NCBI GenBank assembly: GCA_046757885.1
Contig: JBHHZD010000002.1
Span: forward strand, 37,494-101,493
Origin: Gemmatimonadota bacterium
GTDB taxonomy: Bacteria; Gemmatimonadota; Gemmatimonadetes; Palauibacterales; Palauibacteraceae
Direction of reading: 5' to 3'
Length of the DNA stretch: 64,000 bases
Part shown: positions 1-64,000 of the stretch, in pieces
Layout of the letters: the number at the start of each line of letters is the position of its first letter
Position numbering within the stretch: the first letter of the stretch is position 1
Translations under genes and position numbers: made by a program
Notes under the pieces: model-generated
Told to the model about the DNA's origin: nothing
The model's database searches: none
What the model saw: the letters and a program-made list of their open reading frames with translations, nothing else

Positions 1-2
1 GG

Positions 3-617
3 CATCGGGCAACCTACAGCCTCGCTCTCGTCCTGCTGCCGATCTTCGTGATCTGCGAGGTGTTCGCGAGCGACCTCATCACCGTGCTGTTCGGGCCATC
101 CTACGCGGGCGCGGCGCCGATCTTCCGCGTCTACATCCTCATCGTGCCTCTCTCGATTCTCCTCGCGTCGCCGATGCTGCGGGCGACGGCGGATCTGAAG
201 GTGATGTTCGCGGCCGACTCCACCGCCCTGCTCATCACGATCCTCACGCTCGTTCTCCTCGTCGGCACCCTGGGGCCGCTGGGGGCGGTGACGAGCCTTG
301 TGGCGGGCAAGGCCGCTTTCATGCTCTTCGCCTCCCGGCGCACCGCCGCGCGCCTCGAGCTCGGGGCGCGCGAGTTCCTCCCGTGGAAGGGGCTCTTTCT
401 CGTCCTGGCGCTGGCGGCGGGGGCCGCCTTCGGAGGGCTCGCTCTGACCTCGCGCCTCGGTCCGGCGGCGAGACTCCTCGTCGGAGGCGGACTCGCCGGT
501 GCCGCCTACCTTTCCGTCGCCCTGGCGACGGGGCTCGTGCCGGAGCCCGAGCGGGCGCTCCTGCGCCGCGCGCTCAGAGGAAGGCGGGGTCACGCGGGCC
601 CGCGAGACGACGCGTGA
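3..617 (+). CDS. Wzx-like polysaccharide flippase (MOP superfamily), C-terminal part; gene begins upstream of the window
   Basis: Frame 3 is open from position 3 and reads as hydrophobic TM helices (YSLALVLLPIFVICEVF... LFLVLALAAGAAFGGLAL) typical of a flippase C-terminus. Stop TGA at 615-617. Confidence 0.55.
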   Translation, partial: HRATYSLALVLLPIFVICEVFASDLITVLFGPSYAGAAPIFRVYILIVPLSILLASPMLRATADLKVMFAADSTALLITILTLVLLVGTLGPLGAVTSLVAGKAAFMLFASRRTAARLELGAREFLPWKGLFLVLALAAGAAFGGLALTSRLGPAARLLVGGGLAGAAYLSVALATGLVPEPERALLRRALRGRRGHAGPRDDA

Positions 618-1756
618 GCGAGCGTCCCCGCCTGCTCGCGGTTGCGGCCGCGCCTCCGTGGCCGATCCGGCACGGGTACTCGCTTCGCGTCCATCACCTG
701 GTCCGCGAGCTCGCGACGCGCTGGAACCTCCGCCTGGTGGCGCCGCCCGTCGATTCCGGCCACGGGGCGTGGCCGTGCGACGGCGTGCGGCATGTCGAGG
801 TCGGCCTCCGGGCCCGTTGGGCCGGGGTCGCGTTCACGGCCTCCGACCACCCGGCTCTGCGATCCGCGGTTCGACGGCAGGTGGCGGAGTTCGGGCCGCA
901 GGCCGTGCTCCTGTGGAGCGGAACCGAGTGGATGGCTTTCGACCCGCAGTTTCCCGCCGCGGTCGGCGACCGAATCGACTCGGGGACGTTGATCGCCTGG
1001 CGCGACATCCGGGCCGCCGGGACGATGCGTGCCCGCCTCCGCATCGCGCGCCGCGTCCTGCGCTTCGCCCGCTACGAGCGGGACATGGTTCGAGTCCTGG
1101 GGGCCACGATCGCCGTGGCCGAGGACGATGCGCGCGTGCTGGCCCGCCTCGGCGGCCGCCCCGTGGAGGTCGTCGCGAACGGCGTGGCCGTGCCCGAGCA
1201 CAAGCCCGAAGCCGCGGAGGCGGAGACTCCGACCGTCGTGTTCTCGGGCGTGATGAACTACGGGCCGAACGTGGAGGCGGTCCGTCATTTCGTCCGCGAC
1301 GTCTGGCCCCGGGTCCTTGCAGAGCTCCCGGCCGCGACCTTCATCATCGCGGGCCGGGCTCCCACCCGGTCCGTGGGCGCGCTCGCGGACGAGGCGGGTG
1401 TCCGCGTGACGGGAGAGGTCGAGGACATGGGGGTGGTCCTCCGGGAGGCCTGGCTCGCCGTGGCTCCCATGGTGAGCGGCGCCGGCATGAAGAACAAGGT
1501 GCTCGAGGCGTGGGCGGAGGGTCGGCCCGTCGTCCTCTCCCGCCTCGCGGCCCGGGGACTCGCGCTGGACGACGAGACGCGCAGCCTCGTCGCGGCCGAC
1601 GCCGGCCGGATGGCGGACCTCATCGTGCGACTGCTGCGGGATCGGACGGAAAGGATGCGGCGAGGCGAAGCCGGCCGGCGACTCGTCGTGCGCGAGCACG
1701 GATGGGGCGCCGCGGCCGACAGGGTCTCGGAGCTGCTGGAGCGCGTGTGCCTGTGA
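614..1756 (+). CDS. GT4 family glycosyltransferase
   Basis: GTG at 614 overlaps the upstream stop (GTGA). C-terminal GT-B motifs: FSGVMNYGPN, EGxxxxxLEAWAEGRPVV. About 381 aa. Confidence 0.75.
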   Translation: MSERPRLLAVAAAPPWPIRHGYSLRVHHLVRELATRWNLRLVAPPVDSGHGAWPCDGVRHVEVGLRARWAGVAFTASDHPALRSAVRRQVAEFGPQAVLLWSGTEWMAFDPQFPAAVGDRIDSGTLIAWRDIRAAGTMRARLRIARRVLRFARYERDMVRVLGATIAVAEDDARVLARLGGRPVEVVANGVAVPEHKPEAAEAETPTVVFSGVMNYGPNVEAVRHFVRDVWPRVLAELPAATFIIAGRAPTRSVGALADEAGVRVTGEVEDMGVVLREAWLAVAPMVSGAGMKNKVLEAWAEGRPVVLSRLAARGLALDDETRSLVAADAGRMADLIVRLLRDRTERMRRGEAGRRLVVREHGWGAAADRVSELLERVCL

Positions 1757-1791
1757 GCGGGGCGCGGCCCGGAGAGGAGCCGGTGGGGACG

Positions 1792-2769
1792 ATGTGCGGT
1801 CCCGTGTTCGTCGTCGGGGCGCCCCGATCCGGCACGACCCTCGTGTACTCCATCCTGCTGGCTTCCGGGGAGTTCCCCCTGTACCGGGCCGAATCGCGGA
1901 TCGTGGAGTGCTCCACGCGCTACGGGCCGCTGCGGCGGGACGCAAATTTCCGGCGATTCCTGCGGGATTACAGGTCGTCGAGACAGTTTGCCCGGTCGGG
2001 GCTCACGATCCGGGACCTGGAGGCCGCACCCCCCGATAGCCGATCCTCCTACGCCGCGTTCCTCGGCTACTTCATGGGCCTCATCGCGCAGCGCCAGGGC
2101 AGAGGCCGCTGGGCGGAGAAGACGCCGAATCATCTGTTCCACATGTCCGAGCTCGAGGCGGAGTTCCCGGCCGCGCGCTTCATCCACGTGGTCCGGGACG
2201 GCCGGGACGTGGCCCTCTCCCAGCGCCGGCTTCGCATGGACCGGAGCCCGAGCCGCGACCCGGTCATCCGGCTCCTGTGGGCGGGACGGATCTGGGAGCG
2301 GATCGCGCGCGCGGGGAGAAGATCGGGAGCCCGTCTCGGAAAGCGCTACTTGGAGATCCGCTACGAGGACGTCATCGAGGATCTGGACGGCGCCCTCGCC
2401 CGTCTGGCGGACTTCACCGGTCTGGAGCTTTCGCGCGCCGCCGTGGAAGCCAGCGAGGTCGCGGCGCTCGGCGAGGCGAACACCGCCTTCGGCGTGGGCA
2501 TGGGCGGGGTGTCCGCCCGGGCGCTCCAGCGCTGGCGCTCGGCCCTGTCGCCGGAGGAGATCGACGTCCTCCACTGGTCGATCGGCCGGACGCTGCGAGC
2601 GTTCGGGTACGAGGCGGAGGCGGGATCGCCCGGCCGGGGTCCCGTGGCCCTGCGCCGGAAGATCCACCATCACCTGAGCGCATCCGCGATCGGAGGAAAG
2701 CGGTTCCTGAACCGGCACACGCCCCTCGGCCGGCTCGCCAGGAAGCCTCTCGAGATCGGTCTCACCTGA
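1792..2769 (+). CDS. Sulfotransferase (PAPS-dependent)
   Basis: N-terminal 5'-PSB P-loop VVGAPRSGTTL and 3'-PB-like region (FIHVVRDGRDV). Alternative GTG start at 1753 overlaps the upstream stop. Confidence 0.7.
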   Translation: MCGPVFVVGAPRSGTTLVYSILLASGEFPLYRAESRIVECSTRYGPLRRDANFRRFLRDYRSSRQFARSGLTIRDLEAAPPDSRSSYAAFLGYFMGLIAQRQGRGRWAEKTPNHLFHMSELEAEFPAARFIHVVRDGRDVALSQRRLRMDRSPSRDPVIRLLWAGRIWERIARAGRRSGARLGKRYLEIRYEDVIEDLDGALARLADFTGLELSRAAVEASEVAALGEANTAFGVGMGGVSARALQRWRSALSPEEIDVLHWSIGRTLRAFGYEAEAGSPGRGPVALRRKIHHHLSASAIGGKRFLNRHTPLGRLARKPLEIGLT

Positions 2770-2793
2770 GCCCGTAGAGACTCGTGTCCCGGA

Positions 2794-3897
2794 TCAGCTC
2801 CGTCCCTTCCGGTAGAGCCGCTCGTAGGCGTCGGTCATGACCTCGACGTGGTAGTCGCGCTCCGCCCGCCGGCGCGCCGCCGCGGCGAGGCGGTCTCGAA
2901 GAGCCGGATCTCCGAGCAGCCGGGAGAGAGCGGCCGCGAGATCCCCCGGATCCTGCGGCTCCACGAGAAGGCCTTCGCGATCCGCGCCGACCGCCTCCGG
3001 GATCCCGCCCACACGGGTCGCCACGATCGGCAGGCCCGCGAACATCGCCTCCAGGACAGCCAGGGGCAGGCCTTCCGAGCGCGAGGACATCACGTACACG
3101 TCCGCAGCGGCCATCAGATCGGGGACGTCGTCGCGGTACCCGAGCCATCGCACCCGGGGCGCGAGGCCGAGCCGTCCGGCGAGATCCCGCAGGGCTGCCT
3201 CCTCCTCCCCACGTCCCACGACGGCCAATCGCCAGGGCGCGCTCACCGTCCCGGCGGCCATCGCCAGCGCCCGCAGGAGCACGTCGTATCCCTTCACCGG
3301 GTACAGGTTGCCGACGGCAATCGCGAGGACCTCGTCTTCCCCCAGGCCGAGTGCGGCGCGGGTCTCCATCCGGTCGCCAGGCGCCGGTCGGATCCCGTTC
3401 CGGATGACCTCGATGGCGTCCGCCGGCAGGCCGAGCGAGGTCCGGATCCTCTCCCCCGTCGCCCCGGAGACCGCGACGGCGGCCGCGCTGCGGCGGAACG
3501 CCCAGCGCAGCGCGATGCGGCGCCGGAGGCGGTCCGCGTAGTACGTGCTCCCGTGAAGCGTGATCACGTGCGGGATGCCGACGGCGCGGGCGGCCGACGC
3601 TCCGTACAGGGCCATCGCGAACTCGTGGCTGTGCATCACGTCGATGCCTCGGCGGCGGAGCACCTCGACGAGCCCGCGCCGACAGCCCGGATCGAGGGCG
3701 CGGCGAAGCGTAAACGTCTCCGGGACGAACCCCCGGGAGCGGAACTGCTCGGCGAGCCATCCGCAGCCGTCCGACGGCCCGATGGGACACACCTCGTGCC
3801 CGCGCCGCCGGAGCTCCTCGCCCAGCTCGAGCAGCACGCGCTCCGCGCCGCCCGGTCCGTCGGACTGCAGGGCGAGCGCGATCCCTAGTCCGCTCAT
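2794..3897 (-). CDS. GT4 family glycosyltransferase
   Basis: 367 aa with GT-B features: N-terminal HVITLHGS and C-terminal SRSEGLPLAVLEAMFAGLPIVAT. Confidence 0.8.
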   Translation of the reverse strand: MSGLGIALALQSDGPGGAERVLLELGEELRRRGHEVCPIGPSDGCGWLAEQFRSRGFVPETFTLRRALDPGCRRGLVEVLRRRGIDVMHSHEFAMALYGASAARAVGIPHVITLHGSTYYADRLRRRIALRWAFRRSAAAVAVSGATGERIRTSLGLPADAIEVIRNGIRPAPGDRMETRAALGLGEDEVLAIAVGNLYPVKGYDVLLRALAMAAGTVSAPWRLAVVGRGEEEAALRDLAGRLGLAPRVRWLGYRDDVPDLMAAADVYVMSSRSEGLPLAVLEAMFAGLPIVATRVGGIPEAVGADREGLLVEPQDPGDLAAALSRLLGDPALRDRLAAAARRRAERDYHVEVMTDAYERLYRKGRS

Positions 3898-4955
3898 CGG
3901 GACCGGCCGCGGACCGTTCGCTTCATCACGTGCAGTCCGCGCAGGAGACCCACCGGAAGAAGCGAAGCGAGGAAGATCCCGGCGGCACGGGGACTCCGCC
4001 CGACGCCCTCACGCCAGGCGCGCACGACCGCCCCCCGCGCTTCCAGGCGCTCGAGCTCCGTCAGATGCGCGTAGCCCAGGCGCAGGAGGAGCCGCTCGCG
4101 TCCCCGGCGGTGCGCCTCGGCCTCCCCTGGGGACAGCGGCCGGATGCGCGCGGCGCGATCCACGCTTCGGAGGGCGTTCCGGACGAGCTCGACCGTGCGG
4201 TGCGGCGCGATGAGCGAATCGTATTCCGCCACCCGCCGACCGATGAGCGGCGTCATCAGAACTCCGAGGGAGGCCCGCGCGGCCAGCCGGTGACAGAACT
4301 CCATCTCCTCGGCCACCCGGAAGCCTTCGTCGAACAGCTCGAGGCCGTGTAACGCCCCGGGGGAGATCATGAGGGACGACGGGTACGTGAAGTTGCCGTG
4401 GAAGTACGCCTCGAACGCATCTCCGACGAAAACGCGGTGCTCCCGGCCCGCCGCGCGGAGGATCTCCGCATCGAAGCGCTCCCCAAAGAAGTCGTCGGGA
4501 TCGAGATCGAGATCGCGAAAGATGGGGAACTCCCAACGAAAGCCCTGGCGTCCGCCCCGGACCCGCCCCTGGAGATCGATGACCTCGCAGTTCGTGATCG
4601 ACCAGCCGATCTCCGGATGGACCCGATGCAGGGCGAGCTGGACCTCGAGCTTTTCGGGTCTCCACTCATCGTCGGAGTCGAGAAACGCGAGGCAGACCCC
4701 GCTCGCCTCCCGGATGCCCCGATTCCGGGCGGCCGACACCCCCGCGTTCTCCTGGTGGATGTAGCGGACGACGGCCGGCAGGTCGCGGCACATCTCGCGC
4801 GTGCCGTCGGTCGAGCCGTCGTCCACGATGAGGATCTCATCGGCCGGCCGGGTCTGCGCCAGCACGGACTCGACGGCCCGCCGGAGAAGCTCGACCCGAT
4901 TGTACGTGGGGATGATGACGCTGACTCGCTCGGTTCCCCTCATCGGCCGCGCCAC
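3894..4955 (-). CDS. GT2 family glycosyltransferase
   Basis: VSVIIPTYNR... ILIVDDGSTDGT... LDSDDEW. Its stop overlaps the downstream gene start (ATGA). Confidence 0.8.
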   Translation of the reverse strand: MARPMRGTERVSVIIPTYNRVELLRRAVESVLAQTRPADEILIVDDGSTDGTREMCRDLPAVVRYIHQENAGVSAARNRGIREASGVCLAFLDSDDEWRPEKLEVQLALHRVHPEIGWSITNCEVIDLQGRVRGGRQGFRWEFPIFRDLDLDPDDFFGERFDAEILRAAGREHRVFVGDAFEAYFHGNFTYPSSLMISPGALHGLELFDEGFRVAEEMEFCHRLAARASLGVLMTPLIGRRVAEYDSLIAPHRTVELVRNALRSVDRAARIRPLSPGEAEAHRRGRERLLLRLGYAHLTELERLEARGAVVRAWREGVGRSPRAAGIFLASLLPVGLLRGLHVMKRTVRGRSR

Positions 4956-6136
4956 CAGTCGAGCGTCTCCCGCAAGAAAGGGCGCGGATCCGACATGCGC
5001 AGGATCTCGGCGCGGTCCCGGCCCGGACGGGCCGCCAGAAAGGCGGCCACCGCCCCCAACCTCCCATCCTTCGCCTGCGTCGGCCCGCCGCCCGCGGTGG
5101 TGCCTCGCGTCCTGAGCCTCGCGATCAAGTGGTCGACCTCACCCCAGAACCAGCGGCTGCGGATGCCTGTGCGGTACTCCATGACCGGAGCCGGACGTCC
5201 CCCGGTCGCCGCCTCCACCAGCAGGCGCGGAAAATCCACCCCGGCGTCGATCGCGAGCTGTAGGGATCCCCAGAATCGGCCGTTCACTTCCATGAGCACG
5301 GGAACGCCCGTCGCCCCGTCGACCTTGTACTCGACCATGGCCACGCCCTGCCAGTCGTGGTGTCGCAGGAGCTCCAGGGATTTCTCGAACAGCGCTGGTT
5401 CCAGGGGGATGCTCTCCCGGTTCACGCTCACGCCGCCCGACGGGGGCTTCTCGCGGATTCGCCGGTGCGCGAAGCGGGCCAAGCACGTGTCCTTCCACAG
5501 AAGAAGGAACACCCCGATCCCGGGCCCGGAGATCCTCCGCTGAAGCATCACAGGATAGGCCTCCCGGGGGAGTCGATCGAGCGCCTCGCAAAGGTCGCCT
5601 GGATCCGTCACATGCCGCACGGACAGCTTCCGGGCCCGACCCGAGTCCGTCCGGTGCACGGAGCGGGCCGGCTTGACGACCGCGGGAAACTCGAGTCCCT
5701 CGACCTCGGCCTCATCGGGCTCCGGACCGGTCAGGAGCACCCGCTCCGGCGTCGCGATTCCGATCGCATCGGCCCGGTCGAGCAGCGCGACCTTGTCCGA
5801 GACTCTTCGGAACGCGTCCGGTTCGGGCCCGGGAACGACGACCCCGGAACCGCACGTCCGGCCTTCCTGGATGCTGAGCCAGGCGGCGTCCGTGACCGGA
5901 ACCAGGACGTCCACGCCCCACGCTTTCACGCGCCGCGCGAGCGTTTCGTCGTGCCCCACCGGATCGTCCAGCGGATCCGGCGTGACGGCCACGTCCGACG
6001 CCCACCGGGACGAGCCGGCCAGGCAAGGCGTCCGGCGAGCCGCCACGTACACGCGATGGCCGGCCGCCCCGAGGGACCGGACGATCGCGAGGCTCGCCCG
6101 TTGCTCTCCGTCGGTCACGAGGACGGTGGGCTTCAC
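4940..6136 (-). CDS. ATP-grasp domain protein (carboxylate-amine ligase-like)
   Basis: 398 aa. ATP-grasp-type central region (PAVVKPARS..., MVEYKVD... EVNGRFWGS) and a pre-ATP-grasp N-terminus. Confidence 0.7.
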   Translation of the reverse strand: MKPTVLVTDGEQRASLAIVRSLGAAGHRVYVAARRTPCLAGSSRWASDVAVTPDPLDDPVGHDETLARRVKAWGVDVLVPVTDAAWLSIQEGRTCGSGVVVPGPEPDAFRRVSDKVALLDRADAIGIATPERVLLTGPEPDEAEVEGLEFPAVVKPARSVHRTDSGRARKLSVRHVTDPGDLCEALDRLPREAYPVMLQRRISGPGIGVFLLLWKDTCLARFAHRRIREKPPSGGVSVNRESIPLEPALFEKSLELLRHHDWQGVAMVEYKVDGATGVPVLMEVNGRFWGSLQLAIDAGVDFPRLLVEAATGGRPAPVMEYRTGIRSRWFWGEVDHLIARLRTRGTTAGGGPTQAKDGRLGAVAAFLAARPGRDRAEILRMSDPRPFLRETLDWWRGR

Positions 6137-7059
6137 GCGAGCAGTCCCGCGAGCCTGAGCTCGAGCCCGCGCGGCGAGAGGCCCGCGGGGACGTTCAGGC
6201 GCGGAAGGTCGAGCTCCGCATCACGACGCCGCACGCGCCCTCCGTCGATCCGGAATCCGGCCCGGTAGCCGGCATCTCGCGCCGCCCGGCGGACGGACGG
6301 CGACGACAGGCCGTACGGATAGGAGATCCAGGGCTCCACCTGCGAGTAACGCTCGGCGAGCCAGGCCAGAGGCCGTGCGAGCTCGTCGCCGAGCTCACGG
6401 GGCCCCAGGCGGGTCAGGTTCGGGTGGCTCCAGGTGTGCGAGGCGAGCCGAACCAGGGAACACGAAGCGGCCGCCCGCAGCTCTTCCTCCGTCGCCGACC
6501 TCGCGTGCGATGGGATGGCCGGCTCTCCCTCCGCCGACGTCGGCTCCGTGGTCCCCGGTCCCACGGCGGCCCGGATCTCCGCCTCCCGTCCCCGCCACTG
6601 CCCCAGCGCCCGATCCCTCAGGGACGGCTCCAGGCCGCCCCCCCCCGGCCGGGCGAGCACATCCCACCAGAACGCATGTCGACCGAGGAGGCCCGGAGAC
6701 ACGAACACGGTGACGGGAAGGCCGCGCCGCGCGAGCTCCGCCAGGCCCAGGGTGAGAGCGCCGGAATAGGCGTCGTCGAACGTGAGCGCGACCCGCACCG
6801 GGCCCGCAGCGGCACCCGGATCCTGGATGATCTGCCCGAGATCGACGATGTCCGCTCGATGCTGGAGCACATCGATCAGGGCACGGAAGCGACCGAGCGG
6901 GAGGTGGAGAGAAGCGTCGCCGACGGACGGAACGTCGTCCGGCACGACGTCGTGGAATGCGAGAACGAGCGGCCGCGGCCGGGAGAGGGAGCGGGCGACG
7001 GTCGCGACGCCGAGGCGCACGAGCGCCGCTTCCCCGAGAGCTTTCGGCGTCGTCCTCAT
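6133..7059 (-). CDS. Polysaccharide deacetylase (CE4 family)
   Basis: NodB-like motifs: LTFDDAY..., TVFVSPG..., HTWSHPNL. Confidence 0.7.
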   Translation of the reverse strand: MRTTPKALGEAALVRLGVATVARSLSRPRPLVLAFHDVVPDDVPSVGDASLHLPLGRFRALIDVLQHRADIVDLGQIIQDPGAAAGPVRVALTFDDAYSGALTLGLAELARRGLPVTVFVSPGLLGRHAFWWDVLARPGGGGLEPSLRDRALGQWRGREAEIRAAVGPGTTEPTSAEGEPAIPSHARSATEEELRAAASCSLVRLASHTWSHPNLTRLGPRELGDELARPLAWLAERYSQVEPWISYPYGLSSPSVRRAARDAGYRAGFRIDGGRVRRRDAELDLPRLNVPAGLSPRGLELRLAGLLA

Positions 7060-7069
7060 GCCGGGTGGG

Positions 7070-8452
7070 CTAGCCGCGGGTGCCGGATCTCGCGTTCAGC
7101 TGCCGCCGCCACGCGGGCACCAGCTGAGGGCGGGGCCGGGGGCCCGCAACGCCCCGCCGCCCGCCGACGCCGGGCACCACGAAGGCGGCGGCGTCTTCCC
7201 TCATCCGTCGCTCGACGGACACGTACATCCCGGTCACGAAGGCGGCGAGCATGTAGATCGGGTCGAGATACGCAAAGGACAGAAAGACGCTCGTCGAGAT
7301 GAACCCGATGATGGCGACCGGAAAGTACGTCGTCGCGTGATACAGAAAGCGCTGCTCGGGGTCCCCACGCGCCCAGGTGGTGGGCAATCTCCGTCTCATG
7401 CGCAGCATGCTGAACAGCGAGCCGAACACGAGCGAGGACCAGAGGATCAGGCCGGGGAAGCCGAGCTCTGCCCCGACCTGGAGAAACGAGTTGTGGGCGG
7501 CGCTCCACTTGATGTGCCAGCCCGTTCGATCCTGGAAATCTCTTACCACGGAGGACATCTGGCTCCCCTCCGCGCGAGGGAAGTTGTCGATGCCGATCCC
7601 GAAGAACGGGTGACCCATCATGTACCCGAACCCGCGCTTCGTCACCTCACGCCGGCCGTACTTGGACGTCCAGTTGTAGTCCTCCTTCGGCTTCGTGATC
7701 GTCATCATCTGGTCCCAGTAACCGACGGGCGCCGTCGCGACGAGCGTGATCCCGACGACGAGAAGGAACGCCACCCGCTTCACGACCGAGACGTTCGTGG
7801 CCAGGAACAGGAGCGCCAGGCCGACGGCCACGGCACCGACGAACGCGCCCCGAGAGCCCGTTCGGGCCACGGTCGCCCCGATCGCCCCGAGGACGATCGC
7901 GCAGAAGATCTTGCCCTTCGTCCTCGCGACCTGGAACGCCAGCAGCGTGAGCGGCAGGGCGATCATCAGGATGAGCCCGAGGTCGTTCGCGTCGTACGTG
8001 TAGAGGTGGCTCAGTCGGGCCGCGGCGCCCCCGCGCGGCTTGCTGATCCCGAACACGAAGAGCGCCATCCAGCACAGGATGGCGGCGCTGATGACGTAGG
8101 CCCAGACGAAGCGATACAGGTCCCTTCCGCTGCGGATGGCCGCGATGAGCAGGAAGGCGAGGATGAGCACCTTCGAGTACTCGGTCAGGATGTACATGGC
8201 CGAGCCCCCGATCGAGATCCCGAATGCCGTGGACAGGCAGGCCATCACGGCCAGGGCCACGATGACGCGGGGCGGCCAGAAGCGAAGCAGCTTCCCCGTG
8301 TTCAGCTGTTTCGGGTGCGTCATCGCGTACAGAAGCGTGAGGAGCGCGAGCAGCAGCGCGGGACGCAGGGGGGCCAGAAAGCGAAAGTGCTGATGGATGC
8401 GGCTCACCGTCACGAGAATGAGGAGGAACAGCAGTGCCCGGAGACCATCCAT
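7070..8452 (-). CDS. O-antigen ligase / Wzy-like polytopic membrane protein
   Basis: About 12 predicted TM helices plus a periplasmic loop region (NSFLQVGAELGFPGLILW) typical of the O-antigen ligase (Wzy_C) family. ATG at 8452 (MDGLRALLFLLIL); the ORF is open to an alternative start at 8584. Confidence 0.6.
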   Translation of the reverse strand: MDGLRALLFLLILVTVSRIHQHFRFLAPLRPALLLALLTLLYAMTHPKQLNTGKLLRFWPPRVIVALAVMACLSTAFGISIGGSAMYILTEYSKVLILAFLLIAAIRSGRDLYRFVWAYVISAAILCWMALFVFGISKPRGGAAARLSHLYTYDANDLGLILMIALPLTLLAFQVARTKGKIFCAIVLGAIGATVARTGSRGAFVGAVAVGLALLFLATNVSVVKRVAFLLVVGITLVATAPVGYWDQMMTITKPKEDYNWTSKYGRREVTKRGFGYMMGHPFFGIGIDNFPRAEGSQMSSVVRDFQDRTGWHIKWSAAHNSFLQVGAELGFPGLILWSSLVFGSLFSMLRMRRRLPTTWARGDPEQRFLYHATTYFPVAIIGFISTSVFLSFAYLDPIYMLAAFVTGMYVSVERRMREDAAAFVVPGVGGRRGVAGPRPRPQLVPAWRRQLNARSGTRG

Positions 8453-8632
8453 GCCGAACCAGCTCCGGGTCGCCTCTCGAGCCCGCGCGCGAGCCGCAAA
8501 CGGCCCACCTGGCTCGCCCGTGCGGAACGACGAAGGCCTCGGACTACCTGCTGCCCTCATCGGTGCCAAGGAATCCTCCCTCATTCCCGCCGGATTCGCG
8601 GCGCTCGATCCGAAACCGCTCGGGCCTCACGT

Positions 8633-8646
8633 GCAAGATCGAGGCC
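8633..8646 (-). promoter_or_regulatory. Sigma-54-like -24/-12 element (minus strand: aGGCct-N5-TTGCA) upstream of the Wzy-like operon
   Basis: Reverse complement of top 8633-8646 reads AGGCCTcgatcTTGCA, with GG and GC spaced 12 nt apart. Lies about 50 nt upstream of the alternative start at 8584. Confidence 0.35.
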
Positions 8647-8837
8647 TGCAGCCGCTCACCGCGACGGCGCTGCCGCCGCAGGGCATCCGCGGGTCCGGAG
8701 CCCCTCCAGGGGGCGCGACGGGCACCGACTGTTGCCTCGCCGCATCAGGTCCGCGATGATGCCTTTCAACCTAGGGGACCGCACGCTCCGTGTCACGATG
8801 GCGCGGTCTTCGGGAGCGCCGACGACGCCGTCCCAAC

Positions 8838-8853
8838 TGGCTTGCATGTTGCA
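8838..8853 (+). promoter_or_regulatory. Sigma-54-type -24/-12 promoter element TGGCttgcatgTTGCA
   Basis: Exact TGGC-N7-TTGCA spacing (GG at 8839-8840, GC at 8851-8852), about 105 nt upstream of the ATG at 8958. Confidence 0.5.
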
Positions 8854-8957
8854 GGGCCGGGAGACGTTCGGGTCCGGTGAAGAGGAACGGCTCACGAAGC
8901 GTGGGCGCCGGCGCGGTTGCGTCGGAGTCATCCAATCTGCACTTGCGAGCACGCCAC

Positions 8958-10976
8958 ATGGGTGAGAGGGAAACCGAGGACGGAGTCGAGGCCGGGCGCC
9001 CGGTGGTGGCGGAGCGTACGCTCACGACGGCGGTCGTGGGCGCCGGTCCGATGGCGCAGCACCACCTGAGGGCGATCCTCCGGATTCCACAACGCCCTCG
9101 GGTGCTCGGAGTCGTGGATCCGACGCCGGCGGCCCGCGAGCGTCTGAGGCAGGCGTTTCCCGACCTCGATACGTTCGAGAGCCTGGAGGATCTCCTAGCC
9201 GTGTCCGTCCCGGACGTGCTCCATGTGTGCACGCCGCCCGAGGCCCACGAACGGGCGGCCGAGATGGCCCTGCGGTCGGGCTGCCATGCCTACGTCGAGA
9301 AGCCCGTGTGCGAAACGGCGGCGGGCGCCCGCCGGCTCGTGGACCTCGCCCGGGAGAGAGGCCGGATCCTATGCCCGGGCCACCAGCTCCTGTTCGAGCC
9401 GGCCGCACGTCGTCTCACGGCCCTCGCCGGCACCATCGGCCACCTGCAGCACGTCGAGAGCTACTTCTCGTTCCGAACCGTGCGAACGGCTGCGGGCGGT
9501 CGGACGCCCATCCGGGACGACATGCAGTTGCTCGACGTCCTCCCGCACCCGGTGTACCTGCTCCTTCACTGGCTGGGTGGAGAGTACGGTGAGCCCGCCA
9601 GGATCTCGTCCATCGAGCGCGGGCCCGGCGGGACGATTCACGCCCTGGTCAGCAGGGGGCAGACGACGGGTGTGCTCGTCGTCACCCTGGACGGCAGGCC
9701 TGTCGAAAGCTACGTGCGCCTGGTCGGAACCAACGGGACCCTGCACGCCGACTTCGTGCGCGGGACGGTGCAGCGCCTAGTGGGCCCGGGCGTCTCGACG
9801 ATCGACAAGCTGTTGAATCCCTATCGGCTGGCGCGCCAGCTCGGCTTCGGAACGACGGCGAGCCTGGGGCGGCGGCTCGCGAGGCGACAGCGCAGCTACC
9901 CGGGCCTCGTGGAGATCTTCACGGCCTTCTATCGGGCGGTGCTGGGAAACGGAAGTGCCCCCATCGAGGACGACGAGATCGTCGAGACGGTGGCCCTGTG
10001 TGAGGAGGTGGCGGCCGTGCTCCGGTCTCCGGGGGCCGCGCCATCTCAGGGATTCGCCGGCCGGAAAGATCGCATCCTCGTCACCGGCGGGACGGGCTTC
10101 TTCGGCCGCTCGGTCGTCCAGGCCCTGACGTCGCGCGGTCGCGCGGTGAGGGTCGTGGCCCGCCGATCCCCCCCTCCCTGGGAGCGACTCGCCGGCGTCG
10201 AGTACGTGGAGGCGGATCTCGCGGAAGGAGTTTCGGGCAGGATCCTCGAGGGGTGCGCGCAGGTGATCCACTGCGCCGCGGCGACGAGCGGAGGTTGGGC
10301 GGAGCACCAGCGCAATTCCCTGGACGCGACGGAGAATCTCGTTCGCGCGGCGGCAGCCGCGGGGGTCGGCGACTTCGTCCACGTGAGCAGTCTCGCCGTC
10401 GTCGAGGCCGAGCCGGGTCGTCCTGTCCGGGAGGACTCCCCGTTGCTGTCGGAGGCCCGCGGAAGCGGCCCGTATGCCTGGGGTAAACTGGCGTCGGAGG
10501 AGATCGTGACCCGACTCGGCGCGGAGACGGGGATCCGGACCATCATCTTGAGGCCCGGCGCCATCATCGACTTCGACGATCTCGATCCCCCCGGCCGGCT
10601 GGGCCGGCGGATGGGCAACCTCTTCGTGGCCGTCGGCTCGCGGTCGGAGCCGCTGGGCGTCGTCGATCGGCGCTTCGCGGCCGCGGTCGTGGCGACGGTC
10701 GTCGAGAACCCGGACCGGGCCCCGGCCGTGTTGCACGTTCTGGCTCCCCGTCTCCCCACGAAGCGGGAGCTCGTGGGCCGTCTTCGAGAGCGCAATCCGG
10801 ACCTGAGGGTGGTGTGGCTTCCATGGCTCCTTCTCGGTCCACTCTCCCTCACGGCGTCTCTCCTGCAGCGGATTCTCCGGCCCGGGAGCCCACCCGTGAG
10901 CCTGGTCAGGGTCTTCAGGCGCGAGACCTTCGATACGGAGGCTGTGCGTCGCCTCACCTCCCCGACGACCGGCTAG
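8958..10976 (+). CDS. Fusion protein: Gfo/Idh/MocA-family NAD(P) oxidoreductase (N-terminal) + NAD-dependent epimerase/dehydratase SDR (C-terminal)
   Basis: N-terminal half: Rossmann TAVVGAGPMAQHHL and EKP motif (HAYVEKPVC). C-terminal half: ILVTGGTGFFGRS... YAWGKLASE (YxxxK). 672 aa. Confidence 0.7.
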   Translation: MGERETEDGVEAGRPVVAERTLTTAVVGAGPMAQHHLRAILRIPQRPRVLGVVDPTPAARERLRQAFPDLDTFESLEDLLAVSVPDVLHVCTPPEAHERAAEMALRSGCHAYVEKPVCETAAGARRLVDLARERGRILCPGHQLLFEPAARRLTALAGTIGHLQHVESYFSFRTVRTAAGGRTPIRDDMQLLDVLPHPVYLLLHWLGGEYGEPARISSIERGPGGTIHALVSRGQTTGVLVVTLDGRPVESYVRLVGTNGTLHADFVRGTVQRLVGPGVSTIDKLLNPYRLARQLGFGTTASLGRRLARRQRSYPGLVEIFTAFYRAVLGNGSAPIEDDEIVETVALCEEVAAVLRSPGAAPSQGFAGRKDRILVTGGTGFFGRSVVQALTSRGRAVRVVARRSPPPWERLAGVEYVEADLAEGVSGRILEGCAQVIHCAAATSGGWAEHQRNSLDATENLVRAAAAAGVGDFVHVSSLAVVEAEPGRPVREDSPLLSEARGSGPYAWGKLASEEIVTRLGAETGIRTIILRPGAIIDFDDLDPPGRLGRRMGNLFVAVGSRSEPLGVVDRRFAAAVVATVVENPDRAPAVLHVLAPRLPTKRELVGRLRERNPDLRVVWLPWLLLGPLSLTASLLQRILRPGSPPVSLVRVFRRETFDTEAVRRLTSPTTG

Positions 10977-10996
10977 GCCGGAGGCGAACGGCGTCC

Positions 10997-12190
10997 GTGG
11001 ATCTCCTGCTCGCCGGCATCGTCGGAGTCTTCGCGCTGCTCCTGCTCGCCCCGTGCGTCGTCGACCTCGGAGCCCTCGTGCGGCGGACCCGGCAACGAAG
11101 GAGGAAGGAGGAAGGCGCTCGCTTCACGGGCCTCGAGCGACTCCTGTTCCTCGTCCCCGCCCGAAACGAAGCCGACGTTCTGGACTCGTGCCTGCAGAGC
11201 CTTCTCGAGCTGCGCTACCCCGAGGAACGGAGAGGCATCCTTGTGGTGGCCGACGGGTGTGACGACGACACCGCTGCCGTCGCCCGGAGGTTGGGGGTCC
11301 GCGTCCAAGAGCGCGCGGCGGTGGGAGACGCTGGGAAGGGGGCGGCGATCGGGTGGGCCCTGCGTCACATCGCGCTTCAGGACTGGGATGCCATCGTCGT
11401 CGTCGATGCGGACTCCATCGTCGATCCCGAGTTCGGAATTCGGCTGTCCGCCTGCGGTCCACTCCGCGACAAGGCCCTGCAGGCGACTTTCCTGCCCCGG
11501 AACCCCGCGGATAGCCCGCTCACTCGCATGGCTGAGCTCCTTTCCGTCGTCTACTACGGGCTCCTCTATCCGCTGAAGCGGGCGGGCGGCCTGAACGTGC
11601 CGCTTACGGGGAACGGCATGAGCCTGGGAACGAGTGTACTCGACCGGTTGGGGTGGAAGACCTCCACGCTCTGTGAGGATACGGAGATGTACGTGATCCT
11701 CACTCTGGGCGGCGTCCGGATCTTAACCGCGCCCGGGGCCGTCGTGAGGGCCTACGAGGCGCGAACTCTGCGTGAGAGCGGTGATCAGCGAAGGCGATGG
11801 CGATCGGGACGAATTCGAGTTCTCTCCCGGTATGGCAGGAACGTCCTGCTGCACCGCGACCTGGGACTGCTGCAGAAGGCGGATGTTCTCGCCGAGCTCC
11901 TCCTTCCGGGTCCGGTCGTGCAGGCGTGTTCCGCAGCGGCGCTGGGGTTGCTCGCCGTGCTCGCCGGCCTCCCGGGGAACGGGATCCTGGTCGGTGCGCT
12001 CGCCCTGTCCCCCGCTCGCTTCGCGTTGCTCTGCCTGCTCGCGCTTCGCCGGGTGCCCGAGCCCGCCAGGACGGCTGCTGCGTTACTCCACCTCCCGGCG
12101 TACGCCGCCTGGCGAGTGGGTGCGGAATGGCGGTCCATAGCCCGTCCCGGCGACATCGGGTGGGGTTCTCGGCGGGGCGGCGCGGACTGA
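10997..12190 (+). CDS. Processive GT2 (synthase-like) membrane glycosyltransferase
   Basis: DxD (VVDADS), TED (LCEDTEMYV) and QxxRW (QRRRWRSGR) motifs, flanked by N- and C-terminal TM helices. GTG start at 10997. Confidence 0.7.
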   Translation: MDLLLAGIVGVFALLLLAPCVVDLGALVRRTRQRRRKEEGARFTGLERLLFLVPARNEADVLDSCLQSLLELRYPEERRGILVVADGCDDDTAAVARRLGVRVQERAAVGDAGKGAAIGWALRHIALQDWDAIVVVDADSIVDPEFGIRLSACGPLRDKALQATFLPRNPADSPLTRMAELLSVVYYGLLYPLKRAGGLNVPLTGNGMSLGTSVLDRLGWKTSTLCEDTEMYVILTLGGVRILTAPGAVVRAYEARTLRESGDQRRRWRSGRIRVLSRYGRNVLLHRDLGLLQKADVLAELLLPGPVVQACSAAALGLLAVLAGLPGNGILVGALALSPARFALLCLLALRRVPEPARTAAALLHLPAYAAWRVGAEWRSIARPGDIGWGSRRGGAD

Positions 12191-12217
12191 GCCGGGCCCT
12201 GTAGACCAGGCCCGGCC
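12191..12217. terminator. GC-rich inverted repeat between convergent genes (likely bidirectional terminator hairpin)
   Basis: gccgggccctg-tag-accaggcccggc, a stem of about 10 bp, sitting exactly between the stop codons at 12190 (+) and 12218 (-). Confidence 0.5.
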
Positions 12218-13432
12218 TCACCTCGGGCCCGGCGAGCGCTCGCGGGAGGTCTTCCGCCATTCTCGTTCTCCGCGCCCCAGCAGGGTCCCCCCTGCGACGA
12301 GGACCCGCCAGAGTGCGTAGCCCGGGAGGCGGAGAAAGGCGAGCATGGCGGAACCCGGGCGCGGGTGCCGAAGGAGCACGACGACCACGGCGACGACCTC
12401 GGGCGCCAGGCTGACAAGGGCCAGCACCGCGAGAAGAACCGATAGGCCTCCGTCGAGGAGCCACAACGAAAGCACGCCGGCGATCGTCGCGAGGACCAGG
12501 TGCAGTACGGGACTCGCCCCGCCGAGCTCCGCGAGGCCGTCGATCTTCTGCCGGAAACTCACGTGCGAGCCTAGGAGACGGGGTGTCCAGATCCTGAAGA
12601 CCCGTGAGCGGCCCGCGAGCCAGCGCCTCCGCTGGGTCCTGCCCTGAGCGGGCGTCGCCGCTTCCTCCGACAGCAGACGGGCGCCCGGGACGTAGTCAAT
12701 CTCGATGCCGGCGACGGTGTACTCGGCGTACAGTTCCCAGTTCTCGGTCAGCGAGAACGAGCTCCAGCCCCTCCCGGCGAGCAGGTCGGCCCCGATGCAC
12801 ATTCCGTTTCCCGTCAGGGGACAATTCAGGCCCGCCGCTCGCTTGAGGGGATACCCGACCTCGTATCGCATGCGGGTCAGCAGGCCCGCCAGTCGAGTGA
12901 GCCAGGACTCCCATTCGTTGCGGATGCCGAAGTAGGCCTGGCAGGCCTTGCTCCGAAGTGGAGCCGCCGCGGCGAGAGCGCGTCCGAAGTCGGGTGCGAC
13001 GACAGAGTCGGCATCGAGGATGATGCACGCGTCCCACTCGGAGAGAGGAACCCGCTCGAGCGCCCATGCCAGGGCCCATGGCTTGCCCCGGCGGGAAGGG
13101 TCGTGACGCTCCAGCACCGTCGCTCCGGCCCGTCGGGCCATCTCCGGCGTCCCATCCTCACAGTTGTCCGCCACGACGACGACGCCGACCGCGTCGGACG
13201 GATAATCCAGATCCGTGACGGAGCGGACGCAAGAGTCTATGAGAAGCTCCTCGTCATGCGCCGGAATCAGGAAGAGGAGCCGTGGTGGGGAAGCCGAAGC
13301 TCGTACCTCCGCAGGCTCGGCACGCACGCCACGTCGGAAAGAGAGGACGGACAGGATGACCGAAAGGAGGGGGAGGGACAGATACAGAAGACCGACGGAG
13401 AGAATCAGGGCGACGGGCAGGCTTCCGTTCAC
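12218..13432 (-). CDS. Processive GT2 (synthase-like) membrane glycosyltransferase, paralog of 10997..12190
   Basis: Same architecture as 10997..12190: FLIPAHDEE..., VVADNCEDGT, ILDADS, TENWELY, QRRRWLAGR, with N- and C-terminal TM helices. Confidence 0.75.
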   Translation of the reverse strand: MNGSLPVALILSVGLLYLSLPLLSVILSVLSFRRGVRAEPAEVRASASPPRLLFLIPAHDEELLIDSCVRSVTDLDYPSDAVGVVVVADNCEDGTPEMARRAGATVLERHDPSRRGKPWALAWALERVPLSEWDACIILDADSVVAPDFGRALAAAAPLRSKACQAYFGIRNEWESWLTRLAGLLTRMRYEVGYPLKRAAGLNCPLTGNGMCIGADLLAGRGWSSFSLTENWELYAEYTVAGIEIDYVPGARLLSEEAATPAQGRTQRRRWLAGRSRVFRIWTPRLLGSHVSFRQKIDGLAELGGASPVLHLVLATIAGVLSLWLLDGGLSVLLAVLALVSLAPEVVAVVVVLLRHPRPGSAMLAFLRLPGYALWRVLVAGGTLLGRGEREWRKTSRERSPGPR

Positions 13433-13475
13433 CGGCGGGCCGGCGCAGTCTGTCGCGGCGGCCCGTCCCCGGTGG

Positions 13476-14624
13476 TCAGCGACCGCTCACGTAGGCGTGG
13501 TCGATGCGCAGGTACTGATCCTGAGGCACCGTCTGGCCGGTTCCACCCCATACCGCGTCGAACTTCACCACGCTCCATACCTTCGAATCGTTTCCCGTCG
13601 AGAGCTGAACGTTCGAATAGTCGCCGGCCGGGGACCCATCGAGCCAGAAGCGGACGACTCCGTCGCTGTTCGATCCGCTGTTGAATCTGGCGTACACCTC
13701 GATCTGGTGCCAGCTACCTCGGCGGATTCGGCCCGTTCCCCGATTCACGCTGAGGTTCCGGTTGCGGAAGCGCGGGTCCTGGGTCCGTACCTGGAGGGTG
13801 AGCGGCCCGGATTTCGTTCCCTCGGCGATCACGTACAGAGGATTCGACGCGAACCCGGCCTGAGGGATGTAGACCATCTTGTTGACGCCGCTCTTCGGGT
13901 GCCCGTACCAGTTGGACGAAAACTGGATCCAGTAGGAGACGTAGATCTCCTTCCACCGATGACCCCGCACGCTCTTCCCGAAGTGTCTGTAGGGCGACTT
14001 CCCCCCGCCGAAGCCGGCCGGATAGCGGATCTGCAGAACGCTCGGGGCACTGACCGGGGCCGTCGGATCGGAGAGAATCTTCAGGTTGCCGCTCGGATTC
14101 CCGTTGGATCCGTTCCACCACCACCCGTCCTCGATCATGGCATCGAAGGACCGCTCCGTCGCCGGCGTCATCCCCGCCGGCTCGTTCGGGTGCCCCGTAC
14201 TCTGCGACGGCGGCGGGGGCGCGGATGGCGGCGGAGGTTGTGCCGGACTGCTCGCGCTCGAGACCCGGACCGTCGCCTCGTCCCGCAGCACGAGTCCGCT
14301 GCCCTCACCCTGCGCTTCGACCGTCACCTCGGCCGAGCCGGCTCTCCGCCCCTCCGCGAGTCCTCCGGCCGAGACGGTGACGATCTCGGGATCCGTGCTG
14401 CTCCAGGCGAACGTGTAGCCGCTGACGGGTCGACCGCGTTCGTCGCGGACGGATGCCGTGAGCTGGCTGCGCGATCCGGGGGCGAGCACGATGTCCGACG
14501 GCGAGACGACGATGACGGCCGCTGTCGGAGCGCCGGTGGGGGCAGGGGACGGATCCGGCCCCGTGACGCCGGACGCGCCGGACTGACAGGCGAGAAGGGG
14601 AAGCAGCAGGCTGCCGAGACTCAT
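13476..14624 (-). CDS. Secreted lipoprotein with Big_2 (bacterial Ig-like) domain and C-terminal jelly-roll-like domain (possible polysaccharide lyase/hydrolase)
   Basis: ATG at 14624 gives signal peptide plus lipobox MSLGSLLLPLLAC. A Big_2-like segment (VIVVSPSDIVLAPGSRSQLTASVRD... YTFAWSSTDPEIVTV), a Pro-rich linker (PAQPPPPSAPPPPSQS), then a W/Y-rich beta domain of about 220 aa. Confidence 0.6.
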   Translation of the reverse strand: MSLGSLLLPLLACQSGASGVTGPDPSPAPTGAPTAAVIVVSPSDIVLAPGSRSQLTASVRDERGRPVSGYTFAWSSTDPEIVTVSAGGLAEGRRAGSAEVTVEAQGEGSGLVLRDEATVRVSSASSPAQPPPPSAPPPPSQSTGHPNEPAGMTPATERSFDAMIEDGWWWNGSNGNPSGNLKILSDPTAPVSAPSVLQIRYPAGFGGGKSPYRHFGKSVRGHRWKEIYVSYWIQFSSNWYGHPKSGVNKMVYIPQAGFASNPLYVIAEGTKSGPLTLQVRTQDPRFRNRNLSVNRGTGRIRRGSWHQIEVYARFNSGSNSDGVVRFWLDGSPAGDYSNVQLSTGNDSKVWSVVKFDAVWGGTGQTVPQDQYLRIDHAYVSGR

Positions 14625-14884
14625 GAGTCGCCACCCTGTCGGGCTTCTTCGTGGCCGGTGCGGAGCCCGAGACTCCGCGACTCCGGTTCGTACACCGCAA
14701 GGTCGGACCGGGTTCGGCCGGACCGCAAGGCCGGCCGGATCTCGACGTGCTGGATTCCTGTTGCGTCTGGACGCATCCATCTCGCGGTGTCTCGCTCCCT
14801 CGTCGACTCGCATCCGGGCGACGGTTCGTCGCGGCTCGGGCGAATCCGGGATCGAGATGCGTGCCTCGATGGCAAGGCACGGTT

Positions 14885-14950
14885 TGACAACATGTTATGG
14901 ATTTTCATATCGGGGTCTTGGGGAGATTTTCTAGCCAGGTCCGCTACTTA
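14885..14950 (-). promoter_or_regulatory. AT-rich island in the intergenic region upstream of the lipoprotein gene (candidate promoter/operator)
   Basis: The only markedly AT-rich stretch (ttgacaacatgttatggattttcatatcgggg... ttttctag) in an intergenic region of about 375 nt (14625-14999); includes a TTGACA hexamer. Confidence 0.3.
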
Positions 14951-14999
14951 TTGCGCCTTCCGGCGAGGCCCCCGGCCTCTCGCGCCCGGTGGGAGGAGA

Positions 15000-16205
15000 T
15001 CAGAAAGCGGGCGCCCGCTCGCGCAGCCACGCCTCGAGCCGCCGGCAGTCCCCCTCCGTCAACCGCCCGTGCGTCGGCAGGGTGAGGAGACGCTCGGCCA
15101 GCGCCCGGGCGCCGGGGACGTCGCCGTGCGACGAGGGGGTCAGGGCGTCCCGGAGCGGCGGCAGCCGGCTCAGGGGCATCGGGTACCCGGGCATCACCCC
15201 GAGATCCCGACCCGCATCACGGGCGAGGTCGCGGACCCCGGACTCACGGCTCAGGAGGGGGAGACGGAGGTAGCCCGGGGTGGCCCCGGTCGGGACGGGA
15301 AACGGCCGCAACGGGGCCTCCGCGGCCGAGAGCGCGGCGAGCAGCCGGCCCGCGTGTCGCCGGCGGGTCTCCGCTTCCGCCTCCACGCTCATCGTCGTCC
15401 TCGACAGGACGCCGTGCATCGCGGCCGTCCCGAGCCGCGGTACGTGCGGTCGCCGGTACACGGTGTCTCCCAGGCGCAGCAGCGGGATCGCCGTCGGCAC
15501 CCGGTAGAGCTCGGGCCGACCCAGGATCCAGGTCGCGGTCGCCCGCGCGAGATCCGCCCAGCCCCGGCGGCCGGCCCCCGGAACCGGCCTCGCGCGCTCC
15601 AGAAGGCGTCGCCCGAGCTCGTTGTTCGCGAGCAGGAGACCACCCGCCCCTCCGGTCAGCCCCTTGCCCCGCCCGAAGCTCAGCACTCCGACATCTCCCA
15701 GCGTGCCCAGGGGACGACCCCGGAACGCGCCGCCGATGCCCTGCGCCGCGTCCTCGATGACGGCCGCGTCCGACTCGCGGGCCAGCTCGCGTACCGGGGA
15801 GAGGTCCACGGGAAGGCCGTACAGGTGGGCCACCACGATCGCGATCGCCCCGTCCCGGATCACCGACCGCAGGGAGTCGAGGTCCGGCCCGAGGGTCTCC
15901 GGGCTCACGTCGTACAGCGCGACCCGCGCCCCTGCGCCGATGGCCGCGGTCGCCACGTCGTAGCACGAGTACGCGGGGAGCGCGACGGGGCCGTCGCGCT
16001 CCTCCAGCGCCGTCCGAATGGCGAGCGAGAGGGCCGTCGTGCCCGAGTCGGCGGCCAGGTGGTCCAGAGGGCCGAAGCGGGTCCGGACCCAGGCCGACAG
16101 CCGGTGCTCGTAGGGACCCGGCCCCACGGCCGCGGCCCGGACGCCAGCCAGAATCGCCCGGGCACCAAGGGGCGAAGAGGCCGGAAGCTGGCGGCGCACG
16201 CTCAC
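15000..16205 (-). CDS. DegT/DnrJ/EryC1/StrS-family PLP-dependent sugar aminotransferase
   Basis: 401 aa with the family lysine region (VLSFGRGKGLTGG), an N-terminal PAYSCYDVATA segment and AxxIVVAHLYG. Confidence 0.75.
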   Translation of the reverse strand: MSVRRQLPASSPLGARAILAGVRAAAVGPGPYEHRLSAWVRTRFGPLDHLAADSGTTALSLAIRTALEERDGPVALPAYSCYDVATAAIGAGARVALYDVSPETLGPDLDSLRSVIRDGAIAIVVAHLYGLPVDLSPVRELARESDAAVIEDAAQGIGGAFRGRPLGTLGDVGVLSFGRGKGLTGGAGGLLLANNELGRRLLERARPVPGAGRRGWADLARATATWILGRPELYRVPTAIPLLRLGDTVYRRPHVPRLGTAAMHGVLSRTTMSVEAEAETRRRHAGRLLAALSAAEAPLRPFPVPTGATPGYLRLPLLSRESGVRDLARDAGRDLGVMPGYPMPLSRLPPLRDALTPSSHGDVPGARALAERLLTLPTHGRLTEGDCRRLEAWLRERAPAF

Positions 16206-16208
16206 CGG

Positions 16209-17192
16209 CTACCCGTTCCGTCCGGTCTCGGCCCCGTACCCGAGGCGGCTCGCCACGGGCTCGACGGCGCGTCGGAGGATCCTCCGCTCCGAGCGGGGGA
16301 TCGGGTCCAGAGCTCCCCGCGCCCGGCCGGGTACGCGGCGGTCGAGCACGCCGCGGTCCAGCTCCAGCTCCAGGAAATTCTCCAGCGTCTCGACCGGGAG
16401 ACGGCCGGAGCACAGGTCCTCGTAGGGCACCAGGAGTCCGCCCACCGCCTCCGCGCCGGAGAGGAACCCCTCGACCAGGGCCCGCCAGTGTCTCCCGAAG
16501 TGACCCGGTGTCAGGACGGGCTGCGCGGGCCATCGGTCGTACCAGTTCCGGAAGACCCGGTAGGACCGATAGGCACGGTACGGGTTCCGGTACAGGAACA
16601 GGAACCGGGCCTCGGGGAAGAGCCACCGGAGCCAGGCGGCGTGATCGATGTCGAGCCGCACCTCCTTCAGGCCCCAGCGCGGATACCCTTCCCTCTCGGC
16701 GGGCGTGGCGAACAGACTCATCATGAAGGCCCGGTGCGCCCTCAGCACGTGGACCGGATGCGGATACAGGTTCGCGATCCACTCCCGGCTCGCCTCGGTC
16801 GCCTCGCGTGCCTTGAGGTCCTCCAGGAAGAAGTGATCCGGGGGATCGCCGGGACGGAACGCTCTCAGGGATTCGGCGAGGCGGCGTATGAAGTCGGAAT
16901 GGGCGAACGGCTCGCCCCAGATCATCACGCCCTCCGCCGAGGTGATGAGCCGCTGGAGGAGGGTGGAGCCGGACCTCCAGCCCGCGGACAGGATGAAGAT
17001 CGGACGGTCCGGCGGGGCGTCTGCCGGCATCTCCCAGCGGCTCTCGATGATCTCTATGGCCTCCGGGATGCTGGGCACCGACCTCAGCAGCTTCCGGTGG
17101 CGGCGCCGGTGCACGATCGCCCCGGTCCGCGCCTCGATGGGCACCTTCACGGGCCTGCCCAGCCGCTTGAGCCGTTCCTTCCAGTTCCTCAT
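16209..17192 (-). CDS. Sulfotransferase (second copy)
   Basis: PAPS-binding P-loop ILSAGWRSGSTLL. ATG at 17192 (MRNWKERLKRL); an alternative upstream ATG at 17285. Confidence 0.65.
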   Translation of the reverse strand: MRNWKERLKRLGRPVKVPIEARTGAIVHRRRHRKLLRSVPSIPEAIEIIESRWEMPADAPPDRPIFILSAGWRSGSTLLQRLITSAEGVMIWGEPFAHSDFIRRLAESLRAFRPGDPPDHFFLEDLKAREATEASREWIANLYPHPVHVLRAHRAFMMSLFATPAEREGYPRWGLKEVRLDIDHAAWLRWLFPEARFLFLYRNPYRAYRSYRVFRNWYDRWPAQPVLTPGHFGRHWRALVEGFLSGAEAVGGLLVPYEDLCSGRLPVETLENFLELELDRGVLDRRVPGRARGALDPIPRSERRILRRAVEPVASRLGYGAETGRNG

Positions 17193-17199
17193 GAACCCC

Positions 17200-18222
17200 T
17201 CATGGGATGAAGCGCACGAGTCGCGGACCGAGCCGATTCGCGAGAGGAAGCGGCAACCGTCGCCACAGCCGGGTCGCCAGCGCATACCGGGGCGACTCGG
17301 GCGAGGGCGTGCCGGCCTGACCGGCGTTCGATCGCTGGTACCACCAGAGAGTCTCGTCCTCGCCGCCCCACTGTCGCTTGAAACGGTGCGTCCCGCCGCC
17401 CGGCGTGCAGCGGCCGAAGTTGAACAGCGTCGCTCCCTCCCGCGTCATCTCCTCCATGAACCGCCAGTAGAGGAGCATGTTCGGGGCGATGCGATTGTAG
17501 GGGCGGAGGGACGAGGCCCAGGTCAGCTCGAACTCGTGGGCCCAGCGGAAGCCGCAGCCCCCCGCGACGGGCCGACCTCCCAGCCACGCGCACCCGACCC
17601 GAAACTCGGTCGGAAACGCCCGTGCGATGGAGGCGAACAGCTCGCGGGGCAGGACGGGCGTTCCCAGGTCGCGCATGTGCCGCGCGAACACCCGATAGAA
17701 GGGCCCGATCTGATCCTCTCCGAACCGGACCTCGACGCCTTCCTTCCGGGGTCGCCGCACCTGGCTCCGTACCTTCGCCGCGAGTCCGTCCCAGAGGACC
17801 TCGGGCGCCTCCGCGGGCAGCGGCATCGTGACCGTGACCTTCCGGTGCGAGACCGGCAGGTCGATGGGCAGTGGCCGTCGCGAGCGAAGCTCCAGCAGAT
17901 CGGCGCCGCTTTCCTCGGACAGCCGGACCGCGGCCCCGGCGAGTCGTCGCACCGCCTTCTCCTCACCCAGCGGCCCCCCGTAGTTCAGGAACGGCATGGA
18001 GACGAGGTAGTGCCCGAACAGCGCGCTCCGGACGCGCACGAGCGGAAGCACGCCCACCAGCGATCCCGACTCGTCGCGACAGGCCAGGTACGGGCATTCG
18101 TGCCCAAATCCGTCCTCGAGGATCGCCTTCCACCCGTACAGATGGAAGGGCGTCCAGAAGGGCCGGTCGCGGACGAACGCGTCCCACTCGGGCCCTGCAC
18201 CGTCGTAGGGACCGAGCGTCAA
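17200..18222 (-). CDS. FemAB-family / GNAT-fold acyl(aminoacyl)transferase-like protein
   Basis: 340 aa with FemAB-like architecture (FHLYGWKAILEDGFGHE... FNFGRCTPGGGTHRFKRQWGGE). ATGA overlap with the upstream deacetylase gene. Confidence 0.6.
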   Translation of the reverse strand: MTLGPYDGAGPEWDAFVRDRPFWTPFHLYGWKAILEDGFGHECPYLACRDESGSLVGVLPLVRVRSALFGHYLVSMPFLNYGGPLGEEKAVRRLAGAAVRLSEESGADLLELRSRRPLPIDLPVSHRKVTVTMPLPAEAPEVLWDGLAAKVRSQVRRPRKEGVEVRFGEDQIGPFYRVFARHMRDLGTPVLPRELFASIARAFPTEFRVGCAWLGGRPVAGGCGFRWAHEFELTWASSLRPYNRIAPNMLLYWRFMEEMTREGATLFNFGRCTPGGGTHRFKRQWGGEDETLWWYQRSNAGQAGTPSPESPRYALATRLWRRLPLPLANRLGPRLVRFIP

Positions 18223-19106
18223 GAGTCCGGCCCGCCGTTCTCGGGAGGGGTGCCGTCACGAACCTTGAAGCAGCGGTCCACCGAGGTGAACCGGAATTCC
18301 GACAGAAGCCGCTCGAGCCGCTCGCCCACGGTGGCGAGTCCGCCGTAGTGGCGCCGGCGCGTGAGCCAGGGAGCCCGGACGCGAGGCTGGTCGGGATCCA
18401 GCTCCCACGGGTGCACGTAGAACACGGCCGGCGTCCCGTTCTCGGCTCTCTGGCGAAAGGCGTGGCGTGAGATCCGGTACGGGAGCTGGCGGAAGTACCC
18501 GCCGCCCGAGGCCGGAATCCGAATCCCGCGCCACGTCGCCAGCGTCATCGGGAGCTCCAGGATCACGCCCGCCTCGCGGGCGATGAGATGCGGCTCCGGC
18601 AGGGCCCCGGGATAGCCGTAATTCGCCCGGCGGATCGGAAACAGGCTCGAGTCATACCGGTAGCCCTCCTCGAGGAGGACGTCGAAGGCCCACTCGCAGC
18701 CGGGGAGCAGCGAGAAGCTCGGCGCCCGGTACCCGATCACCGCCCGTCCCGCGAGATCTCCCAGCAGGGCCCGGGAGTCCCGCACTTCCTCCCGGAACGC
18801 CTCCCGACGGAGCTCGCTGACCCGCCGATGGCTCCACCCGTGCGAAGCGATCTCGTGCCCCTCGGCCGCGATGCGCCGCACGAGATCGGGGTGGCGGCGA
18901 CCGATCCAGCCGAGAACGAAGAACGTGGCTCTCGCATCGTGCCGGTCCAGCAGCCCGAGGAGGGCGTCCACGCCCCTCTCCACCCGGCTCGGCATCGACT
19001 CCCACTCGTCCCTCGCGATGCGGGACTCGAACGCGTGCACCTGGAAGTACTCCTCGACGTCCACCGAGAAGACGTGCGTGCCCGAGGCCACGCCGCTCGC
19101 GATCAC
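18219..19106 (-). CDS. Polysaccharide deacetylase (CE4)
   Basis: HVFSVDVEEYFQ... FFVLGW... SHGWSHRR, typical of the deacetylase subfamily that begins with DVEDYF. Confidence 0.75.
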   Translation of the reverse strand: MIASGVASGTHVFSVDVEEYFQVHAFESRIARDEWESMPSRVERGVDALLGLLDRHDARATFFVLGWIGRRHPDLVRRIAAEGHEIASHGWSHRRVSELRREAFREEVRDSRALLGDLAGRAVIGYRAPSFSLLPGCEWAFDVLLEEGYRYDSSLFPIRRANYGYPGALPEPHLIAREAGVILELPMTLATWRGIRIPASGGGYFRQLPYRISRHAFRQRAENGTPAVFYVHPWELDPDQPRVRAPWLTRRRHYGGLATVGERLERLLSEFRFTSVDRCFKVRDGTPPENGGPDS

Positions 19107-20089
19107 GGCGCTTCCGTCCGTTCCGGCTCCAGGACGCGGTAGGTCTTCCGGTACGGAGCCTGGAGGTGGACGATGATCTCACCCACCAGACCCAGCCCGA
19201 ACATCTGGAGCCCCAGCGTGACGAGAAGGATGCCCACGAGGAGCAGGGGTCGGTTCGCGATGCCCTGGCCGCCGATCCGCTGGACGAACATGATGGCCAG
19301 GATCACGCCTCCGGCGATCCCCAGTCCGCTCCCCATGAGACCGAAGAAGCGGAGCGGCTTGAACGTGAACCGCAGGAGGAAGAAGAGGTTGAGCAGATCG
19401 AGCATGCGTCGCAGGTAGACCCCGGGCGCGTACAACCGTGTCGCCGTATCGTCCGGGTGCTGGGGGCAGGCAAGCTCCTCCACCCGAAACCCCTCCCGCA
19501 TCGCCAGCAGGGGGAGGAAACGCACGAAGTCTCCGTACAGCGGCAGGTCTTCGAGGACGGGTCGTCGGAGGGCCCTCACGCCGCAAGCGATGTCGTTCAC
19601 CCGCCCGCCCGCGAGCTTTCCGAGAAGATAGTGGAAGACGCGTGTCTGCATCCGGTTGATCCACGAGTCGGCGCGGGGCCAGCGCCGGGCGACGACGAAG
19701 TCCTTGCCCTCTCTCACCCGTCCCACGAGCTGCGGCAGGGCGGAGGCGGCCACGCGCCGGTAGGCTGGAAGCGTGACGAGAACGTCGCCCGTGCTCTGGT
19801 CCAGGCCCAGCCGGAGCAGCGACGCCTCGTCCGTCCCGTGCGCGGCCTCGATGACCCGCACCGGCTCGCCCCGCGCCGCGACATCCAGCAGCTCCGAGGT
19901 GAGCGGGATCCGCCACGGCTCGGTCACGAACAGGAACTCGAAGGCGAGGCCCGTCTCCCGGAGGGGAGCCGCGTACTCCTCGTACAGCGCCCCCAGGGGC
20001 TGCGGTCGCTCCGTGACGGGGACGAGGACGCTGACGTCCACCGTGCCCCGGCCTCCGGTCTCCTTCATCGGGCGAGCCTCGCCCGCCAC
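19103..20089 (-). CDS. GT2 glycosyltransferase with C-terminal TM helices (polyprenyl-phosphate glycosyltransferase-like)
   Basis: VSVLVPV..., a DPM1-like catalytic region, and two C-terminal TM helices (FFGLMGSGLGIAGGVILAIMFV; LLLVGILLVTLGLQMFGLGLVGEII). Alternative ATG at 20068. Confidence 0.7.
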   Translation of the reverse strand: MAGEARPMKETGGRGTVDVSVLVPVTERPQPLGALYEEYAAPLRETGLAFEFLFVTEPWRIPLTSELLDVAARGEPVRVIEAAHGTDEASLLRLGLDQSTGDVLVTLPAYRRVAASALPQLVGRVREGKDFVVARRWPRADSWINRMQTRVFHYLLGKLAGGRVNDIACGVRALRRPVLEDLPLYGDFVRFLPLLAMREGFRVEELACPQHPDDTATRLYAPGVYLRRMLDLLNLFFLLRFTFKPLRFFGLMGSGLGIAGGVILAIMFVQRIGGQGIANRPLLLVGILLVTLGLQMFGLGLVGEIIVHLQAPYRKTYRVLEPERTEAP

Positions 20090-20997
20090 CGCACTCCGTC
20101 AACGGCGACCTCGGCGATGAGCCCTAGCATGAGCAGATAGAAGGCGAGTCCGAGCCACAGAAGGGCGGCGCCCGAGAAGACGACGGCGCTCCCGTGCGCC
20201 GTATGGAGAGCGAGTGGCAGATCGACGAACATCGCGATGAAGAACGCGGCCCCGAGCACCGCGGCCCCCAACGCCCCGATCCCGAACAGGCCGAGGGGTC
20301 GCTCACGAAACGAGCGGATCATCGAGAGCACGACGAGGTCCAGGAGGACCCGCCAGATCCGGGAGAGCCCGTACTTGCTCTCGCCGTGCAGCCGCGGCGC
20401 GTGCCGGACGGGCACCTCCGAGATCCGCGCGCCCGCGGTCGCGACCGCGACGGCGGGGATGAACCGGTGCATGTCGGAGTACAGGTGGACGCGACGTAGC
20501 ACGGACGTCCGGTAGGCCTTCAGGGAGCATCCGTTGTCACGCACGGCCACCCCGGTGATCCACCCGATGAGGCGGTTCGCCACCCAGGAGGGCACGCGCC
20601 GGGTCATGAGACGATCCCGGCGGTGCACCCGGAAGCCCGCCACGAGATCGAAGCCCTCCTCCAGCCGCGCGACCAGCGCCGGAATGTCGTTCGGATCGTT
20701 CTGCAGATCGCCATCCATCGAGATCACGATGTCCCCACGCACGTGGTCGAATCCGGCTTGCATCGCGGTCGTTTGCCCGTAGTTTCGTGCGAGCCGCAGC
20801 ACGCGCACGCGTGGATCCGTCGCGGCCAGCTCGAGCCCGATTCGCGCGGTCCCGTCCGTGCTGCCATCGTCCACGAGCAGAAGCTCCCACTCGCCGCTGT
20901 CGGCCAGCGCGCGGCGGACGGCGTCCACGAGCGGACGGACGTTCTCCTCTTCGTTGAAGACGGGAACGACGATCGAGAGAGGTGAGTTTTCGCCCAT
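20065..20997 (-). CDS. GT2 DPM1/ArnC-like polyprenyl-phosphate sugar transferase
   Basis: ATG at 20997 (MGENSPLSIVVPVFNEEEN). LLLVDDGSTDGT, ISMDGDLQNDP, C-terminal TM helices. Confidence 0.75.
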   Translation of the reverse strand: MGENSPLSIVVPVFNEEENVRPLVDAVRRALADSGEWELLLVDDGSTDGTARIGLELAATDPRVRVLRLARNYGQTTAMQAGFDHVRGDIVISMDGDLQNDPNDIPALVARLEEGFDLVAGFRVHRRDRLMTRRVPSWVANRLIGWITGVAVRDNGCSLKAYRTSVLRRVHLYSDMHRFIPAVAVATAGARISEVPVRHAPRLHGESKYGLSRIWRVLLDLVVLSMIRSFRERPLGLFGIGALGAAVLGAAFFIAMFVDLPLALHTAHGSAVVFSGAALLWLGLAFYLLMLGLIAEVAVDGVRWRARLAR

Positions 20998-21012
20998 ATC
21001 ACGCTTGATCTG

Positions 21013-21029
21013 CGCAACGTCTGTGCCGG
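21013..21029 (-). promoter_or_regulatory. Sigma-54-like -24/-12 element (minus strand CGGCACagacgTTGCG)
   Basis: Reverse complement of top 21013-21029. GG-N10-GC spacing, about 20 nt upstream of the ATG at 20997, which heads the long minus-strand operon 20997 to 15000. Confidence 0.4.
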
Positions 21030-21119
21030 CCGGCGACGTCGGGGAGCGCGTCCGGAAGCCGGCGGCCGCGGCGGCCGTACCGCCCCTCGGCCACGGGACC
21101 GGGGCCCGAACGGCACCGG

Positions 21120-22808
21120 GTGTCGCGCGCGCGCGACACTCACAATGGACCATTTCCCCGCTCGGAACTCAAGAGGCGCGTGAAACGGGACCCGGCCGCT
21201 CTCGTGAACGGACCCTTCGACGTCGTCGTCGTGGGAGGAGGCTTCGTGGGCGCCTGCGTCGCGTGGGATGCCGCCTTGCGCGGCTGGCGCGTCGCCCTGC
21301 TGGAGCGAACCGACTTCGGCGCCGGGGTGTCGGCGAACAGCCTGAAGATCCTACACGGGGGCCTGCGCTACCTGCAGCGCCTCGACGTCCGGAGGATGCG
21401 CGAATCGATCGCCGAGCGGGCCACCTGGCTCCGCATCGCGCCCCACCTCGTCGAGCCGCTGCCCGTCCTCGTCCCGACCCGCGCGCGCGGCCTGCAGCGC
21501 AAGGCCACTCTGGGAGCCGCCGTGCGCGTGGCCGACGGCTTCTTCCCGGGCCGCAATCGAGGGCTTCACCCGGATCGACGTCTCCCGGCCGGCCGGCTTC
21601 TGAGCCGGGCGGAGGCCCTGGAGACCGTCCCGGAGCTCGCGCACGGGCTCCCGGATCTCGACGGCGCCGTGCTGTTCCACGACGCCCAGCTCTACAGCGC
21701 CGAGCGACTCGTGCTCGAGATCGTCCGGGCGGCCGCGGAGGGCGGGGCGACCGTCGTGAATCACCTCGCGGTTCGGGACGCCCTGATGGAGCCCGGCCGC
21801 ATCGCGGGCGTCCGCGCGCGAGACGAGCTCACGGGCGACGAGCTCTCGATCCGCGGCCGCGCGGTGGTCGTGGCCGCCGGCGACAGCTCGGCGGAGCTGT
21901 CGGCTCGCCTCACGGGGGCGGCGACGGTCACGAGTCCCGCCTGCGTCGGCGTGAACCTCGTGCTGAATCGGGATCCGCCGCCGTGCGCGGTCGGGGTCTC
22001 GTCGGGCGTGCCGGACCCTTCGCGGCGGCTCGGCCTGCCGGGGCGTCAGCTCTTCGTCGTCCCGTGGCGCGGCCGCACGATGGTCGGCACGGGCTACTAC
22101 CCCGTCGAAAGGCCGATCCGGCCCGGACCCGCTGACGCGGACGAGCTCGCGGCACGCTTCCTCGGCGAGGTGAGGCGGGCCTGGCCCGCGCTGTCGGACG
22201 CGCGACTCCGTGACGTCGTGCGCGTCCACCGCGGGCGGCTGCCCGCGCGCAGGGCCCGACGGGCCGGAGAGTGCCGCCTCGAGCAGGCCGCGAGGATCAC
22301 GGATCACGGGAGAGACGGGGCGGCGGGCCTGTTCAGCGTCACGGCCGTGAAGCTGACGACGGCCCGGGCCCTGGCCGAGCGCGTGGTGGACCTCGTGGGG
22401 CGGGCGTTGGGTCGCCCGGGGACCCCGTGCCGCACCCCCTCGACGCTCCTGCCGGGGTCGTCCCGGACGAGCACGGACGAGCTGAGGCGGGAGGCCGGCC
22501 GGCGGCTCGAGAGGATCCTGCCCCCGGAGGTCGTGGACCACCTCGTCCGGTGCTACGGCCGGGACTACGCGGCCGTGGCCGCGGCGGCGGAAGCCGACGC
22601 GCGGATGCGGGAGCGCGTGCAGGACGATTCGCCCGTCATCCGGGCCCAGCTTCGGCACGCGGTCTCCGAGGAGATGGCCTGCACGCCGGACGACCTCTTG
22701 CTGCGCCGCACGGAGATCGGGGCGAGAGGCCGGGTCTCGGAGACGAGCCGGCGGGCCGCGGCCGAAGCTCTCGCGGGGCCACGGCCGGCCGGGGGGGGCC
22801 ATGCGTGA
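21120..22808 (+). CDS. FAD-dependent oxidoreductase, glycerol-3-phosphate dehydrogenase (GlpD)-like
   Basis: N-terminus FDVVVVGGGFVGACVAWDAALRGWRVALLE... SANSLKILHGGLRYL closely matches the GlpD-family FAD-binding region. The true start is probably the GTG at 21180 or 21204. Confidence 0.7.
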   Translation: MSRARDTHNGPFPRSELKRRVKRDPAALVNGPFDVVVVGGGFVGACVAWDAALRGWRVALLERTDFGAGVSANSLKILHGGLRYLQRLDVRRMRESIAERATWLRIAPHLVEPLPVLVPTRARGLQRKATLGAAVRVADGFFPGRNRGLHPDRRLPAGRLLSRAEALETVPELAHGLPDLDGAVLFHDAQLYSAERLVLEIVRAAAEGGATVVNHLAVRDALMEPGRIAGVRARDELTGDELSIRGRAVVVAAGDSSAELSARLTGAATVTSPACVGVNLVLNRDPPPCAVGVSSGVPDPSRRLGLPGRQLFVVPWRGRTMVGTGYYPVERPIRPGPADADELAARFLGEVRRAWPALSDARLRDVVRVHRGRLPARRARRAGECRLEQAARITDHGRDGAAGLFSVTAVKLTTARALAERVVDLVGRALGRPGTPCRTPSTLLPGSSRTSTDELRREAGRRLERILPPEVVDHLVRCYGRDYAAVAAAAEADARMRERVQDDSPVIRAQLRHAVSEEMACTPDDLLLRRTEIGARGRVSETSRRAAAEALAGPRPAGGGHA

Positions 22809-23775
22809 CGTCCGGCGGGTGGCGTCCGTCGGCGGCCGCGCCGGTGTCTCGCTCGTCCTCATCGGATGGATCCTGGGACGCTCCAACCTTCACGGCGTGT
22901 GGGACGCCCTGAGCTCCGCGGACCCCTTCCCGCTTCTCTTCGCCTGGGGGCTCCTGGCGCTCGGCTATCTCCTGCGGATCACGAGGTGGCGCTACCTTCT
23001 GCGCGCTCTGGAGGTCCGGGCGTCGCTCGGCTACCTCTTCCGGTCGTTCATGGTGGGGGTGTTCTTCAACCAGCTGCTCCCCTCGACGATAGGGGGCGAC
23101 ACCGTGCGCGGCTACGACTCCTGGAGGGCGGGCACCTCGAAGCCCGGAGCCGTGGCCGTCATCTTCGTGGATCGGTTCCTGGGCCTGTTCGCCCTCGTGG
23201 GCTTCGCGGTAGCGGCCGTCTTCGTCGCGGACACCGAGCTCGCCGGACGGCTCGGACGGTTCCCGACGATCGTGGCGGGCCTGGCCATCCTCATGCTGCT
23301 CGTCGCGTGGGTCGCGTTCCTGTCTCCCGCCTCTCTTCTCCCGCGGAGCGGCGTCAAGCGCCTCCTCCCAGGCCCCCGCCTGCGCCGGTGGCTGAAGGGA
23401 GGGAAGGAGGCGTTCGCGATGTTCCGGCGCGAGAAGCGCATCCTGCTCGGGGGGCTCCTGGTCTCGATCTGCGTGCAGGGCCTCGTCATCGCGTTTCACA
23501 TGACCATCGCGCGATCCCTGGGCCTCGCGATCCCGGCGCGCGAGTTCTTCCTCATCATCCCGGTCGCCACGCTCGTGATGATGCTCCCCATCTCCATCAA
23601 CGCCATCGGAATCCGGGAAAACGTGTACGCCTTCCTCTTCGGCTTCTACGGCCTCGGCGAGGAGCAGGCCCTCGCGTTCGCCTGGCTCGTCCTGGGCATC
23701 GTGCTCCTGAACGCGGTTCTCGGAGGCCTGTTCTTCCTGGCAAGGCGGAGGGCGGGCGAGGGAGTCACGGCATGA
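22801..23775 (+). CDS. Lysylphosphatidylglycerol-synthase TM-region-like (flippase-like) membrane protein
   Basis: 324 aa, about 8 TM helices, with the conserved LLPSTIGGDTVRG motif of the family often paired with GT2 enzymes. ATG overlaps the upstream stop. Confidence 0.6.
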   Translation: MRDVRRVASVGGRAGVSLVLIGWILGRSNLHGVWDALSSADPFPLLFAWGLLALGYLLRITRWRYLLRALEVRASLGYLFRSFMVGVFFNQLLPSTIGGDTVRGYDSWRAGTSKPGAVAVIFVDRFLGLFALVGFAVAAVFVADTELAGRLGRFPTIVAGLAILMLLVAWVAFLSPASLLPRSGVKRLLPGPRLRRWLKGGKEAFAMFRREKRILLGGLLVSICVQGLVIAFHMTIARSLGLAIPAREFFLIIPVATLVMMLPISINAIGIRENVYAFLFGFYGLGEEQALAFAWLVLGIVLLNAVLGGLFFLARRRAGEGVTA

Positions 23776-24944
23776 GGATCCTCTTCCTCGCCCCGCATCC
23801 GTTCTTTCAGCCCCGCGGCACGCCGCTCTCCGACCTCCACCTCGTGGAGGAGATGTGCGAGGCCGGACACGAGGTGGACGTGCTCACGTTCCACGAGGGC
23901 GACGACGTGTCCATTCCGGGTTGTCGGATCCTTCGCATTCGTCCCGTCCCCGGCGTTCACGACGTGCGGCCCGGGTTCTCGCTCAAGAAGGTCATCTGCG
24001 ACACTCGCCTCCACGCACTCGCCCGGGAGAGGCTCCGCGCGGGGGGATACGACTACGTGCATGCCGTCGAGGAGTCGGCGTTCATCGCCCGGAGCCTGGG
24101 ACGTCGCTTCGGTCTGCCCTACGTGTTCGACATGGATTCCTCGATGCCGGAGCAGATCTGCGATCGGCGACCGTTCCTCGCACCGCTGCGTCCTCTGCTT
24201 CGCCGATTCGAGCAGGGCGCGATGAGGGACGCCGTCGCCGTGGTCGCCGTGTGCCGGGACCTCGAGGAGAAGGCGACGGCCGTGCTGCCGCCGGGCCGCG
24301 TCTTCCGGATCGAGGACACGACCCTGCTATCGAGTGGCCCGACGGGCAGAGGGACGACGGTGAGGCTCGACCGCGGAGAGGGGCTCGCCATGTACGTGGG
24401 AAACCTCGAGAGCTACCAGGGCATCGACCTTCTTCTCGACGCGTTCGCCGTCGCGACGAAGACGCACCCGGGCCTGCGGCTCGCCATCGTCGGCGGCATC
24501 CCGGAGCACATCGAAGCCCACCGGGCCCGGGCCGCTGGCCTCGGCATCCAGGACGCCGTCCGTTTCGTGGGACCGCGACCCGTGGAAGAGCTCCGATCCC
24601 TTCTGGAGCAGGCGGATGTCCTCGTCTCCCCCCGCACGCAGGGGACGAACACCCCGATGAAGATCTTCTCCTATCTCGATTCGGGCGTGCCGGTCCTCGC
24701 GACGCGGCGGCTCACGCACACGCAGGTCCTGGACGACGAGATCGCCTGCCTCGTGGAGACCCGCCCGGACGCCCTGGCGGCAGGCCTGCTGCGGCTGCTC
24801 GAGGATCCGGACTACGCGGCGGACATCGGACGGCGGGCCAGGGAGCGGGCGCGCCGCGAGTTCAGCCGCGAGGCGTACGGGCGGAAGGTGCGCCGGTTCC
24901 TCCAGTCGGTCGAGGCGGAGATCGGCCGGGATCGGAACCCGTGA
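23772..24944 (+). CDS. GT4 family glycosyltransferase
   Basis: ATG at 23772 (ATGA overlap). MRILFLAPHPFFQPRGTP... EGxxM... FSYLDSGVPVLAT. Confidence 0.8.
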   Translation: MRILFLAPHPFFQPRGTPLSDLHLVEEMCEAGHEVDVLTFHEGDDVSIPGCRILRIRPVPGVHDVRPGFSLKKVICDTRLHALARERLRAGGYDYVHAVEESAFIARSLGRRFGLPYVFDMDSSMPEQICDRRPFLAPLRPLLRRFEQGAMRDAVAVVAVCRDLEEKATAVLPPGRVFRIEDTTLLSSGPTGRGTTVRLDRGEGLAMYVGNLESYQGIDLLLDAFAVATKTHPGLRLAIVGGIPEHIEAHRARAAGLGIQDAVRFVGPRPVEELRSLLEQADVLVSPRTQGTNTPMKIFSYLDSGVPVLATRRLTHTQVLDDEIACLVETRPDALAAGLLRLLEDPDYAADIGRRARERARREFSREAYGRKVRRFLQSVEAEIGRDRNP

Positions 24945-25834
24945 CCCCGGGCGCGCCGGACGATCGACCGCGGGCGTGGGCACACGCGCTGTTTCGCCGA
25001 TCTCTCATCAAGCAGGCGAAGCTGCGCGAGATCCTGCGCCTCGCGGGCGCGACCGAGGGAAAGGCGTGCCTCGACATCGGGGGCGACAACGGCGTCATCA
25101 GCCTCCTCCTCCGGGAGCGCGGCGGAACCTGGACCAGCGCGGAGATGGACGGGGTCGCGGTGGAAGCCATCCGCCGGCTCGTCGGGGAGCGCGTGGTTCT
25201 CATCGATGGCCGGAGGACGGGGTTCGAGCCCCGGAGCTTCGATCTCGTCGTCATCGTGGATTTCCTCGAGCACACGGAGACGGACCGCGCGTTCGTCCGG
25301 GACGTGCGGCGGATTCTGAAGCCGGACGGCCGCCTCATCGTGAACGTCCCGCACCTGCGCCCGGGCTCGCCGCTCCCGTGGCTGCGGCGGCGGCTCGGCC
25401 TCACGGACGAGGCGCACGGGCACGTGCGCCCCGGATACGACGTCCAGGGCCTCGCCGCGGTGCTCGGCGACGGCTTCCGGATCGAGGTGGCTCGGACCTA
25501 CTCCCGCTTCTTCTCCGAGCTCCTGGACATCCTGATCAACGCGGTGGTGGCGTCCCGATCCGGTCGGGCGGGCGCGCGGCCCGGAAGAAAGGGCCGTCTC
25601 GTGACCGAGGCCGACGTCGGCCGGCGGACGCCCGGGTTTCGGGCCCTCGGGATCGCGTATCCCCTGCTGTGGCTGTGGACGAAGCTCGATCTGCTCTGCC
25701 TCGGTACGGCCGGGCACCGGCTGATCGTGAGAGCCGCGCCCCGCGAGGCCTCACCCCCGGGCGCCGGCGAGAACCCGGTCCGCCCGGACGATGACCGGCG
25801 AGCCGAAGGCGGCGGTGAGGCGCGTGGCCCGTAG
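24941..25834 (+). CDS. Class I SAM-dependent methyltransferase
   Basis: GTG at 24941 (GTGA overlap). Motif I CLDIGGDNG and motif post-I/II LVVIVDFLEH... LKPDGRLIV. Confidence 0.6.
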   Translation: MTPGAPDDRPRAWAHALFRRSLIKQAKLREILRLAGATEGKACLDIGGDNGVISLLLRERGGTWTSAEMDGVAVEAIRRLVGERVVLIDGRRTGFEPRSFDLVVIVDFLEHTETDRAFVRDVRRILKPDGRLIVNVPHLRPGSPLPWLRRRLGLTDEAHGHVRPGYDVQGLAAVLGDGFRIEVARTYSRFFSELLDILINAVVASRSGRAGARPGRKGRLVTEADVGRRTPGFRALGIAYPLLWLWTKLDLLCLGTAGHRLIVRAAPREASPPGAGENPVRPDDDRRAEGGGEARGP

Positions 25835-26485
25835 CGGCGCCTCCAGCGCCCGGGCGAGCGTCGCGGAGCGAAGCGCCCGGTGCAGGGCCATCGGAAGGGC
25901 GAACTGGCCCCGGCTGCCCACGACGGCGAACCCCTCCCCCTCGAACAGCGCCCGGACGCTCGCAGGCCGGAAGACGCGAAACCGCCGGGTGTTCGTCTCG
26001 ACCCCGCTCTTGAGACCATAGAGCAGGCCCGCCATCAGGTTCACGCTCCGCAGGGACGGATAGTCCACGATGACGGCGCGGCGGGCGACCCGGCAGAGCT
26101 CGGAGACGAGCCGGGCGGGGTCCTCCACGTGGGCGAGGAGCCGGAAACTCAGGGCGACGTCGAACGCGCGATCCGGATAGGGCAGATCGTACAGATCCGC
26201 CACGTCGAACCGGCACCGGCCCTGCCCGACATCGTCGGCCACGCGCGCTCCGCAGATCGGTGCGCTGCCGACGACCGTGAGGTCGAAACCGGCGGCATGA
26301 AGCGGCCGGACGAGCTGCCCGTGGCCTCCCCCCACGTCCACGACCCGGCCGCCGGCCGGCATGCCCGCGAGGAGCTCCAGGGTGAGTTCGGACTGGATCT
26401 CGAGAAACCAGGCGCCGACCTCGCCGGCGAACCGCTCGGCGTACCGGTCCGAGGAGCTCGCGACATCGGCGTCCTCGCGGCTCAC
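25751..26485 (-). CDS. Class I SAM-dependent methyltransferase
   Basis: VVDVGGGHGQL... DVALSFRLLAHVEDP... ARRAVIV. Its 3' end overlaps the convergent methyltransferase gene by about 84 nt. Confidence 0.65.
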   Translation of the reverse strand: MSREDADVASSSDRYAERFAGEVGAWFLEIQSELTLELLAGMPAGGRVVDVGGGHGQLVRPLHAAGFDLTVVGSAPICGARVADDVGQGRCRFDVADLYDLPYPDRAFDVALSFRLLAHVEDPARLVSELCRVARRAVIVDYPSLRSVNLMAGLLYGLKSGVETNTRRFRVFRPASVRALFEGEGFAVVGSRGQFALPMALHRALRSATLARALEAPLRATRLTAAFGSPVIVRADRVLAGARG

Positions 26486-26488
26486 GCG

Positions 26489-27484
26489 TCAGCCCCTCGC
26501 CGGCAGGCGTCCCGTCTCGCGGTACCAGGCCGCGGTGCGGGCGAGCCCGGTCGGGAGATCCACGGACGGCGCGTAGCCGATCTCCGACCTCGCCCGCGAG
26601 ATGTCGAACGCGCGGTTCTGGCGGAACCAGTCCACCCGCCTCGGGAAGATGGGCGGCGCGATCCGGAACGGGCGGCACGCCTTCTCGACCACGTGGCCGG
26701 CGATGACGAGCGGCGTGATCGGATAGTGCCGGATCCGGACGTCGACCCCCAGGGCGACCCCGACCTGCCGGACGATCTCCTCGATGGTGTGGTACCGCGC
26801 GTCCGCGATCAGGTAGGTGCGGCCGTCGCCGACGCCCGGCTCCGCGCACGCGACAAACGCGTCCACCAGGTTGTCGATGTAGAGCGGGTGGTAGAGCGTA
26901 CGGCCGCTGCCGAACATGGGAAAGCTCCCGCGCGCGACCCGCCGGTAGATCATGAAGAAGCGCTCCGGATCGCCGGGGCCGTAGATCGCGGCCGGTCGAA
27001 TCACGACACAGGCCATCCCGTCGCCGGCTCCTTCCCACGCGGCGAGCTCTGACTCGTACTTCGTCAGCTGGTAGACGTCGGCCGGCGCGATCGGCGCATC
27101 CTCGTTCGCGGGCGGCGCCTCGACGTTCCCGTGCACCCCGCAGGTGCTGCAGTGGACGAGCTTCCGTACCCCGGCGCGCCGGGCGGCCTCCGCGACCGTG
27201 CGGGTGCCGTCCACGTTCACCGTCCGGTAGTGCTTCGGCGTCACCTGGAGCTCGCGAAAGGCGGCGGCCAGGTGGAACACGACCTCGACATCCTCCACAC
27301 AGCGCTCGACCGTCTCCGGATCCGTCACGGAGCCGAGGACGACGGTGGCCCCCGCGGCTTCCAGCGACCCGGCCTCGAGCCCGGGTGAGACGTCGAGCGC
27401 CACGACGTCGTGGCCGTCCGCCAGCAGACGCTTCACGAGGGCGGTGCCGCTGAAGCCGAGGCCTCCCGTGACCAGGGTCTTCAT
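26489..27484 (-). CDS. NAD-dependent epimerase/dehydratase (SDR family)
   Basis: MKTLVTGGLGFSGTALV... YQLTKYESE (YxxxK). Confidence 0.8.
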   Translation of the reverse strand: MKTLVTGGLGFSGTALVKRLLADGHDVVALDVSPGLEAGSLEAAGATVVLGSVTDPETVERCVEDVEVVFHLAAAFRELQVTPKHYRTVNVDGTRTVAEAARRAGVRKLVHCSTCGVHGNVEAPPANEDAPIAPADVYQLTKYESELAAWEGAGDGMACVVIRPAAIYGPGDPERFFMIYRRVARGSFPMFGSGRTLYHPLYIDNLVDAFVACAEPGVGDGRTYLIADARYHTIEEIVRQVGVALGVDVRIRHYPITPLVIAGHVVEKACRPFRIAPPIFPRRVDWFRQNRAFDISRARSEIGYAPSVDLPTGLARTAAWYRETGRLPARG

Positions 27485-27509
27485 TCACCCTCCCCGAAGT
27501 TGATCCCAG

Positions 27510-27526
27510 GGCACGCGATCCGTGCC
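27510..27526. promoter_or_regulatory. Perfect palindrome GGCACG-N5-CGTGCC in a divergent intergenic region (candidate operator)
   Basis: 17-bp dyad between the divergent genes starting at 27484 (-) and 27631 (+). Confidence 0.3.
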
Positions 27527-27630
27527 GGCGGCGGGTGCCGCATCCTGACCGCCCGGTCTCCTTCGTGCAAGTCCGGAGCCGCCGGACCGGGCCCCTTTCG
27601 AGGGCCGATCGAGTCGACTACCCTGTGTGC

Positions 27631-28884
27631 ATGAGGCCGACCTCCCGTCGTGTCGGAATCTGGCTCCTCATCGCCAGCGTTCTTCTCATCGCCGTAGCCA
27701 CGCTCACCCCCGCGAACTCGAACACGCTCGACTTCTGGAGCTTCTGCCTCGTGTGCGGCGAGCAGGGCGTGGCCGACGTGATCTCGAACCTCATCCTGTT
27801 TCTTCCACTCGGCGTCGCGCTCGGACTCCTCGGCCGAAGTCGGCTCAAGCCCTATGCGCTCGGGCTTCTCCTCTCGACCGCGATCGAGCTGATTCAGGTC
27901 TTCATCCCAGGCCGCGACGCGAACCTCGCGGATGTGGTGTGGAACGGGGCCGGGACGCTCCTGGGCGTGTTCCTGGCCCATTCCGCGGGCCGGTTCCTCG
28001 ACGTGCGGGAGCGGACAGCCGCCCGCCTGTCGCTGGCCTCGGCGGTCGCCGCGATCGGGGCGTGGACGGCCACGGCGGTTCTCCTGGCACCGGCGTTTCC
28101 GTCGGACATGCCCTACTGGGGAGAGCATCAACCCGTGCTCGACCACCTCGGGCGCTATCGAGGCGTCCTGCTCGAGGCGTCGCTCGGAGGACAGATCGTG
28201 CCGGAGGCGCAGCTCCCGGACGCCGAGCGGATCCGCGGGCTGCTCCACGAGAGCGCCCCCATTACGGTGCGCGCGATCGCCGGGCCGCCGCCCGGGAAGC
28301 TCGCCCCCGTCTTCTCGATCGACGGGTATCAGACGGGGCTCGTGCGCGTGGCGATCGACAGGCAGGACGTCGTGTATCATCACCGGATGCGGGCGGAGGC
28401 CCTGCGGCTCGACCGGCCCGTGTTCCGACTGCCGGACGGGATGCGAGACGTGGCCGAGGGGGACACCTTCCGCATCGAGGTGCTCGGGCGAGGGGGACGG
28501 ACGTGCATCGCCGTGAACGGGACGGGCTCGTGTCGATTCGGCTTCACGGTCGCCGACGGCTGGCGTCTGCTCAGCGACTTCGATCCCTTCCCGCTCTGGG
28601 CGGCGCTCCTCATCGGGGCGATCTGGATGGCGGCGCTGATGTTCCCGAGCGGCTACTGGGCCCGGCCGGGCTGGGAGACGCCCCTCGGACTCGTCCTCGC
28701 CGTCGCGGCGCTGGCAGCCATCCCCGCCGCCTCTCCCCTCCTCGCGACGCCGCCGTTCGCCGTGACCGGGGCTGCGAGCGGCTTCGTCGCCGGCACGCTC
28801 GCGGGCCGCCTCCGCCGCCGGGCGATGGCACCCCGCCCGGATCAGGCGAGCACCACCTTCCGCCCGGAGCGAGCGGACTCGTAG
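27631..28884 (+). CDS. VanZ-like family membrane protein with C-terminal extension
   Basis: ATG at 27631. VanZ signature ADVISNLILFLPLGVALG inside an N-terminal domain of about 4 TM helices, followed by a soluble middle region and further TM helices. Confidence 0.55.
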   Translation: MRPTSRRVGIWLLIASVLLIAVATLTPANSNTLDFWSFCLVCGEQGVADVISNLILFLPLGVALGLLGRSRLKPYALGLLLSTAIELIQVFIPGRDANLADVVWNGAGTLLGVFLAHSAGRFLDVRERTAARLSLASAVAAIGAWTATAVLLAPAFPSDMPYWGEHQPVLDHLGRYRGVLLEASLGGQIVPEAQLPDAERIRGLLHESAPITVRAIAGPPPGKLAPVFSIDGYQTGLVRVAIDRQDVVYHHRMRAEALRLDRPVFRLPDGMRDVAEGDTFRIEVLGRGGRTCIAVNGTGSCRFGFTVADGWRLLSDFDPFPLWAALLIGAIWMAALMFPSGYWARPGWETPLGLVLAVAALAAIPAASPLLATPPFAVTGAASGFVAGTLAGRLRRRAMAPRPDQASTTFRPERADS

Positions 28885-29900
28885 CAGGCGGCCACGACGG
28901 CGAGGGCCGCCCGGCCGGCCTCGCCGTCGGCCGGCGCGGGGCCTCCGGTCCGGAACGCCTCGAGCGTCCGGCCGATGAGGTCACGCGTGGCCCGCATGGC
29001 CGGATTCGACGGATTCCGGGCCAGGGCGACCCGCCGATCGGCGACCTCCCGCCACGCGACGCCGGCCCTTCCGTTCTCGAGCCGCACGTGGGGCCGCACG
29101 CTCCGCAGCAGGCCGAGGCTCAGGCGCACCCGTCCCCCGAACGAAGCGCGCAGCGAGGCCCGCTCGGCGTCCGCCCGCACGTCGAAGTACTGCGTGTCGC
29201 CCTTGCACAGGCGGTTCTGGACGATGTGGGCGAGCCGTCCGCGCGAGAACTCCAGCGTGACGAGGGCGACCGAATCGGAGTCCGTGTCGCGCACGCCGCA
29301 CGTGGACGTGGTCGCGGAGACCGTGACCGGGCTCTCGCCGAACAGGAACAGCGCATAGTCGACGAGGTGGATGCCCGCCTCGAAGAGCGTTCCGTTCAGG
29401 AGCTCTCCCCGCCAGCCGGGCTCGGCCCACGGGGGAAGATCCATGCTCTGCCACGCCTGGAGGAACACGAGCTCGCCCGTCTCCGCGGCGCCCAGCTCGT
29501 CCGCCAGGGCCTCGAAGATCGGCATGACCCTGAACTCGTGATTCACGGCGAGCCGCCGGCCGTTCCGTGCGGCGCTCGCGAGCATGCGATCCGCCGCCTC
29601 GACCGTCGGCGCGATCGGCTTCTCGCAGATCACGTCGGCGCCCGCCTCCAGAGCCTGAAGAGCCGCGTCCTCGTGCGTCGCCGGCGGCGTGCCCACGATG
29701 ACGGCGTCGGGCGCCGCGGACGACAGGAGCGCTCCGAAATCCTCGTGGACGGGGATCCCGAACTTCCTGCCCGCTCTTTCCCGGTGCTGCGGATCCGTGT
29801 CGCACCCGCCCACGATCTCGACGCCCGGCAGGGCGCGGAGCGCCGGAAGGTGCAGGGTCGTCCCCGCGTTGCCCAGTCCCAGGACCGCGATTCTCTTCAT
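28842..29900 (-). CDS. Gfo/Idh/MocA-family oxidoreductase
   Basis: MKRIAVLGLGNAGTTLHLPAL... CEKP motif (VICEKPIAP). Confidence 0.8.
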   Translation of the reverse strand: MKRIAVLGLGNAGTTLHLPALRALPGVEIVGGCDTDPQHRERAGRKFGIPVHEDFGALLSSAAPDAVIVGTPPATHEDAALQALEAGADVICEKPIAPTVEAADRMLASAARNGRRLAVNHEFRVMPIFEALADELGAAETGELVFLQAWQSMDLPPWAEPGWRGELLNGTLFEAGIHLVDYALFLFGESPVTVSATTSTCGVRDTDSDSVALVTLEFSRGRLAHIVQNRLCKGDTQYFDVRADAERASLRASFGGRVRLSLGLLRSVRPHVRLENGRAGVAWREVADRRVALARNPSNPAMRATRDLIGRTLEAFRTGGPAPADGEAGRAALAVVAACYESARSGRKVVLA

Positions 29901-29930
29901 CGATGGCCTCTATCCGTTGCTCAACGCCGG

Positions 29931-30830
29931 TCAGCGGACGCGTCGAAGGGCGTCGCCGGCCCCGGCCCAGTATCCGACGACCTCCCCGGCGGCCCAGGAC
30001 GTCACGAACAGCCCGATGAGGGGCAGGGAGCGCGCGAGCTCCGCACGATGCCGGCCGGCTTCCAGAACCTTGCGCACGGTGCGGCCGAACAGAAGGGGGG
30101 GAAGCGGGAAGGCGGCGAAGCCCCAGGCGAGGCGGCGGATTCTTCCCTGCCCCCGGACCCGCATCCCCGCGTAGGAGCGCGCGTAGAGGTACCTCTGCGA
30201 CAGGTACTCGCGGACCGTGTAGTGCTTCTTGTGACCCACGCGGATGTCCGGGCGGCTCAGGAGCTCCACGCCGTCGGCGCGGAGGGCGTCGTGGAGGCGG
30301 TTCTCCCACCGGCCCTCGTCGATGACCCCCGCGTACGCCTCCAGAATCCGCCGTCGGTAGGTCACGTTGTTGCCGGTGAGCCAGTCCGAGACCCCGACCG
30401 GGGGAGACAGGCAGTGGCTGTACTCACACAGGAAGGCCGCCCAGTCCACGAGACGCTCCCGGGCGGCGTTCTCCACGCTTCCACCGACGACGACCGCCCC
30501 GCGGCCGTGGGCTTCCAGCATGCGCTCCGCCCAGTCGGGTGGCACGATGACGTGATCCTCGATCACGCCGACGATCTCCGCGTCCGCCGCCTTGAACGCC
30601 CGAGCCCGCATGCGTGGAATCGTCTCCGTCGGCGGCGCCTCGAGCAGGACGACGCCCGGGTGCGCGGTCCGCAGCGGACCGCGGACGGAGGACCCCACGC
30701 GATCGACCACGATGACCTGGACCCGGACTCCGCCCGTCTGGCCGGCCAGGGCGTCGAGGACGCCTTCCAGGTCCGACCAGCCGTTGACGGACGGCACGAC
30801 CACGGAAAGCTCCGGCGCCCTCCCCGTCAC
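29931..30830 (-). CDS. GT2-like glycosyltransferase
   Basis: LSVVVPSVNG... VIVVDRVGS... IEDHVIV. 299 aa. Overlaps the next gene by ATGA-type coupling. Confidence 0.6.
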   Translation of the reverse strand: MTGRAPELSVVVPSVNGWSDLEGVLDALAGQTGGVRVQVIVVDRVGSSVRGPLRTAHPGVVLLEAPPTETIPRMRARAFKAADAEIVGVIEDHVIVPPDWAERMLEAHGRGAVVVGGSVENAARERLVDWAAFLCEYSHCLSPPVGVSDWLTGNNVTYRRRILEAYAGVIDEGRWENRLHDALRADGVELLSRPDIRVGHKKHYTVREYLSQRYLYARSYAGMRVRGQGRIRRLAWGFAAFPLPPLLFGRTVRKVLEAGRHRAELARSLPLIGLFVTSWAAGEVVGYWAGAGDALRRVR

Positions 30831-31771
30831 GATCCCCCCCCCGACAGGGCGGGCCCGGCGAGGTAGCCGGCCGCCTCACCCAGCGCCCACGCGGACAGGA
30901 AGGCGAGCGTGAGCGGGCCGGCCCTCAGGAACGGGCCGCGATGGCTCCGCCTCGCCCGGCGCGCCACGCGACTCAGCAGGAGAAACGGCAGCACGGGCGT
31001 CCCGGCCGCGAGCAGCCATCGCGAGACCGTCGAGCCCTCTGCGAGACGCCTGCGGGCGTAGGCCCGTCCGTGCGTGAAGCGATCCCGGCAGAAGGCCCCG
31101 AAGCGATAGGTGTGGTTCTGGAGCACGATCGCGTCGGCCCGGAAGGCGAAGCCGACCCCGCGCGCCCGCAGCCGGTCGTGCACGACGTTCTCCCACAGGC
31201 CCGAGCGCGTCCAGGCCGCGATGGCCGGTACGATGGCCCCCGCGTAGGCGACGTTCGCCTCGGTCGGCGACGGCGGCGTTCCGGAGTCGTCGCACCCCGC
31301 GAAGAGCCCGTATTCCGCGAAATAGGCGGCCCAGTCCACGAGGCGCTCGGTGCGCGCGTTCCCCATCGCGCCGCCGACAACGGGAGCCCCCGCCCGCACG
31401 GTCTCCGCCAGGCGCTCCAGCCACCCGGAGGCCGCCACGCAATGGTCCTCGGTGAGCGCCACGACGGCGCCGCTCGCCGCGGCCAGCGCGACCCCCCGCA
31501 GGACCGGGATCGAGCTTCCGGGGGGAGCCGCGAGGAAGCGCACGGTCGGGAACTCCTCCCGCCAGGCCTCCAGGTCCCCGGGATCGCCGGCGCGCGCGAC
31601 GACGAGCTCCGCGCCGACGCTCTCGCACTGTGGGAGCACGGAGCCGATGCAGGCGCGGAGAAGCCGCGCCTCCCGGAAGGAGGCGATGGCCGCGGAAAGA
31701 CCCCCGTCCGGCACCTCGCGCGCCGAAGCCGCTGCCCCGCGCGATCCGTCCCTGTCGTCGCTGTCTCTCAC
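30827..31771 (-). CDS. GT2-like glycosyltransferase, tandem paralog of 29931..30830
   Basis: Collinear similarity to the downstream gene (LSAAIASFREARLLRACIGSVLPQ... TEDHCVA... WAAYFAEYG). I chose the GTG at 31771; the ORF is open to 31942, but that N-terminal extension is Arg-rich and not protein-like. Confidence 0.5.
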   Translation of the reverse strand: MRDSDDRDGSRGAAASAREVPDGGLSAAIASFREARLLRACIGSVLPQCESVGAELVVARAGDPGDLEAWREEFPTVRFLAAPPGSSIPVLRGVALAAASGAVVALTEDHCVAASGWLERLAETVRAGAPVVGGAMGNARTERLVDWAAYFAEYGLFAGCDDSGTPPSPTEANVAYAGAIVPAIAAWTRSGLWENVVHDRLRARGVGFAFRADAIVLQNHTYRFGAFCRDRFTHGRAYARRRLAEGSTVSRWLLAAGTPVLPFLLLSRVARRARRSHRGPFLRAGPLTLAFLSAWALGEAAGYLAGPALSGGGS

Positions 31772-32003
31772 CCGTCTTCCTTCGCTCGATGCCGCTGTGC
31801 CGGGAATGGCCGGCCTGCCCGTTCGCGCACGGGAGTGGTCGTCGCACCGCACGGACCCTGCCACGTGCGGGAGAGCCGCGCGCCGCGGCTTTTTCGCCCG
31901 CCCCCGGAGGCGATTGCAGAATGTGTGGCGTACGCTCAACATACAGGGGTCCGGACCCGTGGCTCAAGCGCCGAATCGCCCCGCGAGCGCGTACCGGGAG
32001 CCC

Positions 32004-32015
32004 TTGTCATAGAAT
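32004..32015 (+). promoter_or_regulatory. AT-rich TTGTCA / TAGAAT hexamers in a divergent intergenic region (possible sigma-70-type elements)
   Basis: Low-GC patch at 31990-32040 within the intergenic region of about 310 nt (31772-32079) between divergent operons. Confidence 0.2.
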
Positions 32016-32079
32016 AACTTACGCCTTCCAACCCCACGCGCGGCGGGCGCTAGCGCACACCTTGCTCCGATGCGGCGAC

Positions 32080-33735
32080 ATGCGGCCACCGACGACGAAC
32101 AGGAACGGCGGACTCTGGGACCTGCCCCTGGACCCACGCGTCGCCTGGACCGTGGCGATCTCCCTCATCCTCGCTCACATCGCGCTGGCGTGGATCGGCC
32201 GGCCCGTGGGGATCACGACGATTCAGGATGACGCGCACTACGTCCTCCTGGGCCAGAGCCTCCGATCGTTTCACTACCGGGATCTCTTCCTGCCGGGCGC
32301 TCCGCCCCACGCGAAGTATCCCCCGGGCTACCCGGCGGTGCTGGCGGCGTGGGGAGGGGTGGGAGGCGACGGCTACGGCTGGCTCGTGCTGCCGAGCCTG
32401 GCCGCCATGGGCGGCGCGCTCGCTCTCGTCTTCGCGGGCCTGAAGAGGACCGTGTCGCCCGCGTTCGCCCTCCTCGTGCTGGCCCCGCTGTCCATGAATC
32501 CGTGGCTCGTGCACCGGTCGGCCACGCTGTTCTCCGAGCCGGTCTTCATGCTGCTGGTCTTTCTCGGCCTCTGGATGGCGAGCGGATCCCGCGGATCCCT
32601 CCGGGCGGCCGCGGTGGCCGGGGCCGCCATCGTGGCCGCCTCGCTCACGCGCGCGATCGGCCTCACGCTCGTGCTCGCGGTGGCCGTCCACTGGGCGCTC
32701 GATGGAAGGGTGCGCCGGGCCGTCGTCCTCGCCGGCGCCGCCGCCCTCGTCGTCGGACTCTGGCTCGCATGGACGAGCCTCGCTCCCACGGCAGCCGTGG
32801 GCAGCTCCTACCTCGCCGACGCCGTCGCCGGCCGCGGCCGGCCGTCGGACCTGCCGTACGTTCTGGCGCTCGCCCAGCGCGTGGCGATCCGCATCTGGCA
32901 GTACCTGACGACGAACCTTCCGCTGCGGCTCGCCATTCCCACGATTCCGGGCACGCCCATCGACAACGGATTGGCGGCCGGGCTCATGGTCGTGGGTCTC
33001 GGACCCGGGTTCGTGCTGCTGACTCGCCGGTGGCGGGCCGGGGCCCTCTACCTCTTCCTCTACCTGGGGCTCCTGCTTCTCTGGCCGTGGCAGCGGGGAC
33101 GCTTCGTGGAGCCGATCCTGCCGCTTCTCGCGGCGGCCCTCCTGCTCGGCGTCGGCCGGGTGGCCGGCCTCCTCGGACGCCGATGGGGGCTCGCGACCGC
33201 CGCCGTCCTTTCCGTCGCCCTGACGGTCGCCGGCGGCGTGAAGAGCGTGCGGGCGGCCGCGCGGGAGGCGGGTTGTGAGCGCCTGGAGCTCGAGGGATCC
33301 CGGGACTGCCTGTCCAAGGACCACGCGAGCTTCTTCGACGCGCTCGCGTTCGCCCGCCGCGGGCTCGGGCCGGGGACGAGGCTGCTCACAGTCGTGCCGG
33401 AGCCCGTGTATCTGTACACGGGCCTGCCCAGCGTCGTCGCGAAGCCGGCCCTGCGCGCGGACCCCGGCGCGTTCCTCGACTACCTGCGGAGCGCCGGGGC
33501 CACCCATATTCTCCTCGGACGGCTGCGGAGCAGCGAGGTCCACGACCTCGAGGTCCGGATCGAGGCGAACTGCCGGGAGTTGGACGTCGCCTACGCGGAC
33601 GCGCCGCGCACGTTCATCTTCTCGATCCCGGACTCCGGGACGGCCGCGGGAGATGGCGGCGCCTGCCGGGCGATCGAGAGCTATCGGGCCTTCAACGAGG
33701 GCGGTCCTCTGCCCGTGTGGTTGAGGGAGCCGTGA
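32080..33735 (+). CDS. GT-C fold polytopic membrane glycosyltransferase (ArnT/PMT-like, GT39/GT83-type)
   Basis: ATG at 32080. First periplasmic loop carries a DDAHY motif (cf. the DE-x-x-Y of ArnT/PMT), followed by about 11 TM helices and a C-terminal soluble domain. Confidence 0.6.
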   Translation: MRPPTTNRNGGLWDLPLDPRVAWTVAISLILAHIALAWIGRPVGITTIQDDAHYVLLGQSLRSFHYRDLFLPGAPPHAKYPPGYPAVLAAWGGVGGDGYGWLVLPSLAAMGGALALVFAGLKRTVSPAFALLVLAPLSMNPWLVHRSATLFSEPVFMLLVFLGLWMASGSRGSLRAAAVAGAAIVAASLTRAIGLTLVLAVAVHWALDGRVRRAVVLAGAAALVVGLWLAWTSLAPTAAVGSSYLADAVAGRGRPSDLPYVLALAQRVAIRIWQYLTTNLPLRLAIPTIPGTPIDNGLAAGLMVVGLGPGFVLLTRRWRAGALYLFLYLGLLLLWPWQRGRFVEPILPLLAAALLLGVGRVAGLLGRRWGLATAAVLSVALTVAGGVKSVRAAAREAGCERLELEGSRDCLSKDHASFFDALAFARRGLGPGTRLLTVVPEPVYLYTGLPSVVAKPALRADPGAFLDYLRSAGATHILLGRLRSSEVHDLEVRIEANCRELDVAYADAPRTFIFSIPDSGTAAGDGGACRAIESYRAFNEGGPLPVWLREP

Positions 33736-34160
33736 CCGGCGCCAGGCGGGAGAGGGGCGCCACGCCCCCCGGCCGGGAGAGCGTTCGGTTCCGAAGGGGG
33801 CCGGCCATCTCCGTCGTGGTCGTCTCGACCGGAGACGCGACGCGCCTCCGGTCGTGCATCGGGGGACTGCGGCCCCAGTGCGAGGAGCACGACGCCGAGC
33901 TCATCGTCGTGACGACCGCCCCGGGGAGCGAGGTCGAGGCGCTCGTCCGCTCGCATCCGTGGGTCCGGTTCGTCAGCGCGGAGGCGGGAAGGACGCTGGA
34001 GGACCTGAAGTCGGACGGGATGGCGGCCACGACGGGCGACGTCGTCGGCATCCGGACGGACGAAACGGACGTGCCGGACAACTACGTGCTCTGCCTCACC
34101 GGGGCCCCGAGGGCGGCCCGGCGGGCCGACGCGGAAACGCTGCATCAGGAAGGCGGGTGA
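33732..34160 (+). CDS. Short GT2-like N-terminal-domain protein (truncated third paralog of 29931..31771; possible gene remnant)
   Basis: ISVVVVSTGDATRLRSCIGGLRPQCEEHDAELIVVTT aligns with the N-termini of the two tandem GT2-like genes but stops after about 142 aa. GTG at 33732 with GTGA overlap. Confidence 0.35.
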   Translation: MTGARRERGATPPGRESVRFRRGPAISVVVVSTGDATRLRSCIGGLRPQCEEHDAELIVVTTAPGSEVEALVRSHPWVRFVSAEAGRTLEDLKSDGMAATTGDVVGIRTDETDVPDNYVLCLTGAPRAARRADAETLHQEGG

Positions 34161-34180
34161 CGCGTGGAGGCTCGAGACCT

Positions 34181-35662
34181 GTGAGGAGCATACGGCACCT
34201 TGAGAAGGGCGACCGCGTCGTCGTCATCGGGGGCGGGCCGGCCGGGCTCACGGCCGCCTACCTCCTGGCCGAGCGGGGCATCGACGTCACCGTCCTCGAG
34301 GGCGACGACGTCGTGGGCGGCATCTCGCGGACGGCGGAGTACAAAGGGTTCCGGTTCGACATCGGCGGACACCGGTTCTTCACGAAGATCGAGCCCGTGG
34401 AGCGGATGTGGCACGAGGTTCTCGGAGACCAGATGATCCGCGTACCCCGCCTGTCGCGCATCTACTACGATGGAAAGTTCTTCGACTATCCCCTCAAGCC
34501 GCTGAACGCGCTGCGCGGCCTCGGGCCCTGGAACGCGATCCGGATCGGGCTCAGCTACCTGTACGCCCACTTCCGACCGTCCCCGGTCGAGGAGAACTTC
34601 GAGCAGTGGGTGTCGAACCGGTTCGGGAAGCGGCTGTACGAGATCTTCTTCAAGACGTACACGGAAAAGGTGTGGGGGATTCCCTGCACGGAGATTCGCG
34701 CCGAGTGGGCCGCGCAGCGGATCAAGGGCCTGTCGCTGGCCCGTGCAATTCTCTCGGCCGCATCTCTGAACAAGCGCTCGACCACGATCAAGACGCTGAT
34801 CAACGAGTTCCAGTATCCCCGCCTCGGCCCGGGGCAGATGTGGGAGATGTGCCGGGACCGGATCGTGGAGCGGGGCGGACGGGTCCTGATGCGGCACCGC
34901 GTGGTCGGCCTCGAGACCCGGGGCGAGGAGGTCTCGGCGGCCATCGTGCAGACGCCCGACGGTGACAGGCGCTTCGAGGCCGAGCACTTCATCTCGTCGA
35001 TGCCGGTCCGATCGCTCGTCCGGTCGCTGCGGCCGTCGCCCCCGGTGGAGGTGCGGGGAGCGGGCGAGGGACTGAACTACCGCGACTTCTTCGTCGTGAC
35101 CCTCATCGTGGACCAACCCGACCTGTTCCCGGACAACTGGATCTACATTCACAGCCCCGGGGTGAGGGTCGGGCGCATCCAGAACTTCGGGAACTGGAGC
35201 GCGGATCTCGTCCCCGATCCGACGAAGTCCTCCCTCGGGATGGAGTACTTCTGCTTCGAGGGCGACGGGATGTGGACCAGCGCGGATGAAGACCTGATCG
35301 CCCTCGCGACGCGCGAGCTCGGCGAGCTCGGCCTCGCGGATCCCGACCTCGTGTCCGACGGATCCGTCGTCCGGATGCCGAAGGCCTACCCCATCTACGA
35401 CTTCGCATACCGGGCCCATCTGGAGAATGTCCGCGCGCACCTCGATCCGATCCGGAACCTTCACCTCGTGGGCCGGAACGGGCTGCACAAGTACAACAAC
35501 CAGGACCACTCCATGCTCACGGCCATGATGACCGTGTGGAACATGGAGGGCGCCGAGCACGACATCTGGGCCGTGAACACCGACTTCGAGTACCACGAAG
35601 AGCAGAAGCTCGATTCCGGACGGGACGCCGAGGACCCCGTCGCCGTCCGGTCCGCGGTCTGA
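34181..35662 (+). CDS. NAD(P)/FAD-dependent oxidoreductase (amine-oxidase / UDP-galactopyranose-mutase-like Rossmann family)
   Basis: GTG at 34181. VVVIGGGPAGLTAAYLLAERGIDVTVLEGDDVVGG dinucleotide-binding motif. 493 aa. Confidence 0.7.
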   Translation: MRSIRHLEKGDRVVVIGGGPAGLTAAYLLAERGIDVTVLEGDDVVGGISRTAEYKGFRFDIGGHRFFTKIEPVERMWHEVLGDQMIRVPRLSRIYYDGKFFDYPLKPLNALRGLGPWNAIRIGLSYLYAHFRPSPVEENFEQWVSNRFGKRLYEIFFKTYTEKVWGIPCTEIRAEWAAQRIKGLSLARAILSAASLNKRSTTIKTLINEFQYPRLGPGQMWEMCRDRIVERGGRVLMRHRVVGLETRGEEVSAAIVQTPDGDRRFEAEHFISSMPVRSLVRSLRPSPPVEVRGAGEGLNYRDFFVVTLIVDQPDLFPDNWIYIHSPGVRVGRIQNFGNWSADLVPDPTKSSLGMEYFCFEGDGMWTSADEDLIALATRELGELGLADPDLVSDGSVVRMPKAYPIYDFAYRAHLENVRAHLDPIRNLHLVGRNGLHKYNNQDHSMLTAMMTVWNMEGAEHDIWAVNTDFEYHEEQKLDSGRDAEDPVAVRSAV

Positions 35663-35672
35663 GGCTCGACGG

Positions 35673-36851
35673 ATGCGGATCGGAGTCGACGCGACCTGCT
35701 GGGCCAATCGGAGAGGGTACGGCCGGTTCACGCGCGAGCTCCTGCGCGCGTGCGTCGAGCTCGCCCCCGACGATCGGTTCGTCTGCCTCCTCGATCCGGC
35801 GTCGGCCGGGAGCTTCGACCTGGAGGGCGAGAACGTGGAAGTCGTGTCCGTCCACCAGCGGGTGTCGCCGACGGAGGCCGCCGCCGCCGACGGGAACCGG
35901 TCGCCGCGCGACATGCTTCGCCTCGCGTCGGCCGCGGCACGCACGCGGGTGGACGTGTTCTTCTGCCCTTCCGTGTACACGTTCTTTCCTCTTCCGCGCC
36001 GCATGGCCGCCGTGGTGACGATCCACGACACCATCGCGGAGAGGTTTCCGGAGCTCACGCTCCCGTCCCGGCGGGCCCGACTGTTCTGGACGCTGAAGGT
36101 GCGGCTCGCCATTCGGCAGGCGCGGCTCATCCTCACCGTGTCCGAGTACTCGGCGCGGGAGATCGCGCGGCGCCTGCGCGTGCCCGGGTCGCGGATCCGG
36201 GTCGCCGGGGAAGCCCCGGCCCCCGCCTTCCATCCGAGCGAGTCCGCGGAGCGGGTGGCGGCCGAGGCGGCGACCCTCGGCCTGCCGGTCGGCGCCCGCT
36301 GGTTCACCTACGTGGGCGGATTCAACCCGCACAAGAACGTGCAGGACATCGTCCGGGCGCACGCGGAGCTCGTGGCCGAGCATCCGCGGAATCCTCCGCA
36401 CCTCCTCCTCGTGGGAGCGACCCGGGGCGACGTGTTCCACGGAAACCAGGGGGAGATCCGGCGGCTCATCGAGAGCCTCGGCACCGCGCCGTACGTGGTC
36501 TGGACCGGCTTTCTGCCCGACGATCGGCTCCGCCATCTCCATTCCGGAGCGCTGGCGCTCCTGTTGCCGTCCGAGGCGGAGGGGTTCGGCCTCCCTGCCG
36601 TCGAGGCCGCGGCGTGCGGCGCTCCCGTCGTCGCGACGACCGAGAGCCCGCTTCCCGAGATTCTGGCGGGGGGAGGCATCTTCGTGCGGCCTTCGGACGC
36701 GGACGCCCTCAAGACGGCGATGCGGCGGCTTCTCGAGGATCGCGCGCTTCGAGAGGAGCTGGGGAGCGGCGCACGGGCCCGGGCCGGCGCCCTGAGCTGG
36801 GAGCGGGCCGCCGGGCGGGCCATGGCCGCGCTCCGGGAGGCGGCCGCGTGA
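35673..36851 (+). CDS. GT4 family glycosyltransferase
   Basis: MRIGVDATC... C-terminal EGFGLPAVEAAACGAPVVAT. Confidence 0.8.
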   Translation: MRIGVDATCWANRRGYGRFTRELLRACVELAPDDRFVCLLDPASAGSFDLEGENVEVVSVHQRVSPTEAAAADGNRSPRDMLRLASAAARTRVDVFFCPSVYTFFPLPRRMAAVVTIHDTIAERFPELTLPSRRARLFWTLKVRLAIRQARLILTVSEYSAREIARRLRVPGSRIRVAGEAPAPAFHPSESAERVAAEAATLGLPVGARWFTYVGGFNPHKNVQDIVRAHAELVAEHPRNPPHLLLVGATRGDVFHGNQGEIRRLIESLGTAPYVVWTGFLPDDRLRHLHSGALALLLPSEAEGFGLPAVEAAACGAPVVATTESPLPEILAGGGIFVRPSDADALKTAMRRLLEDRALREELGSGARARAGALSWERAAGRAMAALREAAA

Positions 36852-38113
36852 CGAAGCCGCGCCGATTCTGCATGCTCACGACTTTCTACCCGCCCTGCAA
36901 CTTCGGCGGCGACGGGATGGGCGTCCGTCGGCTCGCGCGCGCTCTCGTGCGGGCCGGGCACGAGGTGTCCGTTGTGCACGACGTGAACGCCTATCGTGTC
37001 CTGGGGGGACGGGAGACTCCGTCTCCGGGCATCGGGGAGGACGGCGTGGAGATCCTCCCGCTCGAGAGCGGCCTCGGCTTCCTGTCGCCACTCCTCACGC
37101 AGCAGACGGGCCGGCCGATCGTGCAGAGGCGGCGCCTCCGCGCCATCCTGGACCGGGGATTCGACGTCATCAACTACCACAACGTCTCCCTCGTGGGCGG
37201 GCCGGGCATCCTGTCGCTGGGGGAGGGCGTGAAGATCTACACGGCCCACGAGCACTGGCTCGTGTGTCCCACGCACGTGCTGTGGAGGCACGGCCGCGAG
37301 CCGTGCGATGCCCGCGAATGCCTGCGCTGCGTGCTCCGGCACCGCCGCCCGCCCCAGGCCTGGCGGTACACGGGCTTCCTCCGCCGCCAGCTGGCGCACG
37401 TGGACGCCTTCATCGCGAAGAGCGAGTTCAGTCGCGCCAAGCACCGGGAGTTCGGATTCCCGCGAGACATGGAGGTCATGCCCTACTTCCTGCCGGACCG
37501 GGAGCCCGTGGACGCAGCGCCGGAGGCGGAGGCGCCGCACGACAGACCGTACTTCCTGTTCGTGGGCCGGCTCGAGAAGATCAAGGGTCTGCAGGACGTG
37601 ATCCCCGCCTTCCGGGGCGTTCCCGGGGCCGACCTGCTCGTGGCGGGCGCGGGCGAGCACGGCGAGGCGCTGCGCCGCCAGGCGAGCGACGCGGAGGGCG
37701 TGCGCTTCCTCGGTCGCGTGGACCCGGCGCGCCTCCGGGCCTATTACCGCCACGCCCTGGCCCTCATCGTCCCTTCGGTGTGCTACGAGACGTTCGGCAT
37801 CATCCTCATCGAAGCGCTCCGCGAGGGAACGCCGGTCATCGCGCGCCGGATCGGCCCGTTTCCGGAGATCGTGGCCCGTTGCGGCGAGGCGGGGCGCCTG
37901 TTCGACGACACCGCCGAGCTCGTCCGGGCGCTGCGGTCCGTGCCGACGGAGGGCGCCGAGCGGGAGCGGGTGCGGACGGTCGCACGGCGGGCGTTCGACG
38001 TGAACTGGTCGGAAGGAGCGGTCCTGCCGCAGTATCTGGACATCGTGAGGCGAGCGGGAGGCCGGGCGCGGCCCCGCGCCGTCACGGACCTCAACGTGGA
38101 GCGCATGGCATGA
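36848..38113 (+). CDS. GT4 family glycosyltransferase
   Basis: GTG at 36848 (GTGA overlap); alternative ATG at 36872. CYETFGIILIEALREGTPVIA. Confidence 0.75.
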   Translation: MTKPRRFCMLTTFYPPCNFGGDGMGVRRLARALVRAGHEVSVVHDVNAYRVLGGRETPSPGIGEDGVEILPLESGLGFLSPLLTQQTGRPIVQRRRLRAILDRGFDVINYHNVSLVGGPGILSLGEGVKIYTAHEHWLVCPTHVLWRHGREPCDARECLRCVLRHRRPPQAWRYTGFLRRQLAHVDAFIAKSEFSRAKHREFGFPRDMEVMPYFLPDREPVDAAPEAEAPHDRPYFLFVGRLEKIKGLQDVIPAFRGVPGADLLVAGAGEHGEALRRQASDAEGVRFLGRVDPARLRAYYRHALALIVPSVCYETFGIILIEALREGTPVIARRIGPFPEIVARCGEAGRLFDDTAELVRALRSVPTEGAERERVRTVARRAFDVNWSEGAVLPQYLDIVRRAGGRARPRAVTDLNVERMA

Positions 38114-39087
38114 AGGTGTTCATCACCGGCGGGGCCGGCTTCATCGGCTCCCATCTCGCGGAGCGCCTGCTGACGGACGGTCACGAGGTCATGATCCTCG
38201 ACGATCTGTCGACCGGAGCCATGGACAATCTGGATCCGATCATCGAGCACCCAGGCTTCCGCTACCACATCGGCTCGGTGCTCGACGCACCTCTCGTCGC
38301 GGAGCTCGTGGACCGGTGCGACGTGACCGTGCACCTGGCCGCGGCCGTCGGCGTGCGCCTCATCGTCGAGCGGCCCGTCCACACGATCGAGACGAACGTG
38401 CAGGGAACCGAGGTCGTCCTCCAGGCGGCGGCGCGGAAGAACAAGCTCGCCGTCGTCGCGTCCACGTCCGAGGTCTACGGCAAGGCGTCGAAGATCCCGT
38501 TCTCCGAGGCGGACGACCTCGTGCTCGGGCCGACCGTGAACTCGCGCTGGGCCTACGCGTGCTCCAAGGCCCTGGACGAGTGGCTCGCGCTGGCCTACGC
38601 CCGGCAGAAGGACGTGCCGATCATCATCACCCGACTGTTCAACACCGTCGGACCTCGCCAGACCGGGCGCTACGGGATGGTCGTTCCCACCTTCGTCTCG
38701 CAGGCGCTGGCCGGCGAGCCGATCACCGTGTTCGGGTCCGGGGACCAGTCCCGCTGCTTCTCGCACGTGGCCGACGTCGTCGAGTCGCTCGTGCGGCTCA
38801 TCGGCGAGCCGTCGGCCGTCGGAGAGGTCTTCAACATCGGATCCGACCGGGAGATCTCGATCAACGATCTCGCCGAGCTCGTGCGCGAGGCCGCGGGCTC
38901 GGAGTCGCCGATCGTTCACATCCCGTATTCCGAGGCGTACGCCGAGGGCTTCGAGGACACGCAGCGGCGGGTGCCGGACGTGACGAAGCTGGCGCGAACG
39001 ATCGGCTATCGTCCCGAGACTCCCCTCGAGCGGATCATCGCCGACGTGATCGAGGAGAGGCGAGCCGCGCTGGCGCGGACGGGGTGA
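38110..39087 (+). CDS. NAD-dependent epimerase/dehydratase (UDP-glucuronate decarboxylase / UDP-sugar 4-epimerase-like SDR)
   Basis: ATGA overlap. MKVFITGGAGFIGSHL... YACSKALDE (YxxxK). Confidence 0.8.
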   Translation: MKVFITGGAGFIGSHLAERLLTDGHEVMILDDLSTGAMDNLDPIIEHPGFRYHIGSVLDAPLVAELVDRCDVTVHLAAAVGVRLIVERPVHTIETNVQGTEVVLQAAARKNKLAVVASTSEVYGKASKIPFSEADDLVLGPTVNSRWAYACSKALDEWLALAYARQKDVPIIITRLFNTVGPRQTGRYGMVVPTFVSQALAGEPITVFGSGDQSRCFSHVADVVESLVRLIGEPSAVGEVFNIGSDREISINDLAELVREAAGSESPIVHIPYSEAYAEGFEDTQRRVPDVTKLARTIGYRPETPLERIIADVIEERRAALARTG

Positions 39088-39097
39088 GGCGGACACC

Positions 39098-39841
39098 GTG
39101 CGCGCGATCCTCATGTATCATTCGATCGACTCCTCCGGCTCGCCCATCTCCGTGGACGTGGCCGCTCTGCGGCGCCACGCGGAGTGGCTCGCCGCCGCGC
39201 CCGTACGCGTGACCGGCCTGGCGGACCTGGTGGAGGGCCCGGCCGAGGAGGACGCCATCGCCATCACGTTCGATGACGGTTTCGAGAACTTCCGGAGCGT
39301 CGCGTGGCCGATCCTGCGCGGCCACGGGATCCCGGTCACCCTGTTCATCGTCACGGACCACGTGGGGAGCGACAATCGGTGGGGAGGCCGGCGTCAGCAC
39401 GGGATCCCCACGCTGCCCCTCCTGGGCTGGGACGCGCTCGGCGAACTGGCCGAGGAGGGCGTCCGCCTCGGGTCGCACACCCGCTCGCACCCGCATCTGC
39501 CGGCCCTCCCCCCCGAGGCTCTCCAGGAAGAGCTGGCGGGCTCGGCCGACCGGCTGGCCATGGAGACCGGCCGGCGGCCGGAGGCGTTCGCCTATCCGTA
39601 CGGATCCGTGGACGGTCGGTCGGCGCGGGCCGTGCGCACCCTCTACCGGTACGGATGCACGACGGAGCTGCGCTGCGTCGAGCGATCGGAGTCCGCGGAG
39701 CGGCTCCCGCGCCTCGACATGATCTACTTCCGGTACCCGGGCCGGCTCGAGACCTGGGGCGGGAAGGCGTTCGCTCGCCGGCTGCGGTTTCGCCGCGCGG
39801 CCAGGCGAGTGCGACGCGCCGTGCTCGGAGGCGGAACGTGA
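39098..39841 (+). CDS. Polysaccharide deacetylase (CE4)
   Basis: GTG start. ITFDDGFEN... TLFIVTDH... HTRSHPHL. Confidence 0.7.
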   Translation: MRAILMYHSIDSSGSPISVDVAALRRHAEWLAAAPVRVTGLADLVEGPAEEDAIAITFDDGFENFRSVAWPILRGHGIPVTLFIVTDHVGSDNRWGGRRQHGIPTLPLLGWDALGELAEEGVRLGSHTRSHPHLPALPPEALQEELAGSADRLAMETGRRPEAFAYPYGSVDGRSARAVRTLYRYGCTTELRCVERSESAERLPRLDMIYFRYPGRLETWGGKAFARRLRFRRAARRVRRAVLGGGT

Positions 39842-40953
39842 GCCCGGCGCCCCTGCTGTCCGTCGTGGTACCGAGCCATCAGGGAGCCGACATCCTCCCG
39901 GATACGCTCGCGGCCCTCCGCCGGAGCGATCTGGACGTGCATCGATGGGAACTCATCGTCGTGGACGACGCGAGCACGGACGACACGTCCCTCGTCGCGG
40001 CCCGCTACGCGGACACGGTCCTCCGCCTGCCCGGACGGCCCCACGGCCCGGCCTACGCCCGCAACCGGGGCTTCGAGGTCTCGCGAGGCGATGCCGTCGT
40101 GTTCATCGACGCCGACGTGCGGGTCCACCCGGACACCCTCCGTCGGTTCGCCACCGTCCTCGAACGGGAGCCCGAGATCAGCGCCGTGTTCGGCTCGTAC
40201 GACGCCGAACCCGCGGCGCCCGGGCTCGTATCGCAGTATCGCAACCTGCTCCACCACTACGTTCACCAGCAGAGCGCCGGCGAGGCCGAGACGTTCTGGG
40301 CGGGCTGCGGGGCCATCCGCGCCGATGTCTTCCGAAGCGTCGGCATGTACGACGAGTGGCACTTCCCCGCCCCGCAGATCGAGGACATCGAGCTGGGTCG
40401 GAGACTCCGGCTTCAGGGCCACCGCATCGTCCTGCGGCCGGAGATCCAGGCGACACACCTGAAGAAGTGGTCTCTGCGGAACGTGCTCACGACGGACTTC
40501 GTGAGCCGCGGCGTGCCGTGGACGCGGCTCATCATCCAGGAAGGGCCGTCCGCGGCCGGCAACACGCTGAACGTGCAAAGCGCGCAGAAGTGGTGCACGG
40601 CGCTCGTGGGCCTCGGGGCCATCGGACTCATCGTCTCGGCGCTCGGACGTTCCTGGTGGCCCCTTCTCGCGACCGCCGCCTCGGCGGGAGCCGTCCTCGG
40701 AATCAACTTCGGCTTCTATCAGCTCCTCCGCCGGCAGAAGGGCGCGTGGTTCGCGCTCGCCTCGCTGCCGCTGCATCTCATCTATTACGTGAGCGCCGGC
40801 CTGTCCGCGGTCATCGGCTGGCTCGCCCACACCCTGTTCGGGGCGCCCACGCCGCCCCCGGACGTCGCGGCCTTCTCGGAGGTCGGCATCGAGACCTGGC
40901 CGCCCATCCCGTCGCGGCCGAGACAGAGCATTTGGAACACGCATGAGGGATGA
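39838..40953 (+). CDS. GT2 family glycosyltransferase with C-terminal TM helices
   Basis: GTGA overlap. LSVVVPSHQG... LIVVDDASTDDT... FIDADV, with three or four C-terminal TM helices. Confidence 0.75.
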   Translation: MSPAPLLSVVVPSHQGADILPDTLAALRRSDLDVHRWELIVVDDASTDDTSLVAARYADTVLRLPGRPHGPAYARNRGFEVSRGDAVVFIDADVRVHPDTLRRFATVLEREPEISAVFGSYDAEPAAPGLVSQYRNLLHHYVHQQSAGEAETFWAGCGAIRADVFRSVGMYDEWHFPAPQIEDIELGRRLRLQGHRIVLRPEIQATHLKKWSLRNVLTTDFVSRGVPWTRLIIQEGPSAAGNTLNVQSAQKWCTALVGLGAIGLIVSALGRSWWPLLATAASAGAVLGINFGFYQLLRRQKGAWFALASLPLHLIYYVSAGLSAVIGWLAHTLFGAPTPPPDVAAFSEVGIETWPPIPSRPRQSIWNTHEG

Positions 40954-41332
40954 AGCCATGAACGGCATCGATCGAGAGACGGAGGAGGCCCTGTCGGGGC
41001 AGCTCGCGCTCGCATTCGGCCCTCTTCACAAGCGGGCCCTCGGACTCGCGGTGGGCACGGCGAGCGGTGCGATCGTCTTCCTCCTGACCGTCTTCCACGT
41101 GGTCGTGCGGCCCGACCCGGCGCCGCAGATCGGCCTGTTGCGGGAGTACTTCACGGGCTACACCGTGTCCTGGCCCGGCGCCGTCGTCGGAGGCCTGTGG
41201 GCGTTCACGGTCGGGTTCTTCGTGGGCTGGTTCATCGCCTTCGCGCGGAACCTCGTCATCGCGACCTCGATCTTCATCACCCGAACCCGTCAGGAGCTCG
41301 CCGCCACCCGCGACTTTCTGGACCACATCTGA
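40943..41332 (+). CDS. Small 2-TM membrane protein, tandem paralog A (unknown family)
   Basis: 129 aa; alternative ATG at 40958. Shares the motif LLxEYFTGYTVSWPG with the next ORF, and has two hydrophobic helices. Confidence 0.4.
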   Translation: MRDEAMNGIDRETEEALSGQLALAFGPLHKRALGLAVGTASGAIVFLLTVFHVVVRPDPAPQIGLLREYFTGYTVSWPGAVVGGLWAFTVGFFVGWFIAFARNLVIATSIFITRTRQELAATRDFLDHI

Positions 41333-41352
41333 CCGACCTGGAGGCCGAACCG

Positions 41353-41637
41353 ATGAGAGAGCGAGAAGAGGAGCTCCAGACCGCGATCCGGAGGCTGAAC
41401 GCGCGGGCCTGGGGCATCGCGATGGGATGCCTCCTGGGAGGGGGGCTGTTCGTCGCGACGAACGTGCTCGTGTTGAAGGGCGGGCCGCGGGTCGGGGCGC
41501 ATCTCGGACTCCTGGCCGCCTACTTCCCGGGCTATCGGGTGAGCTTCGTCGGGAGCCTGATCGGCTTCGTCTACCTGTTCGTCATCGGGTACGCGATCGG
41601 CAGGCTCATCGGCACGGTCTACAACCGGCTCGTGTGA
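41353..41637 (+). CDS. Small 2-TM membrane protein, tandem paralog B
   Basis: 94 aa. LLAAYFPGYRVSFVG plus two TM helices. Its stop overlaps the GTG of the UbiA-family gene. Confidence 0.4.
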   Translation: MREREEELQTAIRRLNARAWGIAMGCLLGGGLFVATNVLVLKGGPRVGAHLGLLAAYFPGYRVSFVGSLIGFVYLFVIGYAIGRLIGTVYNRLV

Positions 41638-42515
41638 GCGAAACCGTGGCAGACTGGCTGAGGCTCCTCCGCCCGCGGCAGTGGGTGAAGAACTTCTTCG
41701 TCCTCGCGCCGCTCCTGTTCTCGGGCCGCGCGACCCGGGCGGAGGCCGTCGTTCCGGCCCTTCTCGCGTTCGCCGCGTTCTGTCTCCTGGCGAGCGGCGT
41801 GTACGCCCTCAACGACGTCGCCGATCGGGAGGCGGATCGGCTTCACCCCACGAAGCGTCTGCGGCCCGTCGCCTCCGGGCGCATCTCCCCGCGGGCCGCG
41901 GCCTCGGCCGGCATCCTCCTGCTCCTGATCGCCCTCGGCATCGCCTGGAGCGTGCACGCCACCGTGGCTCTCATCGCGGCCGCCTACGTGGTCCTGAACG
42001 CCGCGTACACGATGAAGCTCAAGGATCTCGTCATCCTGGACGTGTTCTCCATCGCCGCCTTCTTCCTCCTCCGGCTGCTCGCGGGGGCCGCGAGCGTGGA
42101 CGTGCGGCCGTCGATCTGGCTTCTCCTCTGCGGCGGACTCCTGGCCCTCTATCTCGGGTTCGCGAAGCGAAGGCACGAGATCGTCCTGCTCGGCGATGAG
42201 TCGGCGGACCACCGGAGCGTGCTCGTCCACTACAGCCCCGTCTTTCTCGATCAGATGTCCGTGGTCCTGCTGTCGGTCACGATCGTCTCCTACATCATGT
42301 ATTCCATCTCCTCGGAGACCGCGGCCGCCGTGGGTTCCGAGGCGCTCGCCTACAGCACGGTCTTCGTCCTGTACGGCGTCTTCCGGTACCTGTTTCTCGT
42401 CCATCAGCACGACGCGGGCAGCCCCACCGAGACCCTGCTCACGGATCGGGCCCTGATCGCGAACGTGCTCCTGTGGCTCCTCTACTGCGGCTGGGTGCTC
42501 TATCGGCCGTTCTGA
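41634..42515 (+). CDS. UbiA-family prenyltransferase, decaprenyl-phosphate phosphoribosyltransferase (DPPR synthase)-like
   Basis: NDVADREADRLHPTK (the UbiA NDxxDxxxD motif) early in TM2, then about 8 TM helices. 293 aa, the size and layout of Rv3806c-type enzymes. Confidence 0.7.
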   Translation: MSETVADWLRLLRPRQWVKNFFVLAPLLFSGRATRAEAVVPALLAFAAFCLLASGVYALNDVADREADRLHPTKRLRPVASGRISPRAAASAGILLLLIALGIAWSVHATVALIAAAYVVLNAAYTMKLKDLVILDVFSIAAFFLLRLLAGAASVDVRPSIWLLLCGGLLALYLGFAKRRHEIVLLGDESADHRSVLVHYSPVFLDQMSVVLLSVTIVSYIMYSISSETAAAVGSEALAYSTVFVLYGVFRYLFLVHQHDAGSPTETLLTDRALIANVLLWLLYCGWVLYRPF

Positions 42516-42522
42516 CCGCCTC

Positions 42523-43914
42523 GTGACGCGGAACTTCCTCGCCCTCGGATCGGGCGAGGCGGCGGCGCGAATCGTCGCCTTCGCGGCGACCGTGTACATC
42601 GCGCGCGTGCTCGGAAGCGAGGCGTTCGGCATCATCGGGTTCGCCCTGGCCGTCATCCTGTACCTGAACCGGATCGCGGACGCGGGACTGGAGCTCGGGC
42701 TCGGCGTCCAGCTCATCGCGGAAGATCCGGACCGCATCGAGTCGATCGCCCCGTCCCTCCTCACGGCCCGCGTGCTTCTGGCCGCCCTGCTCGCGGCCGG
42801 CCTCGCGGTCCTCGGGCTCGTGGTGTTCCCCGGCGCGGAGGGGAGCGTGCTCGCGCTGTACGGGCTCACCCTGCTCGCCGTGGGCGCGGGGTCCCGATGG
42901 ATCCTGTTCGGGCTCGAGCGGACGCGATTCGTCGCGGGGGCCCGGACGGCCGGCGAGCTCGTCATGGTCGGGCTCGTGTTCTGGCTCGTCCGGACCCCCG
43001 AGGACCTGAAGGCGGTTCCCCTGGCCCAGTTCGCGGGCGACGCGCTGGCGGCGCTCGCCTTCCTGTGGTGGCTCGGCCGGCTCGGGCATCGACTGCGTCC
43101 GCGGCTGGATGCGGCGGCGATCCGTCCGCTCCTCCGGCGGGCGGCGCCCCTCGTGGGGTCCGCGCTCCTGGGCCTGATGATCTACAACTCGGACCTCATC
43201 TTCCTGCGGGCATTCCGCGGGCTGAGAGCGGTCGGACTCTACGCGGCCGCCTACGCGCTCATCAGCTTCCTGAGCAACCTGGGGACCGCCTACAGCATGA
43301 GCCTCCTGCCCACCCTGACGCGGCTCGGCGGCGAGCCCCGGGACCGGCTCGATCTGTACCGGACCGCCACCGTCCACGTCTTCGCGGCCGGTTTCCCGAT
43401 CGCGGTGGGCACCACGGTCCTCGCGCCGGGGATCATCCGCCTCGTGTTCGGGGACGGCTACGCGGGCTCGGCCCTGCCCCTCCAGATCCTCATCTGGTCC
43501 GTGACCCTGGCCCTCCTGCGGGACGTCCCGGTCGTGGCGCTCATGTCCGAGGGTCGGGAGGACAGGGTGCTGCGGCTCACGGCCTGGGCCACGGCCGCGA
43601 ACCTCACCCTGAACGTGGCCGTGATCCCCGCCTTCGGCCTCGTCGGAGCCGCGGCGGCCACCGTGGCCACGGAAGGGACCCGGATGGCCCTGGCGCGCCG
43701 CGACGCGACCCGTCTCGGATTCACGGCGCCGGGGGCGGGCCGCCTGGCGCCTCCGGCGATCGCGGGGCTCGTGATGGGAGGCGCGCTGGTGCTCGGGCCG
43801 GCGGCGCCCGTGTGGCTCGCGGTACCCGCGGGCGTCGTCGTCTACGCGCTGGGCCTCCTGGCCCTGGGGGGTGTGCGTGTCCGGCGGGGCGGGCGCCCGA
43901 GCCTCGAGTTGTGA
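42523..43914 (+). CDS. Wzx-like flippase (polysaccharide biosynthesis protein, MOP superfamily)
   Basis: 463 aa with about 12 TM helices. N-terminus LALGSGEAAARIVAFAATVYIARVLG typical of Wzx/RfbX. Confidence 0.7.
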   Translation: MTRNFLALGSGEAAARIVAFAATVYIARVLGSEAFGIIGFALAVILYLNRIADAGLELGLGVQLIAEDPDRIESIAPSLLTARVLLAALLAAGLAVLGLVVFPGAEGSVLALYGLTLLAVGAGSRWILFGLERTRFVAGARTAGELVMVGLVFWLVRTPEDLKAVPLAQFAGDALAALAFLWWLGRLGHRLRPRLDAAAIRPLLRRAAPLVGSALLGLMIYNSDLIFLRAFRGLRAVGLYAAAYALISFLSNLGTAYSMSLLPTLTRLGGEPRDRLDLYRTATVHVFAAGFPIAVGTTVLAPGIIRLVFGDGYAGSALPLQILIWSVTLALLRDVPVVALMSEGREDRVLRLTAWATAANLTLNVAVIPAFGLVGAAAATVATEGTRMALARRDATRLGFTAPGAGRLAPPAIAGLVMGGALVLGPAAPVWLAVPAGVVVYALGLLALGGVRVRRGGRPSLEL

Positions 43915-44030
43915 GACCGGAGGTGTGGCACCGGCGCCACGCCGCGACGGGCGGGGGCGGGCCGCGGCGCAACGGGGACCGGATGGGCCGCATTCTGGCG
44001 CGGTCCGGCACGGGCCGTCAGATTGTCCGG

Positions 44031-44046
44031 CGGCACCGCACTTGCG
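44031..44046 (+). promoter_or_regulatory. Sigma-54-like -24/-12 element CGGCACcgcacTTGCG
   Basis: GG (44032-33) and GC (44044-45) 12 nt apart, about 52 nt upstream of the VTC-domain gene ATG at 44098. Confidence 0.45.
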
Positions 44047-44097
44047 CAGCCGGTTTCCGTCCGGACGCTGTGACAGGACTCGGGAAAGGTTCCGGCC

Positions 44098-44826
44098 GTG
44101 CCGGCTAGCTACCAGCGGACGTTCAATCGCTTCGAGGTGAAGTATCTCCTGCCCCAGGCGGAGATCCGGAGTCTCCTGTCCGAGCTGGACGGGTACCTGC
44201 TGCCCGACCCGCACGGCGACGGGGTCTGGGGATATCCCGTGCACTCGGTGTACTGGGACTCGGCGGACCTCACGATGTTCTGGGAGAAGATCGAAGGGAT
44301 CAAGTTCCGCCGGAAGCTGCGATTCCGCTCGTACGGCGACGGAGAGCCCTTCGTCGAGATCAAGCAGCGCCTGGATCGGACGATCCAGAAGCGGCGGGCG
44401 CGCCTGCCCCTGGACCGGATGCGATCCGTGTTCGGCTGGGGCCGGGACCCGGAGCCGGCCGCGGACGCGGACATCGACGACCCGATCGTCGCGGAGGCCG
44501 TCCTTCTGCGGCATTCCTACCGGCTGGAGCCCCGGGTCGCGATCCGATACCGGCGACGGGCCTTCTTCGGCGCGTACGAGCCGGATCTCCGGCTCACGTT
44601 CGACACGCGCGTCCAGTACTCCACGACGCGGCTCGAGCCGGCTCCGCCCCTCGAGACGGGAAAGTATCTCGTGGACCCGCGGCTGGCCGTGATGGAGATC
44701 AAGTTCAACGAGCGCGTGCCGCTGTGGCTCCTTCGGCTCGTCGCGAGGCGCGGCCTGTCGCTCGTCCGGCTCTCGAAGTACTGCGGCGCGGTGGATCGGG
44801 AATTCTTCGGATCCGAGCTCACCTGA
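44098..44826 (+). CDS. VTC-domain protein (polyphosphate-polymerase/CYTH-like triphosphate-tunnel domain)
   Basis: N-terminal FNRFEVKYLL and overall about 240 aa, typical of bacterial VTC-domain proteins (PF09359-like). Confidence 0.65.
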   Translation: MPASYQRTFNRFEVKYLLPQAEIRSLLSELDGYLLPDPHGDGVWGYPVHSVYWDSADLTMFWEKIEGIKFRRKLRFRSYGDGEPFVEIKQRLDRTIQKRRARLPLDRMRSVFGWGRDPEPAADADIDDPIVAEAVLLRHSYRLEPRVAIRYRRRAFFGAYEPDLRLTFDTRVQYSTTRLEPAPPLETGKYLVDPRLAVMEIKFNERVPLWLLRLVARRGLSLVRLSKYCGAVDREFFGSELT

Positions 44827-44859
44827 GGCAGCCGGGTAACCCCCAACCGTGAGGGCAAG

Positions 44860-45555
44860 GTGGACGAACTGATTCGCGAGATGATGCAGACCTCTTCGAT
44901 CGGCGGGGGGTTCGAGCTGTGGGAGGCCATCGTGGCCCTGTCGCTCAGCTTCTTTCTCTGCCTCCTCGTCGCCTATTTCTACCGCGAGACCCATCGTGGG
45001 CTTTCGTACTCGGTCGCCTTCGTGCACACGATGATCCTGATGGGCGTGACGGTGTCGATCATCATGCTCATCATCGGGAGCAACATCGCCCGCGCCTTCG
45101 CGCTGGTCGGAGCCCTGTCGATCATCCGCTTCCGGAACGCCGTCAAGGAATCCCGGGACGTCGCCTTCATCTTCCTCACGATGGCCATCGGCATGGCGAC
45201 GGGAACCGGCTTCTATCTGTCCGCGATCGTGTTCACCCTCTTCATGTGCGCCATCATCTACTTCCTCCACCGGTTCGACATCGGGGCCATGAAGACGCGG
45301 GAGATCCTCCTCAAGCTCCACCTGGCGGGGTCGGAGGACTACCACGCGGTGTACAACGACGTGTTCTTCCGCTACCTGCGCGAACAGTCCCTGCTGAGCG
45401 TGGAGACGCTCGGAGCCGACGACCGGACCGAGCTCGTATACTCGATCCAGTTCAAGCGCGGGGCGGACGAGAAGGCCTTCCTCGACGAGGTGCGGGGCGT
45501 GAGCGGGACGAGCAAGGTCGCGCTCCTGCCCGGACAGGAGAACATCAACGTCTGA
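44860..45555 (+). CDS. DUF4956-like membrane protein (usual partner of bacterial VTC-domain proteins)
   Basis: 231 aa. Three or four TM helices, then a C-terminal soluble region (KLHLAGSEDYHAVYNDVF... IQFKRGAD). Confidence 0.6.
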   Translation: MDELIREMMQTSSIGGGFELWEAIVALSLSFFLCLLVAYFYRETHRGLSYSVAFVHTMILMGVTVSIIMLIIGSNIARAFALVGALSIIRFRNAVKESRDVAFIFLTMAIGMATGTGFYLSAIVFTLFMCAIIYFLHRFDIGAMKTREILLKLHLAGSEDYHAVYNDVFFRYLREQSLLSVETLGADDRTELVYSIQFKRGADEKAFLDEVRGVSGTSKVALLPGQENINV

Positions 45556-45571
45556 TCCGGAGGGCCCCGAC

Positions 45572-46690
45572 GTGCTCGGACGGCTGCGCCGATTCGTGAT
45601 GCTGCGGGAGAGGGGGCTCACCCTGTCCCTCGGGGCCGCCCTCGCCGTGGCGGTCGGGATCCTCGCGGTCCCGCCGGCCCGGGCGGCCGTCCTGCGAGCC
45701 GCCGAGCGGGCCGCCGACGCGTGGGAGGCCCGCTGGACCCGCCGGCTCGAGGCGGGCGAGCGGCTCGTGGCACGGGGCGAGTACGAGCGCGCCGCGAGGT
45801 ACCTCGCGGCCCTCGACCGGCGCTTTCCCGCGGTCACGGTCAAGCACGCGAGGGACCGCGAGCGCGAGCGCCTGCTCGCGGCGCTCGGCCGCAGCTACAC
45901 GGAGCTCGGCCGGAAGCGGCTCGCGCTGGACGCCTTCCGTCGTCTCGTCGACTTCGATCCGCGCAACGTGGCGAACCACGCCGCGCTCGCCCGGGCGAGC
46001 CTTCGCTTCGACGAGCCCGAGGCGGCGCGCGACGAGTTCGCCGCGATCCTGCGCGTGGACCCGATGCATTTCGAGGCGCTCACGGGCTACATCGGATACT
46101 TCTTCGATCGCGGGGAGTACGGGCGGGCCGTGGAGGCCTTCCGGACGTATCTGGACGCGCTCGTCCCCACCCGGATCCTGGCCGGGTTCGGAGGGACGGA
46201 GACCGCGGTCTACGTGCCCGCGGACGGCCGGGTCCGGCCCGTGTCGCTGGCCCTGCTCGCTCCCGGCGGACGGGGCCGCCTCTCGCTGGGGACGGACGGC
46301 TTCTCGGTGGAGATCGGGAGCCTCGAGGCGATCGGGCCTCTGCTGGGCGGGCGGCCCGGCAGAACCGACGCGTCCGCGGCCCTGCCCCGGGTGGCGTGGA
46401 ACGCCGTGGGCTTCCGCCCCGTCTCGGACCGGAGGTTCCTCGCCCGGGACGCGGACCCCGTGCTGCGGGGGCCGGAGGTCCGGCTCCCCCACGGGATCGA
46501 GCGTGTGGAGCTCAGGATCCGGGTGCTCAAGCCCGTCCCGCCGCGGCTCTGGGAGTCGGTGCGCGCCAGCTATCGCAACACGCTGGACTTCGAGGGACTC
46601 GCGGACGCGCGGGCCCGCTCCGCCCTCTGTCCGGCCGCGGCGGGAGAGGATCCTCCCTGCTCGAGCGTGAGGTGGCCCGGTGACCTCTAG
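45572..46690 (+). CDS. TPR-repeat protein with N-terminal signal/anchor
   Basis: Repeated helical A/R/L-rich TPR-like units (YERAARYLAALD..., YTELGRKRLALDAFRRLVDFDPRNV...). Confidence 0.5.
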   Translation: MLGRLRRFVMLRERGLTLSLGAALAVAVGILAVPPARAAVLRAAERAADAWEARWTRRLEAGERLVARGEYERAARYLAALDRRFPAVTVKHARDRERERLLAALGRSYTELGRKRLALDAFRRLVDFDPRNVANHAALARASLRFDEPEAARDEFAAILRVDPMHFEALTGYIGYFFDRGEYGRAVEAFRTYLDALVPTRILAGFGGTETAVYVPADGRVRPVSLALLAPGGRGRLSLGTDGFSVEIGSLEAIGPLLGGRPGRTDASAALPRVAWNAVGFRPVSDRRFLARDADPVLRGPEVRLPHGIERVELRIRVLKPVPPRLWESVRASYRNTLDFEGLADARARSALCPAAAGEDPPCSSVRWPGDL

Positions 46691-49600
46691 GACCGGGGCG
46701 CGGCGCCGGCGGCGCGTGCGGCTGCGGGACGTCGTCCTGCTGTCCCTGCCCCTGGACTTCCTCCTCGGGTTGCTCCTCGCGGGATCCGTGCTCGACTACG
46801 TCCGCGCCCGCCAGTTCGACGACTGGTGGTCCCGCGGGTTCAGCGTGCCGGAGCTGTTCGCCGACCGGATCTGGGCCGCCGCCACGCTGCCGCGCGCGCT
46901 CAGCCTCGAGCGCCGGACGGATCCGGAGGGGGCGGACCCCGGCATCGTGCGCCTGCGCGTGACCGGGGAGGGATGGCAGGGCCTCACCGGAGACGCTCTG
47001 GCCCGCTGGAGCGAGTGGACCGACGCCGTCCTCCTGGAGCCGGGAGACGCCCGGGCCGTCGAGCTCCGCAAGAGGGGGGACACGAGCGTGCACTGGCTCA
47101 CGCCGAAGAAGTCCTTCACGCTGAAGACGTCGAGAACGGGTCTGTTCAAGGGCTACCGGCGACTCGCCTTCTCCGTGAAGGACGTCCTGCCGCTGTACGT
47201 GTCGAATCGGCTCGCCGCGGAGTTCGGCCTCCTGGCCCCGAGCACCGGGGTCGCCCCCGTCTTCCTCAACGATCGATTCTACGGGATGTTCCGCTGGGTC
47301 GAGCCCGTGGACGAGTCCTTCCTCCGACGCCACGGCCGGATGCCGGGGAACCTCTGGGAGGGCGAGGTCGCCGAGCGGGGCGAGAACTTCAAGGGGCTCC
47401 CGCGGGGCCTGTTCCACTACCCGTACATCTGGGAGCGGACGGCCATCAACGACCGTCCGGGCGCGGACACGACGGATGCCCTGCGGGGGCTCATCGAGGA
47501 CCTTCAGGGCGGCTCCTTCGCGTCGCACCTCGCGCTCATGGGACGGCTGGATCGCGAGGAGATCGCCCGCTTCGTCGCCTACCTGCTCGCGGTCGGCGAC
47601 CCGTACCACATGGACAACCTGCACAACCAGGTCTGGTACGAGGATCCGTCGACGGGCCTCCTTCACCCGATTCCCTGGGACGTGCGTTTGCTCGACCTCC
47701 GGGATCCGCCGATCTGGGTGAACCATTTCCTGCAGTCCGTCCTCCGCGATCCGTTCGTCGTGGACCGGGCGCTGGAGATTCTGCGCGACGAGCTCGCCGA
47801 CGAAGCCCTCGCGCGGAAGGCGGAGGACCTCACCCGTTCGGCCTGGGACCGGTACCGCTCGCACTTCGCGTACGACAGGGCCCGTCGGCGGATCGTCCCC
47901 GACGTCGGAACCCCGGCGCAGGTCATCGGGCGTCTGCGGACGAATCTGGACGTGCTCCGGACCTGGATGGAGGATTCGCGCGTGGCCGTGGCCGTGGGCG
48001 CCGGGGTCCGGCCCGACGGCACGACCATCGTGGATCTGGAGACCCGGGGATACGCGGGAGCCGATCTCGTCGGGCTCGACGTGGCAGGGGGCGGGAGCAT
48101 CCGGCCCCGCGTCGTCGCGGATCGAAACGGAAACGGGCTGCCGGACGCGGGGGACCGGACCGTGGACGGGGCGTGGACCCGGGCGGCCGACACCCTTCGG
48201 TTCGTGCCGGTGGAGCCGGTGGCGCTCCTCCCGGGCTGGGACACCCGCGAGCGCGGCATCCGCCCGGGGGCCGTGCACTACCGGCTCTTTCTCGTGCCTC
48301 CGCGTCGCTCGGGCCGGCTTTCTGCGCCGGCGGCCGTCGTCCCCCGGCTGCGGAACCGGATCGGCGCCTCTCCGACGCGCATCGAGCGATGGAGCGATGG
48401 GGATCCGCCGACCCCGACCCGCTCCTTCAGCCCGTGGTCCTTCCCCGCGCCGCGGGGCGCCAGCCGGATCTGGCGCGGCGGCGTGCGCGTCGGACACACG
48501 CTGCGGGTGGGTCGGGCCGACACCCTCATCATCGAGGCCGGCACGACCGTGGTGCTGGATCCGGAAGTCTCCCTCGTGGTGCGCGGCCATCTCGAGGTGC
48601 GCGGCGCACCGGATCGGCCCGTCCGCTTCCAGGCCTCCGATGCGCGGCATCCATGGGGAGCCCTCGCGCTCCAGGGACCGGGCGCGGGCGGGAGCGTGAT
48701 CCGCCACGCCCGCTTCTCCGGCGGCGGCGGTGCCACGATCGACCGGATCGAGTACACCGGGATGGTGAACGTGCACGGGGCCGACGACGTGCGGCTCGAG
48801 CACGTCGAGCTCCTCGACAACCTCCGCAGCGACGATGCGCTGCACGTCCTTCACGCCCGCGTCTTCCTCAGCGACTGCCGGTTCCGGAACGCGAACGGGG
48901 ACGCCGTGGATCTGGACTATGCCACGGGACGGATCGAGCGCTGCCGCTTCGAGGGATCCCGGAACGACGCGGTCGACCTGATGACGTCGAGCCCGGCCAT
49001 CATCGCCAGCGTGATGACCGGGTCCGGTGACAAGGGGATCTCGATCGGCGAGCGGAGCCGCCCGCTGCTCGTGGCGGACACGATCACCGGATCGACGCGC
49101 GGCATCGAGGTGAAGGACGGATCGGAGCCGGTCGCGCTCGGCGGACTCGTGACCGGCAACGGAGTCGGTCTCCTCGAGAACGTGAAGAACTGGCGGTACG
49201 GAGCCGGCGGCCGGGCCCGCCTCGTGGGGCTCGCCATCCGGGAGAACGCCGTCGATACGGCGCGGGATCAAGCGTCACGCGTCACGCTGCCCGCAGATTC
49301 CTCGCGGCTCGCGGACGAGGAGACGAGGCGCCTCCTCGCGATCCACGGCGTGGCGGATGACCCCGAGCTCGCGGCCACGGCGGCGGCCGGCCGCGCGGTC
49401 CGCCTCGTCGCGCGGGAGGCCTTCGTCGACGACTTCGCGCCCATCGCCGGGTGGCGGGGAACGGCGGGCGTGCGCCGACTCGTCCGTCGCTCGGACGATC
49501 TCGTCGTCACGTTGGATCGACGGGGCGGGATGGCGGAGCGCGAGGTGGACTGGGACCTCACCGACACCGGTCGCTCGTACTGGATCGTGCTCGAGCTCAC

Positions 49601-49862
49601 CACCCGGGCCGTGGCCGACGGGCGCATCACGATCCGCGGCGAGCGGGACACGGTCCAGGTGCCGACACCGCCGGAAGAGGTTCCGGGGGTGTACCGGTCC
49701 GTGGTCGTCGAACTGCCGCCGGACCGGTACACGGCCCTCGTGCTTTCCGGGCTTCCCGGAGCCGGGGCACGGCGGGTGGACCCGCGGACGGGCCTCGTGG
49801 AGCTGGACGGCGCCCGCATCCGGCTGCATTCCTGGGGGGTGTATGCGATCCCGAGGACCTGA
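46680..49862 (+). CDS. Large CotH-kinase-family-like protein with C-terminal right-handed beta-helix repeats; N-terminal TM anchor
   Basis: CotH-like block FLNDRFYGMFRWVEPVDESFLRRHG... YHMDNLHNQVWYEDP... HPIPWDVRLLDL. Later, parallel beta-helix-like repeats (NANGDAVDLDYATGRIERCRFEGSRNDAVDL; GSTRGIEVKDGS...). 1060 aa. Confidence 0.55.
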   Translation: MTSRTGARRRRRVRLRDVVLLSLPLDFLLGLLLAGSVLDYVRARQFDDWWSRGFSVPELFADRIWAAATLPRALSLERRTDPEGADPGIVRLRVTGEGWQGLTGDALARWSEWTDAVLLEPGDARAVELRKRGDTSVHWLTPKKSFTLKTSRTGLFKGYRRLAFSVKDVLPLYVSNRLAAEFGLLAPSTGVAPVFLNDRFYGMFRWVEPVDESFLRRHGRMPGNLWEGEVAERGENFKGLPRGLFHYPYIWERTAINDRPGADTTDALRGLIEDLQGGSFASHLALMGRLDREEIARFVAYLLAVGDPYHMDNLHNQVWYEDPSTGLLHPIPWDVRLLDLRDPPIWVNHFLQSVLRDPFVVDRALEILRDELADEALARKAEDLTRSAWDRYRSHFAYDRARRRIVPDVGTPAQVIGRLRTNLDVLRTWMEDSRVAVAVGAGVRPDGTTIVDLETRGYAGADLVGLDVAGGGSIRPRVVADRNGNGLPDAGDRTVDGAWTRAADTLRFVPVEPVALLPGWDTRERGIRPGAVHYRLFLVPPRRSGRLSAPAAVVPRLRNRIGASPTRIERWSDGDPPTPTRSFSPWSFPAPRGASRIWRGGVRVGHTLRVGRADTLIIEAGTTVVLDPEVSLVVRGHLEVRGAPDRPVRFQASDARHPWGALALQGPGAGGSVIRHARFSGGGGATIDRIEYTGMVNVHGADDVRLEHVELLDNLRSDDALHVLHARVFLSDCRFRNANGDAVDLDYATGRIERCRFEGSRNDAVDLMTSSPAIIASVMTGSGDKGISIGERSRPLLVADTITGSTRGIEVKDGSEPVALGGLVTGNGVGLLENVKNWRYGAGGRARLVGLAIRENAVDTARDQASRVTLPADSSRLADEETRRLLAIHGVADDPELAATAAAGRAVRLVAREAFVDDFAPIAGWRGTAGVRRLVRRSDDLVVTLDRRGGMAEREVDWDLTDTGRSYWIVLELTTRAVADGRITIRGERDTVQVPTPPEEVPGVYRSVVVELPPDRYTALVLSGLPGAGARRVDPRTGLVELDGARIRLHSWGVYAIPRT

Positions 49863-50955
49863 CGCGCGGCGCGCGATCGCGGGGGCGCTCCTCCTCGCGA
49901 CGCTCCCTCCCGGTCCGTACCGGCCGGTCCGGGCGCAGGAACCGGCGAGTCCGGCGGCGGACGAGTTCACGTTCGTGGTCCTCGGCCACGTGCGCGGGAA
50001 CGAGTCGGGCCCTCACTATCTTCTCGGCTCGCTCGTGGCGGAAGTGCGGGCCCTTCATCCGGACCTCGTCTTCCTGACCGGAGACATCATCTGGGGCGAC
50101 GTGCGGACGAATCCGGCCGATTCCGCCTCCGTCGAGCGCGAGTGGGACGTCGTCGATTCCGCCTTCGCGGCGATCGGGGCCCCCGTCTACCGCGTTCCCG
50201 GGAACCATGACATCAACGATCTCGTGACGCGGGACATCTACGCCCGCCGGTACGGCCTCCCGCCCGCCTTCGTGGACTACGGGGGCTACCGGTTCCTTCT
50301 CCTGAGCAGCAGCTGGATCCCGGCGGACGGAGATACCCGCAAGCGCCTGTTCATCCGGGGCAAGGACCTGGACGAGGCTCAGATCGCATTCCTGCGCCGG
50401 GCGCTCGCGCCGGACGAGGCCCGGCGGGGCGCCTTCGTCCTCATGCATCACCTCCTGTGGTGGGAGGAGGACGCGCCGTGGTGGCGGGATGTCCACCCCC
50501 TTCTGCGGGAGGGCGGAGTGCGGGCCGTGTTCGGCGGCGACTACGGTCCGATGAAGTTCTCGCACATGCGCCGTGACGGGATCGACTACTTCCAGAGCTC
50601 GATCGAGGGAGATGTCCGCATCCCGATCCTGCGCGCCCGCGAGGAGAGCCGACTCCTCTCGGCCCAGTTCGACAACTACCTCGTCGTCCGGGTCCGGGGG
50701 GCCGACGTGAGCGTGGACGTGCGCCCGTTCGCGGCCGTCGAATCCGGGCACTTCACCCCGCAGCGGTGGAGAGAGATCCACGCGGACGAACTCGCGGACG
50801 CGGGGGCGGCCGCCCGGCTGCGCCGGCGCCTGGCGTCGGTGTGGGGGACGATCAACAGCCCGAAGCGGCTGCTGGCTCTCGGGGTCGTGGTCGCCCTGAT
50901 CTTCGGCGCCGGATTCGCGGCCGCCTCGCTGTGGAGCCGGCGCCTGGGCCGATAG
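49843..50955 (+). CDS. Metallophosphoesterase (calcineurin-like) with signal peptide and C-terminal TM anchor
   Basis: FTFVVLGHVRGN..., LTGDIIWGD, VPGNHD metal-binding motifs; C-terminal helix LLALGVVVALIFGAGFAAASLW. Confidence 0.6.
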   Translation: MRSRGPDARRAIAGALLLATLPPGPYRPVRAQEPASPAADEFTFVVLGHVRGNESGPHYLLGSLVAEVRALHPDLVFLTGDIIWGDVRTNPADSASVEREWDVVDSAFAAIGAPVYRVPGNHDINDLVTRDIYARRYGLPPAFVDYGGYRFLLLSSSWIPADGDTRKRLFIRGKDLDEAQIAFLRRALAPDEARRGAFVLMHHLLWWEEDAPWWRDVHPLLREGGVRAVFGGDYGPMKFSHMRRDGIDYFQSSIEGDVRIPILRAREESRLLSAQFDNYLVVRVRGADVSVDVRPFAAVESGHFTPQRWREIHADELADAGAAARLRRRLASVWGTINSPKRLLALGVVVALIFGAGFAAASLWSRRLGR

Positions 50956-50964
50956 AGGCCGCCC

Positions 50965-52131
50965 TCACGCCTCGGGCGGCGCCGCGGACGCGCCGTCCTC
51001 GATCGGAAGGCCCTCGCCGTCGATGCGAATCGGGACGTGGTCGGCGGGATCCAGCGGACGCGGCCGCCTCCAGACCCTTCCCCCGACCATGGCGCGCGCC
51101 GCCCAGCCCGGATTGTAGGCGATGCTCGACCACAGGAAGACCTCGGTCGTGCAGTGGCATCGCCTCGCGGCCACGTGGGCCCGCAGCTCGTCGGTCCGGG
51201 GGGAGTTCCAGATCTCGGGGAAGGTCTGCTCGCGCAGGTTGCCGAGCGGCGTGTGCATCTCGCACAGCGACACGTCTCCGTTCGCGTACACCACGCCCGT
51301 GAGCCGACCCGCCCGGCAGGGAACGACCTGGCGGTTCTCCTTCATCGTCCTGACCTTCGCCCACTGGAGCATCGGCTCCACGGCCGCGCCGTAGCGACCC
51401 TCCTCGCGAGGGGCCCACAGACGGCGGATGTACGCGTACAGCTCCTCGTAGCGGTGCTGGAGGGGGGCCTCGAGCCCGGGATTCTTCCGGTCGCCCCGGA
51501 TCACGGCCAGGTTGTGGTGGTCCATCTTCGGACACCGCTCGTACAGGTAGGTCGTGAGGCGGCGGATCTCGTCCATGTTCACGTCGGTGGCGGTCGAGAT
51601 CGCGTGGATCCGGAGCCGGGCATCGCTCTCCTGAAGCGTCGCCAGCGCATCGTAGGACTCCATGGCGCGTCGGAACGAGTTCCGCGCGACCCGGAACGTG
51701 TCGTGAAACTCGGGCATGCCGTCCAGCGAGAGCTCGACGACGAACAGGTCGAGACCCGGTTCCTCCAGCGTCTCGCCCACCTGCTTCACGATGCGGTCCG
51801 GAAAGTACCCGTTCGTCGGCACGTAGATCTGGCCGACCCCGTTGTGGCGGATGAACTGGCGGCAGATCTCCGAGAACTCCTTGCGCAGGAACGGCTCGCC
51901 GCCCGAGAGGTTCAGGTTCTCGACCGGCCCGAGAGAGCGGGAGAGCTCGAAGATCTCGTCCTTCGTCAGGTCGTCCTTGCCGTTCAGGCTTCGCCAGTAG
52001 AAGCAGTGCTCGCACTTCATGTTGCAGAGCGAGTTGATGAACAGGATGAGGAAGGGCGGCGTCGGAGGCGTCTGATAGCCCTTCCGAAGGATCCGGAGCC
52101 TGCGGCGGGTGCTCTCCAGCCTGTTCGGCAT
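50965..52131 (-). CDS. Radical SAM enzyme with C-terminal Cys-rich (SPASM/twitch-like) auxiliary-cluster domain
   Basis: CNMKCEHC (CxxxCxxC) and the GGEP motif (LSGGEPFL); C-terminal Cys at VVPCRAG... SLCEMH... RRCHCT. I placed the start at the ATG at 52131, which has a GAGG Shine-Dalgarno 9 nt upstream; an alternative ATG lies at 52146. Confidence 0.7.
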
Positions 52132-52203
52132 GCGGCGAAACCTCATCCCCGCGCACGCGGGGGGACGTCGGGTGCTCCGATACCAGCCTACATCAACGTC
52201 GTA

Positions 52204-53700
52204 TCAACCTGCAACTGTCGTGCCGGGCGTGTCCCCGTCGGCCGATGCGGGCCAGCCGCGCCACAGGAGCCACAGGAGGACGCCCACGACGGCGAACACG
52301 GGGAGCGGGGAGGCCCCGTCCGCCAGGTACGGCGCGTAGGCGCCGGCCGTCTTCCGCAGGACGGTGAGCCAGGGAAGCTCGAACCCGCCGAGCAGCACGT
52401 GCGCGAGGGAGGTGGGCACGGATTCCCGCGCCATCGCGACGCTCCACGAGATGACGACGGTCGGCAGGACGACGAGGACCCTGAGAACCCCGGGCGTCCG
52501 AAGAAGGACGGGCACGAGCGCCAGGTACAGCAGGGGGACGGCCGGGACCAGGTAGCGCACACCCGTGTTGAACTGGAGCCGGGCGAACTGGATCGAGCTC
52601 GCGAACACGAGGAGCGCGCCCGTCGCCACGAGGGCGAAAGCCACCCCCGCCGGGCCGGGATCGCCGGGACGGCGCCGCAGCCACGGCGCCGCGACGGCCA
52701 GCGCGAGCATCGGACAGAACGCGAGGAGCCCGAACCGGGGATCCAGGAGATTCCGCCACAGGAGGTCGGGTGCCGGCGCCGTGATCCCGTGCCAGCCACG
52801 GACGCTGAACGGCGTCGCGGGCATGTAGCTCTGCGCGGGCAGCCACGGATTCCCGAACGCCCGCCACTGGTATCCGAACAGGAGGAGAAGGGGGCCCGCC
52901 GCTCCCAGCGCGAACCAGGCAGCCGAGCGCAGGGCCCGGCGCGGGCCGCCGGCCCGCCAGCCGTCGGCCATCGTCCACACGCCGAATGCTGCCGCGAGCG
53001 GCGCGGCGCTGTAGTCCGTCAGCAGGGCCAGGCCCAGGAGCGCCCCGACGCCCGCGAGCCTCCGCGGTCCCCGGGCACCCGCCCGCCTCTCCGGATCGAC
53101 GCCCAGCATCGCCACGAAGGCGAACAGCACGAGGTGCGCCACGATCGCATTCTGGTTCAGGAACGCGGACCGGAAGAAGATCGGCGTGCCGAAGGCGTAC
53201 AGAAGCGCCAGCCAGAGGGCACGCCTCTCCCCGACACGGGCGCGCAGGAACAGGAAGACGAGAACGGCCGCCAGGCCTCCGAGGGGCGCCATGAGCCCGA
53301 CCTGCATGCTCGCCGCCGCGAGCCCGAGCTTCACGTCCAGCCCCCGCGCTCGCGCCTCGTTGAAGAAGCGCGTCCGGTTGGGGCGCGGATCGTCGTAGGT
53401 GCCGGGCGGCTTCGGCCGCGCGAGCTCCGGCCGGGCCGCGAACAGGATCGCGACGAACGGCCGCGAGAGGGCGTACGGGACCGCGCCGAGCAGCGAGGCG
53501 CCCGGATTGTTGTTGACGTAGACGCCGCGCCCCGGGACGCGGAACAGGTCCGGGTGGAGGCCCTCGTAGGCGTCCACGCGCAGGGACGGCCCGTCACCGA
53601 GCGCCACGGCGAGATACGTCTCGCGCACGACGTTGGACGCGAAGTGCGCCCCGTACACGAGCCACACGGTCAGGAACAGGCGTCTCGCGGTTCCCGTCAC
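52204..53700 (-). CDS. Polytopic membrane protein, possible GT-C-fold glycosyltransferase
   Basis: GTG at 53700, directly after the upstream stop. About 12 TM helices with a periplasmic-type loop YVNNNPGASLLGAVPY. The ORF is open further upstream but overlaps the FAD-oxidoreductase gene. Confidence 0.5.
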   Translation of the reverse strand: MTGTARRLFLTVWLVYGAHFASNVVRETYLAVALGDGPSLRVDAYEGLHPDLFRVPGRGVYVNNNPGASLLGAVPYALSRPFVAILFAARPELARPKPPGTYDDPRPNRTRFFNEARARGLDVKLGLAAASMQVGLMAPLGGLAAVLVFLFLRARVGERRALWLALLYAFGTPIFFRSAFLNQNAIVAHLVLFAFVAMLGVDPERRAGARGPRRLAGVGALLGLALLTDYSAAPLAAAFGVWTMADGWRAGGPRRALRSAAWFALGAAGPLLLLFGYQWRAFGNPWLPAQSYMPATPFSVRGWHGITAPAPDLLWRNLLDPRFGLLAFCPMLALAVAAPWLRRRPGDPGPAGVAFALVATGALLVFASSIQFARLQFNTGVRYLVPAVPLLYLALVPVLLRTPGVLRVLVVLPTVVISWSVAMARESVPTSLAHVLLGGFELPWLTVLRKTAGAYAPYLADGASPLPVFAVVGVLLWLLWRGWPASADGDTPGTTVAG

Positions 53701-53702
53701 GC

Positions 53703-55124
53703 TCAGTCCTCCACCACGTGGGTGTCGAAGATCGCACGGCGTGCCGCCCACAGCGCCGGATCCACGCGGCCATCGCGCAGGCACTCGACCGCGCTGTAGG
53801 CCATGAACAGCGCGTGGTGCGTGTTGTCGTGTGCGAACAGCCCCTGCCGCCCGAAGGTGAGGAGGCCGGGGAGGTCCGTGGCCCACGCGTCGAGGCGCGC
53901 GAAGGAAGCCTCGTATCCCCTCCCGTAGATCGGGTAGGCGTGGCGGAGGCGCCGGACCGTGACGCCGATGGGTGGATCCGGCGGCCCGATCCCTGCCCGC
54001 TCCAGGTCCGCCATCACCCGGTCTCCGAGGGCCTCGTCCTCGAGGCTCCACACGTCGTCGTCCGGGGCGCACGGGAGCTCCGCGCACAGGGTCGTCCGGC
54101 CCCGCGGCTCGTCGAGATTCGCGTAGTTCTTCGTCTCGGAGAGCCGGGTGACCGTCACGTCGGGGCCCGGGAAATAGTGGGCGTCGTATTCCGTGAACCG
54201 GTCCACGGGGAGCGTCAGATAGACGAGGAGCATCGCCCGGTAGTCGATGCTCGCGGCCGCCTGCCGGACCTCCTCGGGGGGCTCCGGCCGGGTGATCCCC
54301 GCCAGGGCGGTGATCGGAATCGTGGACCACACGGCGTCGGCCTCGATCTCCCGCGGACCGCCCTCCCCCTCGGCGCGAACCCGCCACACGCCCCCGCCGT
54401 CGGGCCGCTCGAGCGCCGTGACCCGCTCGCCGAGCCGGATCTCCGCCCCCACCTGCCTCGCCGCCTCCGCATAGGCCTCGCAGATCGCCCCGAAGCCGCG
54501 CCTCGGATAGAAGAAATGGCTGAATCCCACGGCCGGGACGCCCGGAATCCGGCCCAGGACCTTGCGGGCGAGCTTGCCGGGGGAGTTCGCCGCGACGCGC
54601 CGGTGCGCCTGCGTGGCGGAGAGCTCCTCGGGCGCCCTGCCCCAGATCTTCCGCGCGTACGGGAAGTAGAAGCGCTCGCAGATCGTCGGCCCGAGGCGCG
54701 CCAGGAGCACCGAGGCGAAGGACTCCTCGGGTCCGCGTCCCTGACCCACCAGGCGCCCGACCGCGTCCCGCGCCGCCCCGAGGGCGAACGAGGGATCCAG
54801 CCGGAGGAGGAGGTCCAGGGGGCGGAGGGGAAACCGGATCCACCGCCCGTCGAGCCGGATCCGGCCGTGTCGGGGCCGCGTCAGCAGCTCCCCGCCCAGC
54901 AGCTCGCGGATGTCCGCCATGATCCCCGGCTCGCAGGCCGGGTGGAGCCGGTGGCTCCCGAAGTCCACTCGCTGGCCGGCCACGTCGAACGAGCCGGCGT
55001 TCCCGCCGACCACGGTCTTCTGCTCCAGGACCGTCACGGCCGCGCGGTTTCCGGTCCTCAGCCGGAAGGCCGCGCCCAGTCCGGCCGGCCCCGCGCCGAG
55101 GATGACGATGCGGGGCTCAGACAT
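53703..55124 (-). CDS. NAD(P)/FAD-dependent oxidoreductase (amine-oxidase/protoporphyrinogen-oxidase-like), paralog of 34181..35662
   Basis: RIVILGAGPAGLGAAFRL... VLEQKTVVGGNAGS dinucleotide-binding motif. 473 aa. Confidence 0.7.
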   Translation of the reverse strand: MSEPRIVILGAGPAGLGAAFRLRTGNRAAVTVLEQKTVVGGNAGSFDVAGQRVDFGSHRLHPACEPGIMADIRELLGGELLTRPRHGRIRLDGRWIRFPLRPLDLLLRLDPSFALGAARDAVGRLVGQGRGPEESFASVLLARLGPTICERFYFPYARKIWGRAPEELSATQAHRRVAANSPGKLARKVLGRIPGVPAVGFSHFFYPRRGFGAICEAYAEAARQVGAEIRLGERVTALERPDGGGVWRVRAEGEGGPREIEADAVWSTIPITALAGITRPEPPEEVRQAAASIDYRAMLLVYLTLPVDRFTEYDAHYFPGPDVTVTRLSETKNYANLDEPRGRTTLCAELPCAPDDDVWSLEDEALGDRVMADLERAGIGPPDPPIGVTVRRLRHAYPIYGRGYEASFARLDAWATDLPGLLTFGRQGLFAHDNTHHALFMAYSAVECLRDGRVDPALWAARRAIFDTHVVED

Positions 55125-56103
55125 AGCGGCGTCGGGCCCGACCGAGCGCCCGGAGGGACGTCGGCTCCCCGGCGCGATCAGCGGCTCCGCTCCACCGTCC
55201 GAGCGCGAGCCACAGCCCTCCCGCGATCAGGCCCCCGGCGATGAGAATCGACTGCCAGACGAGGGAAGCGACGACACCGGTGGCCATCGGCACGCCGAGC
55301 GGCACGAGGATCGCTCCGAGCGTCGCGTCCCGCACCCCGAGGCCTCCGAGGCTCACCGGGAGGAGTCCGGCGGCCTTGGCGAGCGGCCAGGCGAGGAACC
55401 AGGCCCCCAGCGGCACGTCGATCCCGAGAGAGCGGCCGATCCACGCGTTCAGGAGGACGAAGCCCGACTGCATGGTCAGCGAGATCGCGAGCGCGGCGAG
55501 CGCCGTGGACGGGCTCCGGGCGAGACGTCTTGCGCCGACGAGCGCCCGGCCGATCGGCCGGCGCAGGCGGGCGGGCCATCGGCGCAGCGGCCTGCGGGCC
55601 GCGAGGATCAGCGTGAGCGACGCCGCGGCGACGCCGGCCAGGAGGGCGAGGGTGACCGCGCTCGCTACCTTGGCCGGCAGGGCGCCCCTGGCGAGGATCC
55701 CGCCCGACGCGATGAGCAGGGCGAGGACGGCGACATCGACGAGCCGGTCCCCGATCCCCCCCAGCACGGCGGCCTCCGCCCGGCGGGTCTCTCGGGCCGC
55801 GAGCGCCGCCCTCAGGACGTCGCCGCCCACGATGCTCGGGAGGCAGAGATTCGCGAACAGGCCCGCGGCGTAGAAGCGGATCGCCTGCACCGGGGTGAGG
55901 AGGCAGCGGCCGGCGCGAAGGAGCATGCGCCACTTCGCGGCCCCGAGCCTGTGACCGGCCAGGAAGGCCGCCAGCGCCCCGAGCCACACCCAGGGCCGCA
56001 TCCGTCCGGCCGCGTCCCGCACGTCGCTCCAGGGCAGGAGGAGGACGAGGGCGGCCAGCACCGCGAGGGTCACGAGGACCCGGACGATCACGCGGACCCT
56101 CAT
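55117..56103 (-). CDS. Lysylphosphatidylglycerol-synthase TM-region-like (flippase-like) membrane protein, paralog of 22801..23775
   Basis: About 8 TM helices with the conserved LPSIVGGDVLRA motif (cf. LPSTIGGDTVRG in the paralog). Confidence 0.55.
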   Translation of the reverse strand: MRVRVIVRVLVTLAVLAALVLLLPWSDVRDAAGRMRPWVWLGALAAFLAGHRLGAAKWRMLLRAGRCLLTPVQAIRFYAAGLFANLCLPSIVGGDVLRAALAARETRRAEAAVLGGIGDRLVDVAVLALLIASGGILARGALPAKVASAVTLALLAGVAAASLTLILAARRPLRRWPARLRRPIGRALVGARRLARSPSTALAALAISLTMQSGFVLLNAWIGRSLGIDVPLGAWFLAWPLAKAAGLLPVSLGGLGVRDATLGAILVPLGVPMATGVVASLVWQSILIAGGLIAGGLWLALGRWSGAADRAGEPTSLRALGRARRRYV

Positions 56104-57017
56104 CGGTGCATCGCGATCCTGGCGTTCTGGTCCGCGAGCAGGCCCACGGCCCAGATGATGAGAGCCCCGAGGAACGCGAGGACCGCGCTCTCGGACAGGT
56201 TGTCCCGGGTCACGTCGTAGACGAACTTCGCCGCCCCGGCCACGGCCAGGACCCCTCCGATCGGGATGAACACCTTGAGGGGATTGAAGAACACGATCGT
56301 GCGCAGGATGAGCAGCGTGAACTCATACGCGTGCCACGGCCGGATCTTCGAGGCCCCCAGGCGGGCGTGGTAGTCGATGGGCACATACGCGACGGGGTGG
56401 CCGTTGCACGCGGCCGAGAGCGTGATCGTCGTCGTGAACGAGAAGCCGGACGGCAGGAGGTGCACGTAGCGCTCGATGAGATCGCGGCGCATGAGACGCA
56501 GGCCGGAATTCAGGTCGGGCAGCGCCTGCCCGGCCAGGTAGCTCGCGAGCCAGCGCAGGAAGCTCTTGGCCGGACGTCGGAGCAACGGGATCTTCACGGA
56601 CTCCCCCGTGCGGGCCCCCACAACCATGTCGTGGTCTGCGGCGCGCTCGAGGAGGGCGGGGATCGACTCGGCGGGATAGGTTCCGTCCGCGTCGGTGATG
56701 AGGATCCAGTCGTACCGGGCAGCCTCGATCCCCCGCTTCAGGGCGGCCCCGTACCCCAGGTTCCTTCGGTGGCGAAGGACGCGCACGCCCGCCGCGGCGG
56801 CGGCCTCTCCCGTTCCGTCGGACGAGCCGTCGTCCACGACGATGACCTCGTACCGCCACGGGCAACCGTCCAGCACGTTCCGGACCGCCTCGATCCCGGC
56901 CGCGACGTGCGTCGCCTCGTCGTACGCCGGGATCACGACGGAAACGGCTCGCTCGTATCGCGGACCCTCCGTCTCCGCCACGAGCTCCACATCCGGCTTC
57001 GCGACCTCTCTCTCCAT
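56100..57017 (-). CDS. GT2 DPM1-like polyprenyl-phosphate sugar transferase
   Basis: VSVVIPAYDE... VIVVDDGSSDGT... ITDADGTYP, with a C-terminal TM region. ATG at 57017; an alternative GTG at 57041 has a GTGA overlap with the upstream gene. Confidence 0.7.
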   Translation of the reverse strand: MEREVAKPDVELVAETEGPRYERAVSVVIPAYDEATHVAAGIEAVRNVLDGCPWRYEVIVVDDGSSDGTGEAAAAAGVRVLRHRRNLGYGAALKRGIEAARYDWILITDADGTYPAESIPALLERAADHDMVVGARTGESVKIPLLRRPAKSFLRWLASYLAGQALPDLNSGLRLMRRDLIERYVHLLPSGFSFTTTITLSAACNGHPVAYVPIDYHARLGASKIRPWHAYEFTLLILRTIVFFNPLKVFIPIGGVLAVAGAAKFVYDVTRDNLSESAVLAFLGALIIWAVGLLADQNARIAMHR

Positions 57018-57037
57018 GGGCTCCGCCTCGGTTCCGG

Positions 57038-58798
57038 TCACGTGCGCTCCTTCAGGAGTACGACGATCGAGCCCCCCCGGACAGTCCCCGGGAATTCCGC
57101 CGCCGGACGATACTCGCCCTCCAGACGCCTCCAGAGGTCGGGGTGGACGGCGGCGAGCCGTGTGGGGAACGTGTACAGGACCCACGTCCGGGCATGGGCT
57201 GCCTCGAGACGATCGAGGTCGGCGGCGTCCCGAATCGACGCCCAGCCCGCGCGCAGGTAGGCCCGGTAGGGCAGATCGGTCATGTCGACGGTGGCGACCG
57301 CGTCTTCGGGCCTGCGCCTGGCCTCCACCCAGGCCCGGGCTCCGTCGTAGTCCTGCTTCGGCCGCCAGGCCCCGGGAAGCGCGGGGAGGCTCGCGGCGAT
57401 CAGGGCCACGCCCGCCCACGTGACGATCGTCGCCCGGCGGCGGTCGCCGGCTCGGCCCGGGACCAGGGCGCCGAGGACGAACAGGCCCCGCATCACGATG
57501 AGCGCCGCGGCGCCCGCCGAGAAGAAGAAGAAGCGGGGCCACAGATTGTGGCCCGTCGCCAGGATGGCGGCCGCCGTCGCGACCGCCGGGAGGACGAGGA
57601 CCGCCGTCACGGCGCGTCCGCGGCGCCAGAATCCGGCCAGTCCGGCCGCGCCGACGATCCCCGCGGCGGCCAGGCCCACGAGCCCTCCCGGAAGCGCCGC
57701 CGCGAGGCCGCGCGCCGTCTCCGCCAGGAGCCAGGCCGGATTCTGCCAGACCACGTTCACGTCCGCCATCGTGGGCTCGGTCAGCGTCCCGACGAGCTGA
57801 GGCAGCACGAGGGCGTACAGCTGAAGCGACAGCGTGGCGGCGAGACCCAGGCCGACGCCGGTGCGGACGAAGGCACGACGGGCCGGCGGATCCGCCCCCC
57901 GCCCGGCCGCCGTTCCGAGCCAGATGAGGCCGTGCGCGAGCACGACGAGCACGGCCGTGAGGTGCGTGTAGACCGCGAGGGCCATCGTGACGGCGTACCC
58001 GACCGCCGGTCCCCAGCCGCTCGGCTCACGCGCCTCCAGCAGGCGAACGAACAGCCCGGAGCCGACGAGGGTGAAGAACAGCAGGCCGGTGTATCCGCGG
58101 GCGTTCTGGGAGAACCACACGTGGTGGTACGAGAACGTGAGGAACGCGGCTGCGAGTAGCGCCTCGCGCCGTCCGGCCACGATCCGGCCGAACCACCAGA
58201 CCGCCCAGATGCTCGCCACCCCGAACGCGGCGGCCGGCAGGCGCAGCGAGGACGCCCCCTCCCCCAGCGCCGAGACCGAGCCCCGGGCGAGAAGCGAGAA
58301 CAGGACGTGCTGGTTCTGGCTGTCCAGGGTGGAGATCAGGCGTCCGAGCGGAAGCCGCACGTGTTGCGCGAGGGTCGCGATCTCGTCGAACCACAACCCG
58401 TCCCCGAGGTCGTGGAGTCGGAGGGCCGCCGCGGCCACGAGCAGCGCCGCGACCAGCAGTCGCTCGGCCACGTGGCCGACCTCCGGCACGGCTACGGGGC
58501 GGCGGAGTCGAGGGCCTTCCTCTCCGAGCTGCACCCGGCCCAGCACGGCGAGGATCCCGGCGTGCACGAGAAGGAGGGCCTTGAACAGCCACAGCCCCGT
58601 GACGAGGTTGGGTGGGGCCCCCGGATCCGACCCGGCGAGGAGGTCCGCCGTTCCCCGGACGGGGAGCAGGAGCGCGAGCGCCGCGACGGCGACCGCCGCG
58701 TACGATGTCCTTCGGGTCACGCGGGATTCCCTCGTCTCTCCGGCCTTCGCGCGGCCGGGTTGCTCTCTGGAACAACGATCGGAGTGACGGGAGGTCAT
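57038..58798 (-). CDS. GT-C fold membrane glycosyltransferase (PMT_2/ArnT-like)
   Basis: ATG at 58798. First loop LHDLGDGLWFDEIATL (DE motif), at least 11 TM helices, C-terminal soluble domain. Confidence 0.6.
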   Translation of the reverse strand: MTSRHSDRCSREQPGRAKAGETRESRVTRRTSYAAVAVAALALLLPVRGTADLLAGSDPGAPPNLVTGLWLFKALLLVHAGILAVLGRVQLGEEGPRLRRPVAVPEVGHVAERLLVAALLVAAAALRLHDLGDGLWFDEIATLAQHVRLPLGRLISTLDSQNQHVLFSLLARGSVSALGEGASSLRLPAAAFGVASIWAVWWFGRIVAGRREALLAAAFLTFSYHHVWFSQNARGYTGLLFFTLVGSGLFVRLLEAREPSGWGPAVGYAVTMALAVYTHLTAVLVVLAHGLIWLGTAAGRGADPPARRAFVRTGVGLGLAATLSLQLYALVLPQLVGTLTEPTMADVNVVWQNPAWLLAETARGLAAALPGGLVGLAAAGIVGAAGLAGFWRRGRAVTAVLVLPAVATAAAILATGHNLWPRFFFFSAGAAALIVMRGLFVLGALVPGRAGDRRRATIVTWAGVALIAASLPALPGAWRPKQDYDGARAWVEARRRPEDAVATVDMTDLPYRAYLRAGWASIRDAADLDRLEAAHARTWVLYTFPTRLAAVHPDLWRRLEGEYRPAAEFPGTVRGGSIVVLLKERT

Positions 58799-58911
58799 CA
58801 GGCAATGTCCGTTCCAGAACTCTCCGCCGGGCGGGGCGCCCTTCGATGGCGCGGAATCCGGGTGACGCCGGGCGGGCGAGCCGTCTGGAGGGCCCGCGCG
58901 CCGGGGCCGCG

Positions 58912-58925
58912 GGCCCACGTGTTGC
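58912..58925 (+). promoter_or_regulatory. Sigma-54-like -24/-12 element GGGCCCacgtgTTGCG
   Basis: GG (58912-13) and GC (58924-25) 12 nt apart, about 56 nt upstream of the GTG at 58981. Confidence 0.35.
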
Positions 58926-58980
58926 GTCCGCGCCACAAGGTGCGCACCCGGCGCTCGAGCCGGCAACACGCGGCCCGCTC

Positions 58981-60870
58981 GTGAGCACCCTCGTCGGACT
59001 GCTCGCGGGCAGCGTGTCCATCCTCCTGACGTGGATCGCGATCGGAGCGCTCCTGGCCGGGATCGGCGTTCCGGTGCTCGCCCGCTTCGGCGCGCGCAGA
59101 CCCGGGGTCGAAGGATGGCTGGACGGGGCCTGGATGGGCCTCGTGATCGTCGTCCTCGTCCTCCAGGTCTGGCACACTTTCCTCCCGATCGGTGCGATCC
59201 CGACGCTCGCGCTGGGCCTCGCGGGCGTCATCGGGCTCGCGGGGCACGCCCGGGGCCTCGGAGCGTCGCTGCGCCGCGGGTGGAGCGACCGGGGACGGCG
59301 CTGGGCGGGCGTGGCCTTCCTCATCGCGGCTCTCTGGGCGGCGAACCAGCTGACGGGCCCGCCCACGCAGTATGACACGGGGATGTACCACGCGCCCATG
59401 GTCCGCTGGATCCGCAGCTTCCCGCTCGTGCCCGGCCTGGGCAACCTGCACGGACGGCTCGCCTTCAACAACGCGAACCTGCTGTTCGCCGCCCTCATCG
59501 ACGGAACGGTGTGGCGCGGTGGGGCCACGCACGTCGTGAACGGCGTGCTCATCTTCCTGCTCCTCGCGCAGGTCTCCGCCGCCCTGGCGGGGCTGGTCTC
59601 CGCTCGGGCCGGTGGGCCCAGGGGACGCCTCGTGTTCGACGGGCTCCTGCTGGCCCCGGTGCTCGCGAAGGTCATCCACGAAGATGCCCGCAGTCATTCG
59701 CCTGATCTCGCGGTCGCCGTCGTCCTGCTGGCCGCCGCCTCCCGCCTCTACGCCCTGCTCGTGGAGCGCGACGGGCGGTCGCGAGGAGGCGAGGTGGCCC
59801 TCGTCGTCGCCCTGTTCGCGCTCGCGGTGTGCTTCAAGCTGAGCGCCGCCGCCTTCGCGGGGATCGGGACCGTGATCGCGCTCTCCCTGGGTTCCGCCCC
59901 CGGGAGAGACGGGCCGGGGCGGCTTCGCTTCGCGGCGTCCACTCTCGTCCTGCCGGCGCTCCTGGTCGGGCCGTGGCTCGCGCGGGGCGCCGTGCTGAGC
60001 GGCTATCCCCTGTATCCGATCCGGGCGGTCGCCGTGGCCGCCGACTGGCGGGTGCCCGGTGAGCAGGCCGACGCGGAGCTGGCGTACATCCGGCACAGCG
60101 CCCGGTGGGTGGACAACGAGCCGGGAGAGGGATGGGACTGGGTGGGCCCCTGGCTGCGAACGATGACGAACCCCTACCGCCGGGTCCGCATCCTGCTTCC
60201 GCTCGTTCTCGCGGCGGCGGGTTCGCTCCTGTGGCTCCTCCGGGCGGGGGCCGGTCGCGGCGCCGCCCGGCCGCCGACGGGCGGGCTCCTGCTGGTGCCC
60301 ACCGCGGCGGGTATGGCGTTCTGGTTCGTGACGGCGCCGCATCCGCGGTTCGGCTACTTCCTGTTCTGGGTGGCCGCGGCCACCGTCGTCGCCGAGCTCG
60401 TCGGGCGAGCTCCCCGGACGGTCCCCCGGCCCGGGCGCCGGATCGCCCTGGCGCTCCTGTTCCTGGGGAGCCTCCCGCTTCTGGACGACCCGCTCATGCA
60501 ATTCGTCCGGCACGGCAGGAACCCCGCGAGGACGCTCGTGGACCGGATGATCCGGGCGCCCGGGCCGGACCGGGGCCTGCACCCGATGCCGGAGGCGGAG
60601 CTCACGACCTTCCGCACGGAGTCCGGCCTCCGTCTCTGGACGCCCGTCTCCAGCAATCACTGCTGGGACACGCCGGCGCTGCCGTGCACGCCGCATCCCG
60701 CCCGCAACCTGGAGCTGCGACGCGCCGGCGACCTGCGGCACGGGTTCAGGATCGACGGATCCTGGCGTCCCGAGAGCTGGCCGAACCGGCACTCGGCCTT
60801 TCTCGAAGAATGGCGTCAGGGACGGAGCCGCTCGACGACGACGCCCTCCTCGGACTCGCCGACCCGGTAG
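58981..60870 (+). CDS. Polytopic membrane protein with central and C-terminal soluble domains (GT-C / polymerase-like, unknown family)
   Basis: GTG at 58981. About 10 TM helices in two blocks separated by a soluble region. 629 aa. Confidence 0.45.
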   Translation: MSTLVGLLAGSVSILLTWIAIGALLAGIGVPVLARFGARRPGVEGWLDGAWMGLVIVVLVLQVWHTFLPIGAIPTLALGLAGVIGLAGHARGLGASLRRGWSDRGRRWAGVAFLIAALWAANQLTGPPTQYDTGMYHAPMVRWIRSFPLVPGLGNLHGRLAFNNANLLFAALIDGTVWRGGATHVVNGVLIFLLLAQVSAALAGLVSARAGGPRGRLVFDGLLLAPVLAKVIHEDARSHSPDLAVAVVLLAAASRLYALLVERDGRSRGGEVALVVALFALAVCFKLSAAAFAGIGTVIALSLGSAPGRDGPGRLRFAASTLVLPALLVGPWLARGAVLSGYPLYPIRAVAVAADWRVPGEQADAELAYIRHSARWVDNEPGEGWDWVGPWLRTMTNPYRRVRILLPLVLAAAGSLLWLLRAGAGRGAARPPTGGLLLVPTAAGMAFWFVTAPHPRFGYFLFWVAAATVVAELVGRAPRTVPRPGRRIALALLFLGSLPLLDDPLMQFVRHGRNPARTLVDRMIRAPGPDRGLHPMPEAELTTFRTESGLRLWTPVSSNHCWDTPALPCTPHPARNLELRRAGDLRHGFRIDGSWRPESWPNRHSAFLEEWRQGRSRSTTTPSSDSPTR

Positions 60871-62594
60871 GCCGACCGCTCCGGAAAAGCCGCCATCAGC
60901 ACGGCGTTCCTCTCTCCGAGATCCCTGGCGAAGATCACGTCTCCCGTCCCGATCGGAAGCGAGTTCAGCGGGAAGGCGGACTTCCATGACCAGTTCCCGG
61001 GCTCGACGAAGACGAGCGCGTCGTGGATCCCCCGCTCCCGCACGGCATCCCGCACCCAGCCCGACGCCCCCCGGTACCGGTGGCCGTACTCACGCAGAAG
61101 GGGCGGATAGGCGATGAGCGCCGACGTGAGGACGAGCGCCGCGAGTGCGGAGCGGCCCATCGCCCGCTCGGCGTCCGGCCGGCCGTCCATGAGGCGGGAG
61201 ATGGGACCGGAGAGAGCGAGAACGGCGGCCGGCAGAGCCAGGTAGTAGTGGCGCGAGCCGTACGCGATCCCGTGGTAGAAGTGAAAGACGTACACGCCGA
61301 CGAGCGCGAGGGCCGACGCGGCCACGAGTCGCTTCCAGCGCGACCGTTCGCGCGGCAGACGGGCCAGGCCGAGCGCCAGCGCCGCGAGCATCACGAGGGG
61401 AACCCCGTGCACGTCGCGCAGGAACTGGATGAATCGGTGAGCCGTGACCTTCACCGCATCCAGCGGATAGAAGCCGGGCCACTCGCTGCCGTGAATCGAG
61501 GTGCCCATGTCGGCCCCGAATCCGAGGCCGAACCGCTCGGCTGGATTCCGGAGCTGGAAGTACTTCGTCACCGGAAACAGCAACGGATCGCCCGTCAGGC
61601 GCTGATTGTAGACGAGCGTGAGCGCGATGCCCGCGACCGCGAACAGCCCCACGACGACGAGGGGGACCGCGTACTTCCGGTCGCGGATCGCGCGGTAGGC
61701 CAGGTGCAGTCCGAGCGGGGCCGCGACGGCCGCCGCGTCCACGGGCCGGATGAGCATCCCGGCCACGAGTGCCAGGCCCGCTCCGATGGACGCCGCCGCG
61801 CCCGCGCCGTCCAGCACGCGAGCCCAGAAGAGCAGGAGGAGGACGAACGCCAGCAACGAGGCGGCGTGCGACATGTACGACGCGGAGAGGAAGAGCGCGA
61901 ACGGCGAGATGGCCAGCAGCACGACGGCGACCCGGCCATCCGTCTCGCCGAATCCGGCACGCCGGAGAAATGCGTGGAGCGCCAGCAGGGTCAGGCCGCC
62001 CAGCACGGGGTTCACGAGCCAGGGGGCTCCGACGAGGTACCCGATCGCCAGGATCGCGGGCCAGCCGGGATTCATGATCCCATACCAGCGCGTCCCGTCC
62101 AGGAGGGTGTGCGTGAAGCCGAAGAACTCCGGATGGTCGGGCGCCGCGATGGACAGCGACCCTCCGGCCATCGCCTTCGCCTGGAGCTGGTAGGCCACCG
62201 CGTCGCTGATGTGGGGGACGCCGTCGAGCACGAGCCATCCGGCCGCGACGGCCGCCGCGACGAACAGGGCGGCGAGCAGCATCACCGGCATCCGCACCAG
62301 GCCGCGGCAGATCCCGTCGGCCACCCGCCGGAACCGGAGGAGCAGCAGGTAGAGCGATGCGAACGCCACGGCGCTCGCGCCGAGGTCGAGCGCGTAGTCC
62401 GTCGCGTCGACGTACCGGTACGCCGCCACCGGCAGGAGCACCGCCACGAGACCGACCGCGGCCAGGAGTCGGCGGCGCCCTCGCAGGAGCGCGACCGTCC
62501 GACGCGCGCCGTCGTCCCGGTCCCGGCGCCAGAGCGAGGCGGCCGCGAGAAGGGCCAGGACCAGCGCCGCGGTCGGCACCCAGCCGGGCCTCAC
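60816..62594 (-). CDS. GT-C fold membrane glycosyltransferase (ArnT/PMT-like)
   Basis: Periplasmic-loop motif ISDAVAYQLQAKAM (D-x-x-Y type), about 13 TM helices, and a C-terminal soluble domain of about 90 aa. Confidence 0.6.
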   Translation of the reverse strand: MRPGWVPTAALVLALLAAASLWRRDRDDGARRTVALLRGRRRLLAAVGLVAVLLPVAAYRYVDATDYALDLGASAVAFASLYLLLLRFRRVADGICRGLVRMPVMLLAALFVAAAVAAGWLVLDGVPHISDAVAYQLQAKAMAGGSLSIAAPDHPEFFGFTHTLLDGTRWYGIMNPGWPAILAIGYLVGAPWLVNPVLGGLTLLALHAFLRRAGFGETDGRVAVVLLAISPFALFLSASYMSHAASLLAFVLLLLFWARVLDGAGAAASIGAGLALVAGMLIRPVDAAAVAAPLGLHLAYRAIRDRKYAVPLVVVGLFAVAGIALTLVYNQRLTGDPLLFPVTKYFQLRNPAERFGLGFGADMGTSIHGSEWPGFYPLDAVKVTAHRFIQFLRDVHGVPLVMLAALALGLARLPRERSRWKRLVAASALALVGVYVFHFYHGIAYGSRHYYLALPAAVLALSGPISRLMDGRPDAERAMGRSALAALVLTSALIAYPPLLREYGHRYRGASGWVRDAVRERGIHDALVFVEPGNWSWKSAFPLNSLPIGTGDVIFARDLGERNAVLMAAFPERSAYRVGESEEGVVVERLRP

Positions 62595-64000
62595 GGGATG
62601 GTCTCCGGGGCTTCCAGGGCGGCCTCCGTCTCCATGTGGAAGCGATGGGCGGAGCCCCCGTGGAGAACCATGTCACCGAGCAGCGGAAGGTCCCTCGCCC
62701 ACGCCACGGCGACGAACCCGAGCGACGCCGCGAGGAGCACCCGCCGGGAGACCGGCCGACCTGACCACCCGAGCCGCAGCCTGGCCCGCGGACTCGCCAG
62801 CAGCCACGCGGCCGGAAGGGCCAGCACGGCGTGCAGCGGCACCGCGTAGCGCGAGAGCGCGTACGTGAGCCCGAACAGGACGGTGGAGTGCGCCGCGAGC
62901 AGGAGCGCGAGGCCTCGCAGGCCGGAGCGGGGCATGCCGGCGAGGCCCGCGAAGCCCGCGACGACGAGCCCGACCCAGAATCCCGCGCTAGCGAGCGTGA
63001 TCAGCGCCACGCCCCAGCCCGGCGGAGACCGCCGCGTCCAGCCGTTCCGGAGGTGTCGCAGGGCGAACGAGTCGAGCGTCCACAGGTGGCCCGCTTCCCA
63101 GAGCGTCTTTCGCACGAAGAGCCCGGGAGCGTGCCGGATGTTCGCGAGGGCCGCGTCCACGGCGGCCCTCTGGGCCCCCTTCGCGTCCTCGAGGACCCGA
63201 TCCTTGTACGCCACCCCATCCACCCGCCCGTACCGGGCACTCCAGAAGTCATCCTTGTCCACGAACGCCGCCGCCGGCTGGGTGCCGACGAGGAAGTTGA
63301 ACGGCCCGTTGCTGTCCACGAGCACGAACCCGCCCGTGACCCGGGCGTTCCGCGCCGTCCACGGCAGGACGACGGCCGCGCAGGCGACGGCGAGCAGGAC
63401 GAAGCGACCGGGCCAGCCCGAGTCGCGCGTGTCCTTGCGCGCCTGCCACCAGGCCCACGGAAGCAGAAGAGGGGCGAACGTGAGGATCATAGGGCGCGTG
63501 AGGCCGGCGAGGCCCAGCGAGAGCCCGGCCGCGGCCCACGCGAGCCCGCGGCGGCGCGGGCGCGCCGTCAGCAGGTCCAGGACGGCGAGCAGGAAGAAGA
63601 GGAAGACCGTCTCCGACCAGAGACGGTGCGTGAAGCTCACGAGGACGGGATCGAAGGCGAAGATCAGGGCCGCGATCCGCCCCGTGCGGGGGGCGTCGAG
63701 CCGGGCCCCGATCCGATAGATGAAGACGGTCGAGACCGTGCTCAGAATCGCCTGCCCGGCCCACACCCCGGCCGTCCCGAGGCCGGCCGCGAGCATGGCG
63801 GCGAGAAACGCCGGGTACAGCGGCGGCCGGAACGTGTCCAAATACGGTCGTCCCTCCGCGAGCCCCCGGGCCAGCGCCAGGTAGGCGCGCTCGTCGAGGA
63901 CGGCCGCGGCGCCGTGCTCGATCGCCGCCAGGACCAGCTTCAGGACGAGCGAGCCGCCGAGGATGAGCCACAGGGCCCGGTCCCGGTGCCACGGACCCGG
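62591..64000 (-). CDS. GT-C fold membrane glycosyltransferase (ArnT/PMT-like), N-terminus beyond the window end
   Basis: The reading frame stays open past the TTG at 63841 to the window edge. The upstream translation reads ...ALWLILGGSLVLKLVLAAIEHGAAAVLDERAYLALARGLAEGRPYLDTFRPPLYPAFLAAM (DE-x-x-Y loop then RPPLYP), typical of GT83/GT39 N-termini. Confidence 0.55.
   Translation of the reverse strand, partial: PGPWHRDRALWLILGGSLVLKLVLAAIEHGAAAVLDERAYLALARGLAEGRPYLDTFRPPLYPAFLAAMLAAGLGTAGVWAGQAILSTVSTVFIYRIGARLDAPRTGRIAALIFAFDPVLVSFTHRLWSETVFLFFLLAVLDLLTARPRRRGLAWAAAGLSLGLAGLTRPMILTFAPLLLPWAWWQARKDTRDSGWPGRFVLLAVACAAVVLPWTARNARVTGGFVLVDSNGPFNFLVGTQPAAAFVDKDDFWSARYGRVDGVAYKDRVLEDAKGAQRAAVDAALANIRHAPGLFVRKTLWEAGHLWTLDSFALRHLRNGWTRRSPPGWGVALITLASAGFWVGLVVAGFAGLAGMPRSGLRGLALLLAAHSTVLFGLTYALSRYAVPLHAVLALPAAWLLASPRARLRLGWSGRPVSRRVLLAASLGFVAVAWARDLPLLGDMVLHGGSAHRFHMETEAALEAPETIP

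Follow-up and report, generated by a model that had tools for sequence, protein, structure and literature searches.

Two PAPS-type sulfotransferases in a conserved Wzy-type glycan locus of Gemmatimonadota, probably acting on a surface polysaccharide

Does an uncultured Gemmatimonadota bacterium with two sulfotransferase genes set among glycan genes make a sulfated polysaccharide? An initial annotation of a 64-kb stretch of its DNA (hereafter the window) had placed two PAPS-type sulfotransferases, here called ST1 and ST2, at 1792..2769 and 16209..17192 and credited them with a sulfated exopolysaccharide (EPS). The two genes stand, as open reading frames, PF13469 matches, motifs and predicted fold all agree. 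Both frames are stop-free, the plus-strand frame encoding 325 aa with GAPRSGTTL and the minus-strand frame 327 aa with SAGWRSGSTL. The products are 100% identical to MFQ5745721.1 (ST1) and MFQ5745732.1 (ST2), proteins encoded on a 109,819-bp contig of a Gemmatimonadota MAG and labelled by NCBI as 'MAG: sulfotransferase [Gemmatimonadota bacterium]'. NCBI starts ST1 at GTG 1753, giving 338 aa, with ATG 1792 as the alternative start; the domain is complete with either. Neither gene has a frameshift, and their high coding GC3 (0.88 for ST1, 0.90 for ST2) is that of real genes in a window of ~71% GC.

Profile searches place both proteins in the same Pfam family. Scores against Sulfotransfer_3 (PF13469; gathering cutoff 27 bits) far exceed chance, at 111.4 bits for ST1 (E=9.5e-32) and 53.4 bits for ST2 (E=5.3e-14). 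The Sulfotransfer_1/3 check suggested with the annotation was thus passed by both for PF13469, and ST1 also matched Sulfotransfer_1 (E=1.3e-10). No NCBIfam model matches either protein, leaving them with no curated subfamily name. A six-frame scan of the 64 kb with HMMs of both families and the motif [RK][ST]G[ST]T found ST1 and ST2 as the sole sulfotransferase-like ORFs, with no third sulfotransferase or pseudogene remnant. Such a third gene or remnant is present in related loci L004 and L087.

Motifs and predicted fold, together with the HMM matches, support ST1 and ST2 as genuine PAPS-type sulfotransferases. The RSGTT (ST1) and RSGST (ST2) 5'-phosphosulfate-binding (5'-PSB) loops named at the outset are present in the translations, and their R, G and T are invariant among homologues. 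In ST1, loop residues R12, S13, G14 and T15 and residues R135, D136, G137, R138 and S143 of the 3'-phosphate-binding (3'-PB) motif are unchanged in 34/34 homologues; the loop aligns with PRSGTT of TPST1 and PRSGST of the OLS sulfotransferase, and the 3'-PB motif with 'VRDGRASVHS' of TPST1. In ST2, W72, R73, G75, S76 and T77 around the loop and R202, P204 and S210 of the 3'-PB motif are invariant in all 36 homologues, and the latter motif aligns with the 3'-PB regions of the OLS sulfotransferase, the CurM sulfotransferase and TPST1. AF2 models put a beta-strand before and a helix after each 5'-PSB loop. A Glu lying 21-22 residues after the P-loop Arg is also invariant (E34 among 34 ST1 homologues, E94 among 36 of ST2), E34 aligning with the Glu of 'PPELH' in the OLS sulfotransferase. 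K176 of ST2 is invariant among the 36; the position of ST1 K110 is Lys in 16/34. By spacing, R73, E94 and K176 of ST2 presumably correspond to Arg78, Glu99 and Lys158 of TPST2. Those three residues are the TPST2 catalytic set (PMC10951654).

Structure searches return sulfotransferases. The best Foldseek matches in the PDB are TPST1/2, the CurM sulfotransferase (4gbm) and the OLS sulfotransferase (4gox) for ST1, and TPSTs, OLS and CurM for ST2; all matches at E<=0.001 (30 for ST1, 18 for ST2) are sulfotransferase-family structures. Probability is 1.00 to TPSTs, CurM, OLS, Stf1/9 and HS 3-OST, and PDB profile searches agree with these families for both proteins. The initial annotation had named unrelated P-loop enzymes as the alternative. 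We rejected it: kinases such as guanylate and adenylate kinase appear only low in the ST2 list (E>1e-3, TM ~0.3), and the 3'-PB motif and Glu are conserved in ST1 and ST2. TPST1/2, CurM, OLS and Stf1/Stf9 share the ST1/ST2 fold, and solved PF13469-type enzymes have in common with them the PRSG(S/T)T loop for 5'-PSB, an RDGR...S motif for 3'-PB and, probably, the Glu after the P-loop. They differ in identity (~16-21% to ST1/ST2), in acceptors (protein Tyr, beta-hydroxyacyl-ACP, glycolipids) and in lacking the basic, helical N-terminal extension of ~60 residues found in ST2. Neither ST1 nor ST2 has a hydrophobic segment (maximum KD19 ~1.4), a signal peptide or a TM anchor, which fits the cytoplasm, the site of PAPS synthesis.

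The ST1 and ST2 operons are parts of one conserved Wzy-type glycan locus spanning ~600-21,000 (see table). They are separate, as first proposed, lying on opposite strands 13.4 kb apart. In the sequence GTGA, the GTG start of ST1 and the stop codon of the glycosyltransferase (GT) gene upstream overlap; the two plus-strand genes are translationally coupled. ST2 sits in a minus-strand GT2-GT2-deacetylase-FemAB-ST2-DegT run. The Wzy_C protein lies between the sulfotransferases, and all neighbours within 21 kb are GTs, sugar-modifying enzymes or Wzy. The GT coupled to ST1 has TIGR03087 stp1, a PEP-CTERM/XrtA glycosyltransferase, as its best NCBIfam match, though at 175 bits it stays below the cutoff of 317. 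The DegT gene starts at 16205 or 16127. Elsewhere the window has many GT-C/PMT_2 and LPG_synthase_TM/GT2 modules. It also holds the sole flippase, a MOP protein 25 kb from ST2 whose link to the ST1/ST2 polymer is uncertain. Counts in a promoter and terminator scan of 1-20,000 were not above those in shuffles.

Table. Positions of sulfotransferase genes, their motifs and neighbouring glycan genes in the 64-kb window
Feature	Position	Strand	Basis
ST1, Sulfotransfer_3/Sulfotransfer_1 sulfotransferase	1753..2769	+	Pfam, AF2 pLDDT 93.2
ST1 5'-PSB loop R12-S13-G14-T15-T16 (numbered from ATG 1792)	1825..1839	+	alignment
ST1 3'-PB motif R135-D-G-R-D-V-A-L-S143	2194..2220	+	alignment
ST2, Sulfotransfer_3 sulfotransferase, 327 aa	16209..17192	-	Pfam, AF2 pLDDT 90.2
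ST2 5'-PSB loop R73-S74-G75-S76-T77	16962..16976	-	alignment
ST2 3'-PB motif R202-N-P-Y-R-A-Y-R-S210	16563..16589	-	alignment
GT1/GT4-type glycosyltransferase, stop overlaps ST1 start	614..1756	+	Glyco_trans_1_4, E=1.6e-23
Five-gene operon convergent on ST1	2794..8452	-	Pfam/NCBIfam
GT4	2794-3897	-	Pfam
GT2	3894-4955	-	Pfam
ATP-grasp	4940-6136	-	Pfam
Polysaccharide deacetylase	6133-7059	-	Pfam
Wzy-like polymerase/ligase (Wzy_C)	7070-8452	-	Pfam
GFO_IDH_MocA + SDR epimerase fusion	8958-10976	+	Pfam
GT2	10997-12190	+	Pfam
GT2	12218-13432	-	Pfam
Big_2 protein, polysaccharide-lyase-like C-terminus (PL14 / Polysacc_lyase)	13476..14624	-	Pfam
DegT/DnrJ/EryC1-family sugar aminotransferase, directly downstream of ST2	15000..16205	-	Pfam/NCBIfam
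FemAB-family XrtA/PEP-CTERM-associated protein	17200..18222	-	TIGR03019 297.8 bits (cutoff 260.35); Acetyltransf_6
XrtA-system polysaccharide deacetylase	18219..19106	-	TIGR03006 345.5 bits (cutoff 276.2); Polysacc_deac_1 + DUF3473
Two GT2 glycosyltransferases, head of ST2 operon	19103..20997	-	Pfam
MOP/Wzx-type flippase	42523..43914	+	Pfam/NCBIfam

Much of this architecture recurs in related genomes. The deacetylase-FemAB-ST2/DegT module is found in six other Gemmatimonadota genomes, and in all six Gemmatimonadota loci with the module ST2 adjoins DegT and lies one or two genes from the deacetylase. ST1 orthologues of 51-58% identity adjoin the ATP-grasp/deacetylase/Wzy triplet in L004 and L088. 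The GFO_IDH_MocA-SDR/GT2 block (8958..13432) has orthologues in L004, L087, L013 and L014, and Big_2 proteins occupy the equivalent position in L002, L004 and L087. In the other Gemmatimonadota loci, a search of 10 kb around ST2 did not find ST1; either the source genome alone may have the pair, or ST1 may lie just past the flanks examined elsewhere.

The clade around ST2 is compact and well conserved; like that of ST1, it has no biochemically characterised member. It comprises 316 clusters at 50% identity (E<=1e-30), and a genome-contig scan, in which the best match to ST2 had 53% identity, placed it in at least 288 GTDB species genomes. Members come from Gemmatimonadota, Beta- and Gammaproteobacteria, cyanobacteria, Acidobacteriota and Nitrospira, and include Thauera, Thiobacillus and Nitrotoga. 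All 80 loci examined, distant members included, place the gene amid GT2/GT4/Wzy-type polysaccharide genes. The proteobacterial partners are an FG-GAP/ASPIC protein, a squalene-hopene-cyclase-like protein, UDP-GlcNAc 2-epimerase and GT4. Two candidate associations of the clade were rejected. XrtA-type partners (FemAB, TIGR03006-like deacetylase, DegT) are essentially confined to Gemmatimonadota (6/80 loci), and PAPS genes are not common neighbours, a Pfam-verified APS kinase gene lying within 5 kb of the ST2 homologue in only 2/80 loci. Those two loci do give the clade a link to PAPS.

A sulfated polysaccharide, at the surface or as slime, is probably made by the cell; it would be a plausible new example of something known in other bacteria. 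We consider it likely that ST1 and ST2 are soluble, cytoplasmic, PAPS-dependent enzymes and that the polysaccharide of the Wzy-type locus is sulfated, polyanionic and carried at the surface or outside the cell. At the inner membrane face, glycosyltransferases would build the repeat unit with undecaprenyl phosphate as its carrier. The unit would contain amino sugars shaped by the DegT aminotransferase, the GFO/MocA oxidoreductase, two deacetylases, the ATP-grasp ligase and the FemAB-like transferase. ST1 and ST2, as O- (or N-) sulfotransferases of two Sulfotransfer_3 subfamilies, would pass sulfate from PAPS to different acceptor positions on the lipid-linked unit, which would then be flipped and polymerised by the Wzy-like protein into a polyanionic cell-surface or extracellular sulfated polysaccharide. 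Cytoplasmic sulfation of the lipid-linked unit is our best reading; the nature of the acceptor, the stage on the lipid carrier at which sulfate is added, the sharing of one polymer by both enzymes, release as EPS and PAPS availability are all points that we infer. Because the enzymes belong to different subfamilies (27% identity), two sulfation positions, as the initial annotation had it, may reasonably be expected. Its sulfated-EPS proposal keeps its core, PAPS-type enzymes in conserved glycan operons, and loses its claim of rarity. Sulfated bacterial EPS was called uncommon, which the spread of the ST2 clade alone makes an overstatement; sulfated polysaccharides, or clusters predicted to make sulfated EPS, have also been published for Vibrio, Cobetia, Pontiella, Actinoplanes and granular sludge.

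The closest parallel in plan is synechan. The genetically validated xss cluster of Synechocystis sp. PCC 6803 encodes sulfotransferases XssA and XssE and, like the Gemmatimonadota locus, is of Wzx/Wzy type with many GTs and two sulfotransferases of distinct subfamilies (PMC8205485). An HMM of the ST1 family aligns with XssE from end to end (E=1.4e-32), and pairwise identity is 25.6%; by sequence this is subfamily-level relatedness, not orthology. ST2 matches XssE weakly (E=3e-12), and neither ST1 nor ST2 has meaningful similarity to XssA. XssE is the closest validated relative of ST1; deleting it hardly changed synechan accumulation or bloom formation (PMC8205485), which counts against our reading. 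The systems differ in host phylum (Cyanobacteria versus Gemmatimonadota) and in regulation: synechan has the sensor kinase XssS, the response regulator XssR and the STAND activator XssQ, whereas Pfam found no HisKA, Response_reg or STAND-type domain in the 54 called genes of the window. The XrtA-type deacetylase and FemAB, ATP-grasp and DegT of the Gemmatimonadota locus are not among the listed xss genes (PMC8205485). Sulfate in synechan is proven, whereas a sulfated product of the present locus is predicted. The text of the synechan paper does not contain the term PAPS (PMC8205485).

Three other bacteria offer partial parallels. Pontiella sulfatireligans F21 has a putative cluster for a sulfated-GAG-like EPS and a sulfated exopolymer, reported to be 75-80% N-sulfated (PMC7356697). 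Its PF13469 sulfotransferase adjoins a DegT-family transaminase (vioA) amid GT2/GT4 genes, much as ST2 adjoins DegT, whereas XrtA-type genes, present here, are not reported for that cluster (PMC7356697). Pontiella belongs to the Verrucomicrobiota/Kiritimatiellae, and its likeness to ST2 lies in gene adjacency. The wps-1 cluster of Actinoplanes missouriensis is a Wzx/Wzy cluster with two sulfotransferases of different families; its authors likewise inferred a sulfated EPS, without chemical proof, and gene deletions gave a developmental phenotype (PMC13390465). That host is a Gram-positive actinomycete, and its enzymes fall in other InterPro families (Gal/GlcNAc/GalNAc sulfotransferase-like and heparan sulfate sulfotransferase-like; PMC13390465). 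Vibrio sp. KMM 8419 makes a chemically proven sulfated capsular polysaccharide (CPS) and has sulfotransferases within the cluster, but it exports through an ABC transporter (Kps) and carries a second cysNDC copy in the cluster, whereas the window holds no PAPS genes; co-located cysNDC is treated as a hallmark of sulfated-CPS clusters (PMC11641403).

The locus also overlaps with XrtA/PEP-CTERM EPS systems. The deacetylase and FemAB protein beside ST2 pass equivalog cutoffs, and the ST1-coupled GT resembles stp1 at a score below cutoff. The exosortase, EpsI amidotransferase, chain-length/tyrosine-kinase and OPX genes of those systems are absent from the window; Exosortase_EpsH had no match among the called window genes with Pfam or among 20 proteins searched against NCBIfam, and an exosortase gene may lie beyond the window. 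In a full-text literature search, sulfotransferases did not figure as a described XrtA/PEP-CTERM component, the one paper with both terms naming each once, outside its title and abstract.

EPS is not the only kind of glycan that such a locus could make. The sulfated product may instead be a capsule, part of LPS (O-antigen or core) or a glycan on glycosylated surface proteins such as PEP-CTERM proteins, which we judge unlikely. The sole polymerase-like gene nearby belongs to the Wzy_C/O-antigen-ligase family and resembles TIGR03097, a putative O-glycosylation ligase associated with the exosortase A system (85.7 bits against a cutoff of 188). The GT-C/PMT_2 and LPG_synthase_TM/GT2 modules elsewhere in the window are typical of periplasmic glycan decoration, and for a sulfated LPS or capsule there is the precedent of LpsS and KpsS in rhizobia. 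We found no initiating phosphoglycosyltransferase, Wza/Wzc exporter, PCP or OPX in the 64 kb; with no priming transferase, exporter or exosortase there, the product may be EPS or another glycan. Arguing for EPS are the TIGR03006 and TIGR03019 equivalog matches, which mark XrtA-type EPS/biofilm loci, the polysaccharide-lyase-like protein, more typical of EPS turnover, and the precedents of synechan and wps-1, both EPS.

A further proposal, which we regard as rather doubtful, concerns the chemistry of ST2. The enzyme would N-sulfate a free sugar amine to a sulfamate and so give a GAG-like, N-sulfated EPS, in function a bacterial analogue of the heparan-sulfate N-deacetylase/N-sulfotransferase. 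Its clade would be the enzymes behind the sulfated glycoconjugates that chemical analysis has detected in EPS of sludge and biofilms. Transamination or de-N-acetylation would supply the amine, and ST2 would have been recruited in Gemmatimonadota into an XrtA-type deacetylase/FemAB module with a DegT aminotransferase. The idea draws on the proximity of ST2 to DegT and deacetylase in the six Gemmatimonadota loci and on Pontiella, where the same PF13469 sulfotransferase-transaminase adjacency goes with an N-sulfated exopolymer. Against it, the clade is seldom near DegT or a deacetylase outside Gemmatimonadota, and the sequence carries nothing that separates N- from O-sulfation.

Readings that dispense with a sulfated glycan fare poorly. 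It is very improbable that the acceptors are lipids or small molecules (a Stf-like sulfoglycolipid or a CurM/OLS-like polyketide or olefin) and the glycan setting incidental. The best PDB sequence match is the OLS/CurM sulfotransferase domain, Stf1/Stf9 are matched too, and one ST1 relative (L005, 47% identity) lies outside any glycan cluster. No PKS, ACP or lipid-synthesis partner adjoins either gene, however, and the ties of ST1 to its GT by start/stop overlap and of ST2 to its GT/deacetylase/aminotransferase operon are kept in the closer orthologues.

We likewise give very little credence to intact but idle enzymes in a cell with no PAPS supply, for example one with APS-type assimilation and no APS kinase. 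Pfam and NCBIfam searches of the 64 kb did find no genes for PAPS synthesis or reduction (APS_kinase, ATP-sulfurylase, CysD/N, PAPS reductase) and no PAP phosphatase, a result that also weighs against our main reading. PAPS genes are usually found at other chromosomal sites. Among the xss genes listed for synechan, too, none is for PAPS synthesis (PMC8205485). Moreover, residues for PAPS binding and, presumably, catalysis stay strictly the same across clades even at ~35-45% identity, a sign of purifying selection on PAPS use, and the GC3 and intact frames described above speak against idle genes. Scarcely credible is the idea that ST1 and/or ST2 are protein tyrosine sulfotransferases (RaxST/TPST-like) with a secreted peptide or protein acceptor: animal TPSTs are their top structural and profile matches, but at ~20% identity and TM-scores of ~0.5-0.6, equal to those of the CurM/OLS small-molecule enzymes, because PF13469 membership is shared and few structures in the family are solved. 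Both lack signal peptides and TM anchors, we saw neither a candidate gene for a Tyr-rich peptide nor an exporter of RaxA/B type, and the neighbours conserved across phyla make or modify sugars (GTs and sugar-modifying enzymes).

Should the polymer prove to be sulfated, the trait would extend to Gemmatimonadota. This is a widespread phylum of soil and sediment with few cultured members. Recent papers still present sulfated polysaccharide production as essentially cyanobacterial (PMC8205485, PMC13390465). Sulfated bacterial polysaccharides and two-sulfotransferase clusters are already known from cyanobacteria, Vibrio, Pontiella and Actinoplanes, and the present locus challenges no existing concept; its outcome is candidates for experiments, not a surprise. 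The ST2 clade is the more useful result. EPS of granular sludge is sulfated and the sulfotransferases responsible have not been identified; given its setting amid polysaccharide genes in 80 loci, the clade is a concrete candidate for those that sulfate the EPS of wastewater granules and biofilms. Such sulfotransferases also interest biotechnology, as a means to have microbes produce sulfated polysaccharides.

The rhizobial comparison drawn in the initial annotation proves weak. Rhizobial NodH, LpsS and KpsS likewise carry out PAPS-dependent sulfation of bacterial glycoconjugates, their acceptors being a lipo-chitooligosaccharide, LPS and K-antigen, and nodH is accompanied by the PAPS genes nodPQ. 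A tblastn search of 72,556 plasmid records (E<=1e-3), among which we assume nodH plasmids to be included, gave no ST1 or ST2 match in Sinorhizobium, Rhizobium or Mesorhizobium, and on that assumption we rejected a NodH-like relationship. Some JGI homologues of ST1 bear the automatic label 'LPS sulfotransferase NodH'.

Gene calling recovered both sulfotransferases of the initial annotation, ST1 and ST2. Long spurious ORFs are frequent in the window because of its ~71% G+C content; calling by third-position GC gave 54 genes, among them ST1 (GC3 0.88, a clean 325-aa translation containing GAPRSGTTL) and ST2 (GC3 0.90, a 327-aa translation containing SAGWRSGSTL). The HMM comparison proposed for them agreed: ST1 (111.4 bits, E=9.5e-32) and ST2 (53.4 bits, E=5.3e-14) exceed the curated 27-bit cutoff of Pfam Sulfotransfer_3 (PF13469), and ST1 has a second match to Sulfotransfer_1 (1.3e-10). 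Family HMMs on the six-frame translation and a P-loop motif scan found no other sulfotransferase-like ORF in the window. Annotation of the pair as sulfotransferases was already known, since NCBI names the identical (100%) proteins MFQ5745721.1 and MFQ5745732.1, on a 109,819-bp contig, "MAG: sulfotransferase [Gemmatimonadota bacterium]". Its ST1 is 338 aa from GTG 1753, in a GTGA overlap with the stop of the preceding glycosyltransferase (GT); ATG 1792, the start used initially and for our numbering, is an alternative. At 27% identity across ~228 residues, ST1 and ST2 are distant paralogues.

ST1 and ST2 are very probably PAPS-dependent. In ST1 and 33 homologues (77–33% identity), the 5'-phosphosulfate-binding loop (R12, S13, G14, T15), the 3'-phosphate-binding motif (H132, R135, D136, G137, R138, S143) and E34, P112, R247 and W248 are invariant. 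ST2 and 35 homologues (80–42% identity) share W72, R73, G75, S76, T77, W92, G93, E94, W173, G174, K176, R202, P204 and S210. PDB profile searches aligned the motifs of both with PRSGTT and VRDGR...S of TPST1 and with olefin-synthase (OLS) and CurM sulfotransferase domains. Human TPST2 relies on Arg78, Glu99 and Lys158 for catalysis (PMC10951654); ST2 R73, E94 and K176 are identically spaced and may correspond to them. ST1 E34 aligned to the PPELH glutamate of the OLS domain; its candidate lysine, K110, is conserved as Lys in just 16 of 34 sequences. AlphaFold models (ST1 pLDDT 93.2, pTM 0.91; ST2 pLDDT 90.2, pTM 0.88) matched exclusively sulfotransferase-family structures in the PDB at E<=0.001 by Foldseek (30/30 and 18/18), led by TPSTs, CurM ST and OLS ST, with Stf1/Stf9 and HS 3-OST additionally for ST1. 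That the two are instead unrelated P-loop enzymes is contradicted by the motif invariance, profile alignments and Foldseek matches, nucleotide kinases appearing solely far down the ST2 list. Hydrophobic segments are absent from both proteins; ST2 has a basic, helical N-terminal extension of ~60 residues, conserved within its clade.

Both genes lie in separate operons, as first described, within a region (~600 to ~21,000) where all genes are glycan-related. ST1 ends a + strand operon, its translation coupled to that of a GT1/GT4 enzyme; among NCBIfam models, this enzyme best fits the PEP-CTERM/XrtA glycosyltransferase stp1, below cutoff. Convergent on ST1 is a - strand operon encoding a Wzy_C protein, polysaccharide deacetylase, ATP-grasp, GT2 and GT4, followed by a GFO/MocA-SDR fusion, two GT2s and a Big_2 protein whose end resembles a polysaccharide lyase, which hints at uronic acids in the polymer. 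The - strand ST2 operon reads GT2, GT2, XrtA-system deacetylase (TIGR03006, 345 bits against a cutoff of 276), FemAB-family XrtA/PEP-CTERM protein (TIGR03019, 298 against 260), ST2 and a DegT-family aminotransferase. The 64-kb window holds no PAPS-synthesis or PAP-recycling gene, and no exosortase, Wza/Wzc or priming phosphoglycosyltransferase. Far larger Big_2/fn3 proteins occupy the equivalent Big_2 position in three related loci (L002, L004, L087).

This gene arrangement recurs elsewhere. Databases hold >1,290 relatives of ST1 and >1,388 of ST2. Six other Gemmatimonadota genomes keep the deacetylase-FemAB-ST2/DegT module, the order of ST2 and DegT varying; in GCA_046757845.1 the genes after the module match those of the window exactly (Big_2, GT2, Wzy, deacetylase, ATP-grasp, GT4). 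ST1 orthologues (51–58% identity) directly adjoin ATP-grasp/deacetylase/Wzy genes in two metagenomic contigs and, in a third, have genes of the Big_2, lyase-like, GT2, GFO-epimerase and Wzy types as neighbours. ST1 and ST2 are therefore both conserved parts of one locus type. Extra sulfotransferase genes adjoin the Big_2 protein in L004 and L087, so the number per locus varies.

The most valuable lead is the phylogenetically broad, uncharacterised ST2 clade and its conserved ST2-DegT-deacetylase module, which could mean N-sulfation. Screening one genome for each GTDB species detected ST2 relatives in at least 288 genomes, the best 80 including Gemmatimonadota, Thiobacillus, Thauera, Nitrotoga, Rubrivivax, Methylocaldum, Microcoleus/Oscillatoria, Vicinamibacteria and Nitrospira. 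Among 1.84 billion cluster representatives, searched exhaustively, 316 clusters passed E<=1e-30 and 629 passed E<=1e-10. Beyond Gemmatimonadota the XrtA-type neighbours are lost and GT2/GT4/Wzy surroundings kept, often with an FG-GAP/ASPIC protein, a cyclase-like protein and UDP-GlcNAc 2-epimerase. An APS kinase (Pfam APS_kinase, E~1e-63) lies within 5 kb of the ST2 homologue in 2 of 80 loci, linking the clade to PAPS supply. In Beta- and Gammaproteobacteria, L003, L037, L054, L072 and about 35 more loci combine an ST2 homologue with FG-GAP/UnbV_ASPIC and squalene-hopene-cyclase-C-like proteins, UDP-GlcNAc 2-epimerase, GT4/GT2 and Wzy; this is one conserved polysaccharide locus type, of which we found no description.

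Arguing from sulfotransferase-bearing clusters to sulfated polymers is established. The xss cluster of Synechocystis, the genetically validated model of sulfated bacterial EPS (synechan), likewise has two sulfotransferases of distinct subfamilies (PMC8205485). ST1 searches matched a sulfotransferase on plasmid pSYSM, identified by position as the second, XssE, and flanked by GTs, a Wzy-like gene and a flippase; the ST1-family HMM matched XssE over its full length (E=1.4e-32), whereas ST2 matched it weakly and neither resembles XssA. Comparable clusters occur in Vibrio sp. KMM 8419, with a chemically proven sulfated CPS and, unlike the window, cysNDC inside the cluster (PMC11641403); in Pontiella, which has a PF13469 sulfotransferase adjoining a DegT-type transaminase, and a mostly N-sulfated exopolymer (PMC7356697); and in Actinoplanes, whose Wzx/Wzy cluster has two sulfotransferases and predicted sulfation only (PMC13390465). 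Sulfated glycoconjugates are also chemically common in granular-sludge EPS, their enzymes unidentified (PMC10483923). The supposed rarity of sulfated bacterial EPS was thus overstated. Searches of the plasmid collection, assumed to include nodH-bearing plasmids, gave no rhizobial match for either protein. The literature searched yielded no substantive tie of Gemmatimonadota or PEP-CTERM loci to sulfotransferases, co-occurrences being incidental single mentions. New here is a two-sulfotransferase polysaccharide cluster, combined with XrtA-type modification genes, in a phylum without prior description of one.

Cited results aside, we infer the following route. GTs would assemble a repeat unit on undecaprenyl phosphate, its amino sugars made or remodelled by DegT, the GFO/MocA oxidoreductase, deacetylases, ATP-grasp ligase and FemAB-like transferase. 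Soluble, cytoplasmic ST1 and ST2 would each place PAPS-derived sulfate on a separate acceptor position, and after flipping of the unit the Wzy-like protein would polymerise it into a polyanionic surface or extracellular polysaccharide. The acceptor is likely the glycan built by this locus; the whole proposal, PAPS-dependent sulfation of that polysaccharide by both enzymes, we favour on balance. Family, motifs, fold and conserved glycan locus lend the sulfated-EPS interpretation partial support; the nature of the glycan is uncertain, with EPS, O-antigen, capsule and glycoprotein glycan as candidates. Action on one polymer, PAPS availability and N- versus O-sulfation are likewise uncertain.

Features of the window and of related loci
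Feature	Sequence	Position	Strand	Remark
ST1	window	1792..2769	+	
Big_2-domain protein	window	13476-14624	-	PL14/Polysacc_lyase-like C-terminus; between the sulfotransferase operons
DegT-family aminotransferase	window	15000-16205	-	ORF 375-401 aa; Pfam match to N-terminal half only (model ~23-189/360); C-terminal half divergent
ST2	window	16209..17192	-	
LPG_synthase_TM-family membrane protein	window	22801-23775	+	
GT2, two small membrane proteins, UbiA prenyltransferase, MOP flippase	window	39838-43914	+	
Five-gene module	window	44098-50955	+	mid glycan region
VTC-domain protein	window	44098-44826	+	module
DUF4956/MgtC-like membrane protein	window	44860-45555	+	module
TPR protein	window	45572-46690	+	module
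CotH-kinase protein	window	46680-49862	+	module; 1060 aa, right-handed beta-helix
Calcineurin-like phosphoesterase	window	49843-50955	+	module
Radical SAM/SPASM-domain protein	window	50965-52146	-	amid glycan genes
Four GT-C/PMT_2-type and one LIC_10190-family membrane proteins	window	52204-53700 (-), 57038-64000		
LPG_synthase_TM-family membrane protein	window	55117-57041	-	
Sulfotransfer_3 fragment, 161 aa	L004	4220-4705	-	next to Big_2
Weak Sulfotransfer_2 match	L087	2954-3682	-	next to Big_2
APS kinase	L076, Solirubrobacteraceae MAG	4857-5420	-	near ST2-clade sulfotransferase
APS kinase	L080, Nitrospira MAG	5398-5850	+	near ST2-clade sulfotransferase

The other 43 kb of the window encode further GTs, epimerases, methyltransferases, a MOP flippase, a UbiA prenyltransferase, several GT-C/PMT_2 membrane proteins and the VTC/DUF4956/CotH module. 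Taken together, the UbiA–flippase stretch, the GT-C/PMT_2 genes and the LIC_10190-family gene resemble a polyprenyl-phosphate-sugar donor pathway combined with GT-C glycosylation in the periplasm, and may be a second glycan system. The two small membrane proteins have weak holin_4-like matches below cutoff and are possibly GtrA-like. SPASM enzymes usually act in peptide or cofactor maturation. A GT4 comes after one LPG_synthase_TM protein, and the other has a GT2 and a PMT_2 protein as partners; an LPG_synthase_TM and PMT pairing also flanks the ST2 module in L002.

Follow-up and report, generated by a model that had tools for sequence, protein, structure and literature searches.

A divergent pair of candidate sigma-54 promoters and a shared 18-bp dyad in a surface-polysaccharide locus of a Gemmatimonadota bacterium

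The DNA analyzed here, a stretch of 64,000 nucleotides from a Gemmatimonadota bacterium (hereafter the window; 71% G+C), is occupied over nearly its whole length by a single surface-polysaccharide locus, according to Pfam and NCBIfam domain scans. The same scans identified numerous glycosyltransferases of the GT2, GT4 and PMT_2 families, and the window also encodes a Wzx-type flippase (42523-43914), a DegT aminotransferase, sulfotransferases, deacetylases and epimerases. Two of the encoded proteins matched XrtA/PEP-CTERM-associated families, TIGR03006 (18219-19106) and TIGR03019 (17200-18222), each above the curated cut-off. The XrtA/PEP-CTERM context of the locus is real, and since both families score above their cut-offs, an XrtA system is likely encoded elsewhere in the genome. 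The region of interest is a 373-bp gap between two divergent genes, one for a Wzy-like protein and one for a fused oxidoreductase/epimerase, with the following features.

7070..8584, minus strand: gene for a Wzy-like polymerase/O-antigen-ligase family protein (Pfam Wzy_C, E = 2e-18), heading the leftward operon
8632..8647, minus strand: sigma-54-type -24/-12 element AGGCCTCGATCTTGCA, termed P-, read from the sequence (10.5 bits)
8730..8747, no strand assigned: 18-bp dyad TGTTGCCTCGCCGCATCA, a candidate shared upstream activating sequence (consensus TGTKGC-N6-GCMACA)
8838..8853, plus strand: sigma-54-type -24/-12 element TGGCTTGCATGTTGCA, termed P+, read from the sequence (weight-matrix score 16.4 bits, top of the window)
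8958..10976, plus strand: gene for a fused GFO_IDH_MocA oxidoreductase and NAD-dependent epimerase/dehydratase (672 aa), heading the rightward operon

The start of the Wzy-like gene was placed at the ATG at 8584, with the gene caller's choice, 8452, as an alternative; the protein also matches TIGR03097 with a score under the cut-off. Its operon runs leftward from 8584 down to 2794 in the order Wzy, deacetylase, ATP-grasp, GT2 and GT4. On the other side of the gap, the in-frame ATG of the fusion gene lies at 8958, and a GT2 gene comes next in the rightward operon.

P+ is an exact match to TGGC-N7-TTGCA with the GG-N10-GC spacing (GG at 8839-8840 and GC at 8851-8852), and 104 nt separate its 3' end from the ATG of the fusion gene. 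P- matches GGC and TTGCA, again with exact spacing, and is located 48 nt upstream of the Wzy ATG. Both elements had been pointed out in a preliminary description of this DNA, which gave about 105 nt for the distance of the plus-strand motif at 8838-8853 from its gene and 8633-8646 for the minus-strand motif; the former holds, and the latter corresponds to the GG..GC core of 8632-8647 and is correct within one base. The extended CAC/ACG at positions -22 to -20 is unmatched in P+ and P-. P+ is a candidate promoter for the fusion gene and the GT2 gene that follows it, with a predicted transcription start near 8864, and P- is a candidate promoter for the leftward operon from Wzy through GT4, with a predicted start near 8620. 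The sequence GGCACCGACTGTTGC (8721-8735) was considered as a third sigma-54 site and rejected: it is spaced one base too widely, and the TTGC it contains forms the left half of the dyad. A consensus scan of 8400-9100 detected no sigma-70-like promoter or terminator in the gap, which is a weak test given that the consensus may not be that of this phylum.

The preliminary description had also maintained that elements of this type occur in the window far more often than expected by chance. For the raw pattern this claim does not hold: GG-N8-TTGC occurs 24 times in the whole window versus 23.4 expected, so there is no overall excess, and the N9 spacing is likewise not enriched. The fuller pattern, the position of the matches and their conservation do exceed chance. 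TGGC-N7-TTGCW with at most one mismatch was found 19 times in the window versus 8.9 expected, a count that was reached in 0 of 100 shuffles. The sigma-54 weight-matrix scan and analysis of intergenic enrichment that had been proposed were run on the 64-kb window, using a heuristic matrix that approximates the published consensus. Two matches of at least 14 bits were observed versus 0.19 expected; these best matches, at 8838 (16.4 bits) and 52210 (15.6 bits), are both intergenic and directed at a gene. Among the 26 matches of at least 8 bits, 8 are intergenic (P = 4e-5, with the intergenic share estimated at about 5.3% of the window).

To assess conservation, we compared 80 metagenomic loci and three MAG loci; homologs of the fusion protein itself number more than 1000, with identities of about 50-57%. 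For P+, spacing was counted on the coding strand of 64 non-redundant 300-nt regions upstream of orthologous fusion genes. GGC-N7-TTGC was present in 24 of these regions, versus 1-7 for each of the other spacings from N2 to N13. The element is missing from the 31 Nitrospira-like loci (66-92% protein identity to Nitrospira-labelled proteins) and is present in 29 of the 33 remaining loci. On the opposite side of the gap, a divergent Wzy ortholog is kept in 15 loci, and in 12 of them a GG-N8-TTGC is directed at Wzy. The Wzy-side elements GGGTCCCGTTCTTGCT and GGGCCTCGCTCTTGCA share a recognisable common form with the AGGCCTCGATCTTGCA of the window. Both elements are also found in two labelled Gemmatimonadaceae MAG loci, L086 (GCA_036278935.1) and L087 (GCA_035687925.1). 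By comparison with labelled proteins, the taxonomy of most of the loci that carry the arrangement is ambiguous, and a GTDB genome scan for close relatives returned only two loci, distant and irrelevant.

At loci where the orthologous proteins share just 50-60% identity, the element keeps its position, orientation and exact spacing, with a variable spacer sequence. When eleven upstream regions of a single clade are aligned, the blocks TGTTGC, GC.ACA, CGGC and TTGC are invariant and most of the intervening sequence is variable. This pattern reads as the footprint of a bipartite site under selection, with a geometry that points to the sigma-54 type and to neither a sigma-70 nor an ECF promoter. 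The sigma-54 reading of the two elements is thereby supported by strong comparative evidence.

The dyad at 8730-8747, TGTTGCCTCGCCGCATCA, has a degenerate right half. It lies between the two promoters, and its centre is separated from the GG doublets of P+ and P- by 101 and 93 nt, respectively. Dyads of related loci are likewise found between both promoters, examples being TGTTGCGCGGACGCCACA, TGTGGCGCTACGGCCACA and TGTGGCGTGATTGCCACA. Allowing one mismatch, the dyad is present in 11 of the 15 loci with conserved synteny at the N6 spacer, compared with 0-1 loci for other spacers and 0.04 in shuffles. Among all loci, the dyad and the plus-strand element occur together in about 22, and the dyad alone almost never. 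The distance from dyad centre to GG is fixed at 123-129 nt in one clade of eleven loci; it is 93-114 nt in the window and 31-130 nt among relatives, in some of which just 31-55 nt separate the dyad centre from the -24 GG, little room for a DNA loop. One of the labelled Gemmatimonadaceae loci, L087, has both promoters and no dyad.

Further dyads and sigma-54-like elements are present elsewhere in the window.

21121..21138, no strand assigned: dyad B, TGTCGCGCGCGCGCGACA, a perfect palindrome with 2 mismatches to the pattern, centred 102 nt upstream of the GG in its partner element (21028-21013)
21013..21028, minus strand: sigma-54-like element CGGCACAGACGTTGCG (10.6 bits), partner of dyad B
27566..27581, minus strand: sigma-54-like element CGGCTCCGGACTTGCA (9.6 bits), without a dyad, inside a 146-nt divergent gap
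31848..31863, minus strand: weak and uncertain sigma-54-like element TGGCAGGGTCCGTGCG (8.9 bits), with GTGC for TTGC
31924..31941, no strand assigned: dyad C, TGTGGCGTACGCTCAACA, with 1 mismatch; its promoter partner is weak
43924..43941, no strand assigned: dyad D, TGTGGCACCGGCGCCACG, with 1 mismatch
44031..44046, plus strand: sigma-54-like element CGGCACCGCACTTGCG (8.0 bits), 99 nt from dyad D and 52 nt before the GTG at 44098
52210..52225, minus strand: strong sigma-54-like element CGGCACGACAGTTGCA (15.6 bits), without a dyad
58801..58816, minus strand: sigma-54-like element TGGAACGGACATTGCC (13.8 bits), 113 nt from dyad E
58920..58937, no strand assigned: dyad E, TGTTGCGTCCGCGCCACA, matching the pattern perfectly

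Recurrence of such elements before other operon heads, as the preliminary description had noted, is seen at 21028-21013 (minus), 27581-27566 (minus), 44031-44046 (plus), 52225-52210 (minus) and 58816-58801 (minus). The operon behind the element paired with dyad B runs leftward and comprises GT2, GT2, an XrtA-system deacetylase, a FemAB-like protein, a sulfotransferase and DegT. Dyad D and its element precede an operon for VTC, DUF4956, TPR, CotH and metallophosphoesterase proteins, and the element near dyad E is directed at a PMT_2-family glycosyltransferase gene (start about 58720) with a leftward operon behind it. The weak element TGGCAGGGTCCGTGCG, 70 nt from dyad C, is directed at a GT2 operon that extends from 31771 down to 28842. 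The sequence TAGCGCACACCTTGCT (32051-32066), 120 nt from dyad C, was rejected as its partner; AG replaces GG at -24. Of the two elements without a dyad, CGGCACGACAGTTGCA lies 64 nt before the ATG at 52146 of a radical-SAM/SPASM gene, and CGGCTCCGGACTTGCA lies 82 nt before the ATG at 27484 of an epimerase gene with a strong Shine-Dalgarno sequence.

With up to two mismatches, the dyad pattern alone matches the window 8 times versus 3.6 expected. Oriented dyad-to-promoter pairs at a distance of 85-135 nt number five versus 0.07 expected, with a maximum of 2 in 200 simulations; both the pattern of the dyad and the distance band were fixed post hoc, after inspection of the data, and the effect sizes far exceed what such a choice of pattern could yield. 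The five pairs are the dyad at 8730 with P+ and again with P-, 21121 with 21028-21013, 43924 with 44031-44046, and 58920 with 58816-58801. In other genomes, further copies are found beside neighbouring genes, one of them (in L051) heading a UDP-GlcNAc 2-epimerase gene, and the putative promoter-plus-palindrome module recurs in about 30 unrelated environmental genomes. Because the dyad-promoter pairs repeat within the window and in other genomes, we regard the unit as a repeated module, and since it heads at least three further operons of the approximately 60-kb locus, the locus would behave as one regulon.

The gap probably holds two divergent sigma-54-dependent promoters, P- and P+, with one candidate enhancer dyad midway between them and one activator that would serve both operons as well as the further modules. 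A sigma-54 promoter with an upstream enhancer is a textbook mechanism, and the arrangement proposed here is mechanistically unsurprising. Upstream activating sequences of sigma-54 promoters typically lie 80-150 bp upstream. Sigma-54 RNA polymerase would sit on each GG-N10-GC as a closed complex that is unable to start alone. A dimeric or hexameric enhancer-binding ATPase of the NtrC family, with a Fis-type helix-turn-helix, would bind at the dyad, which precedes each -24 by about 95-100 bp, reach the polymerase through DNA looping and open the promoter by ATP hydrolysis. The single dyad would serve both divergent promoters; with one activator on this common site, both operons would fire together once the activator is switched on. 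The best reading of the locus as a whole is a multi-operon sigma-54 regulon for polysaccharide synthesis, with one enhancer-binding protein that may act through the dyad.

Supplementary file 1 of Francke et al. 2011 (PMC3162934) lists a sigma-54 gene, YP_002761129.1, for Gemmatimonas aurantiaca T-27, which is the cultured type species of the phylum; the adjacent columns for this species, '1 / 9', we read as one sigma-54 and nine activators. The same study connects sigma-54 with exopolysaccharide, LPS and flagella across phyla (PMC3162934). Within the 64-kb window we detected no regulatory gene, no rpoN and, using GAFTGA, Walker-A and RpoN-box patterns on six-frame translations together with domain scans, no activator gene. 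Likewise, a search of 80 related loci (650 kb, with GAFTGA, ESELFGH and RpoN-box patterns) revealed no activator at distances of up to 4 kb from the gene, and the 10-kb flanks of the two Gemmatimonadaceae MAG loci contain glycan genes only and no activator.

The system most similar in layout is the PEP-CTERM box, a 17-nt motif ending in TTTACA that is located on average 63 nt before a sigma-54 motif, upstream of PEP-CTERM protein genes and in Proteobacteria only (Haft et al. 2006, PMC1569441). The regulators of this proteobacterial module are PrsK, PrsR and PrsT, and further motifs outside Proteobacteria were explicitly expected (PMC1569441). As in the window, an upstream activator-site motif is followed there by a sigma-54 -24/-12 element, and copies of the module precede many transcription units of a system associated with exopolysaccharide. 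The upstream motif here is instead the 18-bp TGTKGC-N6-GCMACA dyad, and the targets are operons of glycosyltransferase, Wzy and sugar-nucleotide enzyme genes, whereas those of the PEP-CTERM box are single-gene operons for PEP-CTERM proteins. TTTACA has zero occurrences on both strands of the window, which also contains no PrsR, PrsK, PrsT or exosortase genes, and its six-frame translations contain no convincing PEP-CTERM C-terminus. The module would function like the PEP-CTERM box and is not a member of it, because it lacks the TTTACA motif, has biosynthetic operons as targets and belongs to another lineage. The preliminary description had suggested sigma-54 control of the locus by analogy with PrsR. 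The conserved geometry, the dyad and the lack of a sigma-70-like promoter favor the first part of that proposal; the link to the proteobacterial PrsR is not supported, the box being absent.

A second parallel is offered by GlrR/QseF, an NtrC-family response regulator on which the sigma-54 promoters of glmY, glmZ and rpoE depend in Enterobacteriaceae (PMC3045617, PMC6075780) and whose 18-bp sites, TGTC-N10-GACA, lie over 100 bp ahead of the promoter (PMC3045617). Both systems have an 18-bp TGT..ACA palindrome and targets in cell-envelope sugar metabolism. They differ in the half-site, TGTC in the case of GlrR/QseF and TGTKGC here (G or T at position 4), in the number of sites per promoter, three for GlrR/QseF and usually one here, and in phylum and target genes.

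The TGT-N12-ACA outline of the dyad is at the same time the classic palindrome of PpsR/CrtJ, which likewise has a helix-turn-helix of the Fis type; in purple bacteria, PpsR acts as a repressor on photosynthesis genes, in whose promoter regions it occupies such palindromes in pairs (PMC4452267). The sigma-54 promoters could accordingly be real and the dyad the operator of an ordinary helix-turn-helix regulator (PpsR/CrtJ-like, another Fis-type repressor or CRP-like), with the true enhancers elsewhere or specific to each operon. The spread of 31 to 130 nt in dyad-to-(-24) distance across lineages would fit such a regulator, as would the two strong sites of the window that have no dyad (52210 and 27566) and the promoters of L087, which also have none. 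We nevertheless consider this unlikely: the dyad almost always stands beside an outward-pointing -24/-12 element, one clade holds the distance at 123-129 nt, and GlrR, a sigma-54 activator, has the same 18-bp geometry. Moreover, the dyad is situated upstream of the promoters and not over them, and is thus poorly placed for repression, and in contrast to the paired PpsR/CrtJ palindromes it usually occurs singly, preceding the sigma-54-type elements of a polysaccharide locus by 50-130 nt.

Doubt may also be directed at the elements themselves. GGC-N7-TTGC might be the site of another protein or part of a lineage-specific promoter of the sigma-70 family or of an ECF factor, although we judge this quite improbable. 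Measured against the canonical sigma-54 consensus TGGCACG-N4-TTGCW (Francke et al. 2011, PMC3162934), the elements share GG-N10-GC, T/C before GG, C after it and TTGCW at -12; they are found like canonical promoters 20-110 nt before start codons and at cell-surface polysaccharide genes, and they depart from them at positions -22 to -20, which differ from CAC/ACG at most sites. This departure would suit a promoter of another class, as would the resemblance of TTGC to the first four bases of the TTGACA -35 hexamer and the location of some elements only 11-25 nt from the estimated start codon. Against this, GG and GC are invariant and exactly 10 nt apart across a variable spacer and are always directed at a gene; no -10-like element follows 16-18 nt on, in line with the empty sigma-70 scan. 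In ECF promoters the elements are 16-17 nt apart rather than 10. Of 46 sites, 32 have A or T at position -11, despite genomes of 60-70% G+C. As for functionless chance matches in GC-rich DNA, the raw GG-N8-TTGC count of 24 versus 23.4 is what that explanation would predict for the window, yet strict spacing is conserved over dozens of divergent loci, the intergenic enrichment has P = 4e-5 and five dyad pairs stand against 0.07 expected. The likelihood that both motifs of the gap arose in this way is very remote, and the explanation is refuted for practical purposes.

Returning to the preferred sigma-54 interpretation, the module looks like a real and previously undescribed regulatory circuit of a well-known kind, because it heads several operons and recurs in about 30 unrelated environmental genomes. 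In the literature searched, neither a sigma-54 regulon of Gemmatimonadota nor a TGTKGC-N6-GCMACA dyad was encountered. Gemmatimonadota belong to the most abundant phyla of soils, and to our knowledge almost nothing is known about gene regulation in them. With slightly better than even confidence, we further propose that a novel enhancer-binding protein acts on TGTKGC-N6-GCMACA, at single sites that are often common to two divergent sigma-54 promoters, and would switch on the whole multi-operon XrtA-associated polysaccharide locus; that this control is kept across Gemmatimonadota and other uncultured soil and sediment lineages; and that it represents the non-proteobacterial counterpart of the PrsR box, predicted but never found by Haft et al. 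The dyad is, in any case, a candidate for the motif that Haft et al. 2006 expected at exosortase-associated loci beyond Proteobacteria. The module defines a candidate surface-polysaccharide/biofilm regulon of at least five operons in this locus and would extend the 'bacterial exterior' proposal for sigma-54 to another phylum. In practical terms, the 18-bp site may be used to find the cognate activator by phylogenetic profiling or DNA pull-down, and the module may serve as a sequence signature for co-regulated genes in MAGs.

No Rfam family was detected in the gap, and the leader of the fusion gene, about 95 nt long, is therefore not a known riboswitch. For the element paired with dyad B, the probable start of the GT2 gene is the ATG at 20997, which would leave a leader of only about 5 nt and a nearly leaderless mRNA.

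Upstream of the gene for the GFO_IDH_MocA–epimerase fusion protein, neither the -24/-12 element nor the dyad was found in the 31 Nitrospira-like orthologous loci, defined as those in which the fusion protein shares 66-92% identity with proteins labelled Nitrospira (including L006, L009 and L012-L019). The regulatory module of dyad and sigma-54-type element is thus lineage-restricted, even though the enzyme is common to both groups. Within one clade, the aligned upstream regions of eleven loci (L008, L036, L040, L046, L050, L051, L056, L065, L074, L075 and L076) retain a few invariant or near-invariant A/T positions in the stretch that separates the dyad from the -24 element, at alignment columns ~60-105, in GAAAC and TAACTC-like blocks. 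These positions are about halfway from the dyad to the -24 element, the place expected for an IHF-type bending site. A different arrangement was observed in locus L087:

L087 9875-9905: two divergent sigma-54-like elements of a Gemmatimonadaceae MAG, GGGCCCCATTCTTGCG (minus strand) and CGGCGCGAACCTTGCC (plus strand)

The two elements stand nearly back to back, with just a few bases and no dyad between them; the gap that contains them measures no more than 180 bp.

In the window itself, the following features are relevant:

21121-21138: perfect 18-bp palindrome TGTCGCGCGCGCGCGACA, between the GT2 operon (minus strand) and the FAD-dependent oxidoreductase gene (plus strand)
44098-50955, plus strand: operon for a VTC domain protein, a DUF4956/MgtC-like protein, a TPR protein, a CotH kinase and a metallophosphoesterase, within the polysaccharide locus
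7803-7818 (minus strand), 36553-36568 and 60449-60464 (both plus strand): recurrent 13-mer TGGCGCTCCTGTT, all three copies within coding regions

The palindrome agrees with the dyad outline and has C at position 4, a base that it shares with the GlrR site TGTC-N10-GACA (PMC3045617). For the GT2 gene, 21153, the start of the longest ORF, is probably the wrong start because the Pfam domain begins only at residue 60. Transcription is predicted to start only 3-5 nt upstream of ATG 20997 for the element at 21028-21013 (minus strand) and of ATG 32080 for the imperfect one at 32051-32066 (plus strand). These two ATGs are the likeliest start codons, and such short distances may indicate mRNAs that are leaderless or nearly so, or starts that were mis-assigned. 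The three copies of the 13-mer, which may code for a peptide motif common to membrane proteins, raised the count of the sigma-54 pattern at one mismatch.

A dyad/sigma-54 module stands at the head of the VTC-CotH operon, whose CotH kinase protein has 1060 aa and a beta-helix. The combination of a polyphosphate-polymerase-like VTC protein with a CotH protein kinase is an unusual pairing for an EPS cluster. Further genes of the window are:

17200-19106, minus strand: TIGR03019 FemAB-like protein and TIGR03006 deacetylase, markers of the XrtA/PEP-CTERM system, above curated cut-offs
21120-23775 (plus strand) and 53703-57542 (minus strand): two paralogous cassettes, each with a flavin oxidoreductase and LPG_synthase_TM

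Genes for an exosortase, a PEP-CTERM protein or PrsK/R/T were not found within the 64 kb window; the remainder of the XrtA/PEP-CTERM system, if present, lies outside it. The flavin oxidoreductases of both cassettes are of the DAO or amine-oxidase type, LPG_synthase_TM is a flippase-like membrane protein, and a GT2 gene comes after the second cassette.

Follow-up and report, generated by a model that had tools for sequence, protein, structure and literature searches.

A paired polysaccharide deacetylase and FemAB-like transferase in a Gemmatimonadota glycan locus: a known kind of system in a new lineage context

The stretch of Gemmatimonadota DNA analysed here (64 000 nucleotides, hereafter the window) carries a tight six-gene operon on its minus strand, consisting of two ArnC-like GT2 glycosyltransferases, a CE4 deacetylase, a FemAB-like transferase, a sulfotransferase and a DegT aminotransferase. 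The genes of the operon and its divergent neighbors are as follows.

15000–16205, minus strand: DegT/DnrJ/EryC1 sugar aminotransferase (PF01041, 124 bits)
16209–17192, minus strand: sulfotransferase, between the FemAB-like and DegT genes (PF13469, 53.2 bits)
17200–18222, minus strand: FemAB-like transferase of predicted double-GNAT fold, 340 aa, TTG start
18219–19106, minus strand: CE4 (NodB-fold) deacetylase with a C-terminal DUF3473, 295 aa, GTG start, motif SVDVEEYF
19103–20089, minus strand: GT2 of the ArnC/GtrB/DPM1 type (polyprenyl-phosphate sugar synthase-like; NF007986, 88.7 bits)
20065–20997, minus strand: second ArnC/GtrB-type GT2, first gene of the co-directional block (NF007986, 179.2 bits; PF00535, 120 bits)
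21180–23775, plus strand: FAD oxidoreductase (glycerol-3-phosphate dehydrogenase-like) and MprF-type flippase-like membrane protein, divergent from the block

The CE4 and FemAB-like genes are joined by a TTGA start/stop overlap at 18219–18222, which bears out the translational coupling described by the first-pass annotation. A GTGA overlap at 19103–19106 likewise combines the stop of the upstream GT2 gene with the CE4 start, and the two GT2 genes and the CE4 gene are translationally coupled. Downstream, the FemAB-like gene ends at 17200 and the next ATG lies at 17192. Prediction of signal peptides and transmembrane segments returned neither in the CE4, FemAB-like, sulfotransferase and DegT proteins, and two C-terminal transmembrane helices in each GT2. 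Of the divergent products, the flippase-like protein passes TIGR00374 (71.6 bits, cut-off 43.2), and the FAD oxidoreductase matches NF008899/NF009906 at about 163 bits, which is below the cut-off. A 1331-residue plus-strand reading frame (13215–17210) that overlaps the pair was rejected as a high-GC antisense artefact. The neighborhood of the pair contains glycosyltransferases, sulfotransferases, Wzy_C and flippases. Five large GT-C-like proteins are encoded in the window, together with a DPM1/PpgS-like GT2, flippase-like proteins and a decaprenyl-phosphate phosphoribosyltransferase.

The first-pass annotation had recognized a DVEEYF-type deacetylase and its neighbor as the TIGR03006/TIGR03019 family pair, and had proposed a search with these two models as a check; in that search both proteins exceed the curated cut-offs. 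The CE4 protein scores 345.5 bits with TIGR03006 (XrtA system polysaccharide deacetylase; E = 1.6e-103, cut-off 276.2), aligning to positions 3–271 of the 272 in the model, and the FemAB-like protein scores 297.8 bits with TIGR03019 (E = 8.9e-89, cut-off 260.35), aligning to positions 2–330 of 330. The latter is 100% identical to NCBI MFQ5745733.1 from a Gemmatimonadota MAG, which bears the name 'FemAB family XrtA/PEP-CTERM system-associated protein'. Both genes of the pair are real, the exact FemAB-like protein has already been given its family name by NCBI, and there is nothing new in kind here. In Pfam, the CE4 protein matches PF01522 (Polysacc_deac_1, 72.5 bits) and PF11959 (DUF3473, 146.5 bits). 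Among 67 homologues, residues E18, H89, H93, R127, P129, D152 and H232 are kept in at least 97% and D16 in 80–97%. By position, we take D16-V-E18, H89/H93 (SHGWSH), R127-A-P129, D152 and H232 to be the canonical Asp, HxxxH, RxP, Asp and His motifs. Judged from its sequence, the protein appears to carry the catalytic and metal-binding motifs of CE4 metal-dependent deacetylases and, given the lack of a signal peptide or transmembrane segment, is predicted to be cytoplasmic.

Among Pfam families, the FemAB-like enzyme is matched best by Acetyltransf_6, a generic GNAT family (63.5 bits); the Pfam FemAB model PF02388 reaches 16.9 bits, below the 24-bit gathering threshold, with residues 218–287 aligned to model positions 307–380, and the FemX equivalog NF047883 reaches 23.2 bits (cut-off 500). 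The AlphaFold (AF2) model of the protein has a pLDDT of 91.8 and a pTM of 0.89, and its eleven best Foldseek matches in the PDB are all FemX/FemA-family or aminoacyl-tRNA-dependent transferases. FemX is matched over the whole length (E = 4.7e-17, TM 0.62–0.65), and the top matches include structures of Sba18/Sbb17 in complex with streptothrisamine, an amino sugar compound. Below them come MprF aminoacyl-PG synthases, and the first CoA-dependent tandem GNATs are reached only at about E = 2e-8. Similarly, a profile search of the PDB with the FemAB-like family found FemX (E = 1e-8) and Sbb17/Sba18, and no CoA-dependent GNAT at E values up to 1. A double-GNAT FemX fold is thus predicted with high confidence, and the protein is FemX-like by fold, outside the peptidoglycan Fem families. 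Furthermore, F281-K282 is invariant (n = 18 sequences) and seems to resemble the Phe-Lys pair of FemX and DhpH-C; by motif position, K282 may correspond to the catalytic Lys305 of FemX. A phmmer search with a 95-residue C-terminal fragment containing this motif, compared with FemX, returned only spurious matches to designed TIM barrels, and thus no residue-level alignment in that region. The predicted FemX-type fold supports the first-pass reading of an aminoacyl-tRNA-type transferase, and we regard the protein as a putative N-aminoacyl transferase that would draw on aminoacyl-tRNA and modify an amino sugar.

Sorting and export genes are a different matter. An HMM search of the called genes found no exosortase, EpsI, PEP-CTERM, Wza or Wzc in 1–64000, and the earlier remark that exosortase, PEP-CTERM and Wza/Wzc genes are not seen therefore holds across the whole window. 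No window gene reaches any cut-off of the XrtA locus set (Exosortase A, EpsI, PrsK/PrsR, Wza/Wzc-type export, TIGR03108 amidotransferase), and the window encodes no EpsA-type ATPase. The weak matches that occur are sub-threshold (stp1, 175 versus 317; stp2, 169 versus 409; PEP_O_lig_1, 85.7 versus 188). A VanZ-like 400-residue protein, small proteins with five transmembrane segments and a 551-residue multi-transmembrane protein were considered as hidden exosortases and rejected, as none matches an exosortase model or seed. The first-pass annotation had thought it probable that the locus continues on both sides; the window, which already reaches 17 kb beyond the pair on its downstream side and 45 kb on its upstream side without any sorting gene, does not bear this out, and its roughly 10 kb upstream stretch holds the two GT2 genes, the FAD oxidoreductase and the flippase-like gene. 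A literature search on Gemmatimonadota and exosortases found no paper.

The context of the pair was compared over 82 loci, comprising the window, 80 distinct relatives and a duplicate of one of them. A CE4 gene of the TIGR03006-type family is present in 71 of the 82, on the same strand as and a median of about 1 kb upstream of the FemAB gene; therefore, the pairing does not arise by chance. The DegT cluster occurs in 69 of the 82 loci and lies immediately downstream of FemAB in 63, which makes DegT the third conserved member of the unit. The two-gene signature claimed by the first-pass annotation is kept in relatives, but that annotation missed this partner: the conserved unit in the 81 relatives' loci is the triad CE4–FemAB–DegT, which travels together across Gemmatimonadota-type genomes. 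The nearest solved structures of the aminotransferase are WecE-type 4-aminotransferases (92 bits), WbpE reaching just 47.6 bits; assignment as WbpE was rejected in favor of a closer relationship to WecE and perosamine-synthase-type 4-aminotransferases. The sulfotransferase is a lineage-specific insertion: it lies between FemAB and DegT only in the window and in locus L065, and its cluster is found in five loci. On the other side, a GT2 of the second-GT2 cluster directly precedes CE4 in L012, L015, L021, L023, L049, L065 and L067; in each of these but L021 it is one of a tandem pair. L012, L049, L065 and L067 have a divergent FAD oxidoreductase and/or flippase-like gene at the same position.

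It is in the relatives that the proposed link to PEP-CTERM/exosortase systems becomes visible. In 14 of 64 loci, the strand that carries the pair also encodes a PEP-CTERM tail 1.5–5.4 kb upstream of it, in some relatives directly upstream, and one representative passes TIGR02595 (17.7 bits, cut-off 16). Exosortase and EpsI genes lie beside the triad in four loci. Three of these are compact cassettes of exosortase, EpsI, (PEP-CTERM), CE4, FemAB and DegT (L043, L083 and L084); the fourth, L023, has the GT2–GT2–CE4 layout of the window, with exosortase and EpsI about 2–3 kb upstream of the GT2 pair. The first-pass name 'XrtA' is too specific, however, as the linked exosortases, at 132–148 bits, stay below the 208-bit cut-off of the XrtA model, and the only exosortase model they do pass is the generic TIGR02602. 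Two-component genes near the pair in relatives were rejected as PrsK/PrsR (85.4 versus a cut-off of 300; 374.7 versus 502.6), since generic NtrC/AtoS models score higher. Linked sorting genes lie no more than about 10 kb upstream of the pair; most relatives' loci have no exosortase, EpsI or PEP-CTERM gene within 10 kb and the window has none, and thus the link to sorting is indirect for this organism.

Adjacent deacetylase and FemAB-like genes are known from polysaccharide loci of proteobacterial XrtA (EpsH) systems, such as Rubrivivax gelatinosus RGS1_10399/10400 and Nitrosomonas eutropha (PMC3684757; PMC7468200). The window shares with these loci the adjacency, the order of deacetylase then FemAB-like gene, the polysaccharide setting and scores above the equivalog cut-offs. 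Nevertheless, there are distinct differences: the window lacks exosortase, EpsI, PrsK/PrsR, PEP-CTERM, Wza/Wzc, the EpsA-type ATPase and the TIGR03108 amidotransferase; its pair is coupled to two ArnC-type GT2s and a sulfotransferase; DegT is a fixed third partner in its lineage; and the exosortase of its relatives is below the XrtA cut-off.

The closest studied analogue of the pair is VimE/VimA of Porphyromonas gingivalis, which produce the N-aminoacyl 'linking sugar' that the T9SS sortase employs; VimA is presumed to depend on tRNA. VimA matches TIGR03019, and genetics together with mass spectrometry showed that VimA and the CE4 enzyme VimE assemble a 2-N-seryl/glycyl linking sugar, whose amino acid changes from Ser to Gly upon an interspecies vimA swap (PMC7468200). 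In the proposed chemistry, the 2-N-acetyl group is removed and Ser or Gly is added, and a sortase-type transpeptidase uses the product as its amine acceptor (PMC7468200; PMC13086638). In both P. gingivalis/Tannerella forsythia and the window, a CE4 gene adjoins a TIGR03019-matching transferase, a likeness drawn by family and not by direct sequence comparison. The Vim system differs in serving the T9SS sortase PorU, with no exosortase, and in obtaining a 2,3-diamino uronic acid by way of WbpA/B/E/D (and WbpS). The WbpA/WbpB/WbpE/WbpD set for UDP-GlcNAc3NAcA is incomplete in the window, which has no WbpA (UDP-GlcNAc 6-dehydrogenase), WbpD (hexapeptide acetyltransferase), WbpI or AsnB-type gene and offers only Gfo/Idh/MocA candidates at 28842–29900 and 8958–10976. 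Two other comparisons concern the individual enzymes. FemX (Weissella viridescens) and Orf11/Sba18–Sbb17, the best structural and PDB profile matches, share with the FemAB-like protein the double-GNAT fold, a Phe-Lys near the C-terminus and a similar size (FemX 335 aa, Sba18/Sbb17 chains 311–312 aa), whereas identity is only 14–18% and the acceptors are UDP-MurNAc-pentapeptide for FemX and a streptothricin intermediate, at an amino sugar amine, for Sba18/Orf11. To our knowledge, no TIGR03019 or TIGR03006 enzyme has been assayed in vitro. The first-pass statement that the chemistry had not been characterized biochemically is partly outdated in view of the VimA/VimE work (PMC7468200) and of FemX-like Orf11/Sba18, which aminoacylates the amino sugar of streptothrisamine from Gly-tRNA in vitro (PMC12945691).

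Taken together, we slightly favor the reading that the pair forms the center of a sugar-tailoring module in the cytoplasm (CE4, FemAB-like and DegT) that exchanges the N-acetyl group of an amino sugar precursor for an amino acid. The CE4 enzyme would de-N-acetylate a nucleotide-linked or polyprenyl-phosphate-linked HexNAc-type precursor. The amine exposed in this way would then receive an amino acid, which the FemAB-like enzyme would take from aminoacyl-tRNA; VimE/VimA are proposed to work along these lines, and Orf11/Sba18 has been shown to do so with streptothrisamine. The N-aminoacyl sugar would enter a surface glycan, where its free alpha-amino group could act as the nucleophile for an exosortase attaching cleaved PEP-CTERM proteins. 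As two ArnC/GtrB-type GT2 genes are joined to the module in the window, the sugar it acts on here may be linked to polyprenyl phosphate.

The same GT2 genes suggest an alternative without any protein-sorting role in this organism, which we consider unlikely. Like parts stand side by side in the ArnB/ArnC/ArnD lipid A aminoarabinose pathway (DegT aminotransferase, polyprenyl-phosphate GT2, CE4 acting after lipid loading, flippase and GT-C transferases). By analogy, the GT2s would load an N-acylated amino sugar with a DegT-supplied amine onto polyprenyl phosphate, CE4, in the manner of ArnD, would deacylate it on the cytoplasmic side, the FemAB-like enzyme would re-decorate the amine, and after export by the flippase-like protein one of the window's many GT-C-type membrane proteins would transfer the sugar to a glycan, decorating an envelope polymer. 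The translational coupling of both GT2s to CE4, their paired C-terminal helices and their top NCBIfam match (ArnC) are consistent with this, as are the recurrence of the GT2 before CE4 in seven other loci, often with the divergent flippase-like or FAD oxidoreductase gene, the flippase-like, DPM1/PpgS-like, decaprenyl-phosphate phosphoribosyltransferase and five GT-C-like proteins of the window, and its lack of sorting genes. Nevertheless, the scores fall far below the equivalog cut-offs (ArnC NF007986, 88.7 and 179.2 versus 529; ArnD NF011923, 19.7 versus 382), no formyltransferase adjoins the pair, the Arn pathway has no FemAB-type enzyme, and L023 keeps exosortase and EpsI beside the same layout; thus, a lipid-linked substrate and a sorting role are compatible.

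The remaining alternatives concern the chemistry of the transferase. Following NodB/NodA logic, CE4 would strip the N-acetyl group and the GNAT-fold protein would install an acyl group from acyl-CoA in place of an amino acid from tRNA. The top Pfam match and the sub-threshold FemAB score fit this idea, CoA-dependent tandem GNATs are among the structural matches, and VimA was first annotated as an acetyl-CoA transferase (PMC7468200). It is nevertheless quite improbable in our judgment: the top structural matches are all aminoacyl-tRNA-dependent, with E values about nine orders of magnitude better than those of the CoA-dependent tandem GNATs, the profile search recovers FemX and Sbb17/Sba18 and no CoA-dependent GNAT, F281-K282 appears to resemble the FemX/DhpH-C pair, and exchange of vimA alters which amino acid sits on the sugar (PMC7468200). 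A peptidoglycan role, in which a FemX-type enzyme adds cross-bridge amino acids to the peptide stem alongside a peptidoglycan deacetylase, draws on the distant similarity of the two proteins to FemX and to peptidoglycan GlcNAc deacetylases. This role is disfavored and very improbable, given the FemX equivalog score above, PgdA models at 34–46 bits (cut-offs 400–800), surroundings of glycosyltransferase, sulfotransferase, Wzy_C and flippase genes, and no mur/fts genes found in the neighborhood. Moreover, peptidoglycan deacetylases work outside the cytoplasm, and the CE4 protein lacks a signal peptide.

The exosortase system was described in 2006, and the attachment target of PEP-CTERM substrates has been an open question since, for which the T9SS linking sugar made by VimE/VimA is the only mechanistic lead. 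Extending the tailoring module in this direction, the CE4–FemAB–DegT triad might make the exosortase acceptor itself, an N-aminoacyl sugar whose amine takes the cleaved PEP-CTERM C-terminus in parallel to the T9SS linking sugar. We advance this analogy tentatively and think it more doubtful than not. Gemmatimonadota-type genomes would then hold the machinery in its most compact natural form (exosortase of unclassified type, EpsI, PEP-CTERM substrate, CE4, FemAB and DegT, as in L043 and L084), and the sub-lineage of the window would have been rewired onto two polyprenyl-phosphate GT2s, with a lipid-linked aminoacyl sugar as the acceptor. For annotation, caution is warranted with 'XrtA system' names on genes that have no sorting machinery nearby and whose linked exosortases in relatives are non-XrtA by the criteria of the same library. 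The system at this locus is of a known kind, met here in a new lineage. The deacetylase/FemAB-like pair occurs widely in Gemmatimonadota, with a sugar aminotransferase as its fixed partner; in some relatives' genomes, exosortase, EpsI, substrate protein and triad fit into about 6–7 kb, which would be a convenient arrangement for reconstituting the chemistry.

The CE4 deacetylase and the FemAB-like protein are both real minus-strand genes, with the boundaries that the first-pass annotation had read. Gene calling relied on a codon-usage model fitted to the window's own sequence (G+C ~67-75%), and the pair lies within a tight same-strand block in the following order:

20065-20997, minus strand: GT2 glycosyltransferase, first gene of the co-directional block
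19103-20089, minus strand: GT2, second gene, upstream of CE4
18219-19106, minus strand: CE4 deacetylase, 295 aa, GTG start, motif SVDVEEYF
17200-18222, minus strand: FemAB-like protein, 340 aa, TTG start
16209-17192, minus strand: sulfotransferase, between FemAB-like and DegT
15000-16205, minus strand: DegT aminotransferase, last gene of the block

The CE4 stop and FemAB-like start share TTGA at 18219-18222, and the stop of the upstream GT2 shares GTGA at 19103-19106 with the CE4 start. A 1331-aa ORF at 13215-17210(+), overlapping the end of the pair, was rejected as a high-G+C artefact antisense to four real genes. Just past the downstream end of the operon, 13476-14813(-) encodes a protein that combines a Big_2 domain with a polysaccharide-lyase-14-like domain at its C-terminus; homologues of this protein lie near the triad (CE4, FemAB-like and DegT genes) in 17 of the loci described below.

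The proposed family assignment is correct. The CE4 protein scores 345.5 bits against TIGR03006 ('XrtA system polysaccharide deacetylase', cut-off 276.2) and matches Polysacc_deac_1 and DUF3473 in Pfam; the FemAB-like protein scores 297.8 bits against TIGR03019 ('FemAB family XrtA/PEP-CTERM system-associated protein', cut-off 260.35), with a Pfam match to Acetyltransf_6 and a sub-threshold one to FemAB. The assignment is already present in public annotation: NCBI MFQ5745733.1, 100% identical to the FemAB-like protein and encoded on a 109,819-bp contig of a Gemmatimonadota MAG, bears the TIGR03019 family name. The pairing itself has long been known in PEP-CTERM loci from phylogenetic profiling and locus descriptions (PMC1569441, PMC3684757).

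At least 586 relatives emerged when an alignment of FemAB-like homologues was searched against one genome per species, and nearly all of the best 80 are Gemmatimonadota MAGs (57-66% identity). Genes were called and clustered in 82 loci, comprising the window, 80 distinct relatives and a duplicate copy of one of them. Since CE4 is found in 71 of the 82 and DegT in 69 (directly downstream of FemAB in 63), the CE4-FemAB-DegT triad is a conserved unit in this lineage. The immediate upstream neighbour of CE4 varies, being a divergent VanZ-like gene in 17 loci, a PEP-CTERM protein in 10 and an ArnC-type GT2 in eight, the window counted; in some relatives a gene for a hexapeptide acetyltransferase or AsnB-like amidotransferase lies next to the pair. 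New here are DegT as a conserved partner and the GT2-coupled sub-architecture that the window exemplifies. The window's own VanZ-like protein, at 27625-28884(+), belongs to a type ~400-420 aa long whose membrane C-terminus is extended; 36 other loci have homologues, many of them divergent and immediately upstream of CE4.

The first-pass annotation had taken the pair as a signature of exosortase (XrtA)-associated EPS loci. The link to PEP-CTERM sorting is genuine in this lineage, and physically tight in a minority of genomes only. Of the 64 loci whose upstream sequence extends for at least 3 kb, 14 have PEP-CTERM-like tails (e.g. TVTPEPVSMTLLATGLAGMGG..RRRK) on the same strand, 1.5-5.4 kb upstream; one representative passes TIGR02595 (17.7, cut-off 16) and another falls just under the PF07589 threshold (18.0 vs 20.7). 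Locus L043 reads exosortase, EpsI, PEP-CTERM protein, CE4, FemAB, DegT, while L023 has the GT2-GT2-CE4 layout of the window with a partial exosortase and EpsI ~2-3 kb upstream of the GT2 pair. Two further loci, L083 and L084, found via homologues of the relatives' exosortase, have Exosortase_EpsH and EpsI ahead of CE4/DUF3473, FemAB and DegT, the block including an AsnB-like gene in L083 and a PEP-CTERM gene in L084. Both FemAB-like proteins pass TIGR03019, and the L083 CE4 passes TIGR03006; the L084 CE4, which matches only model positions 3-213 of 272, is narrowly below it (266.7 vs 276.2). Such compact exosortase-EpsI-substrate-triad cassettes are new here. The exosortases beside the triad match the generic exosortase model only:

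L043, 2078-3743
L083, 10001-11507
L084, 10001-11654

They pass TIGR02602 (131-141 bits, cut-off 105.55) and fail all named types, including XrtA (132-148 vs 208), XrtD (167-176 vs 400), XrtB, XrtV and XrtW. NCBI gives their homologues no name beyond 'exosortase/archaeosortase family protein', and the best match of the separate EpsI gene beside them is the C-terminal half of fused XrtD. They may represent an unclassified type common in Gemmatimonadota (> 3500 homologues). Because these exosortases fail the XrtA cut-off, the pair is linked to PEP-CTERM sorting but not to library-defined XrtA. In ~20 loci (e.g. L001 7060-8171, L002 7856-8966), one or two ~158-aa multi-TM proteins with no family match, accompanied by a ~329-aa lipoprotein-like protein and a ~1000-aa CarboxypepD_reg/OMP beta-barrel, are encoded just upstream of the PEP-CTERM gene and triad; the 64-kb window has none of these.

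All 53 called window genes were compared with NCBIfam, and those without a match also with Pfam. None exceeded threshold for exosortase, EpsI, PEP-CTERM, PrsK/PrsR, Wza/Wzc or TIGR03108 models; weak sub-threshold matches to stp1, stp2 and PEP_O_lig_1 were all that sorting and export models returned. A PEP-CTERM tail regex over six frames gave one spurious antisense match, and phmmer with relatives' seeds (exosortase, EpsI, PEP-CTERM protein, sensor kinase, sigma-54 regulator, AsnB-like, hexapeptide acetyltransferase) found nothing at E <= 0.01 among all six-frame ORFs. On these three scans, the earlier statement that the window lacks exosortase, PEP-CTERM and Wza/Wzc genes is right. Its corollary, that the locus probably continues on both sides, is not borne out: the window already takes in 17 kb on the downstream side of the pair and 45 kb on the upstream side without sorting genes.

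The window is one long glycan-biosynthesis region, with GT2 and GT4 glycosyltransferases, two sulfotransferases, two further CE4 genes, an ATP-grasp enzyme, a Wzy_C/O-antigen-ligase-like protein, SDR and Gfo/Idh/MocA enzymes, methyltransferases, two MprF-type and one MOP flippase-like proteins, a decaprenyl-phosphate phosphoribosyltransferase and several large GT-C-like membrane proteins. A minus-strand trio at 4940-8452 (ligase-like 7070-8452, CE4 6133-7020, ATP-grasp 4940-6136) may form a second module of the 'deacetylate then ligate' kind; each member occurs in 18-21 of 82 loci, at a median of +5 to +7 kb from FemAB, adjacent and in the same order in L002, L056 and L065. An apparent fusion at 8958-10976(+) joins a Gfo/Idh/MocA dehydrogenase (UDP-GlcNAc 3-dehydrogenase-like N-terminus) to an SDR epimerase/reductase domain, and a 551-aa protein at 32080-33735(+), which matches nothing in Pfam/NCBIfam and contains six or more hydrophobic segments, has a homologue only in L065 among the 82 loci. 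Two small holin_4/GtrA-like membrane proteins, the phosphoribosyltransferase (256 bits, cut-off 234) and the MOP flippase-like protein at 40958-43914(+) suggest a pathway for lipid-linked pentose donors like that of arabinan synthesis. Unrelated to the pair is a cluster at 44098-52146 (VTC domain protein, DUF4956 membrane protein, 1048-aa CotH-kinase and beta-helix protein, metallophosphoesterase and a convergent radical SAM/SPASM enzyme). The stretch 52204-64000 encodes five large multi-TM GT-C-like proteins (LA_3751/3752-like; LIC_10190 family, 187.5 bits, cut-off 100; Agl23-like), as well as an amine-oxidase-like FAD protein, a flippase-like protein and a DPM1/PpgS-like GT2, a set that points to extensive extracytoplasmic glycosylation from lipid-linked donors.

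Neither CE4, FemAB-like, sulfotransferase nor DegT has a signal peptide or TM segment, which places the chemistry in the cytoplasm, on precursors rather than on exported polymer. The CE4 motif residues D16/E18, H89 and H93 (SHGWSH), R127-A-P129, D152 and H232 are kept in 67 homologues. The AlphaFold model of the FemAB-like protein (pLDDT 91.8, pTM 0.89) best matches W. viridescens FemX (E 4.7e-17, TM 0.62-0.65), followed by S. aureus FemX and FemA, Sba18/Sbb17 and the aminoacyl-phosphatidylglycerol synthase domain of MprF; the family profile likewise finds FemX (E 1e-8) and Sbb17/Sba18 (~1e-5). Sba18 and Sbb17 are peptide synthases that depend on aminoacyl-tRNA, and their crystals contain the amino sugar compound streptothrisamine. 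F281-K282, invariant in the homologue alignment, resembles a Phe-Lys pair with a key lysine (Lys305 in FemX, Phe328-Lys329 in DhpH-C; PMC12945691), to which it may be equivalent.

We lean slightly towards a cytoplasmic two-step swap, in which CE4 would free the amine of a HexNAc-type precursor and the FemAB-like enzyme would aminoacylate it, with aminoacyl-tRNA the predicted donor and DegT supplying amino sugar within the same pathway. An acyl-CoA-dependent acyl swap is quite unlikely: CoA-dependent tandem GNATs rank much lower than aminoacyl-tRNA-dependent enzymes in the structural search, and VimA genetics argue against it. In P. gingivalis and T. forsythia, an amide bond joins T9SS cargo to a uronic sugar bearing a 2-N-seryl or 2-N-glycyl group and a 3-N-acetyl group; VimE, a CE4 enzyme, is proposed to remove the 2-N-acetyl group, and interspecies exchange of VimA, which matches TIGR03019, replaces Ser by Gly as the attached amino acid (PMC7468200). 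The view that FemAB chemistry is uncharacterised hence needs updating. Unlike the Wbp/Vim pathway, the window lacks WbpA, WbpD, WbpI and AsnB-type genes, and its DegT is nearer to WecE/perosamine-type 4-aminotransferases than to WbpE. HMM scores and gene context make a peptidoglycan role very unlikely.

Polyprenyl-phosphate sugar synthases have two C-terminal TM helices, as does each GT2 of the block. Translational coupling of CE4 to these two ArnC/GtrB-type GT2s, a divergent flippase-like gene and the many GT-C-like proteins make a polyprenyl-phosphate-linked substrate possible; that the module acts on one and is uncoupled from protein sorting in this organism we consider unlikely. Lipid-linked and aminoacyl-swap readings are compatible.

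The first-pass observation is thus confirmed and its interpretation partly supported, the sorting link holding for the lineage and being putative for this genome. The product of the aminoacyl swap would become part of a surface glycan, and in genomes with an exosortase it may be the acceptor for PEP-CTERM proteins; the pair is a handle on the exosortase acceptor question.
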